Positions 1-64,000 of a stretch of DNA of 64,000 nucleotides are shown here, piece by piece. Both the position numbers and the translations under genes were made by a program. Under the pieces are notes generated by a model. That model made no database searches and was not told the DNA's origin. It saw only the letters and a list, made by a program, of their open reading frames with translations. Positions within the stretch are counted from its first letter, which is position 1. Every line of letters begins with the position of its first letter. Source of the stretch: an archaeon (lineage in GTDB: Archaea > Aenigmatarchaeota > Aenigmatarchaeia > QMZP01 > JAFGSV01); the NCBI GenBank assembly GCA_028279705.1, contig JANQNF010000016.1, positions 1 to 64,000 of the forward strand, written 5' to 3'.

Positions 1-205
1 TCGACGTCGAACAACGAGCCATCTTCCATTTCTAGTGGCGTCACTCGCTCTGCGGTAGCTTCGTAATACCACCGACCAGACTCTAGCTCTTTGAACACAG
101 AGCACGGATTGAACTCACCGCAAGGGCAAGGTTCGTGTGTGCCGTCTTCGCAATCACGGATGCTGCAAAGTTTCACTGTCTGATGCTTCATGTAGTGCCT
201 CGTAC

Positions 206-1054
206 TTAGGACTGTTTGCCTGTTTCTTCCATCTCTAGCTGCTGCTCGTCCTCTTCCAAGTCGATATCGTACCAGTCATCATCGAGCAGACCCATGACAT
301 ACTGGAACGGAGCTAGGTGCTCTTCGATTCTGATTCCACTTCGCAACATGCGCTCGGGATGATACTGAACGCCGCCAACGAGCGTGTTGTTCGGACCATC
401 TTCGTGTGACGGCAACGTGAGCATGATAGCTTCCAGCATCTTTGCTTCTTCGTTGCTGCGTGACCATCCGAGAACCGAATCGTCTTCACGAATCCAGTCA
501 CCCTTACGGGTCTTACCCTTCATCATGAAGCCCTGATGGTGGAAAGAGTTAATGGGAATTACTTTACCCATCAACTGTCTCAGGATGCCACGATTGGTCA
601 TCTTGTGAACCGGGTTGTCGCCGGTAATCTCTTTGCCACCCTGCGAGTGAGCAATGGTAACATCCTTGTACTTATTGATTTCCTGCAACAGCGTGAAACC
701 GTTGAAGATACCAATAAGCTGGAAACCGCGACAGATTCCGAAGATAGGCTTGGCACGACGCAAGAAAGCGTAGTAAAGCTGTTTTTCGAAAACATCGCGT
801 ACAATATTGCAGTTCGTAGCACCTTGATAATCAAGGTCTTCGCCGTACAATAATGGGTTGATATCTTTGCCGCCGCTCAGGAGTAGACCGTCCATGCTAT
901 CCGCGATGGCTTCTACGTCCATTTCTGGGCAAACGATGAATGGGCTTGCGCCCGCTGCGACGACGAAGTTCACGTAGTCCATGTTACACATGGCTCGTGT
1001 CATCTGGGGCTTGCCCATGTACTCCATCTCGCACGTTACTGCGATTCTTTTCAT
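206..1054 (-). CDS. class I glutamine amidotransferase-like protein (peptidase C26 / gamma-glutamyl hydrolase-like)
   Basis: 282 aa ORF; nucleophile elbow GICRGFQL, downstream HHQ and QYHPE motifs typical of type-1 GATase/C26 hydrolases. Confidence 0.65.
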   Translation of the reverse strand: MKRIAVTCEMEYMGKPQMTRAMCNMDYVNFVVAAGASPFIVCPEMDVEAIADSMDGLLLSGGKDINPLLYGEDLDYQGATNCNIVRDVFEKQLYYAFLRRAKPIFGICRGFQLIGIFNGFTLLQEINKYKDVTIAHSQGGKEITGDNPVHKMTNRGILRQLMGKVIPINSFHHQGFMMKGKTRKGDWIREDDSVLGWSRSNEEAKMLEAIMLTLPSHEDGPNNTLVGGVQYHPERMLRSGIRIEEHLAPFQYVMGLLDDDWYDIDLEEDEQQLEMEETGKQS

Positions 1055-1377
1055 TGTTTAGTCGATGGCCTTAAGTGGTGAGAAATTCTCTGTATCATTA
1101 CGTTACCGATGCGGTAACTTAAGCCGCCCTCTTGTGGGGGAACTAGTTTTACTTCGTAACTATTCCAAATTTGACCTTTGGTTATACCAACGATTCGTCC
1201 TATGTCCGCCGATATGCCGCTGAGCGGTCCGCCTGTTTCTATGATAACCATTTCGCCTAAAATTAGTTCGTGTTCAAGCGGAAATGGTTTGGCTACATAG
1301 CTTCTACCGCCAATCCGAATTGTTCCAGTGGCATTGTCGCCTAGGAATTTTTTCAGCGCAAGATTTTTGGTCGACAT
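1051..1377 (-). CDS. hypothetical protein
   Basis: 108 aa ORF, start/stop overlap with neighbours on same strand (operon-like tiling). Confidence 0.45.
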   Translation of the reverse strand: MSTKNLALKKFLGDNATGTIRIGGRSYVAKPFPLEHELILGEMVIIETGGPLSGISADIGRIVGITKGQIWNSYEVKLVPPQEGGLSYRIGNVMIQRISHHLRPSTKQ

Positions 1378-1389
1378 AAAAATAGGGCA

Positions 1390-1761
1390 CTAGGACGTGC
1401 CCTTTGTCTTCGCTTTCTTTACTTTGCGGAAAATACACTGAACCGATGACAGTGGTACGTAAGATGGCTGTCTAGACACAACGCTCTTATTCTGCACCCG
1501 TCCAATGAAAGGCAGAATGTTGATTGTGGTAAAAAACCAATCGTGGAATCCTTGTTCCCAATCGGACTCTGTGATGTATCCGATACGAAACTCGTTCTTG
1601 ATGAAGAATCCGATTACGTCTCCGTCTTCCGGGTCATTCTTCCACTTGTATACAGCCCTATAGACGTTTCCGTCTCCTAGAACTATATACAGCTTTTCTT
1701 TCTTGCAGACCTTGCCTAGAATATTAGCGTAGTGGCCTGCAATTGGGTTTACCTTTGACAT
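1390..1761 (-). CDS. hypothetical protein
   Basis: 123 aa ORF tiled between neighbouring minus-strand genes. Confidence 0.45.
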   Translation of the reverse strand: MSKVNPIAGHYANILGKVCKKEKLYIVLGDGNVYRAVYKWKNDPEDGDVIGFFIKNEFRIGYITESDWEQGFHDWFFTTINILPFIGRVQNKSVVSRQPSYVPLSSVQCIFRKVKKAKTKGTS

Positions 1762-1770
1762 TGTGCTTGT

Positions 1771-3390
1771 TTATACAGCAGCTTCTTCCGCCTGATGCTG
1801 GTCGAGCATGTCTTGCTGGAACTGTCTAAGTTTAGGCGAAAGAACATCAACTTCACCTTTAATTCCATAGCTCGGCTGAACCTTCTGGAAGCTATCGAAT
1901 TCTTCGATGGTTCTCTGAGAGATAGTAGCGAAACTTTCGTTCAGCGGCCTGAAACCTTCGAAGTCAGGGTTGTTGCATCGGCGCAATACGGGGTCAAAGT
2001 ACAACACACGAGCATCTTTGTCATCAGATACTTCCGATGTGTGGAATACCGAAGGACCAGTGAAGCACGCAACACCATCGCGTACTAGAACAGTCTTGCC
2101 CGGCACACTCATCTTTGCCGGAGTGTCGGATAGCTTGCAAACGATTTCATCTTCCGAACCAGCAGCACACAACTTGTATGCGCTTGAGAAGATATCTCGT
2201 GTGGAAGTATTACGCAGCCAGCCACCTACACCAAAGATACCCCAGCCGACGCTGTTGAAACCTTCATCGAATAGACCGCCGAAGACGTCGTCAACCTTGT
2301 GGGGGTTCATCGAGTCGCCCTGAATGAATCGAAGGTTAGTGGCGCTGGCACGCTCTGCTCCATCGTGTAGCCCAGCTTCGTATGCCTGTTGGGCGATAAA
2401 CAAACAGTTCTCGTAGAAGTCTCCGCTGTCGGGCCTAGCTACGATGGTTCCCGCTGCTCGCTGTGCCATGGCTTTCAGATGGTTGCGAACAGCACGGTGG
2501 AAGTTGTAGCAGTCGGCAACATAGCTTGCGATACCGCCATTTGTATCAGCACCAAAGATAGCTTCGTAAGCTTCCTCTTCATTTAGATGGCCCTGAACAA
2601 TACGATGAGCAAGAGCCAAGATGCTAGTTCCTGTCGGACGCTCTGCTCCGCGCTCCATAGCAGCAAAAGCCGCATTGAACGTGTCTGTGCCATGGAACAC
2701 CAGCAGGTGAGCCATGCCGAGCAGCTCAGACTCTTCTGCACAAGAGCTTGCCCGCATACCGAAGTCATGAATGAAGAATCGAGCCATCGCATCGAACTCT
2801 TTGATATCGTCGGTGGTCAACTCATCCATGCCGATGTTGTACTCGTTGTATTTGTTTCTACCAAACTCTTCTCGAATTCGGTTTAACCAATGGCGGCAGA
2901 TGGTGGCACGAGCACTCATGGTGCTAACCATGCCAAGCATGACAGCTTCAATGTGTGCAGCAATTTCGCCAAATCCCTTACCCATTGATTCAACCTGCAC
3001 AACCGGTTCGTACGGGAAGAAAGTCGAACCTTCCGGTAGTGCAGTAATACGAATGGGGAGAAAGCCGTGACATTCATCAACGACTCTTCTCCACGTTTTC
3101 TCAGGGAAATGCAGAGGTCCACCAAAGCTATGGGCTGTCGCCATGAATTCTTTGGCAGCGTCAATGTCTTCGTGAGTAATCCTCTCCCACAGATGACGAC
3201 GAACGAACTCACTCAAGCCGTAGAAGACCATACGACTGTCTTCTGCAACATTAAGCAAATCATCTGAATCTAGAGGAGAAATACGGTTGGTCAGATTGTA
3301 CACTGATTTCTCAACCGCGCGTTCGCCAGCAAACGCTTCACCTGAAATGGTGTAGGCATCTGCCAGCATCGGCAAAGGTACTTTTCTCAT
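1771..3390 (-). CDS. nadV: nicotinamide phosphoribosyltransferase (NAMPT/NadV-like)
   Basis: 539 aa; N-terminal MLADAYTISG-like start, HDFGMR, DSGD and IQGDS motifs as in NAMPT family; SD-like AAGGTAGG upstream. Confidence 0.8.
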   Translation of the reverse strand: MRKVPLPMLADAYTISGEAFAGERAVEKSVYNLTNRISPLDSDDLLNVAEDSRMVFYGLSEFVRRHLWERITHEDIDAAKEFMATAHSFGGPLHFPEKTWRRVVDECHGFLPIRITALPEGSTFFPYEPVVQVESMGKGFGEIAAHIEAVMLGMVSTMSARATICRHWLNRIREEFGRNKYNEYNIGMDELTTDDIKEFDAMARFFIHDFGMRASSCAEESELLGMAHLLVFHGTDTFNAAFAAMERGAERPTGTSILALAHRIVQGHLNEEEAYEAIFGADTNGGIASYVADCYNFHRAVRNHLKAMAQRAAGTIVARPDSGDFYENCLFIAQQAYEAGLHDGAERASATNLRFIQGDSMNPHKVDDVFGGLFDEGFNSVGWGIFGVGGWLRNTSTRDIFSSAYKLCAAGSEDEIVCKLSDTPAKMSVPGKTVLVRDGVACFTGPSVFHTSEVSDDKDARVLYFDPVLRRCNNPDFEGFRPLNESFATISQRTIEEFDSFQKVQPSYGIKGEVDVLSPKLRQFQQDMLDQHQAEEAAV

Positions 3391-3393
3391 AAC

Positions 3394-4488
3394 CTACCTT
3401 TTATCTGTGGACGAGATGCGCTGGAATTTCTCATCCATGGTGGCGAATGAGCACAGCGCACGAAGCGTAGGCTCAATCTTTTCAATGTCAGCTTCGTCAG
3501 TTAGACGATGGAACACCAAGAACTTATTGCCATTTTCTTTCATCGCAGCAATAAAATCTTGATATTCGAAGTTTTCGTAGTACCGTTCCCAGTCTCCGAT
3601 ACGGAGAATAGTATCGAACCCAACTACGATAGTGCTATTGTTTAGCCAGCGAGCTTTGTCGCAGAATCTTGCGTTGTTTGAAACCGCAATCCACTGTACG
3701 GGCTTAAACCCATCAATGGCTCCGACTAACTTTAGATATCTCTCCTGAAATTGAAGAATATCTAGGTCTGCTTTGTCCGCGTTTCGTACGCTCAATTCCA
3801 ACATGACCGACTGGCCGGTAATCTCGTGCGCTTTCTGGGCCATGGCTGCGTGGCCGTCGTGCCACGGATTGAACGACCCCGGGAAAAGAACTACGGGAGC
3901 TAAATCCTTTGGTAGTGCCACGGGTACGAATGAACCGTCGTCAGGTCGTGTGAGATTCATGCGAGAACTGCGTGAATCGAACATTTCCCAAATCAGCGGA
4001 CTAGCTTCGATGTACTGCTTTGTATCGTTGAGCTTATTCATTAGACCCAACACTTCACCTAAAGCTAGGTAGATGTAAGAAGTAACAATCTCTTCTTGCT
4101 CTTCTCTGTAGTAGTCATCGCTGAACTCCCTAGTGTAGTAGAATAGAGAGTTTGTACCGCGAATGGCAATGTGGAAGAAATGGCGGCGACCTTCCCGCTC
4201 GGGACCAGCCTTACGCAGAGTAGCTGTGACACCTACGCCGTAGTCGTTTGAGTCGCAGAGTCGATATGCTTTATCTGCAAGAAGCAAAGCGGCCTCCCGA
4301 GAACAATACTTCTCAGGCTGGCCCGCAAAGCAGTCGAATAGCTCAGAAGCATATGGAACCACAGCGCCATTGAAGACGCTACTAGCGCCACCGGGTGCTA
4401 AAAAGCTATCGATGAACTTAGTGCCGCCTCCTGTAATTGCTACAGAAAACTTCTTACCAGCTTCAATGATTTGTTCGCGCAGATTCAT
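3394..4488 (-). CDS. bifunctional PncC/CinA-C-like domain + NMN adenylyltransferase
   Basis: 364 aa; N-terminal VAITGGG...GASSVFNGAVVPYASE resembles CinA-C/PncC (AESCTGG...GFVTYSNE); C-terminal LFPGSFNPWHDGH is the nucleotidyltransferase (H/T)xGH motif of NMNAT. Confidence 0.75.
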   Translation of the reverse strand: MNLREQIIEAGKKFSVAITGGGTKFIDSFLAPGGASSVFNGAVVPYASELFDCFAGQPEKYCSREAALLLADKAYRLCDSNDYGVGVTATLRKAGPEREGRRHFFHIAIRGTNSLFYYTREFSDDYYREEQEEIVTSYIYLALGEVLGLMNKLNDTKQYIEASPLIWEMFDSRSSRMNLTRPDDGSFVPVALPKDLAPVVLFPGSFNPWHDGHAAMAQKAHEITGQSVMLELSVRNADKADLDILQFQERYLKLVGAIDGFKPVQWIAVSNNARFCDKARWLNNSTIVVGFDTILRIGDWERYYENFEYQDFIAAMKENGNKFLVFHRLTDEADIEKIEPTLRALCSFATMDEKFQRISSTDKR

Positions 4489-4772
4489 TTTTCGTTAATC
4501 CTAACAGCCATCTCTCCTTCCACGTCTTCTAAGATTAGAAAGATGCTGTTTCCGTTTAGAACCGTAATCTTTAGATTGGTGACATGGAGTAAGACAAAGT
4601 CTTTGTTTATCCTAGTCACCGTGAATTTAGATTCAGGTGTTGCTTCGGTGATAGTAGTCCACTCACCGTATTTGGCTTTACTCTCTACAGGCTTGTCTAG
4701 CTTGTAGTCAGTCGGTATATCCATGGTGGCACATCCGACTAGGAGTAGGAGCGCAAGCATTAAAGCTTTCAT
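4485..4772 (-). CDS. putative lipoprotein
   Basis: 95 aa; signal peptide with lipobox LLVGC. Confidence 0.5.
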   Translation of the reverse strand: MKALMLALLLLVGCATMDIPTDYKLDKPVESKAKYGEWTTITEATPESKFTVTRINKDFVLLHVTNLKITVLNGNSIFLILEDVEGEMAVRINEK

Positions 4773-4909
4773 AGTTTAGGACAGGGAAAGGTCAGGTCCG
4801 CTTTTTAACGTACGAAAAGCGGCAAAACGTTTTTCGGGATTCCCTGTATCTCAGTCGGCACTTAGTCCGATACGGCCCTATGTAAGCCGCTCGATATCAT
4901 CCCGAATAA

Positions 4910-4985
4910 TGGTGGCGGGGGTGGGACTCGAACCCACGACCTTCAGCGTATGAGGCTGACGAGCTACCAACTGCTCCACCCCGCG
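4910..4985 (-). tRNA. tRNA-Met (CAT), initiator-like
   Basis: 76 nt cloverleaf on minus strand; anticodon loop CUCAUAC; 5' half CGCGGGGUGGAGCAG identical to E. coli tRNA-fMet; unpaired C1:C72; encoded CCA. Confidence 0.8.
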
Positions 4986-4988
4986 GTC

Positions 4989-5234
4989 TTAATCTTTGAA
5001 GAGGTACGGGTAGTACCACATATAGAGGTATTGTCTGATTTCGTAACCAGAAACTTCCCCGTCATCTATAACAACAATCAATGCGCCTACTACACCAACA
5101 AAAGGTGCAATAGTCCAAGAAATGAGACCGTATTGGAATATAGTTACGATGAATTTGACTAGGAATGTTATAAGTTTTGCGATGAAGTCCATTATCCCGG
5201 AATCTTCTTGTATTTGACGTATTCTGCGTTGCAA
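4989..5234 (-). CDS. small membrane protein
   Basis: 81 aa ORF with hydrophobic segments. Confidence 0.4.
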   Translation of the reverse strand: MQRRIRQIQEDSGIMDFIAKLITFLVKFIVTIFQYGLISWTIAPFVGVVGALIVVIDDGEVSGYEIRQYLYMWYYPYLFKD

Positions 5235-5488
5235 TGTAGCTGCAACTCACCACTAACGGGGTCAACAATCTGACCACGAGAATCCCTACTACGCAGAGCG
5301 GTGAACAGAACATCTCGCTGTGTGACGATGCCGTGCGAGTCGAAATGTTCTAACATTAGTTCGAACGTCTCGGCAGCAGGCCCACCGTGGTCTTTCAACT
5401 TCTTTATGAAAGACATAGCAAGATTGAACTTATCAAACTTTGCGTGTTCTCTGTCGCCCAGACCATTTCTATAGAAAACAATGAACAT
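5192..5488 (-). CDS. hypothetical protein
   Basis: 98 aa ORF between tRNA-Met and tmRNA. Confidence 0.4.
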   Translation of the reverse strand: MFIVFYRNGLGDREHAKFDKFNLAMSFIKKLKDHGGPAAETFELMLEHFDSHGIVTQRDVLFTALRSRDSRGQIVDPVSGELQLHCNAEYVKYKKIPG

Positions 5489-5560
5489 TTGTTATGCCCG
5501 ACGTATTAGGGATATAGTAAAGAAACTCTGTTTTCGCAACCCTATTTCTCGGATTATATT

Positions 5561-5953
5561 TGGTGGAGGTGCCGGGAATCGAACCCGGGTGCTGCATAAG
5601 TGTCGGGGTAGGCTCTACACGTTTATCAGGGTCTTTCACACTAACGCAGTTTGGTATACCCTGCAAACTCACTTCGTCGTCCTTAACGTGGACCCATTCG
5701 CCGGTCTATTTCCCGGTGCCATCTGTCTACTTCCAGCGTCACCCGTATTTCTTTTACCTAGGTGATACAGGATACCTAGCGTCGGAACCTTTAGGCTGCG
5801 ACGAGAGCAGGGGTGCCGAGGAGTGCCTCAGCGTCAGCCATGCTCAAAGAGTTGGGAATGCCAACTATTGGTTTAGTCCGTTTTAAGGTAGCCTCGGACC
5901 AACTACCACGTGCTCCTACTTCGTCTTCTTACCAGTCGATACCTTTCACCCCC
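5561..5953 (-). ncRNA. ssrA: tmRNA (SsrA)
   Basis: minus-strand RNA starting GGGGGUGAAAGGUAUCGAC and ending GGUUCGAUUCCCGGCACCUCCACCA (tRNA-like domain); internal tag reading frame GCU GAC ... GUC GCA GCC UAA giving ADAEALLGTPALVAA. Confidence 0.8.
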
Positions 5954-5959
5954 ATGTAT

Positions 5960-6172
5960 CTATACGTCACTTGTTTCTATCAACCATGGCCATAGTAATG
6001 ACTTGAACATCCTGCGCCATCTGGATTCTTTACATCCAATAGTGCTCACGTAGGAAACCCCAGCAACCACGAAATAAGCACCGATAATTGCACACATGAT
6101 TATCGTAAGCCATTCCTGAACAGACAGGCTGTTGTAATTCATGCTATTATTTATGCCACCCCATACGGGCAA
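5960..6172 (-). CDS. small membrane protein
   Basis: 70 aa ORF, one TM helix; weak. Confidence 0.3.
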   Translation of the reverse strand: MPVWGGINNSMNYNSLSVQEWLTIIMCAIIGAYFVVAGVSYVSTIGCKESRWRRMFKSLLWPWLIETSDV

Positions 6173-6629
6173 CAGTGTTTTCTAGAATCTTGAAAAGCTG
6201 AGCGTCAATACCGAAACGGTCTTTCGCCTTCTTGAGACTCTGCATGATGTTACCGTCGTGCTGACGAGCAGAAGAAGCCTTCCAGTCTACCAGCATCTCG
6301 ATAACATCGAGCAAGTCCATATCGTTTACACCCTCCGGATAATGCTCCGGGTGGTGGGTGTTCTTCGCGTAGTGGTGTTCCAGAGCAGGCTTAAGCAGCT
6401 TAAGCGATTCCTGATACTCTGGACTACCATAGGTCAAGCCAGCCAGTCGGGCGCTGAACTCGTCAAAGAGTTCCTTTTCCGGACTGGATAGCTTTGACTG
6501 GTCGTGTTCCAAAGCCCTCTGCTGAAGGTTCTGAATTACTTCCAGAAGCAGACGTTGGACCATATGAATATGCTCCCACGTTGCAGGACGCGAGTCCTTT
6601 CTGGGCTTCTGTCTGCGTTCTTCGTCCAT
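6147..6629 (-). CDS. hypothetical protein
   Basis: 160 aa ORF, His-rich helical protein. Confidence 0.55.
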   Translation of the reverse strand: MDEERRQKPRKDSRPATWEHIHMVQRLLLEVIQNLQQRALEHDQSKLSSPEKELFDEFSARLAGLTYGSPEYQESLKLLKPALEHHYAKNTHHPEHYPEGVNDMDLLDVIEMLVDWKASSARQHDGNIMQSLKKAKDRFGIDAQLFKILENTVARMGWHK

Positions 6630-6630
6630 G

Positions 6631-6966
6631 TTATTTGATATCGTTGAATTTTGCTCTAGGCATTCTATGCCAGAATCTACCCACTTCCTTAAAAGTCGGT
6701 CTATCTTCTAAGGAAGTAATCATCTCTGTATTGAAACCGCGCTTCTTTCTAAAGCGCATGATGATTTTAACGGGAGTTCTTCTCCCGGGCTCTTTAACCG
6801 AAACTGTTCCTTGTTCAATGCGAACAATTCTATAAAGGGCTCGGAGAGCATGGTTGAATTTGCGGTAATACCGTAGACGCTTGGTTCCATCTTGCTTTAC
6901 TGCATTCATAATGAAGTAAGGCTTGGTAGCGTCTAGGTCCGTCTTTTTTACTGCTCTCGGGTCCAT
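6631..6966 (-). CDS. hypothetical protein
   Basis: 111 aa ORF. Confidence 0.5.
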   Translation of the reverse strand: MDPRAVKKTDLDATKPYFIMNAVKQDGTKRLRYYRKFNHALRALYRIVRIEQGTVSVKEPGRRTPVKIIMRFRKKRGFNTEMITSLEDRPTFKEVGRFWHRMPRAKFNDIK

Positions 6967-7139
6967 CCTTGATTATCCAAATCAATCGGGTTTGGCATTT
7001 TTACGTAAATGTCGGTTGCGACGATTTTACCGTCTTTCTCTAGTCGGGAGACAAGACGACCTGTTTCGTCATAACCGACGAAAAGGACCGCGCTAGGGTT
7101 CTTAGTGTGAACGTATCGTCTTAATTTAGATGGTTTCAT
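6948..7139 (-). CDS. hypothetical protein
   Basis: 63 aa ORF. Confidence 0.35.
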   Translation of the reverse strand: MKPSKLRRYVHTKNPSAVLFVGYDETGRLVSRLEKDGKIVATDIYVKMPNPIDLDNQGWTREQ

Positions 7140-7178
7140 TGATTTGAGCGGTAAGTGTATATTATACCCGAATCTGGA

Positions 7179-7442
7179 TTATATTACACTAACTTTCTCT
7201 TGATTTCTGTGCTGAATCAGCACGCGCTCTACGTCCACCACTCGGCTCCCCCACTGGTTGAATTTGTAGCGGAGTAGATAGATAGAGTCTACGCTCAAAT
7301 CATCTTTGCTGAGTTGGACGTTGAATTTACGTTCTCCCTTCAGTCCAACAACAGACCAGACCTTATAGAGTTCGATTACAACGATTACGTGGAATCCTAA
7401 CTCTTCGGCCTTTTTAACGACGTCTTTAGGGAATAGAGTCAT
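7179..7442 (-). CDS. hypothetical protein
   Basis: 87 aa ORF. Confidence 0.45.
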   Translation of the reverse strand: MTLFPKDVVKKAEELGFHVIVVIELYKVWSVVGLKGERKFNVQLSKDDLSVDSIYLLRYKFNQWGSRVVDVERVLIQHRNQEKVSVI

Positions 7443-7449
7443 GGTTCTC

Positions 7450-7758
7450 CTAGAAACCGCAGAACATCCTCTCTACTTTTCGAATGTCTCGGTTTATTTC
7501 GGTCGAATGCCTACTGAAATACGAAACAGAGCAACGACCGCATTCGCCTTTTCTGGCGTCACTAACCGGTCTTACTTTGCACGAACTGCACATAGGCATG
7601 AGGTCGTCTCCCGGTTTTTCCACTGGTTCCCATTTAGGGCATCCGGGTTTTTGGGGGAGTTTAGTCTTAGCCGCTTTAGCTCTAGCTTTTTCAAGCTGCC
7701 TATCGTAGCGACCTTGTGATGACCGTCTTGGTTTTTTACGCTTGCGTCTTCTGCCCAT
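7450..7758 (-). CDS. basic zinc-ribbon protein
   Basis: internal Met start chosen to avoid overlap with 7736..8122; K/R-rich N-terminus, CSSC...CGRC motif. Confidence 0.4.
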   Translation of the reverse strand: MGRRRKRKKPRRSSQGRYDRQLEKARAKAAKTKLPQKPGCPKWEPVEKPGDDLMPMCSSCKVRPVSDARKGECGRCSVSYFSRHSTEINRDIRKVERMFCGF

Positions 7759-8122
7759 CTTTCTTTCTTTCGCCGCAGGTGGGACACACGGCGTTTCTCT
7801 CGGTGGTAGACTTACTGCCATCCCCATCACTAGACCTAGCAAGAATCTTGAGGTAGCCGTTCCACCGAAGCTGGTTGAGAAATCGTTCAATTTCCCGTGC
7901 TTTCTTTATTTGACGATTCACCCGACGTGTCTGTCGAACACTGGGCGTAATGATGATTTTTCCGTCAGTGGTTTTGTAGACTACGCGCAGTTTGTGCTTC
8001 TTAGCATAGTCTTCAGTTTTATTGACAAGAAAAACCCTACCTTGTTTATTTTTGATGAAGAGATTATCGAACTCTTCTTCGTGAAGACACTCCACACCAT
8101 GTTCATCTTTGAAATAACCCAT
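7736..8122 (-). CDS. hypothetical protein
   Basis: 128 aa ORF with C-terminal CPTCG zinc-ribbon-like motif. Confidence 0.5.
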   Translation of the reverse strand: MGYFKDEHGVECLHEEEFDNLFIKNKQGRVFLVNKTEDYAKKHKLRVVYKTTDGKIIITPSVRQTRRVNRQIKKAREIERFLNQLRWNGYLKILARSSDGDGSKSTTERNAVCPTCGERKKDGQKTQA

Positions 8123-8141
8123 GATACTTCTCCGTGATTGC

Positions 8142-8366
8142 TTAACGCGACCGTTTGTTGGCTCGATTAGCTAGACGCTTAACCTCGTCAGCGTTACGAG
8201 CATCGTTGTTGATGATAGCAATTTCCGGTGCGGTTTTGTGTGAGAAAACCATCATACCGGAATATGCAGTAACGTCGGAGCAATCGACGCAACAACGCGG
8301 AACTTTACCTTCGTCAATGAGTTTGGCTCTGGCTTCTGGAATTTCTCGGCCACATACGCAGTTCAT
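8142..8366 (-). CDS. TraR/DksA-like C4 zinc-finger protein
   Basis: 74 aa; CxxC...CCVDC motif pattern. Confidence 0.5.
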   Translation of the reverse strand: MNCVCGREIPEARAKLIDEGKVPRCCVDCSDVTAYSGMMVFSHKTAPEIAIINNDARNADEVKRLANRANKRSR

Positions 8367-8597
8367 GCATTCTCCTCTACAATTAGATGAACCGTGGAGT
8401 CAAGTTTTTGATGCGCTGGTTTTATACTGTCTGACACACAATTGGTCACAACAGTCCTCGCTTCTCTACTCCTCAACTCCACGGGTTTAGCAGACGCGCT
8501 CACGTTCCTGAAATACAGACAGCTTACGACTATGGTATTTCGTTGGCTTGCCCAAGGCTGTCGCGCGTACTGTCTACTGTGGGCGTTCGGTTTCCAT

Positions 8598-8693
8598 CGG
8601 CAGGGCTCGAACCTGCAATGCAGCACAACGTACTACATCGGTGGCACAGACAGTCCACCTGCGTATACCATAGAGATACACCTTGCTTCCTCA
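8598..8693 (-). other. tRNA-like element (non-canonical)
   Basis: minus-strand T-arm GCAGGUUCGAGCCCUGC followed by acceptor-like CGAUGG; complementary CCAUCG about 120 nt upstream; no canonical D/anticodon arms found. Confidence 0.25.
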
Positions 8694-8720
8694 GTGATAT
8701 CTCAATTCCGCCACGATGGC

Positions 8721-9362
8721 TTAGTAGTGTCTTCCGAGCAAGATATCTTTCAATACCCTCTCCAGTTTTTCAACGCAGATATCGTTCGGCAATGACCGAT
8801 ATTCTACACGACCATCGTGGTGTACGTCGTAGAATCCGGGCCTACGCTTAGCTGCTTTGATTTCGTCTGCGAATGCCTCGTCCATCTTCTTGATGAAAGG
8901 AACAAAATCCCACATACTGTTAAAGGGGACGGTGACTCCGTTTTTCGTGTGGGTCAGCGGAGCGGTGATGTTCACATGAAAAGCCGCGATACCTTCTGTC
9001 ATCCTATTACGATGACACGTGTGTCCGTAAAGGTTACGTTCGGTAACGAGGTCTTTCTTAAAGCGACGTCTGGCTAAGTCGCGCAGCTTGCGAGAGATGG
9101 GCATTACGGGTGCTAGCACCGGCTCCCAAGTGAATGTTCCTTCGGGAGTGACCCTTGAACAATTCTTCAAGATACGTGAAAGCCTGACATCCTCTACGTT
9201 CAGAAGATGAATGGCTTCCAGCACATCGTGAGACGGCCTGCTGCGTACTTCGAACAACCACCCACATTCGTCGTGTGGTGCGTGGCTCGGCACGAGAGTA
9301 ATCTCTCCGTCGCTTCTCCGACAGAAATATTCTCGCTCAAAGCCGAACTTGTATCTACTCAT
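8721..9362 (-). CDS. hypothetical protein (candidate GS-like amidoligase)
   Basis: 213 aa; N-terminal KFGFEREYF resembles the Mg-binding first strand of GCS2/YbdK-type carboxylate-amine ligases; weak. Confidence 0.5.
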   Translation of the reverse strand: MSRYKFGFEREYFCRRSDGEITLVPSHAPHDECGWLFEVRSRPSHDVLEAIHLLNVEDVRLSRILKNCSRVTPEGTFTWEPVLAPVMPISRKLRDLARRRFKKDLVTERNLYGHTCHRNRMTEGIAAFHVNITAPLTHTKNGVTVPFNSMWDFVPFIKKMDEAFADEIKAAKRRPGFYDVHHDGRVEYRSLPNDICVEKLERVLKDILLGRHY

Positions 9363-9621
9363 CGTGAATTTCTCTCGTTCTTTCCAATACTACAGGGATT
9401 TCTTCCGGCAAATTGGAGTCTAGGTCCATGTTGGCGATTATACGCAGTCTACGGTAGAACGTATACTTAGGTTTGGTTGACCTAAGTATAGATTTTACCT
9501 CATTCCACAAAGACTCGGGCTCGTCTTCTTCGAAAGGAATGAAAGATGCTTTGTCATTCAAAGTGTTGCGTACTTCGTAGCAAAGCAACCCATTGACCTT
9601 TAGTTGGCGGACTTGTATCAT
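9355..9621 (-). CDS. hypothetical protein
   Basis: internal Met start (MIQVRQLK) chosen because upstream part of ORF covers terminator hairpins and a small membrane peptide gene in another frame. Confidence 0.4.
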   Translation of the reverse strand: MIQVRQLKVNGLLCYEVRNTLNDKASFIPFEEDEPESLWNEVKSILRSTKPKYTFYRRLRIIANMDLDSNLPEEIPVVLERTREIHDE

Positions 9622-9782
9622 CGCATAAAGAAAGCCCAAGCTAGGAGGAAAGCACCAAAGAATGCTAGTCCACCCAGATGGGGTTCGTTCATGTTTTCGT
9701 AGCTGATGGCTACAGAGATTAATGCAGCGCCAATCCACAGCAATGCATTTAGCAGAAATTTCTTCATAGCATCTCTCTAAAA

Positions 9783-9815
9783 TTAGAAAGGGGGAGCCTT
9801 TCGGCTCCCCCAATA
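9783..9815 (-). terminator. putative intrinsic terminator
   Basis: GC hairpin GGGGGAGCC-UUUC-GGCUCCCCC followed on minus strand by UUUCUAAUUUU. Confidence 0.45.
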
Positions 9816-9912
9816 GGGCGCTTAGCGCCTCCACCACTCGGTTTTAAGTTCCGAGAAACTGGGCCTGCCGAATATCGGCAGGGTCCACCACTGAGTTTAT
9901 AGTTCTCAGAAA

Positions 9913-10905
9913 CTACTTGCCGGTGAGCCCGAGTTCGAGCAGTAGCGGCGAGTTGGAAGGCAGAATACGGATGTTGGCGAAGTTCTGCGCGAGAATCGGC
10001 AGGGCTTCGGCCTTCTTGCGACGTTCGTACAGTTCGACGTCGAACGTCATTGCGTCCTTGGCCTCCTGTAGCTTTCTCGCAGCATCGGCTTTAGACTGGG
10101 CGATGGTGACCTGAAGCTGTGCTTCGGCAGCTTGGTCCTCACGACGCTTGTCGTTCGCCAGCTTCTTGTTGGCCTCGGCAACGATTGCAGCTTCAGAGAC
10201 AACTTGGTCGTCGATAGCCGCCTGAATCTTCGCGTTGTCGTAGGTTAGACCCTCGGACGAGCCGAACTGGGTAATGGTGATACCCATGACTTCGTACTCA
10301 GCGATAAGGGCCGTCTTGGCCGCCTTGAAGATGGTCGTCTTGGACTTCTTGCAGTCTTCCAGATTCAGCTTGCCGAAGGCGTCGGATACGAGAGACAGCG
10401 CCGTGCTGCGAATCGGTCCGTCGATGATATCCTCCAACTGCTGACCACCGAAGTAGTACAGGAAGCGGGCGGTGTCCTTTTCGTCGATGCGCGCCTGAAT
10501 GGTCGCACCAACGCCGAAACCAACCGAGTCGAGAGACTCGACGTGTAGCTTCTGGAAGGCTTCGCTTGTGCCGCTGTCCGAATCGTCGGTCCACTCTCTG
10601 TGGACGGGCGCTCGTGAAATCCTGATGACACGAGCGGTAGGAATCCACTCGTAGCTGAACCATGCGCGGCCAGTGCTACGCTTGCGCTGCGGAAGGATGA
10701 TTCGCTTTGCGCCGACCTTCTTCTCTTCAAGAAACTCGATGCTCTCGAACTTGGCCTGACCGCTCTTCGTGTCACCTTCCAGCTTGATGAGGAAAGCGGT
10801 CTCGTCGGGCTCGACTTCGACGGCCTTCTCCACCTGATAGGCACCACAGCCTACCGAAGTCACCGCAAAGATAGCGATGACGAGTGAAAGTAGAAACTTT
10901 CGCAT
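9913..10905 (-). CDS. SPFH/band-7 domain lipoprotein
   Basis: 330 aa; signal peptide with lipobox VGC; central SPFH-like region and long Ala/Glu/Lys-rich coiled coil; locally high GC; AGGAG SD 12 nt upstream. Confidence 0.7.
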   Translation of the reverse strand: MRKFLLSLVIAIFAVTSVGCGAYQVEKAVEVEPDETAFLIKLEGDTKSGQAKFESIEFLEEKKVGAKRIILPQRKRSTGRAWFSYEWIPTARVIRISRAPVHREWTDDSDSGTSEAFQKLHVESLDSVGFGVGATIQARIDEKDTARFLYYFGGQQLEDIIDGPIRSTALSLVSDAFGKLNLEDCKKSKTTIFKAAKTALIAEYEVMGITITQFGSSEGLTYDNAKIQAAIDDQVVSEAAIVAEANKKLANDKRREDQAAEAQLQVTIAQSKADAARKLQEAKDAMTFDVELYERRKKAEALPILAQNFANIRILPSNSPLLLELGLTGK

Positions 10906-10925
10906 TTTTCTGTCTGCTCCTAAAT

Positions 10926-11189
10926 TTAGGCGTTCTTAACGGGAACGAGCTTCCGGTATACGACCGGAGCCCAGAGGCAAATTAGCCAGAGCGCCATCAG
11001 GGCGAGCACGTAGCCCGAGTAATCCCGTGACGCAACACGAGCGACACCATACTCCAAGTCACCACCGTTAAGCTGGTCAACTGCGAGGTCGGCCTGCTCT
11101 TGCGGCATGAAGTTGTTGTACACGCTCATGAAGAATGCCGTAACCAGAACAATGGCTACGGTCCAGAAGATACGTCTGCGATTTGTCAT
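10926..11189 (-). CDS. small membrane protein
   Basis: internal Met start MTNRRRIFW; two hydrophobic helices. Confidence 0.45.
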   Translation of the reverse strand: MTNRRRIFWTVAIVLVTAFFMSVYNNFMPQEQADLAVDQLNGGDLEYGVARVASRDYSGYVLALMALWLICLWAPVVYRKLVPVKNA

Positions 11190-11193
11190 TGTT

Positions 11194-11586
11194 TTAAAAC
11201 TCAACTGGGTCAAAGATACAGACCACATCTCCTCTAGAGATGGTGAATTCTGCAATAGGTAGTTCGGATAGACTGCGGGTATCATCCTTATGAAGGATAG
11301 GAATAGCCCTGACCTTCGTCACTACTTTTTGTCGATACCGACCTTGGAAGTAGCTACTCGTATTAACGATACGAGTGATGATGAGATTAGGCTCACCGTG
11401 CAACTCCACGATATGACCAATCAACTGACCATTACATAGTTCTGCATCAATGAACTCATATATTGGTTCGTAGACTGTCTCACCGAATGGGAGTTGGACG
11501 CGAAAGTCGTCCTTACAAATTGCTCGGTAGCCTAAAGCTTCTTGAATAGACAAAGGCTGTCCGCTTGATGTAATTCTAGGAAGCAT
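11194..11586 (-). CDS. hypothetical protein
   Basis: 130 aa ORF. Confidence 0.5.
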   Translation of the reverse strand: MLPRITSSGQPLSIQEALGYRAICKDDFRVQLPFGETVYEPIYEFIDAELCNGQLIGHIVELHGEPNLIITRIVNTSSYFQGRYRQKVVTKVRAIPILHKDDTRSLSELPIAEFTISRGDVVCIFDPVEF

Positions 11587-11968
11587 GTCCTAAGACACAC
11601 ATTATCTCTTCACGTTGGATGTTGTCATAGATGATAGTAGGCGTCATTCTACTTTGAGAACGATTAATCCGTTTGACGTTGATATACTCCAACGCTGGAG
11701 TTTGTTGACTGCTTATTTGCCCAATGAGCAGCTTACCCGTACGCTCAGAAATGTAGATGATATGCGCTCCGGGCGTAATCAATCCAAACATTTCGTAATG
11801 CGGACGAAAAGGCTTCATCACACCGTGTGACTTTAAGTAAACGATGAAGCGGCGGCCACGCTCGACGAAGTATTTTAACCCTTCGTCTTCAGCCATACAG
11901 GCGATACAGAGCGGGCTCTTTGGGCTAGATGCGTCTTCAGAACAAAGAGCGCACTTTCTATTAGCCAT
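11576..11968 (-). CDS. zinc-ribbon protein
   Basis: 130 aa; N-terminal CALC...CIAC. Confidence 0.5.
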   Translation of the reverse strand: MANRKCALCSEDASSPKSPLCIACMAEDEGLKYFVERGRRFIVYLKSHGVMKPFRPHYEMFGLITPGAHIIYISERTGKLLIGQISSQQTPALEYINVKRINRSQSRMTPTIIYDNIQREEIMCVLGHAS

Positions 11969-11978
11969 AAGGTAGGAG

Positions 11979-12053
11979 TGGTACCCCGCCTAGGAGTCGA
12001 ACCCAGATTCTCGGTTTAGAAGACCGATGCCTTATCCATTAGACGAACGGGGC
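11979..12053 (-). tRNA. tRNA-Arg (TCT)
   Basis: minus-strand cloverleaf GCCCCGU...CGGUC-UUCUAAA-ACCGA...GGGUUCGACUCC...ACCA; anticodon UCU. Confidence 0.8.
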
Positions 12054-12641
12054 TTATTTGAATGCTGAAGGTAGTTCCTTCTTTAGTCTCGACAATACAG
12101 CAACCATCGAGCCGATGCCATTGCCCTTATCATCAAAGACGTTTCTAACGAGAAGCTTTTTGAAAGCATCGCCGTCAAGTTCTGCTTCCATCAGTGCTTC
12201 TGCGATTTTCCTGTTTTCTCTCTTAGCTACTACTTTATCGAGGGTGTTCCCGTGCTTCAACTTACATCTAATAATAGATAGAATGTAAGTCATTCGCAGG
12301 TACTTGCCAACGAAATGAGACCCAAACTCGATATAGAGCAGATAGCGTTGGCCTTTGACCCTAAAGACCTTGGTTTTCTTTCTTACGTTCTTCTCGATGC
12401 TGCGGAGTCTTGCTCTGATTGCACGCACCGAGTTTTGGTCGATAGGATTGTTACCCGTCTTGATTAGAAGGCCCTTCTGGCCATCTCTAACCCAACCGGC
12501 AGCCAATTCTTTACATGTACTTGTTTCTCCGGTCTGCGGACAACCCCACATGAATGTATTTTCATATGGGTTTTCGGAAAACTTATTTCTGAAGTAGACG
12601 CTGTTCGAGAGGTCTTTCAGAATTTTGATGTTCTGTTTCAT
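12054..12641 (-). CDS. hypothetical protein
   Basis: 195 aa ORF lying exactly between two tRNA-Arg genes. Confidence 0.5.
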   Translation of the reverse strand: MKQNIKILKDLSNSVYFRNKFSENPYENTFMWGCPQTGETSTCKELAAGWVRDGQKGLLIKTGNNPIDQNSVRAIRARLRSIEKNVRKKTKVFRVKGQRYLLYIEFGSHFVGKYLRMTYILSIIRCKLKHGNTLDKVVAKRENRKIAEALMEAELDGDAFKKLLVRNVFDDKGNGIGSMVAVLSRLKKELPSAFK

Positions 12642-12650
12642 TTAACGAAG

Positions 12651-12726
12651 TGGTATCCCTGCGAGGACTCGAACCCCGAACTTGGCTTTAGGAGAGCCAC
12701 GCGATATCCTGTTTCACCACAGGGAC
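12651..12726 (-). tRNA. tRNA-Arg (CCT)
   Basis: minus-strand cloverleaf GUCCCUG...UGGCU-CUCCUAA-AGCCA...GGGGUUCGAGUCC...CCA; anticodon CCU. Confidence 0.8.
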
Positions 12727-12865
12727 AGAGTATCTATTATACCCAAAATTGAGCAGAATTTACAAAACTGCTGCGATAAAAGCCACAATACCTACAATTA
12801 GAAGAAACGGGATTAGGATGGCGTTAAGTCGGTCTAAATCACGTCCCCAACATGGGTTAGTGGCT

Positions 12866-13282
12866 CTAGTCCCAAAACGCTCCGAAGTACGGGTTGTACT
12901 CCTCGTCGTCTTCTTCAAAATATTTCTCCACTAACTTCGGGTTGACTCGCCTAAGTAGGCACGGTATTCTGCTCTTTGGCATACACGCCAGTTTTGCCGG
13001 AGTTCGGCCGTCGTGACATGGCAATTCTTCTACTTCGTAGTGCATGTGACCTTTGGTATCACCCCTACCTTCGTAGATTAGAGATTCGCCAGTGATTTTG
13101 CAAATCGACGCCTGCATCCAACGCTGGTCTCCCCGAATGACTGCACAGAGGTACCCTAGGGCAATCTTCGAACCGTACATTGGTCGGAAGTATCCCTGCT
13201 CCGCTTCAACCCAAATTAAAAAGTCTTCCCCTCTTAGGAGTTTAGCGGCGAGTACCTCTCTATTAGCTTTTTTCTTTTTCAC
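12866..13282 (-). CDS. hypothetical protein
   Basis: 138 aa ORF. Confidence 0.5.
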   Translation of the reverse strand: MKKKKANREVLAAKLLRGEDFLIWVEAEQGYFRPMYGSKIALGYLCAVIRGDQRWMQASICKITGESLIYEGRGDTKGHMHYEVEELPCHDGRTPAKLACMPKSRIPCLLRRVNPKLVEKYFEEDDEEYNPYFGAFWD

Positions 13283-13641
13283 GGGTGGTATGTGAAGAAC
13301 AAACCATCGGTTTGCTCATCCACATCGAGACGGGCGGTAGCAGAGCTTTCCTGCTCCCAGTAGCTCTCGTTGACAACGTACATTTCCGCTTCAACGAGTT
13401 CCTGACCCGTATCTACCTCTACCTTCTCACGTCGATAGAAACTGGGCGCACCCTCAATCATATCGAATCGTGTGATGGTATCATCGTCTACGAAGATAAG
13501 CTCTCCGCAGATGTTGTGTCCTTCGTTTGAAGGAATGGCTGCCGGGAAAGAACCCATGTCGATGAGTCGGAAACCCTTGACAGTGCCTTTCTCGGCGTTT
13601 TCACGGCCTTTCAAAATGCCGTATACAAAGACGGGATTCAT
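13279..13641 (-). CDS. gamma-glutamyl cyclotransferase-like (AIG2/GGCT family) protein
   Basis: 120 aa; N-terminal VFVYGILKG matches the FVYGTL signature of AIG2-like fold. Confidence 0.65.
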   Translation of the reverse strand: MNPVFVYGILKGRENAEKGTVKGFRLIDMGSFPAAIPSNEGHNICGELIFVDDDTITRFDMIEGAPSFYRREKVEVDTGQELVEAEMYVVNESYWEQESSATARLDVDEQTDGLFFTYHP

Positions 13642-13643
13642 GT

Positions 13644-13961
13644 CTAGTTCTTCTTTAGAATTTGCTGTAGTAACTCCCGATTAGGAGTCAGGGAGTCGAT
13701 ATAAGAAGCCGCGGCGAAGCCGAGGCAAATCAGCACGATAATGACCGCAACAATCTTGATGCCGTTGTAGTCGTTATCGTCGGTTTTCTTTACGATGTAG
13801 TTTGAGAACCACCAACCGAAAATCAGCATGAATACTGCAAAAGCTGCAAATGCAATTGCGGTAGCGATATCCGAAAGGTGCTGTTCTTTGGCTAGGACGT
13901 GCCAACCTGATTCGGCTTTTTCACCAACTTGTCTAAGAAACTCAGCTAGTTTTTCATCCAT
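13644..13961 (-). CDS. membrane protein
   Basis: 105 aa with two TM helices. Confidence 0.45.
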   Translation of the reverse strand: MDEKLAEFLRQVGEKAESGWHVLAKEQHLSDIATAIAFAAFAVFMLIFGWWFSNYIVKKTDDNDYNGIKIVAVIIVLICLGFAAASYIDSLTPNRELLQQILKKN

Positions 13962-15030
13962 CTCTCAGTCTCGAACGGACAACCCGAAAAATGTGATGCC
14001 GAATATCGTGTCCGTCTAGCAGCGAGAACATGGCGCTGCGGAAATCCGGCTCGATGTTTTTGTTCACCTCAAATGCGAAATCGCGGCGGGAGCCGCCAGC
14101 CATATGTTTGACGGACTCCCATGCCGCCATTATCTGTCGCTCGATATCCCACAACATTGCACGAAGCTGAGCGTAGATATCGTCGAACTGTACCTGTAGT
14201 TCCTTCGGAAGTGAGAGTAGAACAGACCTATACTCTCCACCTTCCACCATATCCAGAATCTTTTTCTGGCTGCGCATATCGAGCGCCTTATGGATACGGA
14301 GGTACCACGGGTTCTTGATTTTTACTCGGAAGCCGCAGTCCCAGCGGCATACGAAGCCTTCCGTTCCCTCTTCGAAAGGCATCTCTTCGATTTTATCGTA
14401 GCCGTTCGTCTTGAGAATCATAGTGCCGAACTTCTTCTCATTATAGACGCGACGGGGTTCCATCCCCATCTGGTCGGCTAGAATCGGAATGCGACCGGCA
14501 GGCTGCTCTTGGCCCGTGTGCTTGTTACGCACAGCAAGCAGCCTAAGACCTTCGAAGTCACCGTAGTCTACCACAACCCTGTTGGCCGGGTAGATGATTT
14601 CCGTCATGATGGTATCGTTCGGGTCCATCTTGGAGAAATCATATCGCGGCAGTAGAATCTCTCTGGCATAGTTGGCTTGGTCTGATTCCAAACTGCCCTT
14701 TGTTGAGACATTCCACTGACCGTTGTGGAAGAACACCACGCCCAATGAACCGTCGAGCTTTTCTTCGGCTACATACCGGCCTTCCGGTAGATTCTTGGGT
14801 TCGGTCTCCGACCGCTCAAACAAGTTGAAAAACTTGTCAAAGGGCCGCGCAACGATGTTGCCATCTGCATCTAAGATTAGACCACGAGCCATGCGCGTGG
14901 TGGCATTCCAGATACGGTTGACGACAGCGTTCTGTGTGTACACGTAGATGAATAGGTCACCGAACCGACGTTCGTAGACCAAATCATCCTTAGCGGCGCG
15001 TCGGAGTTGATTTTGGAGAGGTGTGCTCAT
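13954..15030 (-). CDS. ATP-dependent RNA ligase (Rnl-like nucleotidyltransferase)
   Basis: 358 aa; motif I VAEEKLDGS (KxDG), motif IV EGFVCR, motif V KIKNPWY; order typical of RNA/DNA ligase nucleotidyltransferase domain. Confidence 0.75.
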   Translation of the reverse strand: MSTPLQNQLRRAAKDDLVYERRFGDLFIYVYTQNAVVNRIWNATTRMARGLILDADGNIVARPFDKFFNLFERSETEPKNLPEGRYVAEEKLDGSLGVVFFHNGQWNVSTKGSLESDQANYAREILLPRYDFSKMDPNDTIMTEIIYPANRVVVDYGDFEGLRLLAVRNKHTGQEQPAGRIPILADQMGMEPRRVYNEKKFGTMILKTNGYDKIEEMPFEEGTEGFVCRWDCGFRVKIKNPWYLRIHKALDMRSQKKILDMVEGGEYRSVLLSLPKELQVQFDDIYAQLRAMLWDIERQIMAAWESVKHMAGGSRRDFAFEVNKNIEPDFRSAMFSLLDGHDIRHHIFRVVRSRLRDG

Positions 15031-15126
15031 TGTCCAGTTTACGCCAGTATGGATGCATACTTTCCACTACTCGGCGCGTTGCTCTTTTCTTTTGTACTTT
15101 CTCGAAGTACAGGTCTCTATATCTTC

Positions 15127-15366
15127 TTACCACCGAATTGTCACCCTGTGAAGTCTTCCTTTGAAGATTTGCTCGGTGACGTCGAATCCGTCTTCTTTCA
15201 GTTGAGACACAGCGCGAGCACCATGTTTGTACTCGTCACCAAGAAAATCGTGCTCGTAAGTATTACTAGCACTACGACCTTTGCGCAGGCGAAGCTGGTC
15301 GTAGACCTTTTTCATGGCGATTTCAAAACTATCGCCACGCATTTCTGCTGCGGTGATGCGACTCAT
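15127..15366 (-). CDS. hypothetical protein
   Basis: 79 aa; start overlaps stop of upstream peptide gene (ATGA). Confidence 0.45.
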   Translation of the reverse strand: MSRITAAEMRGDSFEIAMKKVYDQLRLRKGRSASNTYEHDFLGDEYKHGARAVSQLKEDGFDVTEQIFKGRLHRVTIRW

Positions 15367-15486
15367 TCGTCACCCTTTTTGGAATTACCACCTTTGATGG
15401 CTTGGATTAGATAAGCCAAAGCTGGAATTCCGAAAAGCGCCATAATGACGATGAACTTGATTAAGTCGTTCATATCTTCAAACATT
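15362..15486 (-). CDS. small hydrophobic peptide (about 41 aa)
   Basis: MFEDMNDLIKFIVIMALFGIPALAYLIQAIKGGNSKKGDE; start overlaps stop of HD/kinase gene (TAATG) and stop overlaps next start; coordinates approximate. Confidence 0.3.
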
Positions 15487-16498
15487 ACGCAGTCCTCGTG
15501 ATTTCTACATCGTCGAAACCTTCTGAAGTCAGTTTCTTTGCGACGTGTTCATCATCTGCAATTTTACCAAGCCCAGCTACCAAGTCTCCATGGAACTGGA
15601 CGAGAACTTTATCTGGAATGAGCAGTCGATGCCGGTGAGGCTTCCCGTGCTCATCTCTATTTCTCTGAATGCACACTTCAAGTGGAGCGTACACCAAGTG
15701 AGCTTTGACGGTGATGCCGGGGAACTCTTCCCTCAACCACTCCAGCATGTCCCGTCTACGCCTGACGGTGTTGTGACAGTTGTCAACGACGATGCCTTGT
15801 CCTCGACCCAGTCCCATTCGAATGTGCTGGCGCTGTACTTTAATTGCCGAGTTTTCCTGATGACGCCATTGACCCGGACCAATACCGAGAACTTCTCGGA
15901 TATCATCCCGGCTTGTACGTTCGAAGCCCGGCTTCCACCACTCACCGTAGTCTCGACTGGCGTCAACGATGGCTTTACTCATGGTGGATTTACCAGCCGC
16001 TTGAATGCCAACCATCAGGATGACCTGATTTCTTCTCGGGTCGAGTTCGTCTAGCGTAGCGTAGATTTCGTCCCACGGCATGTGCTTGCCGTCTTCCCTG
16101 CGTCCCGCGTGGTCGTAGTTGTTGAGTCTCATCAACTCGTCAAACCATTCGTGCTGTTCCAAGTCTTTGCGCTTGTGAGCACGCATTTTGCCCGACGTAT
16201 AATCGTAGGGCTTCATGTGGTTCTCAACCAACCACCTAACTTTAGGCGGAACATCATCGGCAATCATCAGCGCACCGCGATAGGCGTGTTGAGCCCACGC
16301 ACGGGCATCGTTTTTATTCTTGCCGATATCGTGCAGTAGGGATGCGAAGATAACATCCCATGTATCACTAGCTTCGATAGCTAGAGTGGTCACCTGACCC
16401 AGATGGTTTTTCACATTGGGCTCAGGGTGAAACTCTTTTTTAATGTCGGCGTAGTTTGCGGTGTTGTCCACCATACGCCGCAGTCTAGCGGAAATCAT
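15485..16498 (-). CDS. HD-domain phosphohydrolase fused to P-loop polynucleotide kinase-like domain
   Basis: 337 aa; N-terminal HD motif LLHDIGK; C-terminal Walker A GIQAAGKST; an end-healing architecture (phosphoesterase + kinase) next to RNA ligase. Confidence 0.7.
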   Translation of the reverse strand: MISARLRRMVDNTANYADIKKEFHPEPNVKNHLGQVTTLAIEASDTWDVIFASLLHDIGKNKNDARAWAQHAYRGALMIADDVPPKVRWLVENHMKPYDYTSGKMRAHKRKDLEQHEWFDELMRLNNYDHAGRREDGKHMPWDEIYATLDELDPRRNQVILMVGIQAAGKSTMSKAIVDASRDYGEWWKPGFERTSRDDIREVLGIGPGQWRHQENSAIKVQRQHIRMGLGRGQGIVVDNCHNTVRRRRDMLEWLREEFPGITVKAHLVYAPLEVCIQRNRDEHGKPHRHRLLIPDKVLVQFHGDLVAGLGKIADDEHVAKKLTSEGFDDVEITRTA

Positions 16499-16888
16499 CT
16501 AGTCTATTCCTAGCGCATCCCTCTCTTCTTCAGAGAGCTTATCTCTTCCTTGTTTGGCCAGCTTTTGCCGATTTGCTTCTTCGGCTTCTTCTCTTTCTCT
16601 CTTCCTATCGGCTTCTTGGTGCTCGTCCCACCAATCAGCTACTTTGCGCATGTTCTTATCCCTGCCGTCATAGATAATGACTTCGGGTGTGCCCTTACAC
16701 AAGCCGCACAAGGCTGCCGTGATTTCGTCAGCGTGTTCTACGTTACCGTAGTTATCTTTGGCTGCTTTAGCGATAAGTTTCGGTACTGTGACACCTATCT
16801 TAGTTGCCAACAAAACGAAGCATTTGGCAGCCCTTTTACTTTCACGCTCCCTAGCGTTGGGCTCCAAGTAGTCAGAACGGCACGGCAT
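16499..16888 (-). CDS. hypothetical protein
   Basis: 129 aa, acidic/charged C-terminus. Confidence 0.5.
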   Translation of the reverse strand: MPCRSDYLEPNARERESKRAAKCFVLLATKIGVTVPKLIAKAAKDNYGNVEHADEITAALCGLCKGTPEVIIYDGRDKNMRKVADWWDEHQEADRKREREEAEEANRQKLAKQGRDKLSEEERDALGID

Positions 16889-16890
16889 GA

Positions 16891-17826
16891 TTACTCCTTC
16901 GGAGCATGGACTTTATCCATACTGTGTCCAATGCTGGGCTTGGCCAAATGCCCATTGCGTCTCATCCAATCTTGGACGAACCAGAGTTGACCACAACCGC
17001 CGCCGATATCGTCCTGACCGGCAGGGTCGAATACGCGCGTGTTGAAACCCAGAGCACGCATCTTTTCTTGAAAGTCAAGAGCCAACTGTCTCTGTCTTTC
17101 GTTGGCGGCTGCGACATTCTCATCACGCTCGCAAATGACAGAGATGGTTGATTCCCAGTGGTCGGGCGTGAACAGTTCAGCGAGACGCTCAGCGTCATCT
17201 TGACTGTTATTACCATCGTGAACGCAGTAGTTGAAGAACGGCTTGCGTCCGGTGGCCATAGCCCAATACATTCCTTCAATAGCCATTTCACCTAAAGTTA
17301 GTTTAGCTTCGAAAGGAATGAGTTTGTTGCGAGCTTCGTTCGTGGATTCGTGGACCGAGAATTGTAGGCCGATGGTGGGGATAGCTGCCGACAGCAGACA
17401 CAGGTCTTCGTAGATGGGTACTCGTGGCCCACTAGTGCTGATGAGCAGCGCCGCGTTCGGCCACAGCGCACTCAAGTAATGAATGGCCTTCTTCAAGTTA
17501 GGCCAATTCAAAAGCGGCTCACCCATGCTCATGAACATGATTTGTAAGCGTTTGATATCCCGCCCGCTCATGCCCGTGGCTTTGATAAGCTCTTTCGGCT
17601 GGTCGGCAATCTCTACTGCTGACAGATTGCGAACGAAGTTATCCCCAGCACCGCAGAAGCGGCACCCAACAGGACAGCCACTCTGCGTCGAACAGCAGAT
17701 TACCGTCCGTTCTTCATAGGTGGGGTATTTATACAGCACAGACTCAGCAACGGCATTCGGTGCTTCGAACACGTACTTTGCTACGTTCTGGTCTGAACTG
17801 TCAATCCGTCTAATATTAGTCCACAT
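16891..17826 (-). CDS. RlmN/Cfr-like radical SAM RNA methyltransferase
   Basis: start set at MWTNIRR; CSTQSGCPVGCRFCGAG matches RlmN CxxxCxxC radical-SAM cluster; C-terminal GGGCGQLW matches conserved RlmN C-terminal Cys motif. Confidence 0.75.
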   Translation of the reverse strand: MWTNIRRIDSSDQNVAKYVFEAPNAVAESVLYKYPTYEERTVICCSTQSGCPVGCRFCGAGDNFVRNLSAVEIADQPKELIKATGMSGRDIKRLQIMFMSMGEPLLNWPNLKKAIHYLSALWPNAALLISTSGPRVPIYEDLCLLSAAIPTIGLQFSVHESTNEARNKLIPFEAKLTLGEMAIEGMYWAMATGRKPFFNYCVHDGNNSQDDAERLAELFTPDHWESTISVICERDENVAAANERQRQLALDFQEKMRALGFNTRVFDPAGQDDIGGGCGQLWFVQDWMRRNGHLAKPSIGHSMDKVHAPKE

Positions 17827-17866
17827 GTTTCTGGTTCTGGCTGGCGGCGGTCGCCGCTGTGTTGAT

Positions 17867-18082
17867 TCAACAACAACAGTAGATACGCTTCTTGTGACAA
17901 AGCATACACTGTCTAAATTGAGATGGGTTGCATTTAGGGCAAGCGTGGTCAAACGGACCACATACAACGGGTCCACCGCACTTGGGACAGGGCTCTAGTT
18001 CCTTACCATATGTATCTTTATGGTGAGGATAATGGCATTTAGCCGAGTTCTTTTCTCCGGATGATGGTGTCGCCTTTGTCAT
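17867..18082 (-). CDS. Cys-rich small protein
   Basis: 71 aa with multiple CxxC pairs. Confidence 0.35.
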   Translation of the reverse strand: MTKATPSSGEKNSAKCHYPHHKDTYGKELEPCPKCGGPVVCGPFDHACPKCNPSQFRQCMLCHKKRIYCCC

Positions 18083-18479
18083 CTACTCCTCCGGTTCCGT
18101 GTGCTCCACGTCTTCCGCTGGGTTTGTCGTCAGGCTCAAACTTGAACTTCTGTTGTCCTACTTGCCTCTTCCATTCTTCACAGAAACCTAGGAGATTACC
18201 GTTGGTGAATGCACCTTGTAGGCAAGTGACTAGGTTGTTGAGCTTGCGGCGTTTGGTCTGTTCGCTTTCGAACTGACCTTTATATCGAGCAGCTTCGGAC
18301 TTCCACAGGTTGGACTGGCTGATTAATGACAGGCTGTTTTCTTGCAACTCATGAACGCGAGCCTGTAGCTTGTCGCGTGCTATGTCACGCCAGACCGACA
18401 TGACAATCCACCAGCAAATGATGCCGATTACAAAGCCTCCGGCTGCCCAAAGCATTTCAGGATTGGTCGTCATTAGCAA
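18039..18479 (-). CDS. membrane-anchored coiled-coil protein
   Basis: 146 aa; N-terminal TM helix then predicted coiled coil. Confidence 0.45.
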   Translation of the reverse strand: MLMTTNPEMLWAAGGFVIGIICWWIVMSVWRDIARDKLQARVHELQENSLSLISQSNLWKSEAARYKGQFESEQTKRRKLNNLVTCLQGAFTNGNLLGFCEEWKRQVGQQKFKFEPDDKPSGRRGAHGTGGVDDKGDTIIRRKELG

Positions 18480-19018
18480 GCTCCTTCATCTAGGTGCTTT
18501 TTGATTAATGCAAATAAAGTTAGAAGAAGCCGTATTGCAGGGTCTCCATTTTTCAAGTCAAGACCCTTTATCCTGATTTCTGCCATCTCGGCTAGTGCCG
18601 AGCTATGGTCGAGTCTACGGGCGCGCGGGGTGCGTTGTCCGGGACCACGACGTAGATTGGCGATACGGTCCGCTAACTTACAGCACAGGGCTATATAGCT
18701 CTTGTGCCTCATGCTGGAGATTTGCTGCTTTAGCTGCTCATTACGAGGGAGGCGTGGGTCATCTGTCAATTCTGACACATAGCCAGCCACGTCAGTTCCA
18801 AAGTCTCTAGCGATATCGTCATACGTTAGACCGCTATCTTCAATGGAATCGTGTAGCGCACCCGTGCAGAGAGCATCTTCTTCGACGACGCCATGCTCAA
18901 CGAGCACAAACATCACTTCGAAGGTATGAATGAAGTAAACGACCGAGCCGTGCTTTTGCTTCCGGTGTACCCGGGCGCTCAGGTCCATTGCTTCCTTGAT
19001 TCTTGGAGTGATAATCAT
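18473..19018 (-). CDS. HD-domain hydrolase, (p)ppGpp hydrolase-like (SpoT/Mesh1-type)
   Basis: 181 aa; ALHDSIEDSG...FG..VAGYVSELT parallels RelA/SpoT HD domain LLHDVIEDT...FG..VA.LV.GVT. Confidence 0.6.
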   Translation of the reverse strand: MIITPRIKEAMDLSARVHRKQKHGSVVYFIHTFEVMFVLVEHGVVEEDALCTGALHDSIEDSGLTYDDIARDFGTDVAGYVSELTDDPRLPRNEQLKQQISSMRHKSYIALCCKLADRIANLRRGPGQRTPRARRLDHSSALAEMAEIRIKGLDLKNGDPAIRLLLTLFALIKKHLDEGAC

Positions 19019-19533
19019 TCGTAGATGCTGGCTTTCTTCTTGCGAGGGAAGAGAGGCTTACCGGCTTTTGTGAATGTGTTGTAGTTCACACACCACACAT
19101 ACAGCATACTTCCACGCTGCTGATATCTACGGTTGGGCATCCTGTGGACTAATTTCCACCTATGCCTTTTCATAGCAGGGAAGAGCCAAGTTAATTCTGT
19201 GCCTACAAATTGTACACCTGTAGCACAGACACGCCCAGCCATGGCTTTCACTACCTGTAGGTAGAGGTCTCCCCTTTGCTTACCTTTCACCCAATCATCG
19301 ACTAGGTTACTACAGTTAGGAAGCTTGATGTTTGCGTAACCGCAACATCCCTGTTGCTCAAACATCTTTATGGCCATCGACCCTCTTAGGCCACTTTCTG
19401 CTTTTGCGGCAATCCGTACGGTAAAAATGTCGGAGCCGCGTGTGATAGTGACTGTGAATTTATCTTCGTTGAGCCACGGAATGTCTTGTACTAGAAATTC
19501 CGTTTGCAGCTCATTGTTCATCCAGTAAGCCAT
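19015..19533 (-). CDS. hypothetical protein
   Basis: 172 aa ORF. Confidence 0.5.
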   Translation of the reverse strand: MAYWMNNELQTEFLVQDIPWLNEDKFTVTITRGSDIFTVRIAAKAESGLRGSMAIKMFEQQGCCGYANIKLPNCSNLVDDWVKGKQRGDLYLQVVKAMAGRVCATGVQFVGTELTWLFPAMKRHRWKLVHRMPNRRYQQRGSMLYVWCVNYNTFTKAGKPLFPRKKKASIYE

Positions 19534-20270
19534 TAAATATCCTGCACCGAGAAACTTCCGTCAGCTTCGAACGTGTAAAGTTTGTCGGGCTCTACGTTTT
19601 CTACGTCACCGAATCCCAGCTTACGCAGTAGCGTATCTGAATATGAATCACGAATCATGCCGAATCGTGAAATCAAGGTGGCGGTGTTGAATACCCTACT
19701 ACGAATGATGTGGTATGGTGAGCAACGTCTAGATTTAGACGCGAAGTAAATCTTGCCCGGCGTTCTCTCATCGTAGATGGCCGTGCCGATTGTCCAGTCA
19801 TCTAGAACTTTGAAAGCGTGACGTACGCCTTCGAGTACGGTGGGTTGAGAGTCAACCAACCACATCAACAGTTCGGAGTCAGTGTTGGTATCTAGTTCAA
19901 CGCCGAGTCTTTCGGCTAGTGGGAACCAGTTCTCGTGAGCGTAGCCTTCATGCATAAGCATGACGTGCTTGCCGTGGAACGGGTGGTGATGCTTGTCGTA
20001 TGCTCGGTCGTCGGGGTAGTTTGCTCCGGACCTAGCGTGAACACCAAGCAAATGCGGTACTCTGCCTTTGATGAGCGTGTCTTCTAAGAACTGACCGCAA
20101 GGTACCGGCCGCTTCTTCCACGCTACATACTCTGTATCGAATTCACCCATGAGTCCGGCAGCGCCGTGGCCTTGTGACTCGGCTGCTGTTCCGGCTTCAA
20201 TCATGAATCGACGCCAGGGTTCGGTATGTTCGTGCGGGACTCGACCCGCAGAGATAATTATCGTACACAT
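19533..20270 (-). CDS. class II (Ntn) glutamine amidotransferase-like protein
   Basis: start set at MCTIIISAG (Met-Cys N-terminus = Ntn nucleophile); about 245 aa YafJ-like. Confidence 0.6.
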   Translation of the reverse strand: MCTIIISAGRVPHEHTEPWRRFMIEAGTAAESQGHGAAGLMGEFDTEYVAWKKRPVPCGQFLEDTLIKGRVPHLLGVHARSGANYPDDRAYDKHHHPFHGKHVMLMHEGYAHENWFPLAERLGVELDTNTDSELLMWLVDSQPTVLEGVRHAFKVLDDWTIGTAIYDERTPGKIYFASKSRRCSPYHIIRSRVFNTATLISRFGMIRDSYSDTLLRKLGFGDVENVEPDKLYTFEADGSFSVQDI

Positions 20271-20381
20271 AGTTGTTCTCAATTTAGATGGAGGGGAGTG
20301 CAGGGCTTGCACCTGCAACCAGAATGCGATTGCGCCCTCGTAGACTGGTCAATCCCAGCTTAGGGATAATCTCCCCATCAT

Positions 20382-20459
20382 TGGTACCCCATAGGGGAAT
20401 CGAACCCCTCTCTTCAGATTGAAAGTCTGATATCCTAAACCGATAGACGAATGGGGCTT
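20382..20459 (-). tRNA. tRNA-Glu (TTC)
   Basis: minus-strand cloverleaf; anticodon arm UCAGA-CUUUCAA-UCUGA; T-arm AGGGGUUCGAUUCCCCU; encoded CCA. Confidence 0.8.
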
Positions 20460-20461
20460 AT

Positions 20462-20537
20462 TGGTAGGCGATGACGGATTTGAACCGCCGACTTCTTCCT
20501 TGTAAGGGAAGCACTCTAGCCGCTGAGTTAATCGCCC
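20462..20537 (-). tRNA. tRNA-Val (TAC)
   Basis: GGGCGAUUAACUCAGCGGCUAGAGU...CUUCC-CUUACAA-GGAAG...GGCGGUUCAAAUCC...CCUACCA. Confidence 0.8.
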
Positions 20538-20847
20538 GTGGGGGTGCCGTATTTTTCAATGTTACGGCGTTCTTCTTCTGTGTATTGCCCGTAGAAGTGT
20601 CGCCAGTCCTTTTCGGTAAATCTTTCTACCGGAACACGAACTTTCTTCTTGATTCGAATTTTCTTTTTTTCCATCTCGTCCCCACAGTTCTTGGAGGAAC
20701 TTTCTGGTCTCTCGCCTTATCGGCTTACGCTTCACACTTGTCATGCGTGTGGTAGCTCCTGCTGCTGGTTGGGCCAGCCGAAGTCTGCTGTGTCATCGTG
20801 GAGTTCCTTTTCCTGTAGGAACTCCTCGTAACGCTCGTCTTTGTCGC

Positions 20848-21102
20848 TCATTTCTTCTCTTGGTTCTGTTCGATTTTCAGGATGCGACCGTGACTATCAA
20901 AGCACATGCGCCACCCCTTTTTGACGATTACTTTCAATCGTCCAGTGCGGATACTGCCATCATCCATTGCAACAGTGTAATGCCACAATGAAGAGCGCAG
21001 TAGTCTTTTGTCTTTGTCTACTTCGGTCACCGTACCCCAATACTCTTTGGGCTCGGAGCAAGCAACTAAAGTTAGAGCAAGTAGAATTACTAGTTTTTTC
21101 AT
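20848..21102 (-). CDS. putative lipoprotein
   Basis: 84 aa; signal peptide with lipobox LVAC. Confidence 0.5.
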   Translation of the reverse strand: MKKLVILLALTLVACSEPKEYWGTVTEVDKDKRLLRSSLWHYTVAMDDGSIRTGRLKVIVKKGWRMCFDSHGRILKIEQNQEKK

Positions 21103-21222
21103 GATAATCGAGGGAATCTGCGGCCACCAACCTGCCCAGAATCCAGCCGCGACACATCCAAGGGGATAAAACGCAGCTTGCCACCTGCCGCTCTCGCGGC
21201 GGAGAAAGGAGGAGTCCTACTT

Positions 21223-21714
21223 CTAGTGAAGTTTGAACGGCGAGACGATGATTTGCGGCTCGACGTAGACCGGGCGAGCATCGCCGGACTTCGGGTCCAC
21301 CATCATCAGCCACGTAGCCGAGAGACCCTGCGGCATGAACAGACCGTTCGGGTCCGCCTGCGGCATCTTGAGATAGCCTCGGTTGGTCTTCCACGTCGCG
21401 CGCTCGGGGTTCGTGTACTGAACGCTGTACGGCAGACCGAAGCCGATGCACTGGCCGATGAAGACCAGTTCGCCGGTCATGTGGTTGACGATGTAGGCGT
21501 AGGTCGTCAGGTTCTCTTGGTCACGAAGCTCGAAGATGGTCTTGGCAAGACGTCTCTCCTGATAGTTCGTGATACCCGGCATACCAATCTGTCGATTGGC
21601 CTCCATCATGGACTTGGCCGTGGCCTCCGCCTGCTGGGCGTCTGCATCGGAAACACCGCTGCCGCAACCTACGATGGCGACGGCCAGCACGATAAGGGTG
21701 ATGAAGCGTTTCAT
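21223..21714 (-). CDS. putative lipoprotein
   Basis: 163 aa; lipobox IVGC; high-GC segment, opposite-strand and alternate-frame ORFs judged spurious. Confidence 0.55.
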   Translation of the reverse strand: MKRFITLIVLAVAIVGCGSGVSDADAQQAEATAKSMMEANRQIGMPGITNYQERRLAKTIFELRDQENLTTYAYIVNHMTGELVFIGQCIGFGLPYSVQYTNPERATWKTNRGYLKMPQADPNGLFMPQGLSATWLMMVDPKSGDARPVYVEPQIIVSPFKLH

Positions 21715-22046
21715 CGGTTTCTACACTCCTGAAGAAAGGCCCGAAGCTCGGGCGAAGAAAGACGGTTGATGGGATACTCTGCGAACATGGTTCGCACAGT
21801 GGAACGAATCGCGGCTTTCTCGGTCTCGTCTGTCGAGCGCATGTACTCAAGACGGAACCGAGTCAACTGTTGAACCATGCCCTTGTCGTACGAATCCGTG
21901 TTGCGGAAAACGTCACGCTCGACGTTGGCACGTTCCTTGTCGAAGAAGCCCTTGATGTGGATTCCGGCAAACTCGATGCCGAAAGACAGGGCGAGCACGA
22001 CGGCGATAATGACAATCGCCAAGAAGAATGTGAAAACTTTTCTCAT
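21711..22046 (-). CDS. membrane protein
   Basis: 111 aa; N-terminal TM helix. Confidence 0.5.
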   Translation of the reverse strand: MRKVFTFFLAIVIIAVVLALSFGIEFAGIHIKGFFDKERANVERDVFRNTDSYDKGMVQQLTRFRLEYMRSTDETEKAAIRSTVRTMFAEYPINRLSSPELRAFLQECRNR

Positions 22047-22069
22047 GGTTTCCTCTAGGGTTAGAAAGT

Positions 22070-22145
22070 TGGTACCCCCGGTAGGGTTCGAACCTACGAC
22101 CTTGGGATTAAAAGTCCCCTACTCTACCAACTGAGTTACGGAGGC
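22070..22145 (-). tRNA. tRNA-Lys (TTT)
   Basis: GCCUCCGUAACUCAGUUGGUAGAGU-AGGGGA-CUUUUAA-UCCCA...GGUUCGAACCC...GGUACCA. Confidence 0.8.
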
Positions 22146-22301
22146 GTTATGATGTCTGGCGTTGTTTCTTTATGAAGACCTGTCTAATTCTAAATGCTCT
22201 TTGTACAATCAGTTCTCGTTGCCTGATGTTGTAGGATGATTTGGGCTCAATAGAAAGATATTCTTTCTCTAAAGCTTTAATCCAAGCCAGAATTATAGGT
22301 A

Positions 22302-22508
22302 TCATACTTTGATATATTCTTCGAACGTACCAAGTCGTTGTTCCGACTCAAGCCACCAGAAAGACTTCATCTGACGAGCACCACCACTTGCTTCTTGAGT
22401 GTGGAAGACAATCTCGTCGTCGTTTTCCATACACCCTAAGCAGACTAGGTTGTGCTGTTGTTCTGTCTTTCGGACAGCCCTTTGTAGGGCGGGGTTGTTT
22501 TCAAACAT
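22302..22508 (-). CDS. hypothetical protein
   Basis: 68 aa ORF. Confidence 0.35.
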   Translation of the reverse strand: MFENNPALQRAVRKTEQQHNLVCLGCMENDDEIVFHTQEASGGARQMKSFWWLESEQRLGTFEEYIKV

Positions 22509-22518
22509 GATTATAAAC

Positions 22519-23034
22519 TAAAGATAGACGATAAGCCGGGTTCTGTCGTGGACAGTCATTAATCTAGGACGCACGTTGCCGTACGCCTCAAGCGGCCTCG
22601 CCTTGCACCTACTAGAAGTTTACCTAGCTGCCTGTGTCACCACAAGCACTGGTGGTCTCTTACACCACCCTTTCACCCTTACCTGAGCCAGTTCACTAAA
22701 CGTCGCCATCTTCTCGACCACTTGAATCGAATGGCTCGTCCAACAATCTGTTCTCCACGTCCTGTAAAAAGGCTCATAGGCGGTCTACTCTCTGTTGCAC
22801 TTGTCCTATCCTCACGGACGGTGGCCGTTAACCACTAGCTTTTCTGTCGTCTCAATTGCAACATCACAATCCAGAAACATACGGCGAGTATGTGGTGATT
22901 TCCCACATGGCCTTCTCCGAAGAAAAGAATTGCAAAGCCAACTAGCCAAAAGATTGTGTCTCGCATAAAAGACGACTCCGGTGCCCGGACTTTCCTCTTG
23001 GGTGTGTCTCCCAAGCGACTGTCTATCTATCTTT
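22519..23034 (-). ncRNA. rnpB: RNase P RNA (bacterial type A, rnpB-like)
   Basis: minus-strand RNA contains GAGGAAAGUCCGGGCACC, GUGCAACAGAGAGUAGACCGCCUAUGAGC, CAGGUAAGGGUGAAAGGGUGGUGUAAGAGACCACC and GACUGUCCACGACAGAACCCGGCUUAUCG, near-identical to E. coli M1 RNA conserved regions; 5' AGAUAGAUAGAC pairs with 3' GUCUAUCU (P1); about 500-nt ORF-free stretch. Confidence 0.8.
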
Positions 23035-23041
23035 AGAAGTT

Positions 23042-23428
23042 TTACCTATAATCGGTGCCGAACTGTTGCAGGTGGTATGCAGCGCCACGACCGAACAAGC
23101 AATCCATGACGTACGCTTCACCACCGATGTTATCGACGTACTCGCTGGCTCTCAGCAGCCTGTGCCTATAGCGATTGCGCCATGCAAAAATCGCAGACAT
23201 AGACTTGAGCTTTCTCTTGATGGTGAATGCCAGAGGCAGTCGCATCGGACGAGACTCCATCCCGTTCAGAGCAAGCGCAATCTTGAATTGCTGAATCTTC
23301 CATTGACCAGCCGGACTGTCCGCACCATCCGGAAATACCTCTTCCGGTCGGTATTCCAGCTTCCCTGTAACCAGACCATAAATGGTGATGACTAGAATGG
23401 GTCCGAAGATAATCCAAAGGATTGTCAT
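23042..23428 (-). CDS. membrane protein
   Basis: 128 aa; N-terminal TM. Confidence 0.45.
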   Translation of the reverse strand: MTILWIIFGPILVITIYGLVTGKLEYRPEEVFPDGADSPAGQWKIQQFKIALALNGMESRPMRLPLAFTIKRKLKSMSAIFAWRNRYRHRLLRASEYVDNIGGEAYVMDCLFGRGAAYHLQQFGTDYR

Positions 23429-23781
23429 TTCTTGTGCCTCATTTCCTCATTCTCACGCGCTAGAGCTGAGTAGTCTTTGTCGTACTCTTCCATCAACATC
23501 CTCTGGACCAAAAGCTCGTGTTCAGCTTTAGCCTGCCCGCGTAGGGCGACTTTCATCATTACTCGCTGTTGGACTTCACATCTCTTCCAGAGAGCAATGA
23601 CACGCAACACGTCAGGCCACACATCTCTGATGCCTTCAATGTTGCCATCTTCCACCAACTGACCGAATGCTTTCAACAGCGGTAGTCTGGAAAGACGCTT
23701 TGTATCTAAGATTAGGCGATGCTCGTGCTGCGCCATTTCTTCAGCGGATTGCTCACGAAGAGCTTTGCCTCTGTCTCTCAT
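23425..23781 (-). CDS. hypothetical protein
   Basis: 118 aa. Confidence 0.5.
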   Translation of the reverse strand: MRDRGKALREQSAEEMAQHEHRLILDTKRLSRLPLLKAFGQLVEDGNIEGIRDVWPDVLRVIALWKRCEVQQRVMMKVALRGQAKAEHELLVQRMLMEEYDKDYSALARENEEMRHKK

Positions 23782-24248
23782 TTTATTTTTACAAGACTAT
23801 ATCTAACTGGTGCGTCTGCTTTCTTTGCTCGACGCATCAGTCCTTGTTGCATTTCAACTAGTTTTTCCAAGTTCGTGTCTACGATAATTTCCGTAGTTTT
23901 CTCTGAACCCCTATATGTTGTGTGCATACAGAGTCGCCACACGCCTTGTTGTTGTTTGATGAGAACTGCTCGGACGCGGCTGTAGGGTACGATGAAAGAA
24001 CACTGACTATCACCGCCGCCGTGTTTGGTGGCTGTGATATCAACTGTGTCTTGCAGCATCCTGTGTACACGCCCGATGCTTGCTTGCTTGTCCGGCTCGG
24101 ATGAGACAAAACAAACGTATAGGTCTGTCTCTAAACCTGTGTTGTAGGAAACTTTGAATAGTTCGTCGCCAACTTTGACGTAGAACTGCTCACAGTTTAT
24201 TAGACTCTGATAGAGTGTTTCCCTACTTGTTTGCTGTCTTGCGCTCAC
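23778..24248 (-). CDS. hypothetical protein
   Basis: 156 aa. Confidence 0.5.
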   Translation of the reverse strand: MSARQQTSRETLYQSLINCEQFYVKVGDELFKVSYNTGLETDLYVCFVSSEPDKQASIGRVHRMLQDTVDITATKHGGGDSQCSFIVPYSRVRAVLIKQQQGVWRLCMHTTYRGSEKTTEIIVDTNLEKLVEMQQGLMRRAKKADAPVRYSLVKIK

Positions 24249-24450
24249 GCTTCTTCTTCGGCTTCTTGGCGGGCGCGTCGATTAGACGCTGCAAGCGGGC
24301 ACGCTCTTTCTTTGCGCCGATGCCTTTACCCAACCGCTCGTCGAGCAGAGCCAACTGTTGCTGGGGTGTGCGCTGGGCTCTGTCCTCGTCCCGCTGCTTC
24401 GCACCTTTGCGTCGGTATTCCCGAGCCAGTCGTCCGTTGTTACGCGGCAT
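24223..24450 (-). CDS. small highly basic protein
   Basis: 75 aa K/R-rich; TCTAA-TTTTAGG palindrome plus GGAG upstream. Confidence 0.45.
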   Translation of the reverse strand: MPRNNGRLAREYRRKGAKQRDEDRAQRTPQQQLALLDERLGKGIGAKKERARLQRLIDAPAKKPKKKRERKTANK

Positions 24451-24469
24451 TGTGGTGTCTCTCCTAAAA

Positions 24470-24787
24470 TTAGGTCAACCAGTAAAAACCAATGTTGTAT
24501 GCGTGCCACACGACTACGCCGACGTGTGCTACTAGCAACACCCAGAAGCAGACTTTCCCTGTCTGGTTCCTGTTGCGTGTGTAGAGAATAAATGGAAGAA
24601 ACACGGCTGGAATGAGTAGTCGTACTAGATACGCCGCATCCATCCCATGCTCATCCATTACCCACCGCATGAGCGGGTTTAACTCTAGACTAGTGTCTCC
24701 GCCTACTTTCTGTATTTCGTAGTCGGTAGCGAAGATATCAATAAATGCTAGAATCAGGAATACGAAGTACCAAGATGTACTACTCAC
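24470..24787 (-). CDS. membrane protein
   Basis: 105 aa, three hydrophobic helices. Confidence 0.45.
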   Translation of the reverse strand: MSSTSWYFVFLILAFIDIFATDYEIQKVGGDTSLELNPLMRWVMDEHGMDAAYLVRLLIPAVFLPFILYTRNRNQTGKVCFWVLLVAHVGVVVWHAYNIGFYWLT

Positions 24788-25136
24788 TCATGAGTTCCTG
24801 TAGTCTCTTCGCAGCTAGCTCCATCTGGCGAGCGGCTGCGGGATTCGCTGTGTGGATGTAGATATTGGGCATCGGTATCGCTTTGCGAATAACCAACTGT
24901 TCGACGTACTTGAACACGTCGTAGCCCTGCTCCGTAGACATAAGGCCCAAGTCGTTGTCAAACGAGATGGAGATAATCTCGTCACCGTCGAGCATCCACT
25001 GAAAGATTAACTCTTTTGCTTCTTGCGAAGTCTTAGCTTGAGTCCACTCCCCGCAAGTGAGATGGGAGAACCCTTGGACTCGCTTGAAGACGTCGAGGTC
25101 TCTTTCGTCGTCGATGAAGAGATTTCTTTTAGCCAC
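24780..25136 (-). CDS. hypothetical protein
   Basis: 118 aa; overlaps 3' end of SWIM ORF in another frame. Confidence 0.5.
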   Translation of the reverse strand: MAKRNLFIDDERDLDVFKRVQGFSHLTCGEWTQAKTSQEAKELIFQWMLDGDEIISISFDNDLGLMSTEQGYDVFKYVEQLVIRKAIPMPNIYIHTANPAAARQMELAAKRLQELMSE

Positions 25137-25693
25137 TGTCTAATCCTGTGCTCGTCAACAATTCGTTGTAGTTCAAACCGATGCTTGTGGGCAAACTCGA
25201 TTTGTTCTAGCGTCATGTCTCTGAGTCTTAGCTTGCCGCCCTTTCTTCTAACTTTAGGCGGGTTGATTTTCTCGTAAGTCTCTTTACCCCGTCTGGTCTT
25301 AATCCATTCAGCAATGTGCTTGCAATGTTGGCCGGACTTTCTTTTCCTGAAGACAAAGTCTGGGCACGAACAAGTGAGTCTTTTACCCAGAACTTTGATT
25401 TCGTATTGTTTGCCTGTAGACCTACTGGTCACTCGGATTTTCTTTACTATAGCACCAGCTTTAACAAGCGCCCGCTTAAGCTCGGCCTCTTCTCTCTTCT
25501 GACGGCCGATGGCTGCTCGTCTCTTTAGCTGGAAACGGGGGAAGGCAATCTCTGCTACTTCTAGCAGATGGTCACTGTCGGTTGGCCAGAGATGCGTGGG
25601 GAGTATGACTGTCTTGTCTTTCTCAACCCATGTCATCTTCAACCCAATGTCTTTCCCTTCTAGAAAAAACTTAAGGCTGAATGTGTCGCTCAT
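25007..25693 (-). CDS. SWIM zinc-finger protein
   Basis: 228 aa; CSCPDF...CKHI matches SWIM CxCxnCxH; low-complexity C-terminal tail overlaps next gene. Confidence 0.5.
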   Translation of the reverse strand: MSDTFSLKFFLEGKDIGLKMTWVEKDKTVILPTHLWPTDSDHLLEVAEIAFPRFQLKRRAAIGRQKREEAELKRALVKAGAIVKKIRVTSRSTGKQYEIKVLGKRLTCSCPDFVFRKRKSGQHCKHIAEWIKTRRGKETYEKINPPKVRRKGGKLRLRDMTLEQIEFAHKHRFELQRIVDEHRIRQWLKEISSSTTKETSTSSSESKGSPISLAGSGLKLRLRKKQKS

Positions 25694-26067
25694 TACTTAA
25701 ACCAACTGGCAATTTCACCGAGTCCGCCAACAAGTAGAGCGAATAAGAATCCGAGAACCACGATGGCAACAATCCACGTGAAAGCTCGTTCGGCCGCATC
25801 TCCAAGCCATGCCTTAAAGGCTGTCCAATGCAACGACCAAGGAAGACCGCGTTTCTTTTCCATGCGGTCCATCGATTGAGCCACTTCGCAAGAGTGGCAT
25901 TTATCTATACTTAGGTCATATAGATTTCCACAGTCCTTACACTTCCATACTTTGCGGACAGGGCGGTTTGTCCTGTCTTTGCGCATATGGATGTTCATAT
26001 CAGTTTCATTGATGATGCGTTGCGCATCAGCCTGACTGATACCTGAAGGATAGTGGTAGTTTTCCAT
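25693..26067 (-). CDS. zinc-ribbon membrane protein
   Basis: 124 aa; CKDCG...CHSC then C-terminal TM helix. Confidence 0.5.
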   Translation of the reverse strand: MENYHYPSGISQADAQRIINETDMNIHMRKDRTNRPVRKVWKCKDCGNLYDLSIDKCHSCEVAQSMDRMEKKRGLPWSLHWTAFKAWLGDAAERAFTWIVAIVVLGFLFALLVGGLGEIASWFK

Positions 26068-26207
26068 TTATTCCCCAGAGCCCCACGGGGGTCCGTACAA
26101 GTGCGGATTAGACCCCCGAGGGATGTACTGTAGACGGCGTGCCGCACGCACTTAAACCGTGGGGGTGATTACCCAAACGTATATATTACACGTCTCTCAA
26201 TAGATAG

Positions 26208-26246
26208 AAAAAAAGGGCGGACTCTATAACCTGTAGAGCCCGCCCG
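26208..26246 (-). terminator. rho-independent terminator
   Basis: minus-strand hairpin GGGCGGGCUCUACAGGUUAUAGAGUCCGCCC followed by UUUUUUU. Confidence 0.6.
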
Positions 26247-26457
26247 AAGCATTGTCAATAATGTCTAATTTTCATTAGAGATGTTTGAGAATGGTGTTAC
26301 GACTTTACCCATCTCACAACGGTTGAGTGGTTGCTTAGTCTGAACACAGGCGTCTTTCCACTAGACGACTCGCGCGTAATGGCCGCCCACCCTAATTAGC
26401 TTTCGCGTAGCGGGCGGCAAGTCTCCATTTCTCTAACTATAGAGTAAATAGAATTGT

Positions 26458-26540
26458 TATGGTGCGCGAGACCGGATTCGAACCGGCGTTTCCTGTGGCT
26501 AATTTCACTACCACAGTCGAGAGAGACGGCGCAACAATGC
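26458..26540 (-). other. tRNA-like element (3' half canonical, 5' half aberrant)
   Basis: minus-strand ...CCGGUUCGAAUCCGG-UCUCGCGC-ACCA; no matching 5' acceptor strand. Confidence 0.3.
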
Positions 26541-26689
26541 TGATGCTGCAAGGATAGTCTGAAGCTTAATGCTGTTGGTTTCTCATGAACGGGTTAATAT
26601 ACGTCCATGGGGTGTGCCAGTTTCCCTACTCCCTGTTAAATGCCCAACGCCTGTCGGGGTCGACCAAGTTTTCTGCGCGCTGGTCGTCT

Positions 26690-26800
26690 TCAACATTCCC
26701 CCAGTTGGGCAATGGTCAGGGAGGCAGGATTCGAACCTGCAAGAAACACTGTTGCGATTTAGACTTAGGTTAAGACTAACATTGCCTTGCGATTTGTTTT
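26690..26800 (-). other. tRNA-like element (3' half canonical, 5' half aberrant)
   Basis: minus-strand ...GCAGGUUCGAAUCCUGC-CUCCCUG-ACCA; T-arm near-identical to element at 8598..8693. Confidence 0.3.
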
Positions 26801-26814
26801 CGCTCCGCCTAACG

Positions 26815-27540
26815 TTAGGCGAAGATGAAGTTCAGGATGGCCGACGTGTCGAACTTCGGCGCTTCGCTGGCGTTGGCGCGCGCACGGGCGGCCTTGACAG
26901 CGTCGAGCATCTGTTCGATGCGACCCACGATGACCGCCTTTCGGACGGACTGCATCGCGCCGGAGTGCTGGACGGTGTTCCAGTAACCGGCGAGTTCGTC
27001 CACCGTGATGAGGTCAGTCTGCGCCGGATGGTGCTCCGTGGCATCGTACTTGACGATGGCCTTGGTCGCTTTCTTGTTCCGGTGCGTCTGGACGACGGGT
27101 GTCTTGAAGAGGCCGTCGTTTTCGTCACGGACCCACTCGAAGTCCGGACTCAGCGTCGGAATCGCCTCCGCTGTGGTGCGCAGGTCGGTGAGCTGTGTCT
27201 CCAAGAACAGCAGCGTGGTGACCGGGACGTCGCTGAGAATGGTCTCGCCGTTCACAACGATATCGCCGCGGGCATCACAGTTGCCGCGCTCGACGGAAGC
27301 GACCGTGCCCCACAACGTACCGAGAGACTCCTTAACGGTCTTCAGGTCGTCTTCGACGTTGCGCTGGACGCGCTTGCTCTCGCCGGGGAGAATCTCTCCG
27401 TCTTCCACGAGATTGTCGTAGGTCTTGACGAAACCTGCGAAGATGGCAGGCTTCTTGAAGCCCTTCAGGACTTCTGTCAGACGCGCCTTGTTGCGCCCGA
27501 CTTCGCCCTTACGGAGGGCGATTGCTTCGTGCAGTTTCAT
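26815..27540 (-). CDS. hypothetical protein (high-GC island)
   Basis: 241 aa with balanced composition; antisense 338-aa ORF is R/L/V/G-rich and judged spurious. Confidence 0.55.
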   Translation of the reverse strand: MKLHEAIALRKGEVGRNKARLTEVLKGFKKPAIFAGFVKTYDNLVEDGEILPGESKRVQRNVEDDLKTVKESLGTLWGTVASVERGNCDARGDIVVNGETILSDVPVTTLLFLETQLTDLRTTAEAIPTLSPDFEWVRDENDGLFKTPVVQTHRNKKATKAIVKYDATEHHPAQTDLITVDELAGYWNTVQHSGAMQSVRKAVIVGRIEQMLDAVKAARARANASEAPKFDTSAILNFIFA

Positions 27541-27559
27541 GTTCAGTTTTACTCCCGAG

Positions 27560-28141
27560 CTACCTTAGCTCTAAGATTAGGTTGATGGCTTTATCTAGTG
27601 CTTCGTTGTCGAAGCCTCTTTTATAACTAGTGACGATTTGGTTGCTTCTTACCAAACCCATGTCGTGAACATCGTCATCAAGAACGATAAACCTATGTTC
27701 TTCGTCTACTCCATAAAGATAGCTTTTGATTTGCCTACCTCGTGGATGTGTGCTGATTTCCGTCCTGTCTTCCACCACGAAATCGAAGCCCGCTACACCA
27801 ATGAGTTCGGTAAACCTCTTCGGGTCGAAGTATCGACGCCAAGTGCTAGATAGCACAATCTTAACGTCTTCGTAAACTCTCTCACTATAGGCGAAGTGAA
27901 CCAGTTGGTTTAGTCTATCAACACACCTAGGGCACAGAAGGCTAAAACCACCTAGCGGCATATCGCCAGCAAATTTACGAAGAGCGTCACCACAATCTTC
28001 TGTCTCAGGCTCGTGGTTAAGCACTCCATCTACATCTAGAAAGATGAATAGCTTCACTTGTTTCGTTTTTCTCTGCCAATCACGTATGACAGGCACACAA
28101 AAGCAACTACGTCGGAGACATACCCAAAGTGGAGCATCCAA
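27560..28141 (-). CDS. HAD-superfamily phosphatase-like protein
   Basis: 193 aa; motif I FLDVDGVLN (DxDG[TV]); true start may be a downstream GTG. Confidence 0.55.
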   Translation of the reverse strand: MDAPLWVCLRRSCFCVPVIRDWQRKTKQVKLFIFLDVDGVLNHEPETEDCGDALRKFAGDMPLGGFSLLCPRCVDRLNQLVHFAYSERVYEDVKIVLSSTWRRYFDPKRFTELIGVAGFDFVVEDRTEISTHPRGRQIKSYLYGVDEEHRFIVLDDDVHDMGLVRSNQIVTSYKRGFDNEALDKAINLILELR

Positions 28142-28281
28142 ACGGGTACCTCTTTGGTGTTGGGCACGAACTGAATTATACCCAAAGCCATCGTATAGAT
28201 TGCAAAGATTCCTAGGACTGCCACGCTAATACGCCAAGACAGCCACCAGAAACCATACAGGAAGTCTCTAACGATGTTCAT
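28054..28281 (-). CDS. small membrane protein
   Basis: 75 aa, two TM helices; overlaps annotated 5' end of HAD ORF. Confidence 0.35.
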   Translation of the reverse strand: MNIVRDFLYGFWWLSWRISVAVLGIFAIYTMALGIIQFVPNTKEVPVWMLHFGYVSDVVAFVCLSYVIGREKRNK

Positions 28282-28493
28282 ATGTCGCTGTTCAACTCAA
28301 CACAGGCTACGACGCAGTTATCTCCGTACTCTTCGTAGTCTATGAAAGGATGGGTTCCACCATCCATTAACTCAATGTGTTGTGTCTGTGCTAGCTCTTG
28401 TGCTCTTTCCAGAGTCTCCGCATTCACGATGACGATTGTTACGCCGTCTGGCCCGTGACGGTAGTCTCTGTACTTTAGTACAAATGTGCTCAC
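28278..28493 (-). CDS. hypothetical protein
   Basis: 71 aa. Confidence 0.45.
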   Translation of the reverse strand: MSTFVLKYRDYRHGPDGVTIVIVNAETLERAQELAQTQHIELMDGGTHPFIDYEEYGDNCVVACVELNSDI

Positions 28494-29080
28494 TTGAAGT
28501 GCTTTTTAAAGTGAAGCTCCCACAGTGCAGCAGCACAACCGATAATCATCGGCTTGTAATCCCACCATTCACAACTCATGTTGAGTGACATGATGGGACG
28601 AGCTTCGTCTCCTTTATCCCGAACCCATTTAATGAATTCGGGCATGTTGTTGTGCTCGTGACCGCAGAGTCTAATGCGTGTGTCGCCTTCTTCCCACGTG
28701 GGAATGTCTCGCGGTCTGTGTGCGACTACGTACTTAATACCTTCGTGTTCGAACTCGTAGGTTTCGTTCCGTCTAGTCGTCAAGCACTCAAAACCCAAGC
28801 GACTCATTCTCTCTGACCCCCAATCGTGGTTGCCGAGAATCAGTTGCTTGCGGCCATTCAGGCGCTCCATCACTTCGAACATGCGTCCGTAGTTGAAGCA
28901 TACATCACCTAAATGTAGAACAACGTCATCAGGACCAACGGCTTCATTCCAATTGGCAACTAGTGCCTCTGTCATTTCGTTGATATCAGCAAAAGGCCGC
29001 TGACAATAACGAATGATGTTCTTATGGAAGAAATGCGTGTCGCTGACTACAAAGAGCTTCATTACCAGTTGGCGTACCAC
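28490..29080 (-). CDS. calcineurin-like metallophosphoesterase
   Basis: 196 aa; VVSDTHF, LHLGD and GNHDW motifs of the metallophosphatase fold. Confidence 0.7.
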   Translation of the reverse strand: MVRQLVMKLFVVSDTHFFHKNIIRYCQRPFADINEMTEALVANWNEAVGPDDVVLHLGDVCFNYGRMFEVMERLNGRKQLILGNHDWGSERMSRLGFECLTTRRNETYEFEHEGIKYVVAHRPRDIPTWEEGDTRIRLCGHEHNNMPEFIKWVRDKGDEARPIMSLNMSCEWWDYKPMIIGCAAALWELHFKKHFK

Positions 29081-29274
29081 TCACCCGCTTTATGTCCGGG
29101 TGTGCGGTATACAGTATTGGTCACTTTCCCTGTTAGGTGGTAGGGGAGAATGACTGTCCCTGTGTAAAGAACACCGTGGGGATGGCCCTGTGTTCTCTTA
29201 ATGTTTCGTACCGTGCGTGTGTACCAACGGTTGTTGTATTTCACACGCTGTGAGCTTCTGTCGGGTAGTTCCAT
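29062..29274 (-). CDS. hypothetical protein
   Basis: 70 aa. Confidence 0.35.
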   Translation of the reverse strand: MELPDRSSQRVKYNNRWYTRTVRNIKRTQGHPHGVLYTGTVILPYHLTGKVTNTVYRTPGHKAGEWYANW

Positions 29275-29370
29275 CTAAATAGAGATGAAAGGGGAGCCGT
29301 GGCATCCGACGCTAATGTCAGTTCTTGTGTGGGTGGAGCGGTGTCCGTGGCTCCCACAACTCATCCGATG

Positions 29371-29634
29371 TTATTTGAGCGGAACCTCTAGGCGGAAACC
29401 GCCGCCCAGAGCCGTGCCCTCTCCACGAGTGGAAGGCTGGATGACGCCGAAGATATCGGCTCTGATGCCGCTATCTCCGATTTCACCACCAACGCCCACC
29501 TCTTGGTAGAGCGTGTTGCCTTCGTCGTAGGTGCTGGTCTCGGTATATATCGTATCCGGCCGCCAGAACGGCTTCGTGGGCGCGCAAGCACCTAACGTTA
29601 GAAGAAGCAGAATCAGACTCAATGCTTTACGCAT
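29371..29634 (-). CDS. putative lipoprotein
   Basis: 87 aa; lipobox LGAC. Confidence 0.5.
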   Translation of the reverse strand: MRKALSLILLLLTLGACAPTKPFWRPDTIYTETSTYDEGNTLYQEVGVGGEIGDSGIRADIFGVIQPSTRGEGTALGGGFRLEVPLK

Positions 29635-29903
29635 TACTGGTCTCCTGTGGTCTGCTGTGTCTTGGGCTCGGGCGCGGGCTGGTCGTCGCTAGACGTGTTA
29701 AACGTCATGGACATTCCAAATATCGTTAGGAATGCTAGCACCAGCCCACAAATGCCGTATCCCATCTTCTCGTCTTGGTCCTCACTCTTGAACGAGAGAA
29801 CGAAGAGAAAAACGGATACAGCTAGCCCACCGAACAGCAGGCAAAGAAAAATGATGAATTCTTGATTGTCAGGCATGACGGCCTCAGTCTTAATGGCGGG
29901 CAC
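29634..29903 (-). CDS. membrane protein
   Basis: 89 aa, two TM helices. Confidence 0.45.
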   Translation of the reverse strand: MPAIKTEAVMPDNQEFIIFLCLLFGGLAVSVFLFVLSFKSEDQDEKMGYGICGLVLAFLTIFGMSMTFNTSSDDQPAPEPKTQQTTGDQ

Positions 29904-29999
29904 GACGGGATTCGAACCCGCAAAAGACTAAAACGTTCCCCATCGGAGTGCCGAGAGTAAACATTCTAGCTGCAATCCCAAAGCTCTGCCACGTGCCCG
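29894..29999 (-). tRNA. non-canonical tRNA-like gene (about 106 nt)
   Basis: 8-bp acceptor CGGGCACG/CGUGCCCG, T-arm GCGGGUUCGAAUCCCGU and CCA end; D/anticodon/variable regions could not be folded canonically by eye. Confidence 0.4.
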
Positions 30000-30002
30000 T
30001 GA

Positions 30003-30101
30003 TGGAGGTGCGCCGGGGAGTCGAACCCCGATTTTACGTTGCCCACCTTTCCCATGAGGTTAACATGTGGGTCGGTACTGGTCCGCAGTACAGCGCGCAC
30101 C
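30003..30101 (-). tRNA. non-canonical tRNA-like gene (about 99 nt, long variable region)
   Basis: acceptor GGUGCGC/GCGCACC, T-arm CGGGGUUCGACUCCCCG, CCA end; isotype not assignable by eye. Confidence 0.4.
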
Positions 30102-30332
30102 GTCTAAATTAAGAGGCGCCAAAAAGAAAGGGTCAGCCGCTTGCGGGCGGCTGACCCAATCAGTTCTTAAGTGTCTACAAATGTGTTCTTAGAGAGGTTC
30201 TGTGGTTAGTTTACTTCATTGGTCCTACCTAGGTCTATGTGTGTTTAGACTACAAACTTTCCGAGCCAACAGGCCCATTCTCTCATTGCGGAGTAGCTAA
30301 CTCCATGCGATATCGCTTCCTCCTATAGACAA

Positions 30333-30362
30333 AAAGAAACCCCGGCCGAAGCCGGGGCTCCT
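30333..30362 (-). terminator. rho-independent terminator
   Basis: minus-strand CCCCGGCUUCGGCCGGGG then UUUCUUUUUG. Confidence 0.6.
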
Positions 30363-30372
30363 CAGGAGGGAA

Positions 30373-30618
30373 TCAGCGGGTGATACACCCGCGGTTTACT
30401 GCTTGTTTTTCCAGAAGGTTCTGCATCTTGTTGCCGAACTTGTACGCAGGAACCACGAGAACGATTATGTCCTTGAAAAGGCTTGTTCGTTCCGCAAAGC
30501 CCCAAGCACTCTCATGCTTGTCGCCGGGGAATTCGAACGATTGAGGATACACTTCGTTCTTGCTGCGCAGGAACGCAACATACGTTCCCGGGTTCTTGTG
30601 TGATTTGGGTACGCGCAT
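30373..30618 (-). CDS. hypothetical protein
   Basis: 81 aa. Confidence 0.45.
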   Translation of the reverse strand: MRVPKSHKNPGTYVAFLRSKNEVYPQSFEFPGDKHESAWGFAERTSLFKDIIVLVVPAYKFGNKMQNLLEKQAVNRGCITR

Positions 30619-30987
30619 CTACTTTTCCCGCTTGATGACGAAGAGGGTGTTGGTCTCTTCATCCGTGGTCCATCCGGCACTGAACTTGATGCCCGGGAAC
30701 TGAGCCTTCAGCTCCCCGATGACCGTATGAACCTGCGGGAATCGGTAGAGGGAAATCTCCACACGCTTCGCACCGCTAGCGATGGTGTGGAAGGCACGGC
30801 GCAACTTGCGCCGCAACGCGCCCATGTCGTAGGCGTACGGAGTATGCAGCGAGAATCGTTCGGTGAGAACGAACTCCTCCGTCTTGCCGGTCTTGCGATT
30901 CTTCTTCTGCTTGCGACCGGTCTCGACCTCGTACTTGGTGGGCTTGAGCTTGACTTCTCCGAATGTCACGTTTCTCAGTCTCCTCAT
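30619..30987 (-). CDS. hypothetical protein
   Basis: internal Met start (MRRLRNV) abutting upstream gene. Confidence 0.5.
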   Translation of the reverse strand: MRRLRNVTFGEVKLKPTKYEVETGRKQKKNRKTGKTEEFVLTERFSLHTPYAYDMGALRRKLRRAFHTIASGAKRVEISLYRFPQVHTVIGELKAQFPGIKFSAGWTTDEETNTLFVIKREK

Positions 30988-30988
30988 T

Positions 30989-31279
30989 CTAACTAATGTT
31001 AGAGCAATAGTCTGTCGTCGGGCAATCTTCGCACTTCTTGATTTTATGTCCGGACCCACACGGGCACGGGTCATTGCGACCGAACACCCTCTTCCCGCGC
31101 ACGCGGTTCGGGTTGTTTAGTGAGCGATGTACCGGAGGCAAGATACCCACCGGGCCATCATCGACCTCAGGTGTTTCCGCCTCTTCACTGTCGGCTGCTT
31201 CTAGAACATCAGGATTCCCAGCGGTGATGGGCTGATTGTCCTCTTTCTCAGCGAGTTCTTTGAATCGTTCTTCGTTCAT
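30989..31279 (-). CDS. SEC-C metal-binding motif protein
   Basis: 96 aa; C-terminal NDPCPCGSGHKIKKC is the SEC-C motif. Confidence 0.55.
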   Translation of the reverse strand: MNEERFKELAEKEDNQPITAGNPDVLEAADSEEAETPEVDDGPVGILPPVHRSLNNPNRVRGKRVFGRNDPCPCGSGHKIKKCEDCPTTDYCSNIS

Positions 31280-31746
31280 GGTATTTGTGGGCGACCTGTG
31301 CCGCCTAAGTCACCGAGGTGCGGATAGCCTCCGTTGTCCCCAGAATTCTCATCTATCCACTCTTGAATCTCTTCGTCGAGTGTCGGTGGAAAAAAGAGAA
31401 TCTCTACTACATCCGGCTCCCACTTGGCCGGTAGGTTTTCTTGTATGTGCTCGGCATACTTAGCGCCGTGCTCTTTTGTTTTGTGGTAGTTGAAAGTAAC
31501 TGACCACTCTGGTCCGTACTCCCCGTCCCGTCTAACTTTAGAGAAGTGGCCGTACTCTTTGAAGTCTGAGAAGACTTTTGTTAGGAGTTGCACCCATCTC
31601 TCTAGGTGCTGTTGGATTCTATCTTCATAGCGAGCAAAACCCGGACAGGGAGATTGCTCACCCGAAGGTGCTGGACCTAAGTCAACACCGATGTAGTCGT
31701 CTGGATTTGGGAGAAAGTTCACCCCAAACATGTGGCTATCCGTCAA
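31276..31746 (-). CDS. hypothetical protein (paralogous to 33307..34014)
   Basis: 156 aa; PCPGFARYEDRIQQHLERW..GPEWSVTF parallels PCVGLPRYIEKTEALVERW..GPEIVLTF. Confidence 0.5.
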   Translation of the reverse strand: MTDSHMFGVNFLPNPDDYIGVDLGPAPSGEQSPCPGFARYEDRIQQHLERWVQLLTKVFSDFKEYGHFSKVRRDGEYGPEWSVTFNYHKTKEHGAKYAEHIQENLPAKWEPDVVEILFFPPTLDEEIQEWIDENSGDNGGYPHLGDLGGTGRPQIP

Positions 31747-31975
31747 ATAGCCAAGCGAAAAAGAACGTCAACGCAGCCAAGCCTACGACAGACACCATCA
31801 TCACAGACATGACGCCGAAGTTGACGAATACATTGACGATGACAAGAACAGCTAGGAGTCCCGCTAGGCTTACTCCGTAGATTTCTGTCTTTTCCATTAC
31901 TTCCTCTATACTTAGAAAAATAGCCCGCCGGATTTCTCCGGCGAGCTTTGAAGGAACGGGTGCATAAAGCACCAC
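31736..31975 (-). CDS. small membrane protein
   Basis: likely true start MEKTEIYG; two TM helices. Confidence 0.45.
   Translation of the reverse strand: MVLYAPVPSKLAGEIRRAIFLSIEEVMEKTEIYGVSLAGLLAVLVIVNVFVNFGVMSVMMVSVVGLAALTFFFAWLFDG
31911..31946 (-). terminator. putative terminator
   Basis: hairpin GCUCGCCGGAGAAAUCCGGCGGGC followed on minus strand by UAUUUUUCUAA. Confidence 0.4.
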
Positions 31976-32023
31976 AAATGACCGTGCCCAGTAATCTGGC
32001 TGGGCGCACGAATCACACCCGTA

Positions 32024-32302
32024 TTATACGTAAGTGTCTGAAACCTCTGCGGGCTGCGCGTTGATGATGCAGTCCACGTCCCAGTGACCTTCTTCGGACC
32101 ACTGGCAGCGATAGACCCCGAACAAAGTTGTGACCAGATGGGTCTTCTTCTCGGGATACATCGCAATCAGTGAGCGTAGACCACCGCTCAATTGGTTTGT
32201 CTGCTGCGGGTCTCGCACGTCCAGACCTTCACGACAGTTGAACCTGATGTGCTTGAAGTCGTACTGCTTCATTACAGAACCGCCTTTAGAAGACTCAGCC
32301 AA
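32024..32302 (-). CDS. hypothetical protein
   Basis: 92 aa. Confidence 0.45.
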   Translation of the reverse strand: MAESSKGGSVMKQYDFKHIRFNCREGLDVRDPQQTNQLSGGLRSLIAMYPEKKTHLVTTLFGVYRCQWSEEGHWDVDCIINAQPAEVSDTYV

Positions 32303-32365
32303 AAGAGAAGAGTCAGCGCCACCACGATTACAGGAGGCCAGTTGATGTCTCTGAGCCTCAACTGT

Positions 32366-32686
32366 CTACTCCATGTCCTCGTCGGTCAGGTTCGCCAACT
32401 CAGCGAACGCCTTCCCCCGGCCCGTCTTGAACTTGGCGGCCTGCCTCTTGGTGGGCGGAATGCCGGCCTTCAGGCAGCACACCTGAAAGGTCTTGTCGCC
32501 CGCCGCGAACTTCTTGTGGATGAGAGTCTCCTCCTCGTTGCGCTTGGCGGCCTCGGCAGCGGTGGAGCGGCGGTTCTTCTTGGTCTTCACGGGATGTTTC
32601 TCCTCAGACAGGTAGAGCCCTCGCTTTGCAGCGAGAGACGGAACGTAAACGCGACCAGAGTAAGAGAGTCCGGGTAGCGTCTTCAT
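32366..32686 (-). CDS. basic hypothetical protein
   Basis: 106 aa K-rich. Confidence 0.45.
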   Translation of the reverse strand: MKTLPGLSYSGRVYVPSLAAKRGLYLSEEKHPVKTKKNRRSTAAEAAKRNEEETLIHKKFAAGDKTFQVCCLKAGIPPTKRQAAKFKTGRGKAFAELANLTDEDME

Positions 32687-32884
32687 CTAATCTAAGATGG
32701 ACTCGATATACAAATCCATCTTCTCCAACACTTCCTCTAGAGTGAAGCTATTGACACTCCAAGTGCCAAACAACACTCCGTTGTGAATCAGTCTATACTG
32801 TGTGCTCTTAGGCCACGAGTCACCTTGTGCAAGCAGAACGACCCCGTGCTCTTCATGGGTCCAAATTCTGTGGAATGTGGCCAT
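32687..32884 (-). CDS. hypothetical protein
   Basis: internal Met start (MATFHRIW) because upstream ORF part covers a terminator. Confidence 0.4.
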   Translation of the reverse strand: MATFHRIWTHEEHGVVLLAQGDSWPKSTQYRLIHNGVLFGTWSVNSFTLEEVLEKMDLYIESILD

Positions 32885-32895
32885 AGCTACTCTAT

Positions 32896-32928
32896 ACAAA
32901 AAAAACACCCCGGAGAAAACTCCGGGGT
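32896..32928 (-). terminator. rho-independent terminator
   Basis: CACCCCGGAG-UUUU-CUCCGGGGUG followed by UUUUUUUUGUAUA on minus strand. Confidence 0.6.
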
Positions 32929-33208
32929 GCTGCAACGTCTGCCACATCATCTCCGAGTGACGGCTTGCGGGCCGTTCACTCATCACGTTGTCCGGCTAAC
33001 CAGACAACAAACCAACCAAACGCTGCGGTCGCCCTACCGGACTCAGCACCATTGTTCAGTTATCCTGATGTTGGCCAACAGGACAGCGGGTTCCATAAAC
33101 ATTTTTAGTTTAGAAAAATTTATTAGCGCGGTTTAACCGCCGCGTCGGTTTGCCGGACTCATCTCGGCATTTCCACGATTAGGTGCTTTTCGCTTCGAGT
33201 CTATCTAT

Positions 33209-33238
33209 ACAAAAAAGAGCCCGGCTTTGCAGCCGGGC
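33209..33238 (-). terminator. rho-independent terminator
   Basis: GCCCGGC-UGCAAA-GCCGGGC then UCUUUUUUGUAUA on minus strand. Confidence 0.6.
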
Positions 33239-33306
33239 GTGGGGACTCTTCGGGCGTAGGTCGAAGACCGTTGACGTGGTCGGCCGTCGAGCGCGGTCAG
33301 AGTCCT

Positions 33307-34014
33307 CTAAATGTAGTTGGGGTCGTTGAGATGCGGAGCGATTTGATTAATAGGTACGTGTTTGCGCTGAGCTGTCTTGCTCAGATGATTGTGCAACTCA
33401 CCATCTCGAATTTGGATACGGCCTTCTTTCTCTTTCATCTCAAACATCGCATCCATCTCTGCCCTTTTCTTGGCCGCCTGTGATTCGCAGCCTATCTCGG
33501 CCTCTCTCCATGTTTTCGGGAGGTTCTTGACCAAGTAATCTCCGTACCACCCGTGAGGATAGGACAAGTGCAACTCAGTGCTATCCCAAGCAGGCATGAA
33601 AGTCAGGACAATCTCGGGTCCGTAATCTGTCGGCCTTCTATCCAACAAGAGATAACCACGAGTGAGCATCTCCGGGAAATAGGCGACGAGAGCCTCTCGC
33701 CATCTCTCCACCAGCGCCTCGGTCTTCTCGATATATCTCGGAAGACCAACGCACGGATGCTGTTCTTCTGTCGGACAGACACCCAAGTCGAACTTGGGCA
33801 ACTTGCTGTTCGGCTCGGGTGTATCGTCGAACGAGACTAGAGTCTCGGGCGGTACCGTCCAGTCGTACCGTTCCACCCTTCCCGGGTAAGAGTAGTCGAT
33901 ATACACCTGACCGCTGGTGAGGTAAATATCGTTGGCAACCACTCGGGCACCGCCAAGATAAAATATGTCACCAGCTTTCAGATGCCTAGCTTCAATGTGT
34001 TTCATCTTCTCCAC
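33307..34014 (-). CDS. hypothetical protein (paralog family with 31276..31746)
   Basis: 235 aa. Confidence 0.55.
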   Translation of the reverse strand: MEKMKHIEARHLKAGDIFYLGGARVVANDIYLTSGQVYIDYSYPGRVERYDWTVPPETLVSFDDTPEPNSKLPKFDLGVCPTEEQHPCVGLPRYIEKTEALVERWREALVAYFPEMLTRGYLLLDRRPTDYGPEIVLTFMPAWDSTELHLSYPHGWYGDYLVKNLPKTWREAEIGCESQAAKKRAEMDAMFEMKEKEGRIQIRDGELHNHLSKTAQRKHVPINQIAPHLNDPNYI

Positions 34015-34020
34015 CTAATT

Positions 34021-34296
34021 TTAGTCTGAACTCTCTTCCCAGTCTTCGGGCTTGGGATAAATCCAAGCACCAGCCACACCAAAGATGACTACGAACACGA
34101 CGAGCATAGTCAGAACAGCTTTGTCTTGCCCAAACAACCTGTCAACCTCATGCAGAGTATGCACGAAAGAGAACAGAATGAAGAGCATGGCTATCAGTGT
34201 GCCAACGCCAATGGCCGCGCCCTTGATGTAGTGCATCATTCCTTCACCTTTTCGTAGATGCGGCCCATACCCCACCCTTTGGACCTGTAAACACAC
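34021..34296 (-). CDS. membrane protein
   Basis: 91 aa, two TM helices. Confidence 0.45.
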   Translation of the reverse strand: MCLQVQRVGYGPHLRKGEGMMHYIKGAAIGVGTLIAMLFILFSFVHTLHEVDRLFGQDKAVLTMLVVFVVIFGVAGAWIYPKPEDWEESSD

Positions 34297-34847
34297 CTGA
34301 CCCGTCTATCTTTAGGCCATATGTGCTCACACCACCAAGGTAGGATGATGAGCGCTTCGAGCTTTGCTTCTTCTATCAGACGTCGCTGGAGGGCTTCCCA
34401 GAGTTCCGGGTCAGCCATCGGCCGCCAGCTATATAGAATGTCGTAGTCGCCGTACTTTCTGTACGTTAAGGCGTTCGCCTTGAAAAGGTGGGCGTTGTGG
34501 GTCGTGACGAACTTGCGCCCGTGTTTGAGCATCACTTCGTCTAAGTCTAGACCGTTGGCGTGCATTCCGACTGCATTTGCCAGTAAGCAGATGTTGCCAG
34601 CACCACAGCCAATGTCGAGAAAACTGGGCCTGCCGTGATACATGCGACTGTAGGGCCGGTACCCAAACAGCATAGCGGCTTTCTCAAGCAGATTGATTGC
34701 TTCTTCGCACCGGTAAGGTATGAAGGGGTACGAGCCTTCGGCGGGCGCTCTCTGTCTCGGTCTGGTGTTGTGGCTGGTGGCCTGAAACATGGAGTTCATA
34801 GCCGACGTGAGGGCTTTAACCCTATCAGAATTCTTGGGTTTGTGCAT
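34236..34847 (-). CDS. class I SAM-dependent methyltransferase
   Basis: 203 aa; motif I FLDIGCGAGN and motif II-like LDLDEV. Confidence 0.65.
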   Translation of the reverse strand: MHKPKNSDRVKALTSAMNSMFQATSHNTRPRQRAPAEGSYPFIPYRCEEAINLLEKAAMLFGYRPYSRMYHGRPSFLDIGCGAGNICLLANAVGMHANGLDLDEVMLKHGRKFVTTHNAHLFKANALTYRKYGDYDILYSWRPMADPELWEALQRRLIEEAKLEALIILPWWCEHIWPKDRRVRCVYRSKGWGMGRIYEKVKE

Positions 34848-34852
34848 GGTCC

Positions 34853-35200
34853 CTACCTTTTATAACCGAACGAAGCTAGCTGTTCGTCGGTCATCAGGTC
34901 CACTTGGAACCAACCCGCAGGCGTTCTCACCTCTTCATACCGGTCCTCAGCCATCCCACGTCCGCAGTACCGGCATTTACCACTATCGAAGCACTCGTCA
35001 CACCCACAAGAATGGCACGTCGCACAGAGCGTTCTACGGCCGCTCTCGGGAAAGGTGTGGCCTTCTCTCGGCCGTCTATCGCCAACGACCGGGCCGTCCC
35101 CGCTACGTTCGCAGCGGCATTTTCTGGCAACGCGAGTTTCTTGTCCCGTGTGCGGTACACGCCGGAACAACTCTTCGCCACATATTGTGCAGCAAGTCAC
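34853..35200 (-). CDS. Cys-rich metal-binding protein
   Basis: 115 aa with about 14 Cys in CxxC pairs. Confidence 0.45.
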   Translation of the reverse strand: MTCCTICGEELFRRVPHTGQETRVARKCRCERSGDGPVVGDRRPREGHTFPESGRRTLCATCHSCGCDECFDSGKCRYCGRGMAEDRYEEVRTPAGWFQVDLMTDEQLASFGYKR

Positions 35201-35228
35201 TGTTGATTCCCTCTTCTTTTAGAATTAT

Positions 35229-35543
35229 CTATCTGCGGTACTCGATGTTCCCCGGATTCTTACGGTGGAAGACCCAAGCCTTGAAGTTCATTGTCTGCAT
35301 GAGATGCCAGTCGTTGTCGTGTCCGTCTTCCAGCCTCTCACCGTTATGAAATGCCTGTGCCATGCTCTTGTTATCTAAACCTAGAGCAACAGCAGCATCT
35401 CCAACTACTACGGCGTGGATACCGTCCTCTTTATAATTTCCACCCGAATGGCCGCACTTGCAGTAACGGCGCTCATAATCGAGCTTGATTACGTCAGAAC
35501 AGTCTCTACACAGTACCAGTTTCATCCCTGTCTCTCGGGCCAC
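35229..35543 (-). CDS. zinc-ribbon protein
   Basis: 104 aa; CRDCS...CKCGH. Confidence 0.45.
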   Translation of the reverse strand: MARETGMKLVLCRDCSDVIKLDYERRYCKCGHSGGNYKEDGIHAVVVGDAAVALGLDNKSMAQAFHNGERLEDGHDNDWHLMQTMNFKAWVFHRKNPGNIEYRR

Positions 35544-35727
35544 TGATGAGATACACTACGGAAGGCCAGATGAACAGCCAACCAACCAGCGACACCAGTC
35601 CCGACAGGGAACCATGCAGTAGCCAGTAGTAGGCTGTCGTGAACACCATGAAACCGAACATGGCGATGTGGCCCTTGACGGTGTGGTGTACCCAGTAGTG
35701 TTTATAAATGGCGAAAATGTGTTTCAT
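35506..35727 (-). CDS. membrane protein
   Basis: 73 aa, two TM helices. Confidence 0.45.
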   Translation of the reverse strand: MKHIFAIYKHYWVHHTVKGHIAMFGFMVFTTAYYWLLHGSLSGLVSLVGWLFIWPSVVYLISGPRDRDETGTV

Positions 35728-35729
35728 CT

Positions 35730-35957
35730 CTATTTAGAACAACGGCAATCAGGGCCGTCTACCCCATCAGGTTTATAGAACGAATCACACTGGACACACT
35801 TGACAGGTCCGGTGCTGAAGATAGTCTCGCTAGTCACCTGAGCCATCGCGCCTTCTTTCGGCATGACACTCCTACGAAGCTCGCAGGCGCTCTTAAACGA
35901 CAGGTGAGACATAGTTCCAGTCTCTCCCCCGTGTTTATGGTAGGTGAAATACCACAT
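35730..35957 (-). CDS. small zinc-ribbon protein
   Basis: 75 aa; CVQCD...CRC. Confidence 0.45.
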   Translation of the reverse strand: MWYFTYHKHGGETGTMSHLSFKSACELRRSVMPKEGAMAQVTSETIFSTGPVKCVQCDSFYKPDGVDGPDCRCSK

Positions 35958-37060
35958 TGTATTTAGATTGGGCTGGTGTCACAACTTGTGTGCTGTCTAC
36001 CCAACTTTATCTATAGTGGGCTGGGGAGCCAGTCGGCCGAAAATAACTGGTCTTCTTTATCTAATTCTAGATGGAAGTGCCGCGTCTTACCCTTATTGAC
36101 CTCATCTTCCCGACCAAACAAATTAGGTCGGTACTGAGCGCCTCAGGAGCGAAACAACAACCCAAATAGCCTTAAACACAGGGTGTCCAGCCATCTCCTT
36201 AGATGACTCCCCAGTTTTGGGACAACTTACCTCTACGCGCTCCGCAATGCACGTTTTAGCTCGAAATCCCGGCGCAAAGCTGCAATCTGCAAGGAACCTT
36301 TGTCTTAGTGACCCAAACACATAGGACTAACAACCCTCGGGTACGCCACAATCATAACGTCCACCGCTCAGTGTCTTCCGTGGTACTCTGTCTAGCCACC
36401 CATCTGTGGTCTCAAACAGCCTATGTACTAACAACAAGAAGAATGGTGCGGCATCGGATTATGAAAGGTGAGAGGGACGCGGGACTAGGGCCTCCTATTT
36501 ATATTTACAACTTCACTTATATAATGCGACTTGTAGCTTTATTGACGCCGGAGCGTGTTTCCCGTCGCATATATCTATTTTTAGAACATAGCCAGCAGGA
36601 TACTGGCCGAAACAACCCCAAATACCAGAGAAATGAACAGTCCCCGCTCCAAATCAGAGAAAATACTGCCGTTTCTACTCATATCCGGGTGTTTGTGTAG
36701 GTTATCTGTCTATATTTAGAAAAAAAGGGCCGCAATCGTGGCTTCTATGCATCTTTTGTGCATTTTAGCGACGTATTGGCCCTAGCTTGGTGTCTTTTAT
36801 ATATATCTGTCTATTTTTAGATGAAGAGCTTGGTGTGTAGCTTGTTAGCGTGTCGGCGTGGCCGTTGAGGCACGCATTACACAGAGGCTACACGCCTACC
36901 CAGAGCATCGCAAGAAGGATAGCTCCGAAGAAGAGGAGACCTACTATGGCTAGAACAACCTCTCCACCTTCCTCATATAGCGTAACTATAATGAGAAGGA
37001 GAATGAAGAAGAAGAGACCGGGAAGGCCACCAACCATATGAAGTGCCTCTAATTATAGAT

Positions 37061-37098
37061 ATAAAAAAACCCCGGCCTCAGTGACGAAACCGGGGTCG
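37061..37098 (-). terminator. rho-independent terminator
   Basis: CCCCGG...CCGGGG hairpin followed by UUUUUUUAUAUC on minus strand. Confidence 0.55.
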
Positions 37099-37138
37099 AG
37101 CCATCCCGTGAGGGAGGCTCAGGTGGGGAAGAGGGAGA

Positions 37139-37747
37139 CTATCGCCTTGGGGATTTCACCCAAGGATGGAACTTGCTGATGTACCTCGGAGTGACCCAGC
37201 CCTCGCCCAGAGAGCTGTCCTTGAACTCAGGCGGGAACCAGAAGGTCTGTGTGACACCCCGCGCGAACTCGAAGACAACCTTGTACTGTCGGTGCTCCTC
37301 CACCCATTCTATTTTTAGAGGCATCACCTCGTAGATACTGGTGTGCTTCCAAGGGTTTGTCTTGCTGCGAGCACCTCTAGGCCACTCACGCATACCGCGC
37401 GTAGCCTTGTAATTCTTGGAGAAGGCCGTAGTCCATTCGGCTTCGTACCTCTCCCTACTAAAGAAGACGAAGGTCTCGAACTGGTGCAAGGCACACAGGC
37501 GGAACCAGCCGTCGTCTAGTTGGAGGCCGAACTCTAGCTCCATCTCATCGTAGAAGGCGTCCAATTCCTCGAACGGCTTATACTTGAGAAGCTTGTCCTT
37601 CGGAGGCTCCGGTCTATTGGCCTTCCGGGCGCGCTTGCGTCTGATGGCCTCTAGGCGCAACTCCCGTTCCTCTAAGCTTAGGTCTTCCCAGAGGTAGGCA
37701 ACGAACTTGGGAGCTTCCTTGCCGCTTGCTTTTACCTCGTGTTCCAT
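37139..37747 (-). CDS. hypothetical protein
   Basis: 202 aa; TATAAATAGAGG upstream. Confidence 0.55.
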   Translation of the reverse strand: MEHEVKASGKEAPKFVAYLWEDLSLEERELRLEAIRRKRARKANRPEPPKDKLLKYKPFEELDAFYDEMELEFGLQLDDGWFRLCALHQFETFVFFSRERYEAEWTTAFSKNYKATRGMREWPRGARSKTNPWKHTSIYEVMPLKIEWVEEHRQYKVVFEFARGVTQTFWFPPEFKDSSLGEGWVTPRYISKFHPWVKSPRR

Positions 37748-37784
37748 AGTCGCCTCTATTTATACCCCTTGAGGTCTAGTAGAC

Positions 37785-37822
37785 AAAAAAAGGGGAACCC
37801 GCCTTGCGGCGGGCTCCCTGAG
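37785..37822 (-). terminator. rho-independent terminator
   Basis: GAGCCCGCC-GCAA-GGCGGGUUCC then CCUUUUUUUGUCUACUAGAC on minus strand. Confidence 0.6.
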
Positions 37823-37839
37823 AAGGTTGTGGTCTGAGG

Positions 37840-38772
37840 CTAGCTCTCGACCGTCTCCTCCTCGACCTCGGCCTCGTCGGCCTCGGACGGGTCGGGCTCG
37901 CGGGAGAGCACCTCGCCGCCGCGCTGGTCCTGCTCCTCGATGTTCGAGGTGCCGCGGTCCTTCGCGCGGTCCAGCCGGGCCTGCTCGGCCTCCAGCTTGC
38001 GGGCCTCCGCCGCTTCGACCTCGCACTCCGCGAGCGTGACGGCCATGTCGCCTCGGAGGTCCGAGATGACGCCGTCGAGGTTGTCGCAGAAGTCCGCGAT
38101 GACCTCGCTCTTGAGGTGCTCGTTGTCCGTGCGGAGCTTGGCGACCACCTTGGCCAGCTCACCCGGCCTCTTTTCGAGGTTCTCGGGGTTGCCGAGCACG
38201 CGCATGAGGGACGCACCCACCTTGGGGTTCACGTCGCCGCGCTGGTTGAGCGCCTTGATTTCCGCGATGGAGAGCGTGGCCCAGTGCCTCTCGTTGCCCT
38301 CCTTGTCGACGGCGATGATACCGTCCATGTCCGCGCGGAAGGGCGTGTCCTCCGTGCGAACGAGACGACCCCAGCCCGCGTTGAGGCGGCCCGGCGTGTA
38401 GAGGGGACCCTTGGTCTGGGCACCCTCGTGCTCCTCGCCCGTGACGAGGAAGTCGTCCCAGATGGCGAGGATGACCGGGGAGGCCTTCCCGCCGTGCAGG
38501 GTCGAGGCGAACGTGAACGCCGGGTTGAGGTAGCTCTTGGCGAGCGTGCCCTTCTCCCCGAAGCCCGCGATGATGAGGCCGTTCTTCATGGCCGCCATCA
38601 GGCCTCGCGGTGCCTGCTTGTCCCCGTCCCGATGAGCCTCCAGCTCGTCGTAGACGTACGAGATGAGGTCACGGAAAGCGACCTGCGCCTCGTTCTCGCC
38701 CTTGGCGAACCCGTCACGGATGAGGGTGACGCGCTCCTCGTTGGGGGACCAGTTGGTGAAATCCTTCATGGA
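37840..38772 (-). CDS. hypothetical protein (very high-GC island, acidic C-terminal tail)
   Basis: start set at MKDFTNWSP; GC far above flanks; antisense ORFs judged spurious. Confidence 0.6.
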   Translation of the reverse strand, partial: SMKDFTNWSPNEERVTLIRDGFAKGENEAQVAFRDLISYVYDELEAHRDGDKQAPRGLMAAMKNGLIIAGFGEKGTLAKSYLNPAFTFASTLHGGKASPVILAIWDDFLVTGEEHEGAQTKGPLYTPGRLNAGWGRLVRTEDTPFRADMDGIIAVDKEGNERHWATLSIAEIKALNQRGDVNPKVGASLMRVLGNPENLEKRPGELAKVVAKLRTDNEHLKSEVIADFCDNLDGVISDLRGDMAVTLAECEVEAAEARKLEAEQARLDRAKDRGTSNIEEQDQRGGEVLSREPDPSEADEAEVEEETVES

Positions 38773-38925
38773 ATTTCCTCTATGCTTAGACCAACTGATG
38801 AGGTTTCTGACCGTTCGTACGCGCGGAAGGAGTCGAACGCTCCTCGATTGCCGCACACACGCAACGCGCCTCTAGCTCAGTCGGCTGTCGGCAAGTTTCG
38901 TCTAAATTTAGATGGAGTGACGTCT

Positions 38926-39079
38926 CCTTGAGGTGGGCCGCAACCTTCAGGTGGGCTCTCACCTTGAGGTTCCCCGGTACCTTCAGGTGGACTGCTACCT
39001 TGAGGTGGCGTCCTACCTTCACAAAGCCCGAACCTCGCGTCCGGGTTGACCTTCGAGTGGTGACCTTCAGAGTAGGGAA
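38926..39079. repeat. tandem array of about 8 imperfect 18-bp repeats (CCTTSAGGTGG core)
   Basis: units CCTTGAGGTGGGCCGCAA / CCTTCAGGTGGGCTCTCA / CCTTGAGGTTCCCCGGTA / CCTTCAGGTGGACTGCTA / CCTTGAGGTGGCGTCCTA then degenerate units; ORFs across it translate to HLKV or TFRW repeats and are artefacts. Confidence 0.8.
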
Positions 39080-39357
39080 CATTTCCGTTGGAAGTATAGC
39101 AAGCGCCGTGCCAACTATATATTGCGCTTTGAGGTAGCAATAACCACAATATCTTGTATGCCTAGCGTCGTACAGTATGTCATGGCGGCAAACGGTCTAT
39201 GTCATTTCAGCAGAGCGGTCATAAGTCTATATCTGACAAGCACTTACGTCGGTGTGAGGTGTTTGTCATTTCGGCATGGTCCTCGGTCATTCCACCTAGA
39301 GGTCGTATGCAGCCTCAAGGTCCGGCAATCGGTGTGCCAATTGCTCATTCACAAAGT

Positions 39358-39395
39358 ATGCCATATGGTTTTTTTGTAGCCTCATGAGACAGTGA
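39358..39395 (+). repeat. conserved intergenic element (short variant)
   Basis: AGTATGCCATATGG...CATGAGACAG. Confidence 0.4.
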
Positions 39396-39484
39396 CCTCA
39401 TACAGCCTTGGAAGGTGAAACTTTGACCGGAAGGTGGGACTTTGGGAAGGCCTATCATAAATTCTCGAAAAGTCAAATTATAAA

Positions 39485-39530
39485 AGTATGCCAATGGGAG
39501 CAAATGACTCAAGATGAGACGTGCCAATAT
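39485..39530 (+). repeat. conserved intergenic element copy A
   Basis: AGTATGCCAATGGG...GATGAGACGTGCC followed by CCTCAAGGT motifs. Confidence 0.45.
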
Positions 39531-39766
39531 GACACGCCTCAAGGTCGGGCTTGGTGTGTATGTGGTATGTGTCCTCAAGGTGCGGCGGGCGGTGGCCTCG
39601 TTGAACAAAGCCACCTCTACCCTACGTGTGATTGTCCTTGATGCGGTCAAGTTCCTCGATAAGGTCTTGTAGCTCGAACTGGTAGCCACCTCTGATATAG
39701 ATGGCGCAATCTTCTAGGGCTTCCTTGGCTTTTTGGAAGGCCCGTTCCTTAGCTCTTTCTTCCATG

Positions 39767-39979
39767 TTATTTTACCTCAATGACGTCGTCGCGCCAAGTG
39801 ATGAAGTAGATTTCCCCTGTTTCCTTGTCGAACATATCTAGGTTGCGGGTTAGCTTCTCCTCTCCGCGAGCTGCCCGCACCCTATTAAGTGCGAAGGTAC
39901 CTATGACTTCGTTCTCAAACCAGAATTTCTGGAGAGGCGGGCGCACGTGCCAAACGAAGGGTAGGCTTAGCATTGTCAT
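39767..39979 (-). CDS. hypothetical protein
   Basis: 70 aa. Confidence 0.45.
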   Translation of the reverse strand: MTMLSLPFVWHVRPPLQKFWFENEVIGTFALNRVRAARGEEKLTRNLDMFDKETGEIYFITWRDDVIEVK

Positions 39980-40278
39980 GCGGCCTCTCCTGCCTCGAAC
40001 GTGACCGCCTGTACGTCCACAACGATATCCTCAGTCTCGTCGGGAAACTCGCTGATGTGGAGGTAGTGGAAACCATCCTCGTCGTCGCGTGTGTGACTCA
40101 CCGGAAGGGTCATCCACCCTTGGAACTTGCGAATGATGAAGGAGTCGGGCTTGCCCTTGGTAAGCCACTGGAGAACGACTAGGTACCTCAGCAGGCGCTT
40201 CTCGGCTGCCCTCTTATCCTTCAGGAGACCTTCGCGGGCCTCGTTGATTTTCTTCAGTAGAGCGGGTCGAATCTTCAT
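39976..40278 (-). CDS. hypothetical protein
   Basis: 100 aa. Confidence 0.5.
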   Translation of the reverse strand: MKIRPALLKKINEAREGLLKDKRAAEKRLLRYLVVLQWLTKGKPDSFIIRKFQGWMTLPVSHTRDDEDGFHYLHISEFPDETEDIVVDVQAVTFEAGEAA

Positions 40279-40511
40279 ATCTGCACCTTCGCCAGCTCCA
40301 TAAGCTGACCCGTGTGTGTGACCTTGGAAACAAAGAGGACGGCCAAGGGCTCACGTCCTCCAAGCAACATCTTGACGTGTACCTCAATGGACCAGCCTAG
40401 GTAGCTGAAGCCAAACGGGTGATGCGGTCTGTCTGAGGTGAAGAACCGTTCCTTGGCTATTTCAGCACAAGCCATTCTAGCCTCGTGGAGAGGGTCCCTA
40501 GGTATCGGCAT
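40275..40511 (-). CDS. hypothetical protein
   Basis: 78 aa. Confidence 0.45.
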   Translation of the reverse strand: MPIPRDPLHEARMACAEIAKERFFTSDRPHHPFGFSYLGWSIEVHVKMLLGGREPLAVLFVSKVTHTGQLMELAKVQI

Positions 40512-40851
40512 CGGTCTGCTCCTTCGGAATCTCCACCTGAAACGAGCGTGTCACTTCGAGGTTACGCTTGGGCAGCATCAAACGGCGTGCCCTCTTCTCA
40601 CCCGGTAGCTTGGGGTTCAGCGTCACCTTCTCCTTGGTGTGCTCGTCTAGGCGGTAGACGTTCAGTATGAGTTCGGCCTCGTAGTGTTCGAGCTTGTCGG
40701 TCACCTTGCCGCGGATAAGCTCAGCCACGAATACGCCTTCGTGGTGTCTAAATCCGCAAGCTGTCTGTTCCTTGAGGACCTGTAGGTTAAACCTACTAAT
40801 GGCCTTCTCGACCAGCTCTTGATTGAGGTCGGCTGTTACTTCGTATGACAT
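40498..40851 (-). CDS. hypothetical protein
   Basis: 117 aa. Confidence 0.5.
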   Translation of the reverse strand: MSYEVTADLNQELVEKAISRFNLQVLKEQTACGFRHHEGVFVAELIRGKVTDKLEHYEAELILNVYRLDEHTKEKVTLNPKLPGEKRARRLMLPKRNLEVTRSFQVEIPKEQTDADT

Positions 40852-40947
40852 AAGTTCACCTATATAGAGGATATCACGACTTGAGCCGAAAGCAAGTTGT
40901 ATTTTTTAGACATCTCATAATGAGCCATGCCAAACTTGAAATAAATA

Positions 40948-41000
40948 AGTATGCCAAAGAGGGCGTTTGGCTCAACTTGGTACGTATTATTATGAGACCC
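40948..41000 (+). repeat. conserved intergenic element copy B
   Basis: AGTATGCCAAAGAGG...TACGTATTATTATGAGACCC followed by CCTCAAGGT x2 and CCTTGAGG. Confidence 0.45.
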
Positions 41001-41150
41001 CTCAAGGTGCTTGGTGTGTTGGTCTTATGGGCCTCAAGGTCAGGCGGGCGCTCGCCTCATTGAACGGTACACCCTTGAGGATGCGCAAGGCGCACGAAAA
41101 AAGGGGAGGCTACGCGCCTCCCCGAGCAACAAAGGAGTCAGCACCTAGGT

Positions 41151-41432
41151 CTAGAGGTCGCGGACCATATGGCCTTGCCAATCGCCAGCGACGTAGACAA
41201 AGAAGTTGAGGCGGTCGTCGATGAGTCGTACCTCCACCTGAACCTCCTCGTCGTCGTCGAACAGCGGGAACGTCGTGTCCTCCGCGTAGCCGTTCGGGCA
41301 CCTCTCCTTGTAGCGCCTCCACAGGCACACCTCTAGTAGCTTCTGCTTGAGCCTGTCGCCATCGGCAAAAGCCTCACGGATGCGGTCGATAGCCTCTCTG
41401 CTCAGAGGCGGCGTGTCATTCTCAATTCCCAT
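41151..41432 (-). CDS. hypothetical protein
   Basis: 93 aa, GC-rich. Confidence 0.5.
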   Translation of the reverse strand: MGIENDTPPLSREAIDRIREAFADGDRLKQKLLEVCLWRRYKERCPNGYAEDTTFPLFDDDEEVQVEVRLIDDRLNFFVYVAGDWQGHMVRDL

Positions 41433-41709
41433 AGCTCAACTCCTCCGCAGCCTGACGCCGCGCCTTCTCGTAATACATAGCTTCCGCCATGTACCTCATA
41501 ATGAGCATGGCAGCGTGGTCTCGGATATCCTCGCACGGGTCATCGATGAAGGTCTCAGCCTGCCTCATCATATATTCGGCCCGTAGTTTTGCATGGTAGG
41601 ACAGGGAGGCCCGCCGAATGGCGAGCTTCCTCCAGTCTACGCCTCTATCGAAGTTAACCCGTCGCATTAGCTGTGCTCCGGGCAAGTGAGGGAGAGGCCA
41701 CACATGCAT
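41422..41709 (-). CDS. hypothetical protein
   Basis: 95 aa. Confidence 0.45.
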   Translation of the reverse strand: MHVWPLPHLPGAQLMRRVNFDRGVDWRKLAIRRASLSYHAKLRAEYMMRQAETFIDDPCEDIRDHAAMLIMRYMAEAMYYEKARRQAAEELSYGN

Positions 41710-41934
41710 CTCGATTCGGGAAGGTTCTCACGCGGGAGGGAGAATACCGCTCCCACATTGAAGCCTTCGACTTGCGTGTGAGGCACGGCGATGATGTATC
41801 GCGCGAAGTCCTCAAGGTGCGGCCATTCCTGAATCGCACCCTTGATAGCCTCTTCCGGGGTTTCTGCGCTAACGTCTGTTTGGTAGAGTAGCTCCCGGTC
41901 GGAGGTGATGCGGTAGATGCTGAAACGTACCACC
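41667..41934 (-). CDS. hypothetical protein (GTG start)
   Basis: GTG preceded by AAGGAGGTG SD at 5-nt spacing. Confidence 0.45.
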
Positions 41935-42132
41935 CTACACCTCCTTGTCCGCGAACGGGTACTTGTGCGCCACCTTGAAGTAGGCGTCCATGAGCTTGGC
42001 AGGCTGGAACCCGAGGGTACGGTTGAGGTCCCGCACGTATTCGACCAGCTTAAGCTCAGTCGCCTCAGAGGCGGTACCGGCAAGTATCTGCCGCCGCCAG
42101 TTGAGCAAGGTTGATTCGGAAGGCTGTGACAT
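41935..42132 (-). CDS. hypothetical protein
   Basis: 65 aa. Confidence 0.5.
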   Translation of the reverse strand: MSQPSESTLLNWRRQILAGTASEATELKLVEYVRDLNRTLGFQPAKLMDAYFKVAHKYPFADKEV

Positions 42133-42221
42133 TTTGACTCCTATTCGTTGCTACTAAGAGTATAGCCGGGATTGAGCGGGAAGCCACCCAATCCCGGTTT
42201 TCGTGGTCTCAGTATGAGACG

Positions 42222-42485
42222 CTAGCTCTTGGCGACCTTCCCGCGCTTGACTTCGACGGTCAGCGGGAGGTGGATGGTCTCCGTGTAGAGGCCAATCTTG
42301 TCCTTGAACGCCTTGCCCAAGTACACCTTGCCCGTCTCCTCCTCGCGCACGACGACCAGCTTGGAGAAGTAAGACTTCCCCGCCGCCTTGCTCTCTTCGA
42401 GGACGTCGGCCACCAGCGTCAGAACCTCCTCGGGCTTCGTACCCTTCTTCACCGTGAGCGCCTTGCCGTTAGTCTGCGTAGCCAT
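42222..42485 (-). CDS. small conserved protein, copy 1 of a duplicated gene
   Basis: 87 aa, about 80% identical to product of 44168..44422. Confidence 0.55.
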   Translation of the reverse strand: MATQTNGKALTVKKGTKPEEVLTLVADVLEESKAAGKSYFSKLVVVREEETGKVYLGKAFKDKIGLYTETIHLPLTVEVKRGKVAKS

Positions 42486-42696
42486 TTCTGACTCCTGTTG
42501 TTCGCTAGGCCCTATTGCCTATTCACTACAAGGATACCAGCTTGGGGTAAGAAAGCAAAAACATTCTGAGGCTTGGTGTGTATCGGTGTATCGTTTCGGG
42601 ACGGGCCGAAGGCACATAGATTAAACCTAGAGGTTGCATTCGGCTGAGCCGTCTTCCTCAAGGCAAGGTGGGCCTCAGCGCATACCATATGGCTGT

Positions 42697-42750
42697 GCGT
42701 TGTCAAGTTTCTAATAGTATGCCAATGGACCAGAATGGCGCAAAATGATA
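42697..42750 (+). repeat. conserved intergenic element copy C
   Basis: AGTATGCCAATGGACC...GATACGTCTCATTATGAGACAG. Confidence 0.45.
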
Positions 42751-43112
42751 CGTCTCATTATGAGACAGCAAGGGCAAAAAAAAGTGGAGGCGACTGCGTT
42801 TCTGGGAGGTCGCTAGCGCGTGTGATTCCTCTGCGCCAACAGGCTGCCTCGTCTCTGCGTTCCGAGGTTCGACAAGCCTTTTCTCTAATCGCCTAGGTAC
42901 CTTCAGCGATTCTTGAGGATGCCGATTCGTGTTGAGAAACGGAGCGAGGGAGCCGTAGGCCGTTGCGCCTTGACGTCCGCTGTGTCCGTCGCCTCCGTTT
43001 GTCTCCCGGAGACACTAGTAGAATACCATGATTCCCCTGATATGCAAGCAAAAAGCAAAAAATATTTCAGCCTTGGGCATACCACACAGTAGCCGGGTAG
43101 TCAAAATATAAT

Positions 43113-43165
43113 ACTATGCCAAACGGGCCGTTTGCACCAAAATAGTACGTATCAAAATGAGACAC
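43113..43165 (+). repeat. conserved intergenic element copy D
   Basis: ACTATGCCAAACGGG...AGTACGTATCAAAATGAGACAC, preceded by GCATACCACACAGT. Confidence 0.45.
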
Positions 43166-43363
43166 TGAGGCGGCGGCGTATCATTTAGATACACACTACC
43201 TCTTGGCCTTCTCGCGCGTGATAGCCCAGTATGCCTCGTTAAGATAGCCTACGCCTAGACGTTTGTTATCGGCCATCCACTTGGCTAGAGCCTTGCGCTG
43301 ATTCTTTTGACCCTTGATTTTCATTGTATTAAAGTAGGCCGGGAGGCGAGTCCCACGTTGGGA

Positions 43364-43702
43364 CTACCTTGTATTCCTCCCGGAGCCTACCGAAGAGTTC
43401 AAAGAAGTGGGGGAGGCGGGAGCCTCCCCCGTGCGTACGTTCTCAACACAGCGGGAAGAATCGGAATTGGAAAGGGAATCGGAACAACGACCTTCTTGCG
43501 CAGCCTCGTATTCGTCGTACGCGGTACGAATCGGGCGCGCACCTCCAGCTTTGCCGCATCTGCGGCAGAAAGACAACACCTCGGTCGGAAAGCCCAAGGC
43601 GTCGGCAAGCAGCACAACCCAACGCCTTCTGACGTTGACCTTGCACTGACAGCCGTCGCACCTTGTGTGCGTCCGCGTCCGAATGAATGTTGTGTAGTCC
43701 AT
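43364..43702 (-). CDS. hypothetical zinc-ribbon protein
   Basis: 112 aa; CDGCQC...CRRCG; GC-rich region with many overlapping frames. Confidence 0.35.
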   Translation of the reverse strand: MDYTTFIRTRTHTRCDGCQCKVNVRRRWVVLLADALGFPTEVLSFCRRCGKAGGARPIRTAYDEYEAAQEGRCSDSLSNSDSSRCVENVRTGEAPASPTSLNSSVGSGRNTR

Positions 43703-43706
43703 TTCT

Positions 43707-44006
43707 CTAGTCCACCCGTAGTCTACCCGTCATTGTCCGCGTGGGCAAGCCTGCCGGATAATCTTTTGCGTCCGTCCGTCTCATCATGATACAGGTCCCG
43801 TCCAGCAAGGTGTACTCTGCCTTGATTACGAAGGGTACCTCGATGGGCTTGCCAGCCTCTCGGGTCGGCCTTCGCTTCTGTCGGCATACGCTCCGGTATT
43901 TCATGGGTAAGCCTTTCGTGCTTACCCCCCTAAACCTCACACCTATACTATCATCTAAAGTTAAATCCGCAAGCCTAGTTTGATATAGTATCCCATAGTG
44001 GGACAT
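43707..44006 (-). CDS. hypothetical protein
   Basis: 99 aa; start immediately downstream (minus sense) of element copy E. Confidence 0.45.
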   Translation of the reverse strand: MSHYGILYQTRLADLTLDDSIGVRFRGVSTKGLPMKYRSVCRQKRRPTREAGKPIEVPFVIKAEYTLLDGTCIMMRRTDAKDYPAGLPTRTMTGRLRVD

Positions 44007-44024
44007 GCCATGCTTGAATTATAT

Positions 44025-44105
44025 TACTGTGCCAATTGGCCCGAATGCCCCAAAATAGAACGTCTCAATATGGTACACCGGCCGGGCGTCTCAGTATGAG
44101 ACACA
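44025..44105 (+). repeat. conserved intergenic element copy E
   Basis: ACTGTGCCAATTGGC...GAACGTCTCAATATGG...CAGTATGAGACAC. Confidence 0.45.
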
Positions 44106-44110
44106 CACGA

Positions 44111-44147
44111 TAAAAGAAAAGGGCCGGGTACTCTTGACCCGGCCCGA
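44111..44147 (-). terminator. rho-independent terminator
   Basis: GGGCCGGGUCAAGAGUACCCGGCCC followed by UUUUCUUUU on minus strand, just downstream of 44168..44422. Confidence 0.55.
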
Positions 44148-44167
44148 TTCTGTGGTAGGCGCGTGGG

Positions 44168-44422
44168 CTAGGACTTGGCAATCTTGCCCCGCTTGACCTC
44201 GACCTGCAACGGCAGGTGCATGGCCTCGACGTACAGCCCGATGCGGTCCTTGAACGCCTTCCCGAGGTAGACCTTGCCGGTCTCCTCTTCGCGGACGACG
44301 ACCTGCTTCGAGTAGTAGGACTTGCCCTCCGCTTTGGACTTTTCGAGTTCGTCCGCAACCAGAGTGAGAACCGCTTCCGGCTTGGTTCCCTTTTTGACAG
44401 TGAGTGCTTTTCCGTTGGCCAT
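44168..44422 (-). CDS. small conserved protein, copy 2 of a duplicated gene
   Basis: start set at MANGKALTVKK with TTAGGAG SD; paralog of 42222..42485. Confidence 0.55.
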   Translation of the reverse strand: MANGKALTVKKGTKPEAVLTLVADELEKSKAEGKSYYSKQVVVREEETGKVYLGKAFKDRIGLYVEAMHLPLQVEVKRGKIAKS

Positions 44423-44548
44423 TGTGCTAACTCCTAAGTTTGGGTTACTTGCTTCACCTACATAGTATCCCGTAGTGCTAGGCAAGCAATTGGTTTTTTT
44501 GGTTTGTTTGTGAGGCGTATCAAGGTGAGACTGGGCGTGCATACCACA

Positions 44549-44627
44549 CAGTGTGCCAATAGCCAATTATATTAGTGTGCCAATCAACCCTTTTGTATCA
44601 AGAATATACGTATCAATATGAGACACC
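44549..44627 (+). repeat. conserved intergenic element copy F
   Basis: GCATACCACACAGTGTGCCAATAGCC...AGTGTGCCAATCAACC...ATACGTATCAATATGAGACAC. Confidence 0.45.
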
Positions 44628-44765
44628 CGCGCGGCGGGCGAAGTGTCCAATAAACAGGACACCTCCCGCACTAGTATAGCCAAGCGTAGACAGTGTGTGC
44701 ATAGTAGCATACCGCACACAAGGCTACGATAGTCCAGAAGTTTTTGAAGATAAAGCGTAGCATTG

Positions 44766-45047
44766 TTAGACAATCCCTAGTGTGATGAGGTGCATGGTAG
44801 CAATGACAGTGTAGATACCCACTAGTGCGAGTGACCCATATCGAGCCATCTGCTTATGGCGATAGGCATACAGGAGAGTGATGCAGAATGAGACAAGGGC
44901 GATTTTGAGCCAAAAGAGATTCATAGGATTGCTATGCGCCATGTCTCGAAGGAGAACGTTCCCCTCTGAGACAATGCCTAGGTAGAGGCCGATGGCGGTA
45001 GCGTAGCCGTCCCACGCATTGAGAAGAAGAAGAATCAAGTGTCTCAT
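44766..45047 (-). CDS. membrane protein
   Basis: internal Met start MRHLILLLL; three TM helices. Confidence 0.45.
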   Translation of the reverse strand: MRHLILLLLNAWDGYATAIGLYLGIVSEGNVLLRDMAHSNPMNLFWLKIALVSFCITLLYAYRHKQMARYGSLALVGIYTVIATMHLITLGIV

Positions 45048-45048
45048 T

Positions 45049-45195
45049 TTAAGCCTCGCTCTGGTAGTAGTCCCAATCCGAGTCAGTCTGTTTCCGCTCG
45101 GGTTCGTCCGCGTGGCATTCGTGGCAGATGCCCGAAGCCTTCTCATCCTGATACAGTTCGCAGCCGCAAACGTCGCATTCGTAGTTTTCCACCAT
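45049..45195 (-). CDS. small zinc-ribbon protein (48 aa)
   Basis: MVENYECDVCGCELYQDEKASGICHECHADEPE...; not in the 60-aa-cutoff ORF track; coordinates approximate. Confidence 0.35.
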   Translation of the reverse strand: MVENYECDVCGCELYQDEKASGICHECHADEPERKQTDSDWDYYQSEA

Positions 45196-45204
45196 TGTCT
45201 CCTT

Positions 45205-45561
45205 CTAAGACACCTGCTCGTTAGTGCGAATGTCCATAATGTAGTGATAGGTGCGGTTTTCGTGGTACTCCGCGCCTCCGCGACCCGTCGCAACCTCCGT
45301 GCCGATGCCGGTCCGATGGTCGCGCTTGCTGCGCTCGACCGTCTCAAGGCGGGACAGTTTCTCTCGCGCCTCTTCGATGGTCCGCGCCCAGCCTACGGTA
45401 CGCTTGCTTGTCCCATATCGAGAATCGACTGCCACGATATGATAGGGTGAAGACAGTTTGCCCGTACCTCGGCCCGTTGCGAAGTTTGCACGTTCCGTCT
45501 TATTGTGAGACAGCACGATTCCCTGCGAGGCAAGAAATTCTTTTGCAATCCGACTAGCCAT
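45205..45561 (-). CDS. hypothetical protein
   Basis: internal Met start MASRIAKEF; last minus-strand gene before strand switch. Confidence 0.5.
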   Translation of the reverse strand: MASRIAKEFLASQGIVLSHNKTERANFATGRGTGKLSSPYHIVAVDSRYGTSKRTVGWARTIEEAREKLSRLETVERSKRDHRTGIGTEVATGRGGAEYHENRTYHYIMDIRTNEQVS

Positions 45562-45702
45562 TAGCCAATCCCCCACGCGATAGCGACAGACAGCGCGAAA
45601 CCGAAAGTTGCGGCGAGCGCAACCAAGTAGGACAAGCGGTTGATTCTCATTGCACCTATATAGTACCTCATGGGCGCAAGTAGGCAAGCGGGGAAATTAT
45701 TT

Positions 45703-45770
45703 TTGTATGCCATTCGCGCGTTTTGTTTCAAAATGAGCATAATGCTTTTTTCTCATAACGAGACACACCG
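45703..45770 (+). repeat. conserved intergenic element copy G in the divergent region
   Basis: TGTATGCCATTCGCGCG...TTTCAAAATGAGCAT...ATAACGAGACACACC upstream of the plus-strand late genes. Confidence 0.4.
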
Positions 45771-45942
45771 GGGGGAGTTTTTTGAGATTTTTCTTGATTT
45801 TGTGGGAATGACCGGGACGGAGGTCCCACGCAATAAAATCCTCGGGCCTCAAGAAGTGTGTATCCAGCACACCAACGGCACCGCCATCCGTGAAACCTCC
45901 GGTGCCCCTTGCAATTCTCTAAGGAACTATCTATATATATGC

Positions 45943-46428
45943 ATGAACGAAAATGAACCAACACCAAGCGGCATTGACACCGTAGAAATCTCGGAAGAGC
46001 TTGCGCGCATGAAAGCGCAGAAGCACAAGTTCAGCTATTATGACGCAGACGATATAGCACAGGAAATCTGGCTGTCTGTTAATAAGGCCGCTAAGAAATT
46101 CGACGGTGACCGCGTGAAAAAGGGTAAGCGCCCGCTATCATTCTTCAATGTCGCTTCAGAGAATGCGCTAAAGAATCTAAAGCGCGACAATAAGATTGCA
46201 GACAACGTGAATCTCGGTGACACGCCGGTACAGGAGGTTGACCATACCATAGCTGGGGAAATGCGTGCCCGCGAGTTGCGCCAGTTCATTCTAGACAAGC
46301 TGCCAGATAAGTTGAAAGAGCCATTTATAAGGCTGGTAGACTATGGTGGCGAAGGCGTCTCGCAGTATATTAAGACCAAGATTCGTCATGCAGTCGCAGA
46401 GATTTTAGAGGAATTCAATGGCGAATGA
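45943..46428 (+). CDS. sigma-70 family-like transcription factor (regions 2 and 4)
   Basis: start set at MNENEPT; DDIAQEIWLSVNKAAKKFD resembles sigma region 2; C-terminal LDKLPDKLKEPFIRLVDYGGEGVSQYIKTKIRHAV resembles region 4 HTH; first gene of plus-strand module. Confidence 0.5.
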   Translation: MNENEPTPSGIDTVEISEELARMKAQKHKFSYYDADDIAQEIWLSVNKAAKKFDGDRVKKGKRPLSFFNVASENALKNLKRDNKIADNVNLGDTPVQEVDHTIAGEMRARELRQFILDKLPDKLKEPFIRLVDYGGEGVSQYIKTKIRHAVAEILEEFNGE

Positions 46429-46731
46429 GATTGTGAGCGTCTCGATTCCACAGATGGATGATGACATTGATATTATTATGGATATCGAGGCTGTTTTAAG
46501 AGTTCGCGGCTTTCATGTTATCGACCCAGAAATTAATCGGGCCACTAATGAAATCGTATATCGCTTTCAAAAGGTGAACGATGGAGAATCTTAAACTCCG
46601 TCTTCCCGTGCTTTGGGTTGAGACGAAACTGAAAGATGGCGTACATCCCCGCTATATCTTCAAGATTCTTGGCTACGAGATGATTGGCGATGAACGCTGG
46701 GACGATGACCCAGACTACATCTATTTTATCT

Positions 46732-46992
46732 ATGAGAAACGTGATTAGAATTATAAAAGACTTTCGCTACTACGTAGTAGAGGACAACGAGCTTTACACG
46801 GTGGCTCGTCCGGTGGAAGTCGGCACAGAAGAAGACACGTTCTATGCTAGTCTAGGCTATAAGGTGGAGCGTCACTTTAGAAAAGGGGACCTGCTAGAAG
46901 CTCGCCTAGCACCCGATTCTAAATTAGCCTTTGTACAATTCGGCACTGAATGGATTGGTCTACTTCCGCGGTTCTGGGAGATGGCCACTTAA
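46732..46992 (+). CDS. hypothetical protein
   Basis: internal Met start MRNVIRI. Confidence 0.45.
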   Translation: MRNVIRIIKDFRYYVVEDNELYTVARPVEVGTEEDTFYASLGYKVERHFRKGDLLEARLAPDSKLAFVQFGTEWIGLLPRFWEMAT

Positions 46993-47005
46993 ACTCTAGC
47001 CGGGA

Positions 47006-47371
47006 ATGAGAGCGAAGCGAACAATGAAGCTTGTAGCTAAATCTTGGGGGATGGAGGTGTGGTTTGTTAACCGCGAATACTGTGGCAAGCGCCTGATTTT
47101 TGCGGAAGACCACCGATGCTCTATCCATTATCATAAAGAGAAACACGAGACCTTTTTGGTTACGCATGGGCGTATCCTACTAGAATATCTCGCGCCGTAT
47201 TCATCGGCTTGGGAATATAGAATTCTAGAAGTGGGTGATACCGCCGAAATAGAAGTGGCCGCCGCTCACAGGATGACCGCGATTGGTGGCAACGCCGCCA
47301 TGATTGAATTTTCAACGCATCACGAAGATGCCGACTCTTACAGATTAGAAAGTGGACAAGTATGGACTTGA
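47006..47371 (+). CDS. cupin-fold protein (WbuC-like)
   Basis: 121 aa; KSWGMEVWFVN...CSIHYHKEKHETFLV pattern of small cupins. Confidence 0.55.
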   Translation: MRAKRTMKLVAKSWGMEVWFVNREYCGKRLIFAEDHRCSIHYHKEKHETFLVTHGRILLEYLAPYSSAWEYRILEVGDTAEIEVAAAHRMTAIGGNAAMIEFSTHHEDADSYRLESGQVWT

Positions 47372-47643
47372 TTTGGACCGCGTTTATCGCGTTTACTGTG
47401 GGTCACATCTTTGGTGACCTCAAGGTATTTGAGAAGTGCTGGCGCGTCTTTGAGCGCGGCTGGTACAGTGTTATGTATCCAGACTACTTCTACGGGCGAT
47501 ACGCAAAAGAGATTCTAGATGCAGCAGAGAAGTATAAGTGTATGCCGCATCAGATTATGTGGAATGGGGAAGAGTTAGTGCCTAATTATAATATTCCAAA
47601 GTGGAGGCAGCCTAAGAGCTACGCTGACATTCATAATGACTAG
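47362..47643 (+). CDS. hypothetical protein
   Basis: 93 aa. Confidence 0.45.
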   Translation: MDLIWTAFIAFTVGHIFGDLKVFEKCWRVFERGWYSVMYPDYFYGRYAKEILDAAEKYKCMPHQIMWNGEELVPNYNIPKWRQPKSYADIHND

Positions 47644-47962
47644 TGCAATCGCTTTAGCTATCTTCGTATCAATCTTTTTCGCCATCACTAAATTTTGGGC
47701 GGCTTGGTATGCCCTAGATAGCGATAAAGATAACCGGCTCGCCAATCGTATCTCGATAATTATGGCTGGGCCGCGATTTCTTGTGATGATTGGGGCGTTG
47801 ATGTTTGGGATGATGGTGCTTGATTGGGATAGCTCTGCTCAGGGCTGGTTCGTTGGAATTGCCTTTGCAGCGTGGATTATATTCACAACGTTAGAAGTTA
47901 TGTACGTCCAAACGAAGCTAAAACAGAAGAAAGAGAACGCCAAAGCTGCTATAGATAATTGA
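47636..47962 (+). CDS. membrane protein
   Basis: 108 aa, three TM helices. Confidence 0.5.
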   Translation: MTSAIALAIFVSIFFAITKFWAAWYALDSDKDNRLANRISIIMAGPRFLVMIGALMFGMMVLDWDSSAQGWFVGIAFAAWIIFTTLEVMYVQTKLKQKKENAKAAIDN

Positions 47963-48180
47963 TTTATAATCGAAAACACAACTTTTGGTGTAGTATATCT
48001 ATGCACCTCAATCACGAAGAGTATTTTGATTGTACCGAATGCGGAACTAGAATATTCATTAGCAAAGCTAATGGAGAATTGGAGCCGCACGACAAGAAGT
48101 GGATTGAAGAGCATGATTGTTGTAAGAGAGCATATTACATTTGGTTAAACCCATCAGCTTGGAAAGATTATGGTAGATAA
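47959..48180 (+). CDS. small zinc-ribbon protein
   Basis: 73 aa; CTECG...CCKRAYY. Confidence 0.45.
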   Translation: MIYNRKHNFWCSISMHLNHEEYFDCTECGTRIFISKANGELEPHDKKWIEEHDCCKRAYYIWLNPSAWKDYGR

Positions 48181-48437
48181 TGAAGTATACGTGGGAAACC
48201 CAAAGAGAATTTTGGAACTTACCGCTAGAAGAACAACAGAGGATATTTAGTACACCTCGTGGAGATGGTTACACTTGTCCTACATGTGGCAAGTTTTTTG
48301 CATACCATTCTGGCCCACCAACTAGTGGAGGTATGTGGTCTTGCTTTGTTCCAGAAGCGGCTGATTATATTTTCCACAATGAGGGTTGTTGTAGCTCTGG
48401 GTGGAGAGAGTTTTGTTGGGGACCGTATATCAAATGA
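48180..48437 (+). CDS. small zinc-ribbon protein
   Basis: 85 aa; CPTCG...GCCSSGW. Confidence 0.45.
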   Translation: MKYTWETQREFWNLPLEEQQRIFSTPRGDGYTCPTCGKFFAYHSGPPTSGGMWSCFVPEAADYIFHNEGCCSSGWREFCWGPYIK

Positions 48438-48593
48438 AGTACCGCAAGTACAAGTGCTCACGTCATAAGTATAAGACTGTACGTGAAGCGGTTGCATATC
48501 TAGAAGGCACACGTCGTGGTCGTGGCAAGGGCATCAGTAAGATGCAGACCCGTCACACCAATTACGAGTGGGTTTTTGTGGAGCGTATTGATG

Positions 48594-49352
48594 CCTAAGA
48601 AGGGCAAATGGGAAGACTGGGAAGTAGACTACTTATATAAACACTACTCCCATAAAACCGATGCAGAGATGGCCGCGGACCTCGACCGCACAAAGACAGC
48701 AGTCGTGGAGCGCCGCCGTCTTCTCAATCTGAAGAAGAACAAGAAATCCATCAAGCCTGAAGACATTCAGCATGTGATGGCTGAGCATACGAAGCTACGT
48801 GAGTCCACTAATGTAGCTGACCTAGACGATGCTCAGCAGCGCCGATTCTGGATTAACGATTTAAAGAACGCGCCTATCTGGGCTGAGTGTATCCAGATGT
48901 TTGATGATGATGAGTTAGAACTGTATAAAGAGAAGTGGATTGATTTCATGATGACACTCGATACCGTTAATGAAATCGAAAAAGGTTCTATCCATATTAT
49001 GATTTCTAGCCTCATTCGTATCAACCGTTACCAGAAGCTCGAAAAAGAGTATCGAGACATTTCTAAAGGTAACGAAGATAGCGAGCTTGCCGCCAAGTCT
49101 ATTTCTTTGCATAAAGAGATGAAAGACATGGCCGAGATGTATCTCAAGGCCCAGCAGGACTTGGACGCTTCTCGCGCACAGCGTATTAAGAAAGAAGGCG
49201 AACAGAAGATTAATCTAATCGAACTTCTCAAGGAACTTGAGAAGAAAGAAGCACGCGAAAAACTCGGACGTGAGGCAGATGCTTTTGAACAAATCAAGCA
49301 ATTAGAAAATGCTAGATTACGTCGTGGCAACTTCATCCGAGGTTCGGAGTAA
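48594..49352 (+). CDS. DNA-binding coiled-coil protein (possible small terminase subunit)
   Basis: start set at MPKKGKWEDW; N-terminal HTH-like KTDAEMAADLDRTKTAVVERRRLL; long K/E-rich coiled coil; placement upstream of TerL but not adjacent. Confidence 0.45.
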   Translation, partial: PKKGKWEDWEVDYLYKHYSHKTDAEMAADLDRTKTAVVERRRLLNLKKNKKSIKPEDIQHVMAEHTKLRESTNVADLDDAQQRRFWINDLKNAPIWAECIQMFDDDELELYKEKWIDFMMTLDTVNEIEKGSIHIMISSLIRINRYQKLEKEYRDISKGNEDSELAAKSISLHKEMKDMAEMYLKAQQDLDASRAQRIKKEGEQKINLIELLKELEKKEAREKLGREADAFEQIKQLENARLRRGNFIRGSE

Positions 49353-49627
49353 TGGTAAAAGACAATGAAGATATGTCTAGGGATTTTCCGCACATCCAAG
49401 ACATTTTTGATGCTATGGAGATTAACCAACGCGGAGATAAGGTAGTAGATTTAATTAACACTTTCGCCAATCTGCTAGGTTCGGCTGCTATGGCGATGGA
49501 CGCGCTCGAAGATGATGGAGCACGTTTTCTCGACAAGCAGAAATTGCAAATGGTCATCAACATAATTATTCATAAGCTTGATGACACGATGAGTGATATT
49601 ATCACGGAGGCCAATAATGGGTCATAA
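49352..49627 (+). CDS. hypothetical protein
   Basis: 91 aa. Confidence 0.45.
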   Translation: MVKDNEDMSRDFPHIQDIFDAMEINQRGDKVVDLINTFANLLGSAAMAMDALEDDGARFLDKQKLQMVINIIIHKLDDTMSDIITEANNGS

Positions 49628-50300
49628 GAAAGACGCAGGGAAGAGCAACATTAAAATCAATCACATCTTCTTTCTACTAGATGATAGTGGTTCAATGAAT
49701 CATTTGCGAAAGCCAACAGTTGACAATTTCAATGAAACTGTTCAAGCACTTAAGGCAGACGCAACTGGCGACCAAGCTAATATGGTTTCACTAGTCAAGT
49801 TTGGCAAAGGTGTAACTACAGTTCGTGAACCTACTGCACTTAGTGAATTTGAAGAGATTAGTATTGAGGAGTACAATCCAAACGCTTGGACACCTCTATA
49901 CGATGGTCTAGGATATGTGATTGGTCAGGCGAAAGCAGCATTTGAAAAGTATAAGAACTTTGACAATGCAGCACTCATCTATGTTCTAACTGACGGACAG
50001 GAGAATGCCTCTAAAGAGTTTAATCGTGAACAGATTAGCTCAATGATTAAGGAGCTACAGGAAGAGGGAAGGTTTACCTTCACATTTATGGGTTGTTCCG
50101 ACGACCTAATTCATGAAGCACGCGCACTGGGTATTTATGATGGCAACACTGTCAAGTGGGACTTCAACCCAGAGGGGCTTGGACAGGTAACTGTTCTTAA
50201 CAACGTTGCAACAAAGAGCTTCTTTGGCGCACGTTCTGCCGGTATGACTGCGTGCTCAGGTTTTTACAGCCATGATGGTTATATGACCGCAGAAGGCTAA
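49617..50300 (+). CDS. von Willebrand factor A domain protein
   Basis: start set at MGHKKDAG; MIDAS motif FFLLDDSGSM plus downstream T and D residues. Confidence 0.6.
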   Translation: MGHKKDAGKSNIKINHIFFLLDDSGSMNHLRKPTVDNFNETVQALKADATGDQANMVSLVKFGKGVTTVREPTALSEFEEISIEEYNPNAWTPLYDGLGYVIGQAKAAFEKYKNFDNAALIYVLTDGQENASKEFNREQISSMIKELQEEGRFTFTFMGCSDDLIHEARALGIYDGNTVKWDFNPEGLGQVTVLNNVATKSFFGARSAGMTACSGFYSHDGYMTAEG

Positions 50301-50301
50301 A

Positions 50302-50760
50302 ATGAGCAAAAAGAAGACTTTCACTATTATCCAAGATACCCGAGAAAAAAAGCCGTGGACTTTTGAGGCTACTGGGTCTGTCGAGGATGTGAGGGTCACT
50401 AAACTCGACACTGGTGATTACTCCATTGAAGGAATGGAAGAAATCTTTATGCTTGAAAGGAAGGCATCAGTTGATGAGTTGTTCGTTAACTTGGGGGTTC
50501 AATGGGCTCGCTTCGAACGAGAGATGGAAAGGGCCAAACCCTATAAATATAAGTACCTCGTCATCGAGGCGACCCTCCCCCAACTTTACAAAGGTTCAAA
50601 GTATTCCAAGATGAGCGGTAAGTTCATCATGGGTAGACTATTGTACATCCAACACAAATATGGAGTAGTGCCTTTGATTGTTGGTAAAAGCCCCTATACT
50701 ACAATGCTGATTGTTCAATTGATGAAGTCAGCAGTCTCAGCCGAAAATGCCGATAGTTAA
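50302..50760 (+). CDS. ERCC4-type (XPF/Mus81/Hef-like) nuclease domain protein
   Basis: 152 aa; IIQDTREKKPW and GDYSIEGMEEIFMLERKASVDEL match the ERCC4 GDx(n)ERKxxxD catalytic signature. Confidence 0.6.
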   Translation: MSKKKTFTIIQDTREKKPWTFEATGSVEDVRVTKLDTGDYSIEGMEEIFMLERKASVDELFVNLGVQWARFEREMERAKPYKYKYLVIEATLPQLYKGSKYSKMSGKFIMGRLLYIQHKYGVVPLIVGKSPYTTMLIVQLMKSAVSAENADS

Positions 50761-52615
50761 TCCCGACTTTCTAGGTTACGAAGCGATGCTAAGCGAGCTT
50801 TACGGAGCACGCTTGGATGATGCGCCACGTACTTCTTACATTGGTTCTGATGCAGTAAGCTTAGGAACCATGACACGCAAAGAAGCACTAGCGCGTGATT
50901 TTCGTACGAACCTAGCACTAACAGCAAAGTACATTCTTAACATCACTTTGTTGCCATTCCAGCTAAGCGTTTTGGAAATGCTTTGGAATAAGCGATTCCC
51001 GTATATGGTAATGACTCGTGGTGGTGGTAAGACTTTCATTCTAGCGGTATACTCCTGCCTACGTGCTTTGCTAACACCGGGTTCTAAGATTGTTCTTGTT
51101 GGTGCGAACTTCCGTCAGTCTCAATTGATTTTCGAATACATCGAGACCATTTACAATAGCGCACCTATGTTCCGCCAGTGCTGCGTTGGTCGTGGTCCAT
51201 CCAAGCAGCCAGCAAAGTGGATTCTCAAAGTTGGCACTTCAACTATCACCGCTGTACCCCTAGGTCACGATGGTAGTACAATTCGTGGTCTTCGTGCAAC
51301 ATGCATCATCGCTGATGAGTTCGCATCTATCCCTGAAGAAATCTTTCAGGTTGTTGTTCGTGGTTTCGCAGCCGTATCTAAAGACCCAGCCAAGAATGTA
51401 ATCGATAAGTGGAAGCACAGGCACCTGAAAGACAAAGGTATCGACACAGAAGAAATTGACACCCAAGGTAACCAAATTATTCTAAGTGGTACCGCATACT
51501 ACACTTTCAATCATTTCTACAAGACCAAAGAACGATACGAAGAGATTATTGGTAACAAGGTTCAAAGTGATGTAGAAAACGAAAATGGAGTTTTAGAAAG
51601 AGTCGATTACAGGGACTATGGAATTATTGAAATTCCATACCAAGCAATGCCGCCCGGCTTTATGGATGTAACCCAGATTGGTCAGGCTAAGGCTACTATG
51701 CATCCTATCTTCTTTGGGATGGAGTATGAAGCTAAGTTCGCCGGTACTACTGGTGGTTTCTTCCCAATGATTGACATTGAGAATGCAACTGCTGGTTCTA
51801 CTCTAAAAGACGACACTGGCGCGGCTAAGCTCGTGAACGGCGAAGCTATCACTAACCCCTATCATGCTATTGAACTAGAAGCTCAGGCTGACGGTATCTA
51901 TGTTATGGGTGCAGACCCAGCGCGTGATACAGATAACTTCGCGGTTTGCGTCATCAAGATTACTAAAGACGGTCACTACAACGTGGTCTATGCTGACGCA
52001 TGGAACCGCAAAGAGTGGGGATACTCCGTTCGTCGTATTAGGGAGCTAATCAAGCGTTTCAACATTCAGCGCATCAGTATTGACCGTGGTGGTGGTGGTA
52101 CAACCATCGAAGACCTACTAAAAGACAAGAGGTATATGGAGCCGGGCGAACTGCCCATCTTCAATATTGAAAAGCAGGACGAAGAGGGAGACTGGTTTGT
52201 TGGTCAAGAGATTTTACAGGTTCAAGACTTCTCAGAATATACTTGGTATCGTAGCGCCAATTATTCTCTCCAAGGAGAAATTCACCACAGGAAAATTATG
52301 TTCCCAGCCAATTATATCGACGAAGCAGTTTATCATAAATTCACTTTCAGGGAAGACGAGATTAATCGCTGTTTTGAGAACGTTCAGGCGATGAGGCTGG
52401 AACTAGCTCAAATTGAGCGCACCGTAAAGGGCTCGAATCGTGAGCACTTCGATTTGCCTGAAGACCAGATTAAACAGGCTAAAGAAAAAGGCGTTATTCA
52501 CCGTAAAGACCGCTACTCGGCACTCCTACTGGCTGCCCATGCCGCCCGAGACTTCCACGGATACGGTGAATGGAAAGACAAGGTGGAATACATCCCCGGA
52601 TTCTGGTTGCAGTAA
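50747..52615 (+). CDS. terL: terminase large subunit
   Basis: 622 aa; Walker A MVMTRGGGKTF, Walker B-like IIADEF, C-terminal nuclease-size domain; precedes portal. Confidence 0.8.
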   Translation: MPIVNPDFLGYEAMLSELYGARLDDAPRTSYIGSDAVSLGTMTRKEALARDFRTNLALTAKYILNITLLPFQLSVLEMLWNKRFPYMVMTRGGGKTFILAVYSCLRALLTPGSKIVLVGANFRQSQLIFEYIETIYNSAPMFRQCCVGRGPSKQPAKWILKVGTSTITAVPLGHDGSTIRGLRATCIIADEFASIPEEIFQVVVRGFAAVSKDPAKNVIDKWKHRHLKDKGIDTEEIDTQGNQIILSGTAYYTFNHFYKTKERYEEIIGNKVQSDVENENGVLERVDYRDYGIIEIPYQAMPPGFMDVTQIGQAKATMHPIFFGMEYEAKFAGTTGGFFPMIDIENATAGSTLKDDTGAAKLVNGEAITNPYHAIELEAQADGIYVMGADPARDTDNFAVCVIKITKDGHYNVVYADAWNRKEWGYSVRRIRELIKRFNIQRISIDRGGGGTTIEDLLKDKRYMEPGELPIFNIEKQDEEGDWFVGQEILQVQDFSEYTWYRSANYSLQGEIHHRKIMFPANYIDEAVYHKFTFREDEINRCFENVQAMRLELAQIERTVKGSNREHFDLPEDQIKQAKEKGVIHRKDRYSALLLAAHAARDFHGYGEWKDKVEYIPGFWLQ

Positions 52616-52650
52616 GCTCCAATCTTTACTATAAATATGTGTATAATTGA

Positions 52651-54804
52651 TTGATTATCTATCATCAATTGATTGGAGATACAATGGCTAAAGATAATAA
52701 GGTCAATCCGCTAACCCCCGAAGAGCAGGCAGAGCTGAATCAGGCTATTGCCAAAGCTAACGAAGAGGTGCTAGCTGCCGGAAATCGTGGTTTTACTGGT
52801 ACAGGCTTTGAACGTGGTGCATTTGCACCGTCAGCTACCACAGTCCACGGTGGATTTCAGGACCACAATCACGCGCAACAGATTAAGAATATGCGCGAAG
52901 CCGATAAGGCTTATAGAGAAGTCGGAATCGTACGCAATGTAATCGATATTATGACCGACTTCGCTTCAGAGGGTCTATCTATAGACCACCCTGTAGAAGC
53001 CCAGCAAAGATTCTATGAAGCATGGGCTAAGAAAGTCAACGTTCAGGAGTTGACACGCCAAATCCTACAGGGTATGTATAAATGGGGCAACGTAGGCGTA
53101 TTTAGATTCTGGGGCAAGATTCGCCCTAGAACTCGCCGTGAAATGATGGCAAAGGCTCGTGAGCTATTTGCACAGGGTAAGGATAGAGAAGCCACTAAGG
53201 CTTTCTTCAGGGACAATAAGAAGTTCCAGAAGTCTCGCATCCCAGTACGCTATACATGCATTCCCCCATTTAGAATTCGAATCTTCGGCACCATCCTATT
53301 TGACGATAGGCGTCATTTCTATAATCTGTCTAATCTAGATAGGCTCAAGCTGGAAAATCCAGAAGAGAATGCTACGCCTATGGAAAGGACTCTAATTGAC
53401 CAGATGCCCGAAGCAACTCGTTTGCAACTACATGCAGACGGTTTCATCGAGATGCCGAAGGAAAACTTCGATATGTTCCACTACAAGCGTGACTGTTCTC
53501 GCTTGTGGGCAGACCCCCTAGTGCTTCCTATTATGGACGACTTGCGCTACAAGAAGTTGCTACGTCGTTTAGATATGAGCGTTGCCGAGTCTATTATTAA
53601 CCCAATTACCGTGTTCAAGCTCGGTAAGACTGTTGAAGGTTTCGCTCCCACTAAGGAGATGTTCCAGAACCTAGCAACTCTACTTAAGACTCCCGTTCAA
53701 ACCAAAACCCTAGTATGGTCGGACCTTATTGAAGTAGAGCAACACCACGTCGATGCTAAAGACGTGTTGACAATGGATAAGTACCTAGAAGTCAACGATG
53801 CTATCTTGGCTGGTTTAGGTATTTCTTCTGTTCTAATCAATGGCGGTCAAATGAGTGGCGGTCGTGCTTCTGGTGGTTTCGCTGGTGCATTCCTATCTGT
53901 ACGTACACTACTTGAGCGCCTAGAAGATGCGCGCACTGTCGTACTACGTTTCCTAAACAAGGAAGTGGAAACTATCCGTAGAGCTATGGGTTGGAGCACC
54001 AAGCCTGTTATCCATTGGAGCCAGATGAGCCTCAAGGATGAAGCTGCGGAGAAGCGCATTGTTATGGACCTACTTGACCGTAAGGTTATCTCTGCTGAGA
54101 GTGCTCTTAGCTTCCTTGGTTTCGATAAGGACATTGAAATGCGTCGTAAGCAGCGCGAAGACAAGGTTAGTGATAGAACTGGCGTTGTACATAGTGTGGG
54201 ACCATTCGAGCAGGGCGTTCAGGTTCAGCAGGGTGAAGACCCGGGTACTCGTAGCGCAGACCTTGGTGAAAAGGACCTTGACCTTCGTAAAGAAGACCTT
54301 GCCGAGAAGCGCAAGATTATGGAACAGAAGCAGAAAGAACAGGGTCAAACAGGCCCAAGCCGTGGCCCCGGTCGTCCGGTCAACCAAGGTGATGAAGAGA
54401 GTCGTCGCCAAAAGACCGAGCGTAAGCCGCGCGTAACCGCCACTATGGTTGAGCACGGTATGCGTAACAGGAAGCTAGTGGAGAACTGGTGGAAACCTCG
54501 TTACCTAGAAGCACTCGGTAAAGACAATCTCCGCCAGCTAACCGCTGACGAGAGGGCAGCCTACGATGACTGCATTAGGGCTATTTACTCACGAGTACCG
54601 ATGTATTCAAATCTTACTGAGGAGTCCGTAGAACGCGCTGCTACTGAGATTATGGAAGGTGGCGTATACGTAAATTCTCAGTTTGCTGAAATTAGACAAG
54701 AGCTTATTGAATCTTTCCGTCGTGAAAATGGTCGTAAGCCTGTTACTTCTGAAATGAAGAGATTAGACAGTGAAGCGTATGCTGCATACAGACAGACGTT
54801 ATAA
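52651..54804 (+). CDS. portal protein (putative)
   Basis: 717 aa directly downstream of TerL; likely true start MAKDNKVNP at about 52684; assignment by synteny and size only. Confidence 0.6.
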   Translation: MIIYHQLIGDTMAKDNKVNPLTPEEQAELNQAIAKANEEVLAAGNRGFTGTGFERGAFAPSATTVHGGFQDHNHAQQIKNMREADKAYREVGIVRNVIDIMTDFASEGLSIDHPVEAQQRFYEAWAKKVNVQELTRQILQGMYKWGNVGVFRFWGKIRPRTRREMMAKARELFAQGKDREATKAFFRDNKKFQKSRIPVRYTCIPPFRIRIFGTILFDDRRHFYNLSNLDRLKLENPEENATPMERTLIDQMPEATRLQLHADGFIEMPKENFDMFHYKRDCSRLWADPLVLPIMDDLRYKKLLRRLDMSVAESIINPITVFKLGKTVEGFAPTKEMFQNLATLLKTPVQTKTLVWSDLIEVEQHHVDAKDVLTMDKYLEVNDAILAGLGISSVLINGGQMSGGRASGGFAGAFLSVRTLLERLEDARTVVLRFLNKEVETIRRAMGWSTKPVIHWSQMSLKDEAAEKRIVMDLLDRKVISAESALSFLGFDKDIEMRRKQREDKVSDRTGVVHSVGPFEQGVQVQQGEDPGTRSADLGEKDLDLRKEDLAEKRKIMEQKQKEQGQTGPSRGPGRPVNQGDEESRRQKTERKPRVTATMVEHGMRNRKLVENWWKPRYLEALGKDNLRQLTADERAAYDDCIRAIYSRVPMYSNLTEESVERAATEIMEGGVYVNSQFAEIRQELIESFRRENGRKPVTSEMKRLDSEAYAAYRQTL

Positions 54805-55244
54805 TGGTAAATAGGAGACGCCGTCGCCGTGGAAATCAGTTCGATTCGCTCGAACCCGATTTGCAAACACCGCGAAGGGTACATTACGTTGGATTTGAAG
54901 ATAACCCGTGGAGTCTAGTATGTAGTCAGTCTGGTATTGTCGATTCAATGCGAATTGGTGATATGCATGTAACAGGAAGTATGAGTGGTGTATCAGTTGA
55001 CGGTTATGACGACGCTGTACATCAGGCTTCCAGTGGGGAAGTTACACTAATAGACAATCCGCCCCGTGCTATAATTAATCACAATCTGGGTACTGCGATT
55101 GTAGATGTTACAACATATGACGGCGTGACATCTGGTATTTTTATCCCTGATTGTGTGCGTCCGATAGATGAAAATAATGTAGAGATAACATTGGTAGAAC
55201 CTCAACCAATGATTGTTCTAATCCAACGAGGTAAGGTAGTGTAA
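54804..55244 (+). CDS. structural protein sharing C-terminal domain with next gene
   Basis: 146 aa; C-terminus AIINHNLGTAIVDVTTYDG... parallels AILTHNYGERPLVQIYDG... of 55244..55906. Confidence 0.45.
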   Translation: MVNRRRRRRGNQFDSLEPDLQTPRRVHYVGFEDNPWSLVCSQSGIVDSMRIGDMHVTGSMSGVSVDGYDDAVHQASSGEVTLIDNPPRAIINHNLGTAIVDVTTYDGVTSGIFIPDCVRPIDENNVEITLVEPQPMIVLIQRGKVV

Positions 55245-55906
55245 TGTCTTTAGGATTTAACGCACATATTGTCGCAAGCGGCGACATTGAGACCAAGAGG
55301 GTTTTCATTGGTGACGCATCTGGTCTCACTAACATTCCGGCCGACCAACTTTCTGGTACTGTGCCAAGTGGTAATCTACCTTCTGATGTGGTTTTTGAGC
55401 TAGACCTTGTTAATGCAAGTGGCGAGATTGTTGGACAGATTGTTTCTGCTAGCGGTGAACTGAGCACAAGGCTTGAAGCTTCGGGTCTAACGCTCAACAC
55501 CGACTTAGTTGCATCAGGTCTAACATTAGACACTAAGATTAATGTTGCTAGCGGTGACCTACAGGCTCAGATTAACTCACTAAGTGCTGGTAGCGTAATG
55601 TCTGTCAGCGGCGCAGACGGTGGTGCTGGATTTACCGGTGATGTAGTTGTTTCAGGTCTAGGAGCGCAGGTATATGGCAGCGGCGCTGCTCTAGTTATCG
55701 AGCCCGATGTACGTAGAGCAGAACTGGTATTCACTTCTGGCGTCAATCAGGCCATTCTTACCCACAACTACGGCGAGAGGCCTTTGGTTCAGATTTATGA
55801 CGGCAGCGACCAAATAGTTTTTGCCTGTGTAACTCATAACTCTGTAAATGAAGTACAAGTAGATTTCCTAGAACCACAAATCGGCAGACTAGTAGTAGTA
55901 GGCTAA
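55244..55906 (+). CDS. fibre-like structural protein with ASGL-type repeats
   Basis: 220 aa; repeated ASGxLxT segments. Confidence 0.5.
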   Translation: MSLGFNAHIVASGDIETKRVFIGDASGLTNIPADQLSGTVPSGNLPSDVVFELDLVNASGEIVGQIVSASGELSTRLEASGLTLNTDLVASGLTLDTKINVASGDLQAQINSLSAGSVMSVSGADGGAGFTGDVVVSGLGAQVYGSGAALVIEPDVRRAELVFTSGVNQAILTHNYGERPLVQIYDGSDQIVFACVTHNSVNEVQVDFLEPQIGRLVVVG

Positions 55907-55924
55907 TGACCAGCGGGGTGTTCC

Positions 55925-56413
55925 ATGAGCGTTGTATGGAATACTGATATCGATGAATATAGCTTTTTCACAATTGATTCCGTAGATGCGCCAAATAAAG
56001 GCACAACTGCGGGTATTCGTAGGTCTAATTTTCCTGATGCTACTAATTCGGAAGCTAGATTTATACATCCCGTCAGGGCTGGCGGCGTAGGGCCGGTTCA
56101 TGTGGGTGTGTCTTGGTTTCCCAATAATAATGCTACAGGCGATATTAGATGGAGACTTCGCTATTCGTTTATTCCGTTCGGCTCTGGGGTTGTCAGTCCT
56201 TCTAATAATGTAGTAGAGATTCAACCGTCGCCCGGAGTTCAGAATCAGCTTACTCTGCAACTGTTTGAGATTCCCGAATCGGCCATTCCGGGGTCGGGCC
56301 AGTTAAGCATCCATGTACAAAGGCGCGGGTCAGCGGGAAGTGACACTTACACTGGAACTGCTAGGGTGGTTGGTTTCTGTTATAGAAGGAATCGCATACC
56401 CAAAAAGCAATAA
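55925..56413 (+). CDS. hypothetical structural protein
   Basis: 162 aa. Confidence 0.45.
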   Translation: MSVVWNTDIDEYSFFTIDSVDAPNKGTTAGIRRSNFPDATNSEARFIHPVRAGGVGPVHVGVSWFPNNNATGDIRWRLRYSFIPFGSGVVSPSNNVVEIQPSPGVQNQLTLQLFEIPESAIPGSGQLSIHVQRRGSAGSDTYTGTARVVGFCYRRNRIPKKQ

Positions 56414-56481
56414 AAACTTTCATAATTTTTGACTTTTTTGGTTATTATTATTGAATAAACCATGCATTCTGAGGGCGTTTA

Positions 56482-58182
56482 ATGGTTGATAAGTACCGTA
56501 CTCTGATACGTGCAAAGTTAGAGTTGGCTGATGTAACCCCATCTGATGAACAGCTTCGCGCTGTTGCTCAGAAACTAGAAGAACGCGGGAAGTTCCCATT
56601 GGGAATCATTGCTCAGCCGGATGTTCTAGCTCTACGTTCAGTTATTCTAACTACTGGCCGTCCGGGCAATCTCAACGACGACGTAATGTTGAACGAAGAG
56701 ATTCTGCCTGTACTACATACGGCCGCTTTAAAGCCGTTTAATGTAGAGCACACTAAGCTAATCATCGGTACCATTTTTGACGCCTTCGCTATTGACAGAG
56801 ATACTGGCAAAGTAGTGAAGGCTGTTGAAGTTTTTGACGAAGACGCAACCGACGAAGAGCGTGAAGAAGAGATTGAAGCGGTTCTTTCAAAAGTCGATAA
56901 TCTTCCCGAGAATCTAGACATTATTACTAATCAGGTTCTATGGGCACTACATTTCCCACAGATTGTGGCTGAGATTAAGCGCAAGGCCATTCAAGGCGAG
57001 ATGTTTGTGTCTATGGAACTTTGGTTCACCGAATTTGACTTTTTGGTGGGTAACCGAATCGTCAAGCGAATTCCTGAGACTGCTGCGATTCTCGATGAAA
57101 AGTTGAGAGTCAACGGTGGCTCAGGATTTCTTGGTTTAGAGAAGGTGAAGAGAATCCCCCGCAACATTACTTTCGCGGGTAACGCTGCTGTAGAAACACC
57201 AGCGAACCCCGATAGTTTCATTCTAGATGTAATGGATAGAAGTGACTTGATGGACCAGCGCGAGTTGGTCCGTGAAGATGAAGAAGCTGAGAGTGTTTCT
57301 GCGAGCGTTTTGGATGCGCTAAAGGCGAACACTATTTCAGTTTTACCAAGTCTCAGAGATGGCAGCGAAGCAGACGAGCAGGATGTTGTTGGTGATGCGG
57401 GGAGGTCCCGCACGCCTCTGGGTAGCAATGCTTCTGTAAGTTCTGCGGACGCTGAAGTCGATGAGGTTGTTAACCAAAGCGAGGTTAATCAAATGAACGA
57501 AGGTAACGAGAAGAAGGTCGTTGAGCTAATTGAGAAGAACGCAGTTCTTACCAAGACCGCAGACGACGCAACTCGTGAACTCGCTGAGGCCAGCAAGGCA
57601 AATGACGAGCTTCAGACACAGAACGCAGAACTTGAAGCAAAGCTCGAAGAGCATGTTGCTACTATCAAGGAGCGTGAGGAAGAGCTAGCTGCCAAGGCTG
57701 AGGCTGCCGAAAAGCTAGAGGCTGAGAAGGCCGAGCTAGAGCAGAAGCTTGAAGAGACTAACGCTAAGCTAGCGGAAATCGAAGAAGCTCGTAAGCTTGA
57801 AGCTCGCACCGCAGAGTTGTCAGACCTAGGTCTTTCAGAAGAGCGTGTCGCACGCACTATTGCTAAGACCGCAGAGCTTGATGACGAGGCATTTGCAGTA
57901 GAGGTCGCAGACCTCAAGGCCTTCATTGGTGAGTTCGCAAAGGAAGAGGTTGCAGAAGAGACTGACGAAGTTGAGACTGAAGAGGCACCCGCCGCTGAGG
58001 TCGAGACAGCCGAAGCTAACGAAGAAGAGCTTGTAGAAGTTCTTGATGAGTTGGAAGAGGAAGAAGAGCCAGTAGCTAACGCAATCGCAAGCGTCCCAGT
58101 ATCCGACGAAGAGGACGAGGCTGATGACGCACTAAAGGGTATTTTTGCTAAGGCAATGGGCGTACGCCTAAATGCTAAGTAA
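56482..58182 (+). CDS. scaffolding protein (putative)
   Basis: 566 aa; long A/E/K-rich coiled coil and extremely acidic C-terminal region; between portal and capsid genes. Confidence 0.55.
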   Translation: MVDKYRTLIRAKLELADVTPSDEQLRAVAQKLEERGKFPLGIIAQPDVLALRSVILTTGRPGNLNDDVMLNEEILPVLHTAALKPFNVEHTKLIIGTIFDAFAIDRDTGKVVKAVEVFDEDATDEEREEEIEAVLSKVDNLPENLDIITNQVLWALHFPQIVAEIKRKAIQGEMFVSMELWFTEFDFLVGNRIVKRIPETAAILDEKLRVNGGSGFLGLEKVKRIPRNITFAGNAAVETPANPDSFILDVMDRSDLMDQRELVREDEEAESVSASVLDALKANTISVLPSLRDGSEADEQDVVGDAGRSRTPLGSNASVSSADAEVDEVVNQSEVNQMNEGNEKKVVELIEKNAVLTKTADDATRELAEASKANDELQTQNAELEAKLEEHVATIKEREEELAAKAEAAEKLEAEKAELEQKLEETNAKLAEIEEARKLEARTAELSDLGLSEERVARTIAKTAELDDEAFAVEVADLKAFIGEFAKEEVAEETDEVETEEAPAAEVETAEANEEELVEVLDELEEEEEPVANAIASVPVSDEEDEADDALKGIFAKAMGVRLNAK

Positions 58183-58208
58183 TCTTTTATTGTAAAGGAT
58201 AAGACACA

Positions 58209-58715
58209 ATGGCTATTCGTGGTCTAAGAAAGATTGAAGCCGACGTTATCCGTCACAAGGCAGGTCAGGCTATGGAAGCTGGCATCGTTGTTCGTCACTC
58301 TGACACAGTTGACAGCGACACCGGACTTCCGAAGGTCAGCCCTGCTGAAAGCGGTAACGCAAAGGTAATCGGTGTTCTTCTAGACAAGGTAATCGCCCGC
58401 CCAGCCGAGGCAGAGGATAGCAGCGACACACAGCTCGCAGGCATCAAGTCTGACTATGTGTTCGTATCTGCTCAGCCTCTCTTCAGGGAAGAGGGTCTAC
58501 GTTTTGTCGATGAAGAGGTTGGAATCATGCGTAAGGGCCTAATCAGCACTAACGAGATTGCAGCCGGAGCAGTTCCTTCTGGTGGTCTGCTTGCTTACGC
58601 AAGCACCAGCGGTAAGGTTGGTACTACAGCAAGTGGTACACCAATCGGTGTATGGCAGTCAGCAACCGGCACTGACGGTTACGCTCAGCTTTACGTTGAC
58701 GTAAAGATTGCCTAA
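58209..58715 (+). CDS. head-associated protein (possible decoration or capsid auxiliary)
   Basis: 168 aa just upstream of putative MCP. Confidence 0.45.
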   Translation: MAIRGLRKIEADVIRHKAGQAMEAGIVVRHSDTVDSDTGLPKVSPAESGNAKVIGVLLDKVIARPAEAEDSSDTQLAGIKSDYVFVSAQPLFREEGLRFVDEEVGIMRKGLISTNEIAAGAVPSGGLLAYASTSGKVGTTASGTPIGVWQSATGTDGYAQLYVDVKIA

Positions 58716-58736
58716 TTTAAGTAGGAGAAAAGAATA

Positions 58737-59795
58737 ATGCAGTACGCATGGGATAATGGTCTTCAGCTATCTGGGGACGAACTAACCCTCGTCAAGGCTC
58801 TCCTACGTGAGACTGCCAACCCAAACGCAGAGATTGCATCTGCTGCTATGATGAAGCTAGCAAAGGCTGTGGAACTTCCACTCCGTAAGGGCTTCTTCAT
58901 TGGCGACACAGTTGGCAACATTTATCTCCGTGAGGACCTTGAACCGGGCACCTCAGCGAAGTACCCATTGGACTTCGTTGGCCCATCTGGCGAGCGTGAC
59001 TTCGCCGCGTTCTTGATTGCTGACGAGGGTGGAATCCCCGACCGTCTAATCAAGGGCTCAGAGGTCGCTGTGGACACCTTCGAGCTAGGTAACGCTATCT
59101 CTTGGAAGCTACAGTATGCTCGTGACGCTCGCTGGCCTATGGTCGAGCGCGCACTAAAGGTATTCCGCGATGGTTTCGTTCACACCGTGAACAACGAAGG
59201 TTGGAAGGTTCTTCTTTCAGCAATCGGTAACCGCGTGGACACTCAGTTCAGCACTGTAACCGGTGGTGCATTCACCCTCGGTCTACTTTCTGATATGCAG
59301 CTAAAGATGAAGCGTGGTATTGAGTTCGCTCGTAACGAGCTAACCGACCTATACGTTTCTTCTGAGGTTATGAAGGACATTCGTGATTTCGCAACCGAGA
59401 CCACAATTGACTTCCTAACCCGTCGTGAGATTTTCCAGGCTGTTCCACGTCCAGACGGCAACGGTGGCGAGATTATCGTTCCTACCGTCTACGGTGTAAG
59501 TATTCATGAGCTTAAGCAGCTCGGTATCGACCAAGAGTACAACACCACATTCGACAGCTTGAAGGGCTCACACCTATCTGGCTTCGACGTAAGTGCCGAC
59601 GAAATTGTTGTTGGTCTTGACCTCACACCTGAAGGTCGCCAGCAGTTCGTCATGCCTGTACGTCGTGACCTTGAAATGTTCGAGGACCCAACCCTACATC
59701 GTCAGCAGAAGGCTGGTGTTTATGGTTGGATGGAGCTAGCATTCGCGCTTCTTGATGACCGTCGAGCACTCGCCGGTTGGATTGACGCAAGCTAA
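58737..59795 (+). CDS. major capsid protein (putative)
   Basis: 352 aa after scaffold; followed by the strongest intrinsic terminator in the window. Confidence 0.6.
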   Translation: MQYAWDNGLQLSGDELTLVKALLRETANPNAEIASAAMMKLAKAVELPLRKGFFIGDTVGNIYLREDLEPGTSAKYPLDFVGPSGERDFAAFLIADEGGIPDRLIKGSEVAVDTFELGNAISWKLQYARDARWPMVERALKVFRDGFVHTVNNEGWKVLLSAIGNRVDTQFSTVTGGAFTLGLLSDMQLKMKRGIEFARNELTDLYVSSEVMKDIRDFATETTIDFLTRREIFQAVPRPDGNGGEIIVPTVYGVSIHELKQLGIDQEYNTTFDSLKGSHLSGFDVSADEIVVGLDLTPEGRQQFVMPVRRDLEMFEDPTLHRQQKAGVYGWMELAFALLDDRRALAGWIDAS

Positions 59796-59810
59796 TTCTA
59801 ACCCAAATAA

Positions 59811-59837
59811 AAAGGGGGACTTCGGTCCCCCTTTCTT
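59811..59837 (+). terminator. rho-independent terminator
   Basis: AGGGGGAC-UUCG-GUCCCCCU followed by UUCUUUU. Confidence 0.7.
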
Positions 59838-59848
59838 TTGATTCAATT

Positions 59849-60175
59849 ATGGAAATGAGCATTTTGTCCAAAAAGCGCAGTTATACGCGAGTCACAGTCA
59901 GACAAGTCATGCGACTGTATAATCAAGGCATGAACTTTAGTCAGATAGCGGAACATCTCGGGTGTGCGCGAAATACAGTACGAGCCAAAGTTCGAGAATA
60001 TATTGAAACGACTGGTAAGCCCGTACCGACGAGAACCAAACCCGGATTAGGATTCCGAGATATCACAAAAGTTCTTCGATGGTACAAAGCGGGGAAGAAA
60101 GTTTCTGATATAGCGGAACACTTTAATGTAACTGCGAGTTGCATATATAAGATTCTTCAGAAGTACGGGGATTAA
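59849..60175 (+). CDS. tandem helix-turn-helix DNA-binding protein
   Basis: 108 aa; two repeats of GMNFSQIAEHLGCARNTVRAKV / KVSDIAEHFNVTASCIYKIL. Confidence 0.5.
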   Translation: MEMSILSKKRSYTRVTVRQVMRLYNQGMNFSQIAEHLGCARNTVRAKVREYIETTGKPVPTRTKPGLGFRDITKVLRWYKAGKKVSDIAEHFNVTASCIYKILQKYGD

Positions 60176-60176
60176 C

Positions 60177-60872
60177 ATGGCAGCCGGAAACGATATCACT
60201 AACATGATTCGCTTTATCCGCATGGATATTGGCGACGATGGCTCGACTCAAACATATTCAGATACACAGTTGATGACCATGGTGCAAAAGACCACTATGC
60301 GTGTGGATGCAGCGATTGCTGGTTGTTTAACAGCTAAAGGTGGCACGGCCGTCTCAGGTGGCTTCGTGCAGTTTGAACAGGCATCATCTGGCTCTACATT
60401 TTTACCTAGCGGTTCGTTTATCCTCCCCTCAGGTGCAGGTGTCTCGGGTCTTCCTGACCCACTATTCAACCTAGTTTTGCTTAAGACAGAATGCATGTTG
60501 GCAAAACGAGCACACTTCGACGCTGCTGGTAAAGGTATTCGAGTACGAGATGGGGATACTGAAATTGATACCAGCGTTTCTTTTGCTGGTCTAGCTTCTC
60601 TTGTCAACGACAAGGGCGGCCCGTGCGCCGAATTTGATAGATTCTTAGAAGCATATTGTAGTTGGGTACATCGCACCACAGAAGGTGATGTTACCAAGTA
60701 CGGAACCATTATTTGGGCTGGTACAACTAGAAAGGTTGTTACACACGCTGAAGCGGGTCCAGATGGTTTGATTAATACTGAATATCTTGGTACATTCCAA
60801 GACTATCTACGAAGTGATGGTTTCGGTCAAACTAACAACATTGTACCGAACAACACTGACAGGAGTTCATAA
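60177..60872 (+). CDS. structural protein
   Basis: 231 aa. Confidence 0.5.
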   Translation: MAAGNDITNMIRFIRMDIGDDGSTQTYSDTQLMTMVQKTTMRVDAAIAGCLTAKGGTAVSGGFVQFEQASSGSTFLPSGSFILPSGAGVSGLPDPLFNLVLLKTECMLAKRAHFDAAGKGIRVRDGDTEIDTSVSFAGLASLVNDKGGPCAEFDRFLEAYCSWVHRTTEGDVTKYGTIIWAGTTRKVVTHAEAGPDGLINTEYLGTFQDYLRSDGFGQTNNIVPNNTDRSS

Positions 60873-61246
60873 TGGTTAGAGGTAGAGTAGGCGCAAGCCG
60901 TGCGGTTCTTACCAAAGATTTGGATGGAAACGACCTACACGCAAATGCTGACTTTGTGGCGAACCCACAAGACGTAGGTAGTCTTGGTCAAGGTATTGCT
61001 ACTTCTGGTTACGCTAGCGTAGGCACATCTGAAACAGAATTAACCGCTGGTTTAGACCGTCGCGTCATTGCAATTAATAACAATGGCTCACAAGTTCTTT
61101 TTGTTGGTCCGTCTGGTATTCCAGTCGCCAATATGTATCCCGTTCCCACTGGCCAGCAAATTTCATTTAACGCTACTAGTGGAATCAAAATTTATGGCAA
61201 GACTTCAACTGGCACTACAGATGCCCGTGTTGTAGAGCTAGCATAA
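60872..61246 (+). CDS. structural protein
   Basis: 124 aa. Confidence 0.5.
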   Translation: MVRGRVGASRAVLTKDLDGNDLHANADFVANPQDVGSLGQGIATSGYASVGTSETELTAGLDRRVIAINNNGSQVLFVGPSGIPVANMYPVPTGQQISFNATSGIKIYGKTSTGTTDARVVELA

Positions 61247-61260
61247 GGCGAGGTTAAGTA

Positions 61261-62298
61261 ATGAGTAAAATTGGCTTTCCCGGCGGTGGCGGCGGCGGTG
61301 GCGGTGGCAGCGGTAGTCCCGTAGACTCGCGCGCAGTAACCGGCGTTATTATCCCTGATACCAGTGGAGCGTATTCTATTGGTCAGAATGGCACACCCTT
61401 TGGTAGTGGTTTCTATCAGGGAGTAGCTGTTGGTGGCCAAGATGCTTTTGATACTGTAGCACCTTTTGCCGTAGCTTCTGGTGGGGTTAGTGGTACACGC
61501 GCTGGTGGTTTCACTGGCGAGTTCACACCCAAAGAAGGAACAGTATATATAGCTGATGGGAACATTTATGTTCCTAATGACCGCGGTGTATATATGGGTA
61601 ACACCGCAAATACCACATTCCAGCTAGCACTCTATCGTGACGAATTCAACCGCTTCATCATTAATGGTGGTAACGGCTCTGGTATTGCTCAGTTCGATAC
61701 CGGTGGTAGAATGGGTTGGGGTCTTGGTATTGGTGAATCTGGTCTAGGAAACATGGACGGTGGTAACGTTGGTAGCCTTATCTATCACAACCGACGTCAC
61801 AATGCTTTCAGCTTGTTCCAAGTACAGGCTAACCCAAACCAAGGTGCTAACAACCTAATCCGCACAGTAGATACTGACAACAATGTCGGTATGCGAATTC
61901 TTCAGAGCGGTACTATTCTTCCCGGCTCTGATGATAATGGCGGCGAAGTAGGTAACGCAAGTGCTCGATGGAGTAGCATTCATGGTGTTAGCGTATCTGG
62001 CACCAACGTTGGCGCTGGCACACAAATGTACATCAGCGGTATTGCTGTTGGTGACTTCCTAGGTGGTGGCGGTGGTGGTAACCCTGTAGACTCTAGGGCT
62101 GCAACCGGTGATATTCTAGTGGATGCAGATAGCAGCTACACACTAGGTAATTCACCTTCAAGTGGTTGGCAGGACGTATTCGCCACATCTGGTCATTTCG
62201 CATCAGGTATTGTAATCACTGCACCTAACGGTTCAGGTTGGTTGCTTGATTTAGACAACGCAGGTATTCTAAGCACTAACGGTCCATTTGCACTATAA
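61261..62298 (+). CDS. tail fibre-like protein with poly-Gly linkers and internal duplication
   Basis: 345 aa; GGGGGGGGSGSPVDSRAVTGVI near N-terminus repeated as GGGGGNPVDSRAATGDIL near residue 265. Confidence 0.5.
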   Translation: MSKIGFPGGGGGGGGGSGSPVDSRAVTGVIIPDTSGAYSIGQNGTPFGSGFYQGVAVGGQDAFDTVAPFAVASGGVSGTRAGGFTGEFTPKEGTVYIADGNIYVPNDRGVYMGNTANTTFQLALYRDEFNRFIINGGNGSGIAQFDTGGRMGWGLGIGESGLGNMDGGNVGSLIYHNRRHNAFSLFQVQANPNQGANNLIRTVDTDNNVGMRILQSGTILPGSDDNGGEVGNASARWSSIHGVSVSGTNVGAGTQMYISGIAVGDFLGGGGGGNPVDSRAATGDILVDADSSYTLGNSPSSGWQDVFATSGHFASGIVITAPNGSGWLLDLDNAGILSTNGPFAL

Positions 62299-62309
62299 AG
62301 GGGATAGCC

Positions 62310-62543
62310 ATGCCTAGGCATCTAAATGAAGGTAGTGAGTTTATCCCTATGAGTGGCGCCACATTAGATATGTCTAATGGTAACCTCGCTCTGCCTAGTG
62401 GGACCGCTCCGCCTGCTGTAGAGTCGCGTCTTATTAGCGATGCTTTAACCACACTAGAATCTGAAGTAAAGTTTCTACCATCTTCAGGTATTTTAATTGT
62501 GGCTTCAGGAACACAATGGATGGGTATAGAATTCAATGCCTAA
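62310..62543 (+). CDS. hypothetical protein
   Basis: 77 aa. Confidence 0.4.
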   Translation: MPRHLNEGSEFIPMSGATLDMSNGNLALPSGTAPPAVESRLISDALTTLESEVKFLPSSGILIVASGTQWMGIEFNA

Positions 62544-64000
62544 ACATCTAGCAGATTCAACTAGCGGAAATATGCTAGGAATGCTTCAGGTTACTGATGG
62601 CAGACTCTTTCTACCACAAGTTTCCAATCTAGATTCCATTACTAATCCGGCCAGTGGCGAAATTTATTTTGTCAAGCCGAGTGGTCGTATTGTTATCTGG
62701 GGCGGAGAGTCACGCGGTTGGGACTTATATTCACTTACAGAAAATTACTCTGTTAGCAGAGACGTTCTGCTTCTAGGTGTTGGTGGAGTAACTGAAAATA
62801 GTGCTATTTATAAAGCTCGTAGTAACCTCCAGAACACCACAGCGAAGATGAGATATAGTGTTAATCCCGACCTAAGTGGATTTACAGATTCTCCCGGTCA
62901 GGTAGTTTCTAGCGAAAGTGGTAACACTGTCGAAGAACTAGTAACAGGACTAGAAACAGACACTAAATATTACTACGATATCTTAATTGATGATGCTCCG
63001 GTTTTTGGCGCACCGTATCCAGAATTTGTAACCGCTCCGTCTGGTGGTGTTGATACTCCATTTGTATTTGGTTGGGCGGGAGACCAATCTGGTTCTATGG
63101 CCGATATCTTCAATACGGTTAGCGGTCACGGTATGAGCTTCTTGGGATATTTGGGTGACTTTGGATATAATGATGCTGAAGGCGACATTACCATCTATCG
63201 CACATTCTACGAAAGTCTTTATGGTGTCAACACACAATATGTAAGCGGTGTTGTACGTCAAATGTCAACAAACCACGGTTGGGACGACCACGACTACGGT
63301 GCCAACAACAGTGGTATCACCATGACCGGCAAAGAGAGCGGTCGCCAAGCATTTCTTGAGTATTGTCCGCATTATCCTCTAGAAGTAACCGAAGTAGTTA
63401 GCGGCATTAACTACAAGCATACTTGGGGTAATGCAGAGTTTTTCTATCTAGATACTAGGTACTTGAGAATTGAAAATACAGATACTAGCCGCAGGCTTCC
63501 ATCTTCAGATACTAATGATGCTGATACAGGAAGCAGCACCACAACTGTAGTAATTCAAAGTACCGATTCACCAAGCTCTGAAGATAATTTCTACAACGGA
63601 TGGTATATCAAGAGTAGCGGCCGCGTAAGCCTTATTACTGCCTATGATGGCGGAACTAGAACCGCCACATTCCAGCCTGCAATTCCGGGATTTGGTATTA
63701 GCGGTGCGTACTTCTTAAGTGGAAAATCTATGCTCAATGGAGCGGGCGACCCAAGCGGACAAACACAATGGTTGGTAGATGGAATTAATCACTCTACTAA
63801 GAGGTGGAAGTTCGTTATGGTTTCAACGCCGTTTGCCAGTGGTTTTGACACTTCTAACAACGACCATTTTGGAGGATATGATAGTCCTGACTTTGTAGAG
63901 AGAGATTATCTCAATCAGCAAATCAGCGGATACAATGTTATTTGGCTATGCACAGATAAACACTTTGCTGCTGTAGATGACAGCACTAACGCTGGCAAGT
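62536..64000 (+). CDS. PhoD-like metallophosphatase domain protein, putative virion/tail enzyme (partial, runs off window)
   Basis: open frame from ATG at 62536 to window end, not in ORF track because it has no stop in window; FN3-like TDTKYYYDI; GDQSGS, GDFGYND and NHGWDDHDYGANN resemble PhoD-type phosphodiesterase signatures. Confidence 0.55.
   Translation, partial: MPKHLADSTSGNMLGMLQVTDGRLFLPQVSNLDSITNPASGEIYFVKPSGRIVIWGGESRGWDLYSLTENYSVSRDVLLLGVGGVTENSAIYKARSNLQNTTAKMRYSVNPDLSGFTDSPGQVVSSESGNTVEELVTGLETDTKYYYDILIDDAPVFGAPYPEFVTAPSGGVDTPFVFGWAGDQSGSMADIFNTVSGHGMSFLGYLGDFGYNDAEGDITIYRTFYESLYGVNTQYVSGVVRQMSTNHGWDDHDYGANNSGITMTGKESGRQAFLEYCPHYPLEVTEVVSGINYKHTWGNAEFFYLDTRYLRIENTDTSRRLPSSDTNDADTGSSTTTVVIQSTDSPSSEDNFYNGWYIKSSGRVSLITAYDGGTRTATFQPAIPGFGISGAYFLSGKSMLNGAGDPSGQTQWLVDGINHSTKRWKFVMVSTPFASGFDTSNNDHFGGYDSPDFVERDYLNQQISGYNVIWLCTDKHFAAVDDSTNAGK

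What the first reader, a model, noticed from the sequence alone, without database searches (positions are those of the whole stretch)
13954..17826. tRNA repair operon: RlmN-like radical SAM enzyme, HD/P-loop kinase, coupled micro-peptide, RNA ligase
Consecutive minus-strand genes with overlapping stop/start codons encode an RlmN/Cfr-like radical SAM methyltransferase (CSTQSGCPVGCRFCGAG...GGGCGQLW), an HD phosphohydrolase fused to a P-loop polynucleotide kinase-like domain (LLHDIGK...GIQAAGKST), a 41-aa membrane peptide, a 79-aa protein and an ATP-dependent RNA ligase (KLDGS, EGFV, KIK motifs). Healing (phosphoesterase + kinase) plus sealing (ligase) is the logic of T4 Pnk/Rnl1, which counters host anticodon nucleases. 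An HD domain as the phosphoesterase and linkage to an RlmN-like tRNA/rRNA methyltransferase would be an undescribed variant, possibly re-modifying A37 of repaired tRNAs.
Basis: partly seen in the sequence, partly recalled or inferred. Interest (0 to 1): 0.8.

Follow-up and report, generated by a model that had tools for sequence, protein, structure and literature searches.

The report
Phage tRNA heal-and-seal repair module
A large phage carries a two-enzyme kit (an HD-phosphoesterase/kinase fusion plus a T4-type RNA ligase) that most likely mends tRNAs cut by host defences; the kit is of a known kind, and the neighbouring RlmN-like RNA methylase is a widespread phage gene whose link to repair is suggestive but unproven.

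Summary
The genes are real and mostly correctly named.

All catalytic motifs are intact. The window is from a ~176-kb phage, in an island with six tRNA genes, a tmRNA and an RNase P RNA.

The conserved unit is HD-Pnk plus Rnl1. In every related contig with enough sequence the ligase follows HD-Pnk on the same strand, 0.3-5.7 kb away. What lies between varies (RlaP, Thg1, small ORFs).

The HD-Pnk architecture is not undescribed. It was characterised in Runella slithyformis, where its gene overlaps a ligase gene, and HD-like phosphatases were noted in jumbo-phage RNA repair.

The radical SAM gene and the 129-aa gene are an insertion peculiar to this phage. The radical SAM family occurs in 221 viral contigs. 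HD-Pnk is never nearby, but about 14% have an RNA-repair gene close by (RtcB, Rnl1). A repair-linked role is therefore possible but unproven.

Verdict: new member of a known kind; moderate interest.

The parts
13954..15030 (-). T4 Rnl1 (RnlA)-type ATP-dependent RNA ligase, 358 aa: the sealing enzyme
   Evidence: Pfam RNA_lig_T4_1 4.9e-21 (76 bits, cut-off 28.3) and phrog_562 1.2e-63. TIGR02308 5.6e-25, below the equivalog cut-off. Aligns to T4 Rnl1 structure 2c5u over residues 46-323, with KLDGS, the motif III Glu, EGFV and KIK matching T4 KEDGS, E, EGYV and KIK. Found downstream of HD-Pnk in every relative with enough sequence.
15127..15366 (-). 79-aa ORF of unknown function; variable filler, not a conserved component
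   Evidence: No Pfam, PHROG or NCBIfam hit and no tblastn hit in phages. Not homologous to the 79-aa T4 Y07C-like protein at the same position in L004. No significant hit in any related locus.
15363..15485 (-). 40-aa ORF with one hydrophobic helix (putative membrane micro-protein); not conserved
   Evidence: ORF; hydrophobic stretch LIKFIVIMALFGIPALAYLIQAI read directly. No homologue in related loci. Unrelated small membrane-helix ORFs occupy similar positions in L007, L009 and L010.
15485..16498 (-). HD-Pnk, 337 aa: N-terminal HD (HDIG-type) phosphoesterase domain (~1-150) fused to a C-terminal P-loop 5'-OH polynucleotide kinase domain (~155-337); the end-healing enzyme
   Evidence: Pfam HD 1.2e-5 and AAA_33 1.9e-11; phrog_505 polynucleotide kinase 1.4e-11. 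Invariant across 20 homologues: H32, H56, D57, K60, H71, H94, D129, and G164, G169, K170, S171, T172, D198, R201, R279, N280. AF2 model pLDDT 90.8. Foldseek: the kinase half matches Pnkp and T4 Pnk kinases, the HD half matches PhnZ/TmpB HD folds. A profile search also finds the HD domains of CCA-adding enzymes and other HD+AAA_33 fusions.
16499..16888 (-).
   Evidence: phrog_11759 1.4e-31. Homologues in phiCbK-like Caulobacter phages and DSS3P8-like roseophages and in 40 metagenomic proteins. AF2 pLDDT 92.7, all helical; no PDB fold match, best E 2.2. Absent near the radical SAM gene in 83 other loci and near HD-Pnk in relatives. Its own contexts are unrelated.
16891..17826 (-). RlmN/Cfr-family radical SAM RNA adenine C-methyl synthase homologue, 311 aa, lacking the N-terminal accessory domain; an accessory gene inserted upstream of HD-Pnk
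   Evidence: TIGR00048 RlmN 5e-30 (104.7 bits, cut-off 290); Cfr models ~1e-22. PDB RlmN 6fz6 8.4e-22, Cfr 9p0p 1e-16, E. coli RlmN 3rf9 5.4e-15, aligned from RlmN residue ~83-107 onward. The CxxxCxxC motif and both mechanistic Cys (ICCSTQSGC, GGGCGQL) are aligned. 221 homologues in IMG/VR at 59-67% identity.
17867..18082 (-). 71-aa Cys-rich (zinc-ribbon-like) ORF; the conserved upstream neighbour of HD-Pnk in relatives, which marks the insertion point of the radical SAM + p129 pair
   Evidence: tblastn finds 54-57% identical copies immediately upstream of HD-Pnk in L005-L008. Sequence CPKCGG...CPKC. No significant Pfam hit.
13279..13641 (-). GGACT/AIG2-like protein, conserved just downstream of the ligase in relatives (context; role unknown)
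   Evidence: Pfam GGACT 5.1e-18. 48-57% identical copies follow the ligase in L006-L010.
11979..12726 (-). tRNA-Arg(UCU) 11979-12053 and tRNA-Arg(CCU) 12651-12726, with one ORF between (context)
   Evidence: ARAGORN; Rfam tRNA.
20382..22891 (-). tRNA-Glu(UUC) 20382-20457, tRNA-Val(UAC) 20462-20537, tRNA-Lys(UUU) 22070-22145 and a bacterial-type RNase P RNA 22520-22891 (context: tRNA-centred island)
   Evidence: ARAGORN. Rfam RF00010 171 bits, E 1.8e-53, full-length. tRNA-Glu has A37 (read).

Best explanation
This is a phage-encoded RNA (most likely tRNA) break-repair module of the heal-and-seal type. It sits in a tRNA/translation-rescue island of a ~176-kb tailed phage.

Proposed mechanism:
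1. [quoted passage not shown]
2. The N-terminal HD domain of HD-Pnk hydrolyses the cyclic or 3'-phosphate to give a 3'-OH. It has an HDIGK motif and a six-residue His/Asp metal site.
3. The C-terminal P-loop domain phosphorylates the 5'-OH.
4. The Rnl1-type ligase, encoded 0.45 kb downstream on the same strand, seals the break with ATP.

Status of each step:
- Shown by sequence and structure prediction: the domain identities, the intact catalytic residues, and the conserved HD-Pnk to Rnl1 gene linkage.
- Inferred: the activities themselves, tRNA as the substrate, and the counter-defence purpose.

The RlmN/Cfr-like radical SAM enzyme keeps the chemistry-defining cysteines, so it probably C-methylates an adenine in tRNA or rRNA. 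It and the 129-aa gene are lineage-specific cargo inserted at the variable 5' junction of HD-Pnk, not conserved parts of the repair unit. The 40-aa and 79-aa ORFs are non-conserved filler.
For: Domain identities.

Ligase: catalytic motifs align to T4 Rnl1 structures, E 1.6e-12, and the alignment runs through the C-terminal domain.

HD-Pnk:
- Invariant HD ligands, Walker A, and the Pnk-specific Asp/Arg (SRDDIR) and RN motifs across 20 homologues at 49-79% identity.
- Confident model, pLDDT 90.8. Its kinase half best matches C. thermocellum Pnkp, T4 Pnk, mammalian PNKP and the Pnkp1/Rnl/Hen1 complex.
- The HD domain retrieves the HD domains of CCA-adding tRNA nucleotidyltransferases and many other HD+AAA_33 fusions (NCBIfam PRK10885).

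Gene linkage: Rnl1 lies 0.3-5.7 kb downstream on the same strand in L004, L006, L007/L008, L009 and L010. The genes between include the known RNA-repair genes RlaP and Thg1.

Island context:
- Six tRNA genes.
- tmRNA and RNase P RNA.
- NAMPT and NMNAT.
- Terminase and portal, showing a phage.

Literature precedent:
- Runella HD-Pnk with an overlapping ligase gene (PMC6097658).
- The phage RNA-repair toolkit, including HD-like phosphatases, RlaP and Thg1 (PMC7824862).
- T4 Pnk and ligase reprocessing tRNA-Lys, cited in PMC12776372.

Radical SAM as an insertion:
- The p71 to HD-Pnk adjacency is kept in L005-L008.
- The radical SAM gene is absent from all HD-Pnk relatives.
- No HD-Pnk and no p129 near 83 other radical SAM loci.
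Against: - No biochemistry exists for this protein family.
- The HD half's closest solved folds are the diiron oxygenases PhnZ and TmpB (TM 0.62-0.68), not a proven RNA phosphoesterase.
- The ligase scores well below the NCBIfam RnlA equivalog cut-off (88 against 242 bits).
- The ligase next to Runella HD-Pnk did not seal the standard substrates tested (PMC6097658).
- Deinococcus HD-Pnk is linked to DNA-damage resistance (title cited in PMC6300522). The substrate could therefore be something other than tRNA, or DNA.
- Direct homology to Runella HD-Pnk could not be tested.
- No promoter or terminator signal above background defines a transcription unit.
Confidence: 0.75

Rival explanations
1. 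One reading: the RlmN-like radical SAM enzyme is a working partner of the repair module. It would methylate an anticodon-loop adenine such as A37 of repaired or phage-encoded tRNAs, either to restore the modification or to make the tRNA resistant to re-cleavage. This parallels Hen1 in the bacterial Pnkp/Hen1 repair-and-modify system.
For: - The gene sits tightly against the module: a 2-nt spacer and abutting genes.
- Both RlmN mechanistic cysteines and the CxxxCxxC motif are kept.
- The same radical SAM family lies next to RNA-repair genes in at least two other, differently built arrangements. One is AAA_33 kinase, isochorismatase, Rnl1, radical SAM in L022. The other is Metallophos, x, radical SAM, x, RtcB in seven loci of one clade.
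- A divergent RlmN-like radical SAM gene lies between HD-Pnk and Thg1/RlaP/Rnl1 in L010.
- tRNA genes lie within 8 kb in about 21 of 60 loci.
- The phage tRNA-Glu has A37.
- The repair-plus-methylation precedent, Chan et al. 2009, is cited in PMC12776372.
Against: - Absent from all six HD-Pnk relatives.
- 71 of 83 loci have no recognisable RNA-repair gene within 8 kb. As many loci (15) have NAD-salvage genes instead.
- Accessory genes of large phages cluster in islands anyway, so a 2-3-fold enrichment is weak. No proper background control was possible.
- The seven RtcB loci are one related clade, so they count as one event.
- The protein lacks RlmN's N-terminal domain and scores far below both the RlmN and Cfr cut-offs, so its target is unknown.
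- The L010 enzyme lacks the Cys118 equivalent.
Confidence: 0.2
2. The radical SAM enzyme acts on the ribosome, giving m2A/m8A2503-like methylation of 23S rRNA as RlmN and Cfr do. Its purpose would be to tune or protect translation during infection, independently of the repair genes. The adjacency is an accident of the accessory island.
For: - Family membership in RlmN/Cfr, whose founding activity is A2503 methylation (model names).
- Very high conservation (59-67% identity) across diverse large phages fits an invariant target such as rRNA.
- No fixed gene partner.
Against: - RlmN is dual-specificity for rRNA and tRNA (NCBIfam model name).
- The absence of the N-terminal domain leaves substrate choice open.
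- The gene often sits among tRNA genes.
Confidence: 0.25
3. HD-Pnk and the ligase heal and seal DNA ends, or process phage nucleic acid for another purpose, rather than repairing tRNA.
For: Runella HD-Pnk is described as a DNA/RNA end-healing enzyme (title). Deinococcus HD-Pnk abets resistance to ionising radiation and mitomycin C (title).
Against: - The partner ligase is an Rnl1-type RNA ligase, including the C-terminal region aligned with T4 Rnl1, with no DNA-ligase or OB signal.
- Relatives interpose RlaP and Thg1, which are RNA and tRNA end-repair enzymes (PMC7824862).
- The locus is surrounded by tRNA genes, a tmRNA and an RNase P RNA.
Confidence: 0.07
4. The HD domain is a PhnZ/TmpB-like diiron oxygenase, or a hydrolase of nucleotide second messengers, and not an RNA 3'-end phosphoesterase.
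For: - The best solved-structure matches of the HD half are PhnZ and TmpB.
- Weak NCBIfam hits to Phn-HD and TmpB.
- The six-ligand H..HD..H..H..D pattern.
Against: - The HDIGK motif with an invariant Lys60 is the HDIG phosphohydrolase signature (TIGR00277 hit). PhnZ has HDLGH at that position in the alignment.
- Profile searches retrieve CCA-enzyme HD domains rather than phosphonate oxygenases.
- The permanent fusion to a Pnk-clade kinase and the conserved linkage to an RNA ligase point to end healing.
- This exact fusion has proven 2',3'-phosphoesterase activity in Runella.
Confidence: 0.05

Closest known systems
Runella slithyformis HD-Pnk + adjacent ATP-dependent ligase cassette (Munir & Shuman 2017, as summarised in PMC6097658); Deinococcus radiodurans HD-Pnk
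   Same: Same two-domain architecture: an N-terminal HD phosphoesterase and a C-terminal P-loop 5'-OH polynucleotide kinase in one polypeptide of similar size. The gene is co-oriented with, and close to, an ATP-dependent polynucleotide ligase gene.
   Different: - This one is phage-borne.
- Gene order is HD-Pnk then ligase, with two small ORFs between; in Runella the ligase is upstream and overlaps.
- The ligase here is clearly Rnl1-type.
- There are no Tpt1 or MTase-HIT neighbours.
- Direct sequence homology to the Runella protein was not tested. The window's own clade is small (22 proteins at 48-100% identity) and is only ~21-27% identical to other HD+AAA_33 fusions.
Bacteriophage T4 Pnkp (PseT) + Rnl1 (RnlA) tRNA repair pathway against the PrrC anticodon nuclease
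   Same: - Phage heal-and-seal logic.
- The kinase domain fold and the D/R signature (SRDDIR here; NRDDYR in T4, from my own knowledge of the T4 sequence).
- The ligase is a T4 Rnl1 homologue with all the nucleotidyl-transferase motifs.
- A tRNA-Lys(UUU) gene lies nearby.
   Different: - The 3'-phosphatase is an HD domain placed N-terminal to the kinase. In T4 it is a HAD (DxDxT) domain placed C-terminal.
- The ligase is only distantly related (E 1.6e-12, below the equivalog cut-off).
Bacterial Pnkp/Hen1 repair-and-modify system (Chan, Zhou & Huang 2009; structure 4xrp Pnkp1/Rnl/Hen1)
   Same: Healing, sealing and an RNA methyltransferase encoded together. This is the precedent for the idea that a methylase marks repaired RNA. 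The kinase half of the model matches 4xrp.
   Different: - Hen1 is a Rossmann-fold 2'-O-methyltransferase acting at the break. Here the candidate is a radical SAM adenine C-methyl synthase whose linkage is not conserved.
- The Pnkp phosphoesterase is calcineurin-like, not HD.
RlmN / Cfr radical SAM methyl synthases (23S rRNA A2503; RlmN also tRNA A37)
   Same: The radical SAM core, the CxxxCxxC motif and both mechanistic cysteines are kept. The best hits in NCBIfam and the PDB are RlmN and Cfr.
   Different: - About 70-100 N-terminal residues (the accessory domain) are missing.
- Scores are far below both the RlmN and Cfr equivalog cut-offs.
- It forms a tight phage clade (59-67% identity over 221 viral contigs).
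- The target is unknown.
Jumbo-phage RNA-repair / NAD-salvage counter-defence islands (Iyer et al. 2021, PMC7824862)
   Same: The same toolkit appears in the window and its relatives: Rnl1, Pnk, HD-like phosphatase, RlaP, Thg1, cRec, SAK-HAD, NAMPT/NMNAT, tRNA arrays and tmRNA.
   Different: That survey does not mention a radical SAM or RlmN-like component (0 occurrences) or an RNase P RNA.

Membership tests
T4 Rnl1 (RnlA) family RNA ligase | Match to the family profile above the curated threshold | tested here: met
   Pfam RNA_lig_T4_1: 76 bits against a gathering score of 28.3. phrog_562 1.2e-63.
T4 Rnl1 (RnlA) family RNA ligase | Covalent nucleotidyl-transferase motifs I (KxDG), III, IV (EGxV) and V (KxK) with the catalytic lysine | tested here: met
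   KLDGS (K91), TEIIYP, EGFV and KIK align column for column with T4 Rnl1 KEDGS, FEFVAP, EGYV and KIK in 2c5u.
T4 Rnl1 (RnlA) family RNA ligase | No OB domain; Rnl1-specific C-terminal helical domain | tested here: met
   No DNA-ligase or OB Pfam hit. The alignments to T4 Rnl1 and TIGR02308 extend to residues 323-329, covering the C-terminal region.
T4 Rnl1 (RnlA) family RNA ligase | NCBIfam equivalog score (same function as T4 RnlA) | tested here: not met
   TIGR02308 scores 88.2 bits against a cut-off of 242. This is a divergent family member, not an equivalog.
HD-Pnk bifunctional end-healing enzyme (Runella type) | N-terminal HD domain with conserved His/Asp metal ligands | tested here: met
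   Pfam HD 26 bits against a cut-off of 22. H32, H56, D57, H71, H94 and D129 are invariant in 20 homologues. HD fold in the model.
HD-Pnk bifunctional end-healing enzyme (Runella type) | C-terminal P-loop kinase of the polynucleotide-kinase clade | tested here: met
   GxxxxGKST, D198/R201 and R279/N280 are invariant. Foldseek top hits are Pnkp kinase 4gp6, T4 Pnk 1ly1 and PNKP. phrog_505.
HD-Pnk bifunctional end-healing enzyme (Runella type) | Genetic linkage to an ATP-dependent polynucleotide ligase | tested here: met
   Rnl1 lies 0.45 kb downstream in the window and 0.3-5.7 kb downstream in all relatives with enough sequence. The order and the ligase type differ from Runella.
HD-Pnk bifunctional end-healing enzyme (Runella type) | Detectable sequence homology to the characterised Runella/Deinococcus proteins | not tested
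   Neither the sequences nor the primary papers were obtainable. The genome scan found only distant kinase-only hits. Profile searches show a broad set of HD+AAA_33 fusions, but none carries a name.
HD-Pnk bifunctional end-healing enzyme (Runella type) | 2',3'-cyclic/3'-phosphoesterase and 5'-OH kinase activities | not testable with these tools
   Requires biochemistry.
T4 Pnkp (Pnk + HAD phosphatase) | C-terminal HAD-family (DxDxT) 3'-phosphatase domain | tested here: not met
   No HAD hit. The phosphoesterase candidate is an N-terminal HD domain. It works like T4 Pnkp but is not a member.
RlmN/Cfr radical SAM methyl synthases | CxxxCxxC [4Fe-4S]/SAM motif | tested here: met
   GCPVGCRFC aligns with GCAVGCSFC of RlmN 6fz6. 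Pfam Radical_SAM 35.2 bits against a cut-off of 29.5.
RlmN/Cfr radical SAM methyl synthases | Two additional mechanistic cysteines (E. coli RlmN Cys118 and Cys355; numbering from my own knowledge) | tested here: met
   A Cys seven residues before the first cluster Cys (ICCSTQSGC) and the C-terminal GGGCGQL align with the corresponding Cys of 6fz6 and 9p0p.
RlmN/Cfr radical SAM methyl synthases | Score above the RlmN or Cfr equivalog cut-off | tested here: not met
   TIGR00048 scores 104.7 against 290; the Cfr models score 77-78 against 468-550. It is a distinct clade of the superfamily.
RlmN/Cfr radical SAM methyl synthases | N-terminal accessory (RNA-binding) domain | tested here: not met
   Alignments start at RlmN model position 71, or at residues 83 (6fz6) and 107 (3rf9). 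The phage protein starts ~5 residues before that point, and all 80 viral homologues are ~310 aa.
RlmN/Cfr radical SAM methyl synthases | m2A/m8A formation on A2503 rRNA or A37 tRNA | not testable with these tools
   Requires expression and nucleoside mass spectrometry.

The most novel reading that the evidence does not exclude
The truncated RlmN-like radical SAM enzyme defines a phage-specific clade of RNA adenine C-methyl synthases serving as a third, 'modify' arm of phage tRNA defence. It would methylate anticodon-loop adenines of phage or repaired host tRNAs so that host anticodon nucleases cannot cut, or re-cut, them. This would explain its recurrent placement beside three different repair set-ups: HD-Pnk + Rnl1, kinase + Rnl1, and Metallophos + RtcB.
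Probability: 0.15. Interest if true: 0.75.

Novelty: new member of a known kind. Interest (0 to 1): 0.4.

Why it matters
If the module works as inferred, phages have more than one way to build the T4-style tRNA repair answer to anticodon nucleases. Here the phosphatase is an HD domain instead of the HAD domain. The module also gives a compact, conserved phage HD-Pnk/Rnl1 pair that can be tested against the tRNA-cleaving defence systems now being found (PrrC, RloC and others).

The more open question is the RlmN-like radical SAM family. It is widespread and highly conserved in large phages, and I found no literature on it. It sometimes sits beside RNA-repair genes. Showing what it methylates would reveal whether phages rewrite host or phage RNA modification as a counter-defence.

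The same island also carries an RNase P RNA. This hints that the phage carries unusually complete tRNA maturation and repair capacity.

Tried and rejected
Searches that gave little or nothing:
- A near-identity DNA search of the region against 50,697 phage records found no match.
- HD-Pnk has almost no homologue in cultured phages; the only hit is a kinase-only match in Streptomyces phage TunaTartare.
- A single-sequence scan of IMG/VR for HD-Pnk found nothing.
- The genome-contig scan with the HD-Pnk alignment found only distant kinase-domain hits in Lachnospiraceae, so no bacterial HD-Pnk could be retrieved for direct comparison.
- The primary HD-Pnk papers and Burroughs & Aravind 2016 are not held.
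- Literature searches for a phage RlmN or a radical SAM link to RNA repair returned nothing relevant.

Readings considered and rejected:
- The 79-aa ORF looked positionally equivalent to a T4 Y07C-like 79-aa protein in L004, but the two are unrelated. It has no phage hit. An apparent resemblance to small L010 proteins is not significant.
- p129 as a radical SAM partner such as a reductant: rejected, because it is never near the radical SAM gene elsewhere and its confident all-alpha model matches nothing in the PDB.
- Promoter and terminator scans were not above the shuffled background (16 against 10.5±3.2; 15 against 10.0±2.9), so no operon boundaries could be drawn.
- The PhnZ-like oxygenase reading of the HD domain: considered and judged unlikely, given the HDIGK motif, the CCA-enzyme HD relatives and the fusion context.
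- T4 gp63-type tail-fibre attachment as the ligase's role: considered only because of the PHROG name; nothing here bears on it.

Full report
OBSERVATION

The minus strand between 13954 and 17826 carries six tightly packed ORFs:
- Radical SAM protein, 16891-17826. The ORF extends to 17976, but the Met at 17826 is the real start, because 80 viral homologues align from residue 1-5.
- A 337-aa HD + P-loop protein, 15485-16498.
- A 40-aa ORF with one hydrophobic helix, 15363-15485.
- A 79-aa ORF, 15127-15366.
- A 358-aa ligase, 13954-15030.

Junctions are a 2-nt spacer, an abutment, a 1-nt overlap, a 4-nt overlap and a 96-nt gap.
- Ligase: RNA_lig_T4_1 76 bits (cut-off 28.3), phrog_562 1.2e-63.
- Fusion protein: HD 26 bits and AAA_33 44.9 bits; phrog_505 polynucleotide kinase.
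- Radical SAM: RlmN TIGR00048 5e-30 and Cfr models ~1e-22.

WHAT THE WINDOW IS

The window encodes a terminase and a portal, so it is a phage. It comes from a ~176-kb contig. The region around the finding is a tRNA-centred accessory island, all on one strand:
- tRNA-Met, Arg(UCU), Arg(CCU), Glu, Val and Lys(UUU).
- A tmRNA at 5561-5953 and a full-length bacterial-type RNase P RNA at 22520-22891.
- NAMPT and NMNAT.
- An SPFH/Band-7 protein.
- A SpoT-like HD_4 hydrolase.
- A GGACT protein.

No cultured phage is similar at the DNA level.

THE ENZYMES

Ligase. It aligns to T4 Rnl1 structures (E 1.6e-12). KLDGS, the motif III Glu, EGFV and KIK lie on the T4 catalytic motifs, and the alignment continues through the C-terminal region. 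There is no OB or DNA-ligase signal. It is a divergent Rnl1-family member, below the NCBIfam equivalog cut-off.

HD-Pnk.
- Twenty homologues at 49-79% identity keep H32, H56-D57, K60, H71, H94 and D129 in the HD half.
- In the kinase half they keep GxxxxGKST, D198, R201, R279 and N280.
- SRDDIR and RNRDEHG correspond to the T4 Pnk general-base and phosphate-binding motifs (my knowledge of the T4 sequence).
- The AlphaFold model is confident, pLDDT 90.8.
- Its kinase half best matches C. thermocellum Pnkp kinase (4gp6, E 1.9e-7, TM 0.74), T4 Pnk (1ly1, TM 0.77), mammalian PNKP and the Pnkp1/Rnl/Hen1 complex.
- The HD half best matches the HD-fold oxygenases PhnZ and TmpB (TM 0.62-0.68).
- Against an oxygenase reading, the motif is HDIGK (HDIG type). 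Profile searches retrieve the HD domains of CCA-adding tRNA nucleotidyltransferases and many other HD+AAA_33 fusions. I therefore read it as a phosphohydrolase.

Radical SAM enzyme.
- It aligns with RlmN (6fz6, 8.4e-22), Cfr (9p0p, 1e-16) and E. coli RlmN (3rf9, 5.4e-15), from about RlmN residue 83-107 onward.
- It keeps the CxxxCxxC motif and both extra cysteines that define the methyl-synthase mechanism.
- It lacks the N-terminal accessory domain and scores far below both equivalog cut-offs.
- It is therefore a distinct clade of the RlmN/Cfr superfamily.

WHAT IS CONSERVED AND WHAT IS NOT

The HD-Pnk clade is small: 22 proteins, all from metagenomes, with only 5 representative clusters below 1e-30. 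In every related contig with enough downstream sequence an Rnl1 ligase follows on the same strand:
- L004: 0.3 kb away.
- L009: 0.45 kb.
- L006: 1.4 kb.
- L007/L008: 3.5 kb.
- L010: 5.7 kb.

The genes between them vary. They include RlaP and Thg1, both recognised RNA and tRNA end-repair enzymes (PMC7824862), plus unrelated small ORFs, many with a membrane helix. The window's 40-aa and 79-aa ORFs have no counterpart anywhere. A GGACT gene follows the ligase in most relatives.

Upstream of HD-Pnk the neighbour varies: NAMPT, a 224-aa unknown, or a 71-aa Cys-rich ORF. That 71-aa ORF directly precedes HD-Pnk in L005-L008. In the window it is separated from HD-Pnk by exactly the radical SAM and p129 genes. 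Those two genes are therefore an insertion peculiar to this lineage.

THE RADICAL SAM FAMILY ELSEWHERE

It has 221 homologues in IMG/VR at 59-67% identity, on contigs up to 430 kb. It also occurs in cultured T5-like Stenotrophomonas and Xanthomonas phages, ~137-kb Vibrio phages, Salmonella phage Arash and others.

Counts within 8 kb across 83 loci:

| Neighbour | Loci |
|---|---|
| HD-Pnk | 0 |
| p129 | 0 |
| RtcB | 9 |
| Metallophos | 8 |
| Rnl1 | 1 |
| RlaP | 1 |
| Thg1 | 1 |
| NAMPT | 15 |
| Any RNA-repair gene | 12 |
| Any NAD-salvage gene | 15 |

tRNA genes lie within 8 kb in about 21 of 60 loci.

Two arrangements stand out:
- L022 has AAA_33 kinase, isochorismatase, Rnl1, radical SAM, tightly packed.
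- One clade of seven loci has Metallophos, x, radical SAM, x, RtcB.

In addition, L010, an HD-Pnk relative, has a divergent RlmN-like radical SAM gene between HD-Pnk and Thg1/RlaP. It lacks the Cys118 equivalent.

The family therefore lives in the same translation-rescue and NAD islands and recurs beside repair genes in a minority of lineages, but it has no fixed partner. This is suggestive of an RNA-repair-related role. It is not evidence of one, because accessory genes cluster in islands anyway and I could not build a background control.

p129

It belongs to phrog_11759 and occurs in phiCbK-like and roseophage genomes and in 40 metagenomic proteins. Its neighbourhoods there are unrelated. 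It has a confident all-alpha model with no PDB match. Its function is unknown.

COMPARISON WITH WHAT IS KNOWN

- The HD-Pnk architecture was characterised in Runella slithyformis: an HD 2',3'-phosphoesterase plus a 5'-OH kinase, with the gene overlapping a ligase gene (PMC6097658).
- It has also been studied in Deinococcus (title in PMC6300522).
- A survey of jumbo phages already notes HD-like phosphatases alongside Pnk, Rnl1/Rnl2/RtcB, RlaP, Thg1, tRNA arrays and NAD salvage (PMC7824862).
- The functional paradigm is T4 Pnkp + Rnl1 reversing PrrC cleavage of tRNA-Lys (cited in PMC12776372).

The core finding is thus a new, phage-borne member of a known kind: the T4 logic with the HAD phosphatase replaced by an HD domain, paired with an Rnl1-type ligase. 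The claim of an 'undescribed variant' holds only for the possible radical SAM connection. I found no literature on that, and its nearest precedent is the Pnkp/Hen1 repair-and-methylate system.

VERDICT

- The heal-and-seal interpretation is well supported by sequence, structure prediction and conserved linkage (confidence about 0.75).
- The novelty claim for HD-Pnk is wrong.
- The radical SAM link is possible but weak, about 0.15-0.2.
- Interest is moderate (0.4). It rests mainly on the uncharacterised, widespread phage RlmN-like family and on the unusually complete tRNA island, which includes an RNase P RNA.

Noticed in passing
window 22520-22891 (-): A full-length bacterial class A RNase P RNA (Rfam RF00010, 171 bits, E 1.8e-53, model 1-367) lies on the phage contig, next to tRNA-Lys. 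It shares only a ~40-nt conserved core with E. coli rnpB and has no real counterpart in 50,697 phage records. A phage-encoded RNase P RNA seems unusual; a literature search turned up no description.
   Followed up: partly
window 5561-5953 (-): tmRNA gene (Rfam RF00023, 88 bits, E 5.6e-33) that ARAGORN missed. A tmRNA also occurs in the related locus L009 (15312-15713) and in several radical SAM loci (L016, L042, L062).
   Followed up: partly
L046, L047, L048, L073, L075, L076, L084 (about 6900-11000 in each): One clade of IMG/VR phage contigs has a recurring same-strand arrangement: calcineurin-like phosphoesterase (recognised in five of the seven loci), a small ORF, the RlmN-like radical SAM gene, one or more ORFs, then RtcB. 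L022 has AAA_33 kinase, isochorismatase, Rnl1, radical SAM. The radical SAM family (221 viral contigs, 59-67% identity) appears uncharacterised.
   Followed up: partly
L010 1411-2403: A divergent RlmN/Cfr-like radical SAM protein (24% identical to the window's; TIGR00048 9.7e-8) lies between HD-Pnk and Thg1/RlaP. It keeps CxxxCxxC and a C-terminal Cys (ITCGNA) but lacks the Cys118 equivalent, so it may perform different chemistry.
   Followed up: partly
L007 10660-11574 and L010 4670-5629: A Cys-rich 304/319-aa protein family (51% identical to each other, no Pfam or NCBIfam hit) lies shortly downstream of RlaP inside the HD-Pnk...Rnl1 interval (adjacent in L007, three small ORFs away in L010). 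It may be an unrecognised component of the RNA-repair island.
   Followed up: no
window 16499-16888 (-): The p129/phrog_11759 family (invariant C3, Y47, C61, W86, W87, H90) folds confidently (pLDDT 92.7) into an all-alpha structure with no PDB match. It is shared with phiCbK-like Caulobacter phages and DSS3P8-like roseophages.
   Followed up: yes
window 18473-19018 (-), 19533-20318 (-), 1771-4488 (-), 9913-10905 (-): Other counter-defence-type genes in the island: a SpoT/RelA-type HD_4 hydrolase domain protein (181 aa), a weak GATase-like protein conserved in relatives, NAMPT plus a CinA-NMNAT fusion, and an SPFH/Band-7 protein.
   Followed up: partly
source contig, outside the window (protein P0030): The same 175,863-bp contig encodes a second, stand-alone 192-aa Pnk-like kinase, 30% identical to the kinase half of HD-Pnk. 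It is not in this window.
   Followed up: partly
window 13279-13641 (-); L006-L010: A GGACT/AIG2-like gene is conserved just downstream of the Rnl1 ligase in the window and in five related loci. No known connection to RNA repair.
   Followed up: no
L100 12209-12393: A Hen1_N + methyltransferase protein (the bacterial RNA-repair 2'-O-methylase type) is encoded on a ~175-kb phage contig that also carries a p129 homologue and an HD_4 protein.
   Followed up: no

What the first reader, a model, noticed from the sequence alone, without database searches (positions are those of the whole stretch)
22519..23034. Phage-borne RNase P RNA gene
A roughly 500-nt ORF-free stretch on the minus strand carries all four universally conserved blocks of bacterial type-A RNase P RNA (GAGGAAAGUCCGGGC, ACAGAGAGUAGACCGCC, GGUAAGGGUGAAAGGGUG..GUAAGAGACCACC, GACUGUCCACGACAGAACCCGGCUUAUCG) with a P1 helix closing both ends. 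It sits among phage genes next to a tRNA-Lys. Virus-encoded rnpB is very rare; together with the tRNAs and tmRNA it suggests the phage supplies its own tRNA-processing ribozyme, perhaps because host tRNA processing is shut off or to mature its own non-canonical tRNAs. The gene is larger than E. coli M1 RNA (377 nt), implying expansion segments.
Basis: partly seen in the sequence, partly recalled or inferred. Interest (0 to 1): 0.85.

Follow-up and report, generated by a model that had tools for sequence, protein, structure and literature searches.

The report
Phage-encoded RNase P ribozyme, expanded variant
A roughly 176-kb uncultivated phage carries its own complete copy of the RNase P ribozyme that trims tRNA precursors, rebuilt with two large extra arms and without the loop that normally grips the tRNA's CCA tail, and similar unreported genes turn up in many other tRNA-rich phages.

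Summary
Window 23034-22520 (minus strand, 515 nt) is a full-length bacterial type-A RNase P RNA (Rfam RF00010, 171 bits, E 2e-53). It lies between phage ORFs in a genome with terminase, portal, six tRNAs, a tmRNA and RNA-repair genes. Rfam misplaces the 5' end. The true layout has perfect P1, P2, P3, P5, P7-P9 and an intact P4 pseudoknot (8/8 pairs plus the bulged U). The extra length comes from a 131-nt self-folding arm at J5/7 (the P5.1 position of type B) and a roughly 100-nt P12. P15-P16-P17 is collapsed to a GGC-GAG-GCC hairpin, so the CCA-binding loop and P6 are gone, although all six phage tRNAs and the tmRNA encode CCA. No RnpA was found in the window. Pattern searches found at least 20 further rnpB genes inside tRNA arrays on viral contigs (207-435 nt, up to 456-kb phages), so phage rnpB recurs. 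I found no paper reporting it. Most likely this is an active ribozyme that works with host RnpA to mature phage tRNAs and tmRNA. Activity, the role of the insert and the host are untested.

The parts
22520..23034 (-). Complete RNase P RNA gene (rnpB), 515 nt
   Evidence: RF00010 171.1 bits, E 1.8e-53. Ends are defined by P1. Whole-molecule MFE -184.8 kcal/mol, z = -4.06. The sequence is identical in an independent Logan assembly, L003.
23025..23034 (-). P1 5' strand (AAAGAUAGAU); pairs with 22520-22529
   Evidence: 10/10 pairs. P1 covaries across 21 RNAs, with 9 of 10 pairs showing double changes.
23017..23023 (-). P2 5' strand (GACAGUC); pairs with 22551-22557
   Evidence: 7/7 pairs. All 7 pairs covary in alignment A2.
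22997..23015 (-). P3, a short hairpin (CUUGGG / CCCAAG, 7-nt loop)
   Evidence: 6/6 pairs. Recovered by unconstrained folding.
22983..22997 (-). CR-I, GAGGAAAGUCCGGGC; the P4 5' strand is 22992-22984 with bulged U at 22989
   Evidence: Exact match. P4 pairs 8/8 with 22540-22533. cmscan skips this block because of the insert.
22980..22983 (-). P5 5' strand (CACC); pairs with GGUG at 22606-22609
   Evidence: 4/4 pairs. CACC/GGUG is found in most phage and CPR RNAs, against CUCC/GGAG in E. coli, CUUU/AAAG in L092 and CACA/UGUG in L093.
22846..22976 (-). 131-nt insert at J5/7 (the P5.1 position): a long irregular arm closed by a 7-bp helix (GUCGUCU/AGACGAC), with a branched tip that includes a cUUCGg hairpin
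   Evidence: Closing helix 7/7. Folded alone, with 2 to 4 flanking nt each side (window 22844-22980), it gives -48.3 kcal/mol, z = -4.73, with 0 of 200 shuffles as stable. The same fold appears in the whole-molecule MFE. Single copy, with no repeats in the window or any locus. No Rfam family matches at E <= 5. Shorter hairpins occupy the same site in L087, L090, L095, L097, L094 and L091.
22808..22839 (-). P7 5' strand, P8 (UAACG loop) and P9 (GUGA tetraloop)
   Evidence: P7 4/4, P8 5/5, P9 4/4. High-confidence cmscan alignment.
22779..22795 (-). CR-II / J11-12, ACAGAGAGUAGACCGCC (T-loop recognition region)
   Evidence: Exact match. Aligned to the model consensus.
22680..22783 (-). P12, extended to about 100 nt, with roughly 77 nt inserted relative to the Rfam model
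   Evidence: cmscan shows the insertion within P12. It folds as one long arm in the whole-molecule MFE. Folded alone its z-score is only -1.8. Single copy.
22628..22683 (-). CR-III (GGUAAGGGUGAAAGGGUG), P13 and P14 (GUGA loop)
   Evidence: Exact block. cmscan shows no non-canonical pairs here. Both hairpins are recovered by folding.
22587..22609 (-). P5 3' strand, J5/15 (GCAAGG) and collapsed P15: GGC(22602-22600)-GAG-GCC(22596-22594), then GCUUGAG. P16, P17, P6 and the L15 GGU loop are absent.
   Evidence: cmscan shows 46 model positions replaced by 3 nt. The sequence is given. The P15 base pairs covary across the RNAs.
22569..22586 (-). P18 with a GCAA (GNRA) tetraloop
   Evidence: 7 pairs, all with compensatory changes across the RNAs.
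22529..22557 (-). CR-IV/CR-V block, GACUGUCCACGACAGAACCCGGCUUAUCG, containing the P2 3' strand and the P4 3' strand (22540-22533)
   Evidence: Exact match. 97.5% identical over 40 nt to E. coli rnpB in all 5426 genomes searched.
22070..22145 (-). tRNA-Lys(UUU) with encoded CCA, the nearest likely substrate
   Evidence: ARAGORN and Rfam, 66.9 bits. CCA is encoded.
20382..20537 (-). tRNA-Val(UAC) and tRNA-Glu(UUC) dimer. Val ends in CCA and only 4 nt (AUAA) separate it from Glu, so this is a likely dicistronic substrate.
5561..5953 (-). tmRNA, another classical RNase P substrate, with encoded CCA
   Evidence: RF00023 88.4 bits. 3' CCA confirmed.

Best explanation
This is a phage-encoded catalytic RNase P RNA of type-A ancestry. 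It is probably transcribed as part of the long minus-strand early or middle transcript and cut out of it. It folds into the standard two-domain ribozyme: a C-domain with the P4 pseudoknot and an S-domain with the T-loop-reading CR-II/CR-III module. It most likely binds the host's RnpA protein, since no RnpA is encoded in the window. The holoenzyme would then remove 5' leaders from the phage's own tRNA precursors, including the closely spaced Val-Glu pair, and from the phage tmRNA. That would keep tRNA maturation running during infection alongside the phage's tRNA-repair genes. Two peripheral arms, 131 nt at J5/7 and an extended P12, are inferred to be stabilising expansions. They may compensate for the deleted P15-P16-P17/P6 module, much as P5.1 does in type-B RNAs. 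Because the L15 GGU loop is gone, substrate binding cannot use CCA base pairing and must rely on the T-stem-loop, the acceptor stem and RnpA contacts with the leader. What is shown: gene identity, an intact core fold, phage context and recurrence in other phages. What is inferred: catalysis, the RnpA partner, the substrates and the role of the arms.
For: Identity: RF00010 171 bits, E 1.8e-53.

Core fold: P1 10/10, P2 7/7, P3 6/6, P4 8/8 with the bulged U, P5 4/4, P7 4/4, P8 5/5, P9 4/4. CR-I and CR-III are identical to E. coli, CR-V is nearly so (97.5% over the 40-nt BLAST match), and CR-II is close to the E. coli sequence. GNRA loops L9, L14 and L18 are retained.

Selection on the fold in the wider set that includes the phage RNAs: 94.6% of cells are paired against 29-43% for slid controls. 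32 of 39 pairs have double changes. The covariation score is 0.686 against at most 0.148, and 0 of 500 shuffles reach it. P4 is maintained through four kinds of compensatory change.

Phage context: TerL, portal, Rnl1, an HD-kinase and NAMPT. The gene is packed between ORFs on the same strand. An independent assembly has the same junction.

Substrates nearby: six tRNAs and a tmRNA on the same strand.

Recurrence: RF00010 hits at or above the gathering score sit inside tRNA arrays on IMG/VR contigs of 20-456 kb, some also carrying a tmRNA or a CCA-adding enzyme.

The arms: each folds as a self-contained unit. The J5/7 site carries hairpins in other natural RNase P RNAs that also have a collapsed P15.

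Established knowledge: RNase P separates polycistronic pre-tRNAs (PMC7049720) and matures the tmRNA 5' end (PMC3985003). P5.1 is a stabilising element in type B (PMC5066622).
Against: There is no experimental or expression data. No sister phage was found, so the insert and the P12 extension have no comparative support and could be neutral or harmful. The L15 CCA-binding loop and P6/P16/P17 are missing although every phage tRNA encodes CCA. In E. coli, loss of that contact weakens catalysis and cleavage-site fidelity (established knowledge). No RnpA was found among 91 window ORFs scanned in one batch plus the 10 large ORFs scanned separately, and the other roughly 112 kb of the genome was not available. 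No sigma-70-like promoter lies directly upstream. An alternative hairpin, UCCGG-GCA-CCGGA, can sequester the P4 5' strand.
Confidence: 0.72

Rival explanations
1. The gene is a captured host rnpB that is decaying into a pseudogene. On this view the insert, the long P12 and the loss of P15-P17 are damage, and the RNA has no function.
For: Three non-canonical features occur in one molecule. There are no relatives to show purifying selection on this particular copy. Some other phage copies look badly truncated; L119, for example, appears to lack the 3' strands of P5-P11.
Against: Every helix assigned by hand is perfect, and the conserved blocks CR-I to CR-V are intact over 515 nt. Random decay would hit these first. 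The changes are confined to peripheral positions that natural, functional RNase P RNAs also vary: the J5/7 hairpin, P12 length and collapse of P15-17. The arms are well folded (z = -4.7 and -4.1). The gene sits in tightly packed coding DNA where dead sequence is normally purged.
Confidence: 0.1
2. The 131-nt arm is an intervening sequence that is cut out after transcription, for example by RNase III acting on its long stem. The functional ribozyme would then be held together in two pieces. This is a variant of the main explanation, not an alternative to catalysis.
For: The arm is a long, nearly continuous duplex closed by a perfect 7-bp helix at a surface position. Bipartite RNase P RNAs reassemble and stay active in vitro (established knowledge; cf. 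PMC9740620). Fragmenting IVSs are known in rRNA (established knowledge).
Against: There is no direct evidence. Shorter hairpins at the same site in CPR-type RNAs and P5.1 in type B are retained structural elements. The stem has many bulges and mismatches.
Confidence: 0.12
3. The RNA acts as a decoy or regulator rather than an enzyme. It would soak up host RnpA, or pre-tRNAs, to shut down host tRNA maturation, or redirect host RNase P protein towards phage substrates.
For: The RnpA-contacting CR-IV/V region is nearly identical to the enterobacterial sequence. No phage RnpA was found. The CCA-binding loop is missing, which would weaken normal substrate handling.
Against: A decoy would not need the whole catalytic core, the bulged U, the S-domain T-loop reader or all the tertiary-contact loops, yet all are kept. 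Related phage copies show compensatory evolution of P4 itself. The phage needs its own tRNAs processed.
Confidence: 0.05
4. It is not phage-borne at all. It would be host chromosomal rnpB next to a prophage, an assembly chimera, or an attP-type fragment of the host gene used for integration.
For: The Logan contig of the same phage ends inside the gene, as can happen at conserved repeats. About a dozen IMG/VR hits are canonical host rnpB copies beside predicted prophages.
Against: Phage-type ORFs flank the gene tightly on both sides for tens of kb on the same strand. The Logan contig independently confirms the upstream junction and nearly the whole RNA sequence. The gene is full length, not a 3' fragment. 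It matches E. coli rnpB over only 40 nt and no deposited phage or genome over its length. No integrase was found in the window.
Confidence: 0.02

Closest known systems
Bacterial type-A RNase P RNA (E. coli M1 RNA, Rfam RF00010)
   Same: It has the same core: P1-P5, P7-P14, P15 base and P18, the CR-I to CR-V blocks, and the P4 pseudoknot with its bulged U. CR-I and CR-III are identical to E. coli, and the CR-V region is 97.5% identical over 40 nt.
   Different: It is encoded by a phage. It is 515 nt rather than 377. It has a 131-nt arm at J5/7 and a roughly 100-nt P12. P3 is shortened. P16, P17, P6 and the L15 GGU loop are deleted.
Bacterial type-B RNase P RNA (Bacillus), specifically helix P5.1
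   Same: An extra helix emerges between P5 and P7, in a molecule that lacks P6/P16/P17. That is the defining arrangement of type B (PMC7191817, PMC5066622).
   Different: It has no P10.1, P15.1 or P15.2, and it keeps P13 and P14. The arm is far longer than P5.1, and its docking partner L15.1 does not exist here. The sequence is clearly of type-A descent.
Diverged RNase P RNAs of CPR/Patescibacteria (Lui et al. 2021, PMC8172020) and Chlamydiia
   Same: These also have a collapsed P15 with no P16/P17, often lack the CCA-binding motif, and have extended helices. The examples retrieved here (L087, L090, L094, L095, L097) also carry a hairpin directly after the P5 5' strand.
   Different: Those are cellular genes; for example, L090 lies next to RNase J. 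Their J5/7 hairpins are 18-57 nt. Core identity to the window RNA is only 56-64%, lower than to E. coli or to other phage copies, so the resemblance looks convergent. According to PMC8172020, motif loss is typical of cyanobacteria and chloroplasts; it is general knowledge, not taken from that paper, that such lineages tend not to encode CCA in their tRNA genes. Here all the tRNAs encode CCA.
Other phage-borne rnpB genes found here (IMG/VR and metagenome contigs L063/L081/L082, L076, L083-L086, L102, L103/L113, L106, L119, L121, L127, L128, L133)
   Same: They are type-A-derived RNase P RNAs on viral contigs next to tRNAs, sometimes with a tmRNA. Many have the same collapsed P15 together with CCA-encoding tRNAs. 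They share the CACC/GGUG P5. The window's C-domain is closest to L076 and L086, at 75%.
   Different: Those RNAs are compact (207-435 nt) and sit inside dense tRNA arrays. None has the 131-nt J5/7 arm or the long P12. The window's tRNAs are dispersed, not arrayed.
Phage-encoded translation and tRNA-maturation accessories: tRNAs, tmRNA and SmpB in huge phages (PMC7162821), and theta ribozymes for tRNA 3' trailers (PMC10879173)
   Same: The logic is the same: large phages carry their own parts of the tRNA and translation supply chain, including ribozymes that process phage tRNAs.
   Different: Those reports do not include RNase P. The huge-phage survey has no mention of it, and the theta-ribozyme paper treats 5' maturation as carried out by RNase P without proposing a phage-encoded copy. 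Here the 5'-end ribozyme itself is phage-encoded.
Organellar rnpB (plastid, cyanelle and jakobid mitochondria; PMC4264200, PMC3590771)
   Same: These are RNase P RNA genes kept in small, non-cellular genomes together with tRNAs and sometimes a tmRNA, often with reduced periphery and dependence on proteins.
   Different: Organellar copies descend vertically from an endosymbiont and are usually AU-rich and reduced. This one sits in a virus and is expanded, not reduced.

Membership tests
Bacterial RNase P RNA, type A (RF00010) | Covariance-model score at or above Rfam's gathering threshold over the full model | tested here: met
   171.1 bits against a threshold of 100, model positions 1-367, E 1.8e-53.
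Bacterial RNase P RNA, type A (RF00010) | Conserved regions CR-I to CR-V present in order | tested here: met
   Blocks are at 22997-22983, 22795-22779, 22683-22651, 22606-22587 and 22557-22529.
Bacterial RNase P RNA, type A (RF00010) | P4 long-range pseudoknot with a bulged U (catalytic core) | tested here: met
   AAG[U]CCGGG pairs 8/8 with CCCGGCUU. P4 is 100% paired in 21 RNAs, with 3 covarying pairs.
Bacterial RNase P RNA, type A (RF00010) | P1-P2-P3 closing the molecule, and P5/P7 joining the C- and S-domains | tested here: met
   P1 10/10, P2 7/7, P3 6/6, P5 4/4, P7 4/4.
Bacterial RNase P RNA, type A (RF00010) | S-domain with P8-P14 and the CR-II/CR-III T-loop recognition module | tested here: met
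   cmscan alignment has high posterior probability and no non-canonical pairs in P8-P14. P8, P9, P12, P13 and P14 are recovered by free folding.
Bacterial RNase P RNA, type A (RF00010) | P6, P16 and P17 present (this distinguishes type A from type B; PMC7191817) | tested here: not met
   46 model positions are replaced by 3 nt, and P15 is a GGC-GAG-GCC hairpin. The same loss is documented in CPR members of the family (PMC8172020).
Bacterial RNase P RNA, type A (RF00010) | L15 internal loop with the GGU motif that pairs with the tRNA 3'-CCA | tested here: not met
   The loop is GAG, with no GGU/UGG motif, although six of six tRNAs and the tmRNA encode CCA.
Bacterial RNase P RNA, type A (RF00010) | No helix at the P5.1 position (J5/7 single-stranded) | tested here: not met
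   A 131-nt helical arm lies at 22976-22846 between P5 and P7.
Bacterial RNase P RNA, type A (RF00010) | Catalyses 5'-leader removal from pre-tRNA | not testable with these tools
   This needs an in vitro cleavage assay or genetic complementation.
Bacterial RNase P RNA, type A (RF00010) | Works with an RnpA (C5) protein subunit | tested here: inconclusive
   No PF00825 hit among the 91 window ORFs scanned in one batch or the 10 large ORFs scanned separately, and no RNR motif. The remaining roughly 112 kb of the 175,863-nt contig and the host genome were not available.
Bacterial RNase P RNA, type B | P5.1, P10.1, P15.1 and P15.2 present; P13, P14, P6, P16 and P17 absent | tested here: not met
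   Only a helix at the P5.1 position and the absence of P6/P16/P17 fit. P13 and P14 are present and P10.1, P15.1 and P15.2 are absent. The best Rfam clan member is type A.
Phage-encoded gene (as opposed to host DNA) | Embedded in a contig with phage hallmark genes and no cellular housekeeping genes | tested here: met
   TerL 50747-52615 and portal 52651-54804 (PHROGs). The 23 Pfam families found in 91 ORFs include no ribosomal or core-metabolic genes. The same junction appears in a second assembly.

The most novel reading that the evidence does not exclude
Phage-encoded RNase P ribozymes may be a widespread, unrecognised class. They range from expanded forms (this 515-nt RNA) to 'mini' forms of about 210-250 nt in huge phages. 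Many are 'CCA-blind', with L15 deleted, even though their tRNAs carry CCA. They would make phage tRNA and tmRNA maturation independent of the host ribozyme, and possibly selective for phage precursors. In this phage the 131-nt J5/7 arm would be a functional module, either a structural substitute for P15-17/P6 or a docking site for a phage factor, rather than neutral baggage.
Probability: 0.3. Interest if true: 0.85.

Novelty: new variant of a known kind. Interest (0 to 1): 0.7.

Why it matters
RNase P is one of only two ribozymes universal to cellular life, and its RNA has been treated as a cellular or organellar gene. A virus that carries a complete copy, and evidence that many tRNA-rich phages do, adds the 5'-processing ribozyme to the list of translation-system parts phages can supply themselves: tRNAs, tmRNA, CCA-adding enzyme and tRNA repair. 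For RNA biochemists, the phage copies are a natural series of deletion and expansion variants. They include losses of P15-17, P18 or P12-14 and a gain of a giant arm at the P5.1 position. These can test which peripheral elements are needed and how a ribozyme without the CCA contact handles CCA-bearing substrates. In practical terms, annotation pipelines and Rfam alignments mis-handle such genes: here the 5' end was placed 143 nt too far in, and CR-I was scored as deleted.

Tried and rejected
1. Close relatives among deposited phages. blastn of the locus found only 33-66-nt fragments, and TerL is at most 27% identical to any INPHARED phage.

2. Sister phages, needed to test covariation in the insert. 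The neighbouring 128-aa protein is a singleton in the 5.8-billion-protein set and absent from IMG/VR. DUF7873 has no IMG/VR relatives. A spacing pattern with CR-I and CR-II 165-195 nt apart found nothing in IMG/VR. The insert therefore remains without comparative support.

3. Insert as a mobile or repeated element: no second copy in the window or in 134 loci.

4. Insert as a known RNA family (small ribozyme, intron domain and so on): nothing at E <= 5.

5. A phage RnpA: no PF00825 hit and no RNR motif in the window ORFs.

6. CPR ancestry or a CPR host, suggested by the shared J5/7 hairpin and collapsed P15. I rejected this as the likeliest origin because core identity to CPR RNAs (56-64%) is lower than to E. 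coli or to other phage copies.

7. An own promoter: no sigma-70-like site directly upstream.

8. Building a full-length covariance model was not attempted, because calibration limits exclude models of this size. I used anchored alignments and pair counting instead.

9. Host identification: no accession or taxonomy could be recovered.

10. Literature. Eight full-text searches plus targeted reading of the huge-phage survey, the 2024 RNase P review, the theta-ribozyme paper, P finder and two ncRNA comparative papers found no report of phage-encoded RNase P RNA. Subscription-only papers were not searchable.
Full report
**Observation**

A whole-window Rfam scan gives one RNaseP_bact_a (RF00010) hit on the minus strand at 22520-22891. 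It scores 171.1 bits against a gathering score of 100, with E 1.8e-53, and covers the full model.

The cmscan alignment has a flaw that matters. It starts the RNA at 22891, scores the 15-nt CR-I block as deleted, and marks the P1/P2/P5 pairs as broken. The real CR-I lies about 110 nt further upstream. Manual mapping shows it has not.

**True anatomy**

With position 1 at 23034, each helix was checked base by base:
- P1 pairs 10/10 (23034-23025 with 22529-22520).
- P2 pairs 7/7 (GACAGUC/GACUGUC, as in E. coli).
- P3 is a short 6-bp hairpin.
- P4 pairs 8/8 with the bulged U (AAG[U]CCGGG with CCCGGCUU).
- P5 pairs 4/4 (CACC/GGUG).
- P7 pairs 4/4, P8 5/5 (UAACG loop) and P9 4/4 (GUGA loop).

The S-domain (P8-P14, CR-II, CR-III) and P18 (GCAA loop) align to the model with high posterior probability and no non-canonical pairs. 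The gene is 515 nt and exactly fills the space between an ORF stop at 23042 and an ORF start at 22508.

Three features depart from E. coli M1 RNA, whose real sequence was fetched:
- A 131-nt insert (22976-22846) lies between P5 and P7. A perfect 7-bp helix closes it. It folds into a long irregular arm with a branched tip that includes a cUUCGg hairpin. Folded with 2 to 4 flanking nt each side, it gives -48.3 kcal/mol, z = -4.73, and none of 200 shuffles is as stable.
- P12 is extended to about 100 nt.
- P15-P16-P17 is reduced to a GGC-GAG-GCC hairpin. P6 and the L15 GGU loop that pairs with the tRNA CCA end are therefore absent.

Free folding of the whole molecule (z = -4.06) recovers both arms as independent units, together with P3, P9, P13, P14 and P18.

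**Context**

The window is phage DNA:
- It has a large terminase (50747-52615) and a portal (52651-54804) by PHROGs.
- It has a T4-type RNA ligase 1, an HD-plus-kinase protein, NAMPT and an NMNAT-like protein.
- About 100 small ORFs are arranged in two strand blocks.
- No cellular housekeeping families appear among 91 ORFs scanned.

TerL is at most 27% identical to any deposited phage, and the RNA locus has no counterpart in INPHARED. The same phage occurs in a Logan assembly of SRR20820740, with an identical upstream junction and RNA sequence, and on an NCBI contig of 175,863 nt.

Six tRNAs (Met, Arg-UCU, Arg-CCU, Glu, Val, Lys-UUU) and a tmRNA lie on the same strand. No RnpA (PF00825) was found in the window.

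**What the insert is not**

It is single copy, with no repeats in the window or in any fetched locus. It matches no Rfam family at E <= 5. It is not accompanied by a promoter.

A terminator-like hairpin, UCCGG-GCA-CCGGA followed by a U-rich run, overlaps P4/P5 and also appears in the MFE fold. It competes with P4 on paper. Such matches are expected by chance in this region (6 found against 2.5 expected), so I do not build on it.

**Relatives**

I used the collapsed P15 as a signature (GCAAGGC-N3-12-GCCGCTTGAG, later with P18 and CCTAGA added) and the CR-I+P5 signature GAGGAAAGTCNGGRCACC. These retrieved three kinds of sequence.

(a) Cellular genes with the same collapse. They come from Chlamydiia, several Patescibacteria/CPR, a Chloroflexota MAG (L096, which matched the pattern but gave no RF00010 hit at the gathering score), and two contigs with bacterial neighbours such as RNase J and RecJ. 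Several of these also have a hairpin of 18-57 nt directly after the P5 5' strand, at the same site as the window's insert. Diverged CPR RNase P RNAs that lack P16/P17 and the CCA-binding motif are already documented (PMC8172020).

(b) Canonical host rnpB copies beside predicted prophages, with no tRNAs nearby.

(c) RF00010 hits at or above the gathering score inside tRNA arrays on viral or phage-like contigs. I had not expected these.
- L063/L081/L082, 325 nt, with a tmRNA and a CUA suppressor tRNA (seen on L063). L082 is a 127-kb contig.
- L076 and L083-L086, 315-324 nt.
- L102, 277 nt, on a 168-kb contig, with a tmRNA and a CCA-adding enzyme.
- L103/L113, L121, L128 (25 tRNAs), L106 (456-kb contig), L133 and L127, 318-435 nt.
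- L119, only 207 nt, on a 191-kb contig.
- Four more huge-phage loci (L110, L118, L124, L132) have significant matches below the gathering score, at 60-72 bits and 221-308 nt. The one in L132 sits flush between two tRNAs.

**Selection on the fold**

P4 pairs 8/8 in the 23 RNAs where both strands could be located (L097 could not be scored). It is maintained through four kinds of compensatory double change.

I aligned the C-domain core of 21 RNAs: the window, E. coli, 12 phage-array RNAs and 7 of the CPR, chlamydial or related cellular type. The window's helices, with P4 written as a pseudoknot, are 94.6% paired, against 29-43% when partners are slid by 1-3 columns. Of 39 pairs, 32 show changes on both sides. 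The covariation score is 0.686 against at most 0.148, and no shuffle out of 500 reaches the observed values. The tool's own caveat about related sequences applies to the shuffle control, but the slide control is unaffected by it.

The phage copies are therefore constrained ribozyme cores, and the window RNA fits that fold without a single mismatch.

**Origin**

The window's C-domain core is closest to phage copies L076 and L086 (74.6%), then to E. coli (69.7%). Its S-domain is closest to L001/L002 (70-71%) and to E. coli and L102 (65%). The CPR RNAs are at 56-64%. The CR-V block is 97.5% identical to E. coli rnpB over 40 nt, but that is the most conserved part of the molecule. I conclude that the architecture shared with CPR, a J5/7 hairpin plus a collapsed P15, is convergent. 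The host remains unknown.

**The CCA puzzle**

All six window tRNAs and the tmRNA encode CCA, yet the ribozyme cannot pair with it. This is not peculiar to this phage:
- Across the eight collapsed-P15 phage loci examined, 81 of 84 neighbouring tRNAs encode CCA.
- In loci that keep P15-17 and the GGU motif, 74 of 90 do.
- In loci with 'mini' forms, only 4 of 30 do.

[quoted passage not shown] That association does not hold for the collapsed-P15 phage copies. One possible reason, which is inference only, is that dropping the CCA contact speeds product release or avoids competition from the large pool of mature CCA-ended tRNAs.

**Mechanism proposed**

Identity, intact core and phage context are shown. 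The following steps are inferred:
- The RNA is excised from a long transcript.
- It assembles with host RnpA. Bacterial RnpA proteins are known to be interchangeable between species, and the CR-IV/V surface is conserved here.
- It removes 5' leaders from phage pre-tRNAs, including the Val-AUAA-Glu pair, and from the phage tmRNA. RNase P is known to be essential for separating polycistronic pre-tRNAs (PMC7049720) and for maturing the tmRNA 5' end (PMC3985003).
- The J5/7 arm and the long P12 act as peripheral stabilisers that may substitute for the lost P15-17/P6 module, by analogy with P5.1 in type B (PMC5066622).

The neighbourhood fits a module that keeps the tRNA pool functional during infection, possibly against tRNA-targeting host defences. 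It contains Rnl1, an HD-kinase, a HAD_SAK_2 RNA-repair domain, a metallophosphatase and tRNA-Lys(UUU). That last step is speculative.

**Rivals**

Each is weighed in its own section of this report: a decaying pseudogene (0.10), an excised intervening sequence giving a two-piece ribozyme (0.12, compatible with catalysis), an RnpA decoy (0.05), and host DNA, chimera or attP fragment (0.02).

**Novelty**

The family is known and this is a member of it, although three peripheral type-A features are not met. What appears new:
- the viral location, for which eight full-text searches and six targeted readings found no report;
- this particular architecture, which none of about 40 other RNase P RNAs examined shares;
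- the recurrence and structural range of phage copies.

The literature check cannot see subscription-only papers, so prior mention cannot be excluded.

**Limits**

There is no expression or activity data. No sister phage was found, so there is no comparative test of the two arms. Only 64 of about 176 kb was seen. The host is unknown. The viral status of the other contigs rests on IMG/VR classification, their tRNA arrays and tmRNAs, and a spot check of neighbouring genes.

Noticed in passing
L119:10596-10802 (+); L132:2248-2468 (-); L110:1241-1489 (-); L118:11172-11418 (-); L124:1748-2055 (+): Very short RNase P-like RNAs of 207-308 nt occur on phage contigs of 56-343 kb. L119 reaches 118.5 bits but appears to lack P12-P14 and the 3' strands of P5-P11. 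The other four score 60-72 bits (E 1e-16 to 1e-20). L132's copy is flush between two tRNAs. The neighbouring tRNAs mostly lack encoded CCA (4 of 30). These are candidate natural 'mini' RNase P RNAs, or remnants of decayed genes.
   Followed up: partly
Window tRNAs and tmRNA; loci L063, L076, L082, L083, L085, L086, L102: Phage RNase P RNAs with a collapsed P15 and no GGU loop co-occur with tRNAs that nearly all encode CCA (81 of 84). In cyanobacteria, plastids and CPR, by contrast, loss of the motif is associated with tRNA genes that do not encode CCA.
   Followed up: partly
window 13954-19018, 27560-29080 (-): An RNA-repair and tRNA-maintenance gene set surrounds the rnpB region. It includes T4-type RNA ligase 1 (13954-15030), an HD-plus-AAA_33 kinase that looks like Pnkp (15485-16498), a radical SAM protein (16891-17976), a HAD_SAK_2 'Swiss Army Knife RNA repair' domain (27560-28141) and a metallophosphatase (28490-29080). 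An HD_4 domain was also detected among the window ORFs, but which ORF carries it was not determined. tRNA-Lys(UUU), the classical target of anticodon nucleases, is the tRNA nearest to rnpB.
   Followed up: partly
window 5561-5953 (-): A phage tmRNA scores 88 bits on RF00023 but ARAGORN did not call it. A possible tag reading frame, GGC AUU ... GUC GCA GCC UAA, would end in ...GTPALVAA. It carries a large insertion relative to the model.
   Followed up: partly
window 206-4488 (-): An NAD+ salvage cluster: NAMPT (1771-3390), a CinA-like plus cytidylyltransferase (NMNAT-like) protein (3394-4488), and a peptidase C26/GATase (206-1054). This resembles the NAD+ modules described in gut jumbo phages (PMC11662467).
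   Followed up: no
window 22977-22989 (-): A terminator-like hairpin, UCCGG-GCA-CCGGA followed by GUCGUCUUUU, overlaps the P4 and P5 5' strands and the start of the insert. It appears in the MFE fold and would compete with P4. It could be chance or a folding or attenuation switch.
   Followed up: no
L102:8629-8905 and 9897-11210 (+): In a 168-kb IMG/VR phage, a 277-nt rnpB that lacks P18 lies about 1 kb upstream of a CCA-adding enzyme (PolyA_pol + HD + tRNA_NucTran2_2). A tmRNA and nine tRNAs lie upstream. This is a compact tRNA-maturation island.
   Followed up: no
L063:6001-6074 (+): A suppressor tRNA with anticodon CUA, which ARAGORN labels 'Pyl', sits in the same array as rnpB and a tmRNA. 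This suggests a stop-codon-recoded phage.
   Followed up: no
L003 (Logan SRR20820740 contig 179994), last 40 nt: The independent assembly of this phage breaks off inside the CR-V block of rnpB. That is the stretch nearly identical to enterobacterial rnpB, so conserved ribozyme sequence probably fragments metagenome assemblies here.
   Followed up: no
L098 (CAZQBL010000006.1) and L091: A 507-nt RNase P RNA has a collapsed P15 whose loop still carries UGGU, a J5/7 hairpin and a large insertion before CR-V. It lies on a 32-kb contig binned as 'uncultured Gammaproteobacteria'. The neighbouring genes on L091 (RecJ, sugar transferase) look cellular.
   Followed up: partly
window ~45400-45700: Gene orientation switches from the minus strand (1-45.3 kb: early, metabolic and RNA genes) to the plus strand (45.7-64 kb: sigma-like factor, terminase, portal and structural genes), with a matching reversal of GC skew.
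   Followed up: no
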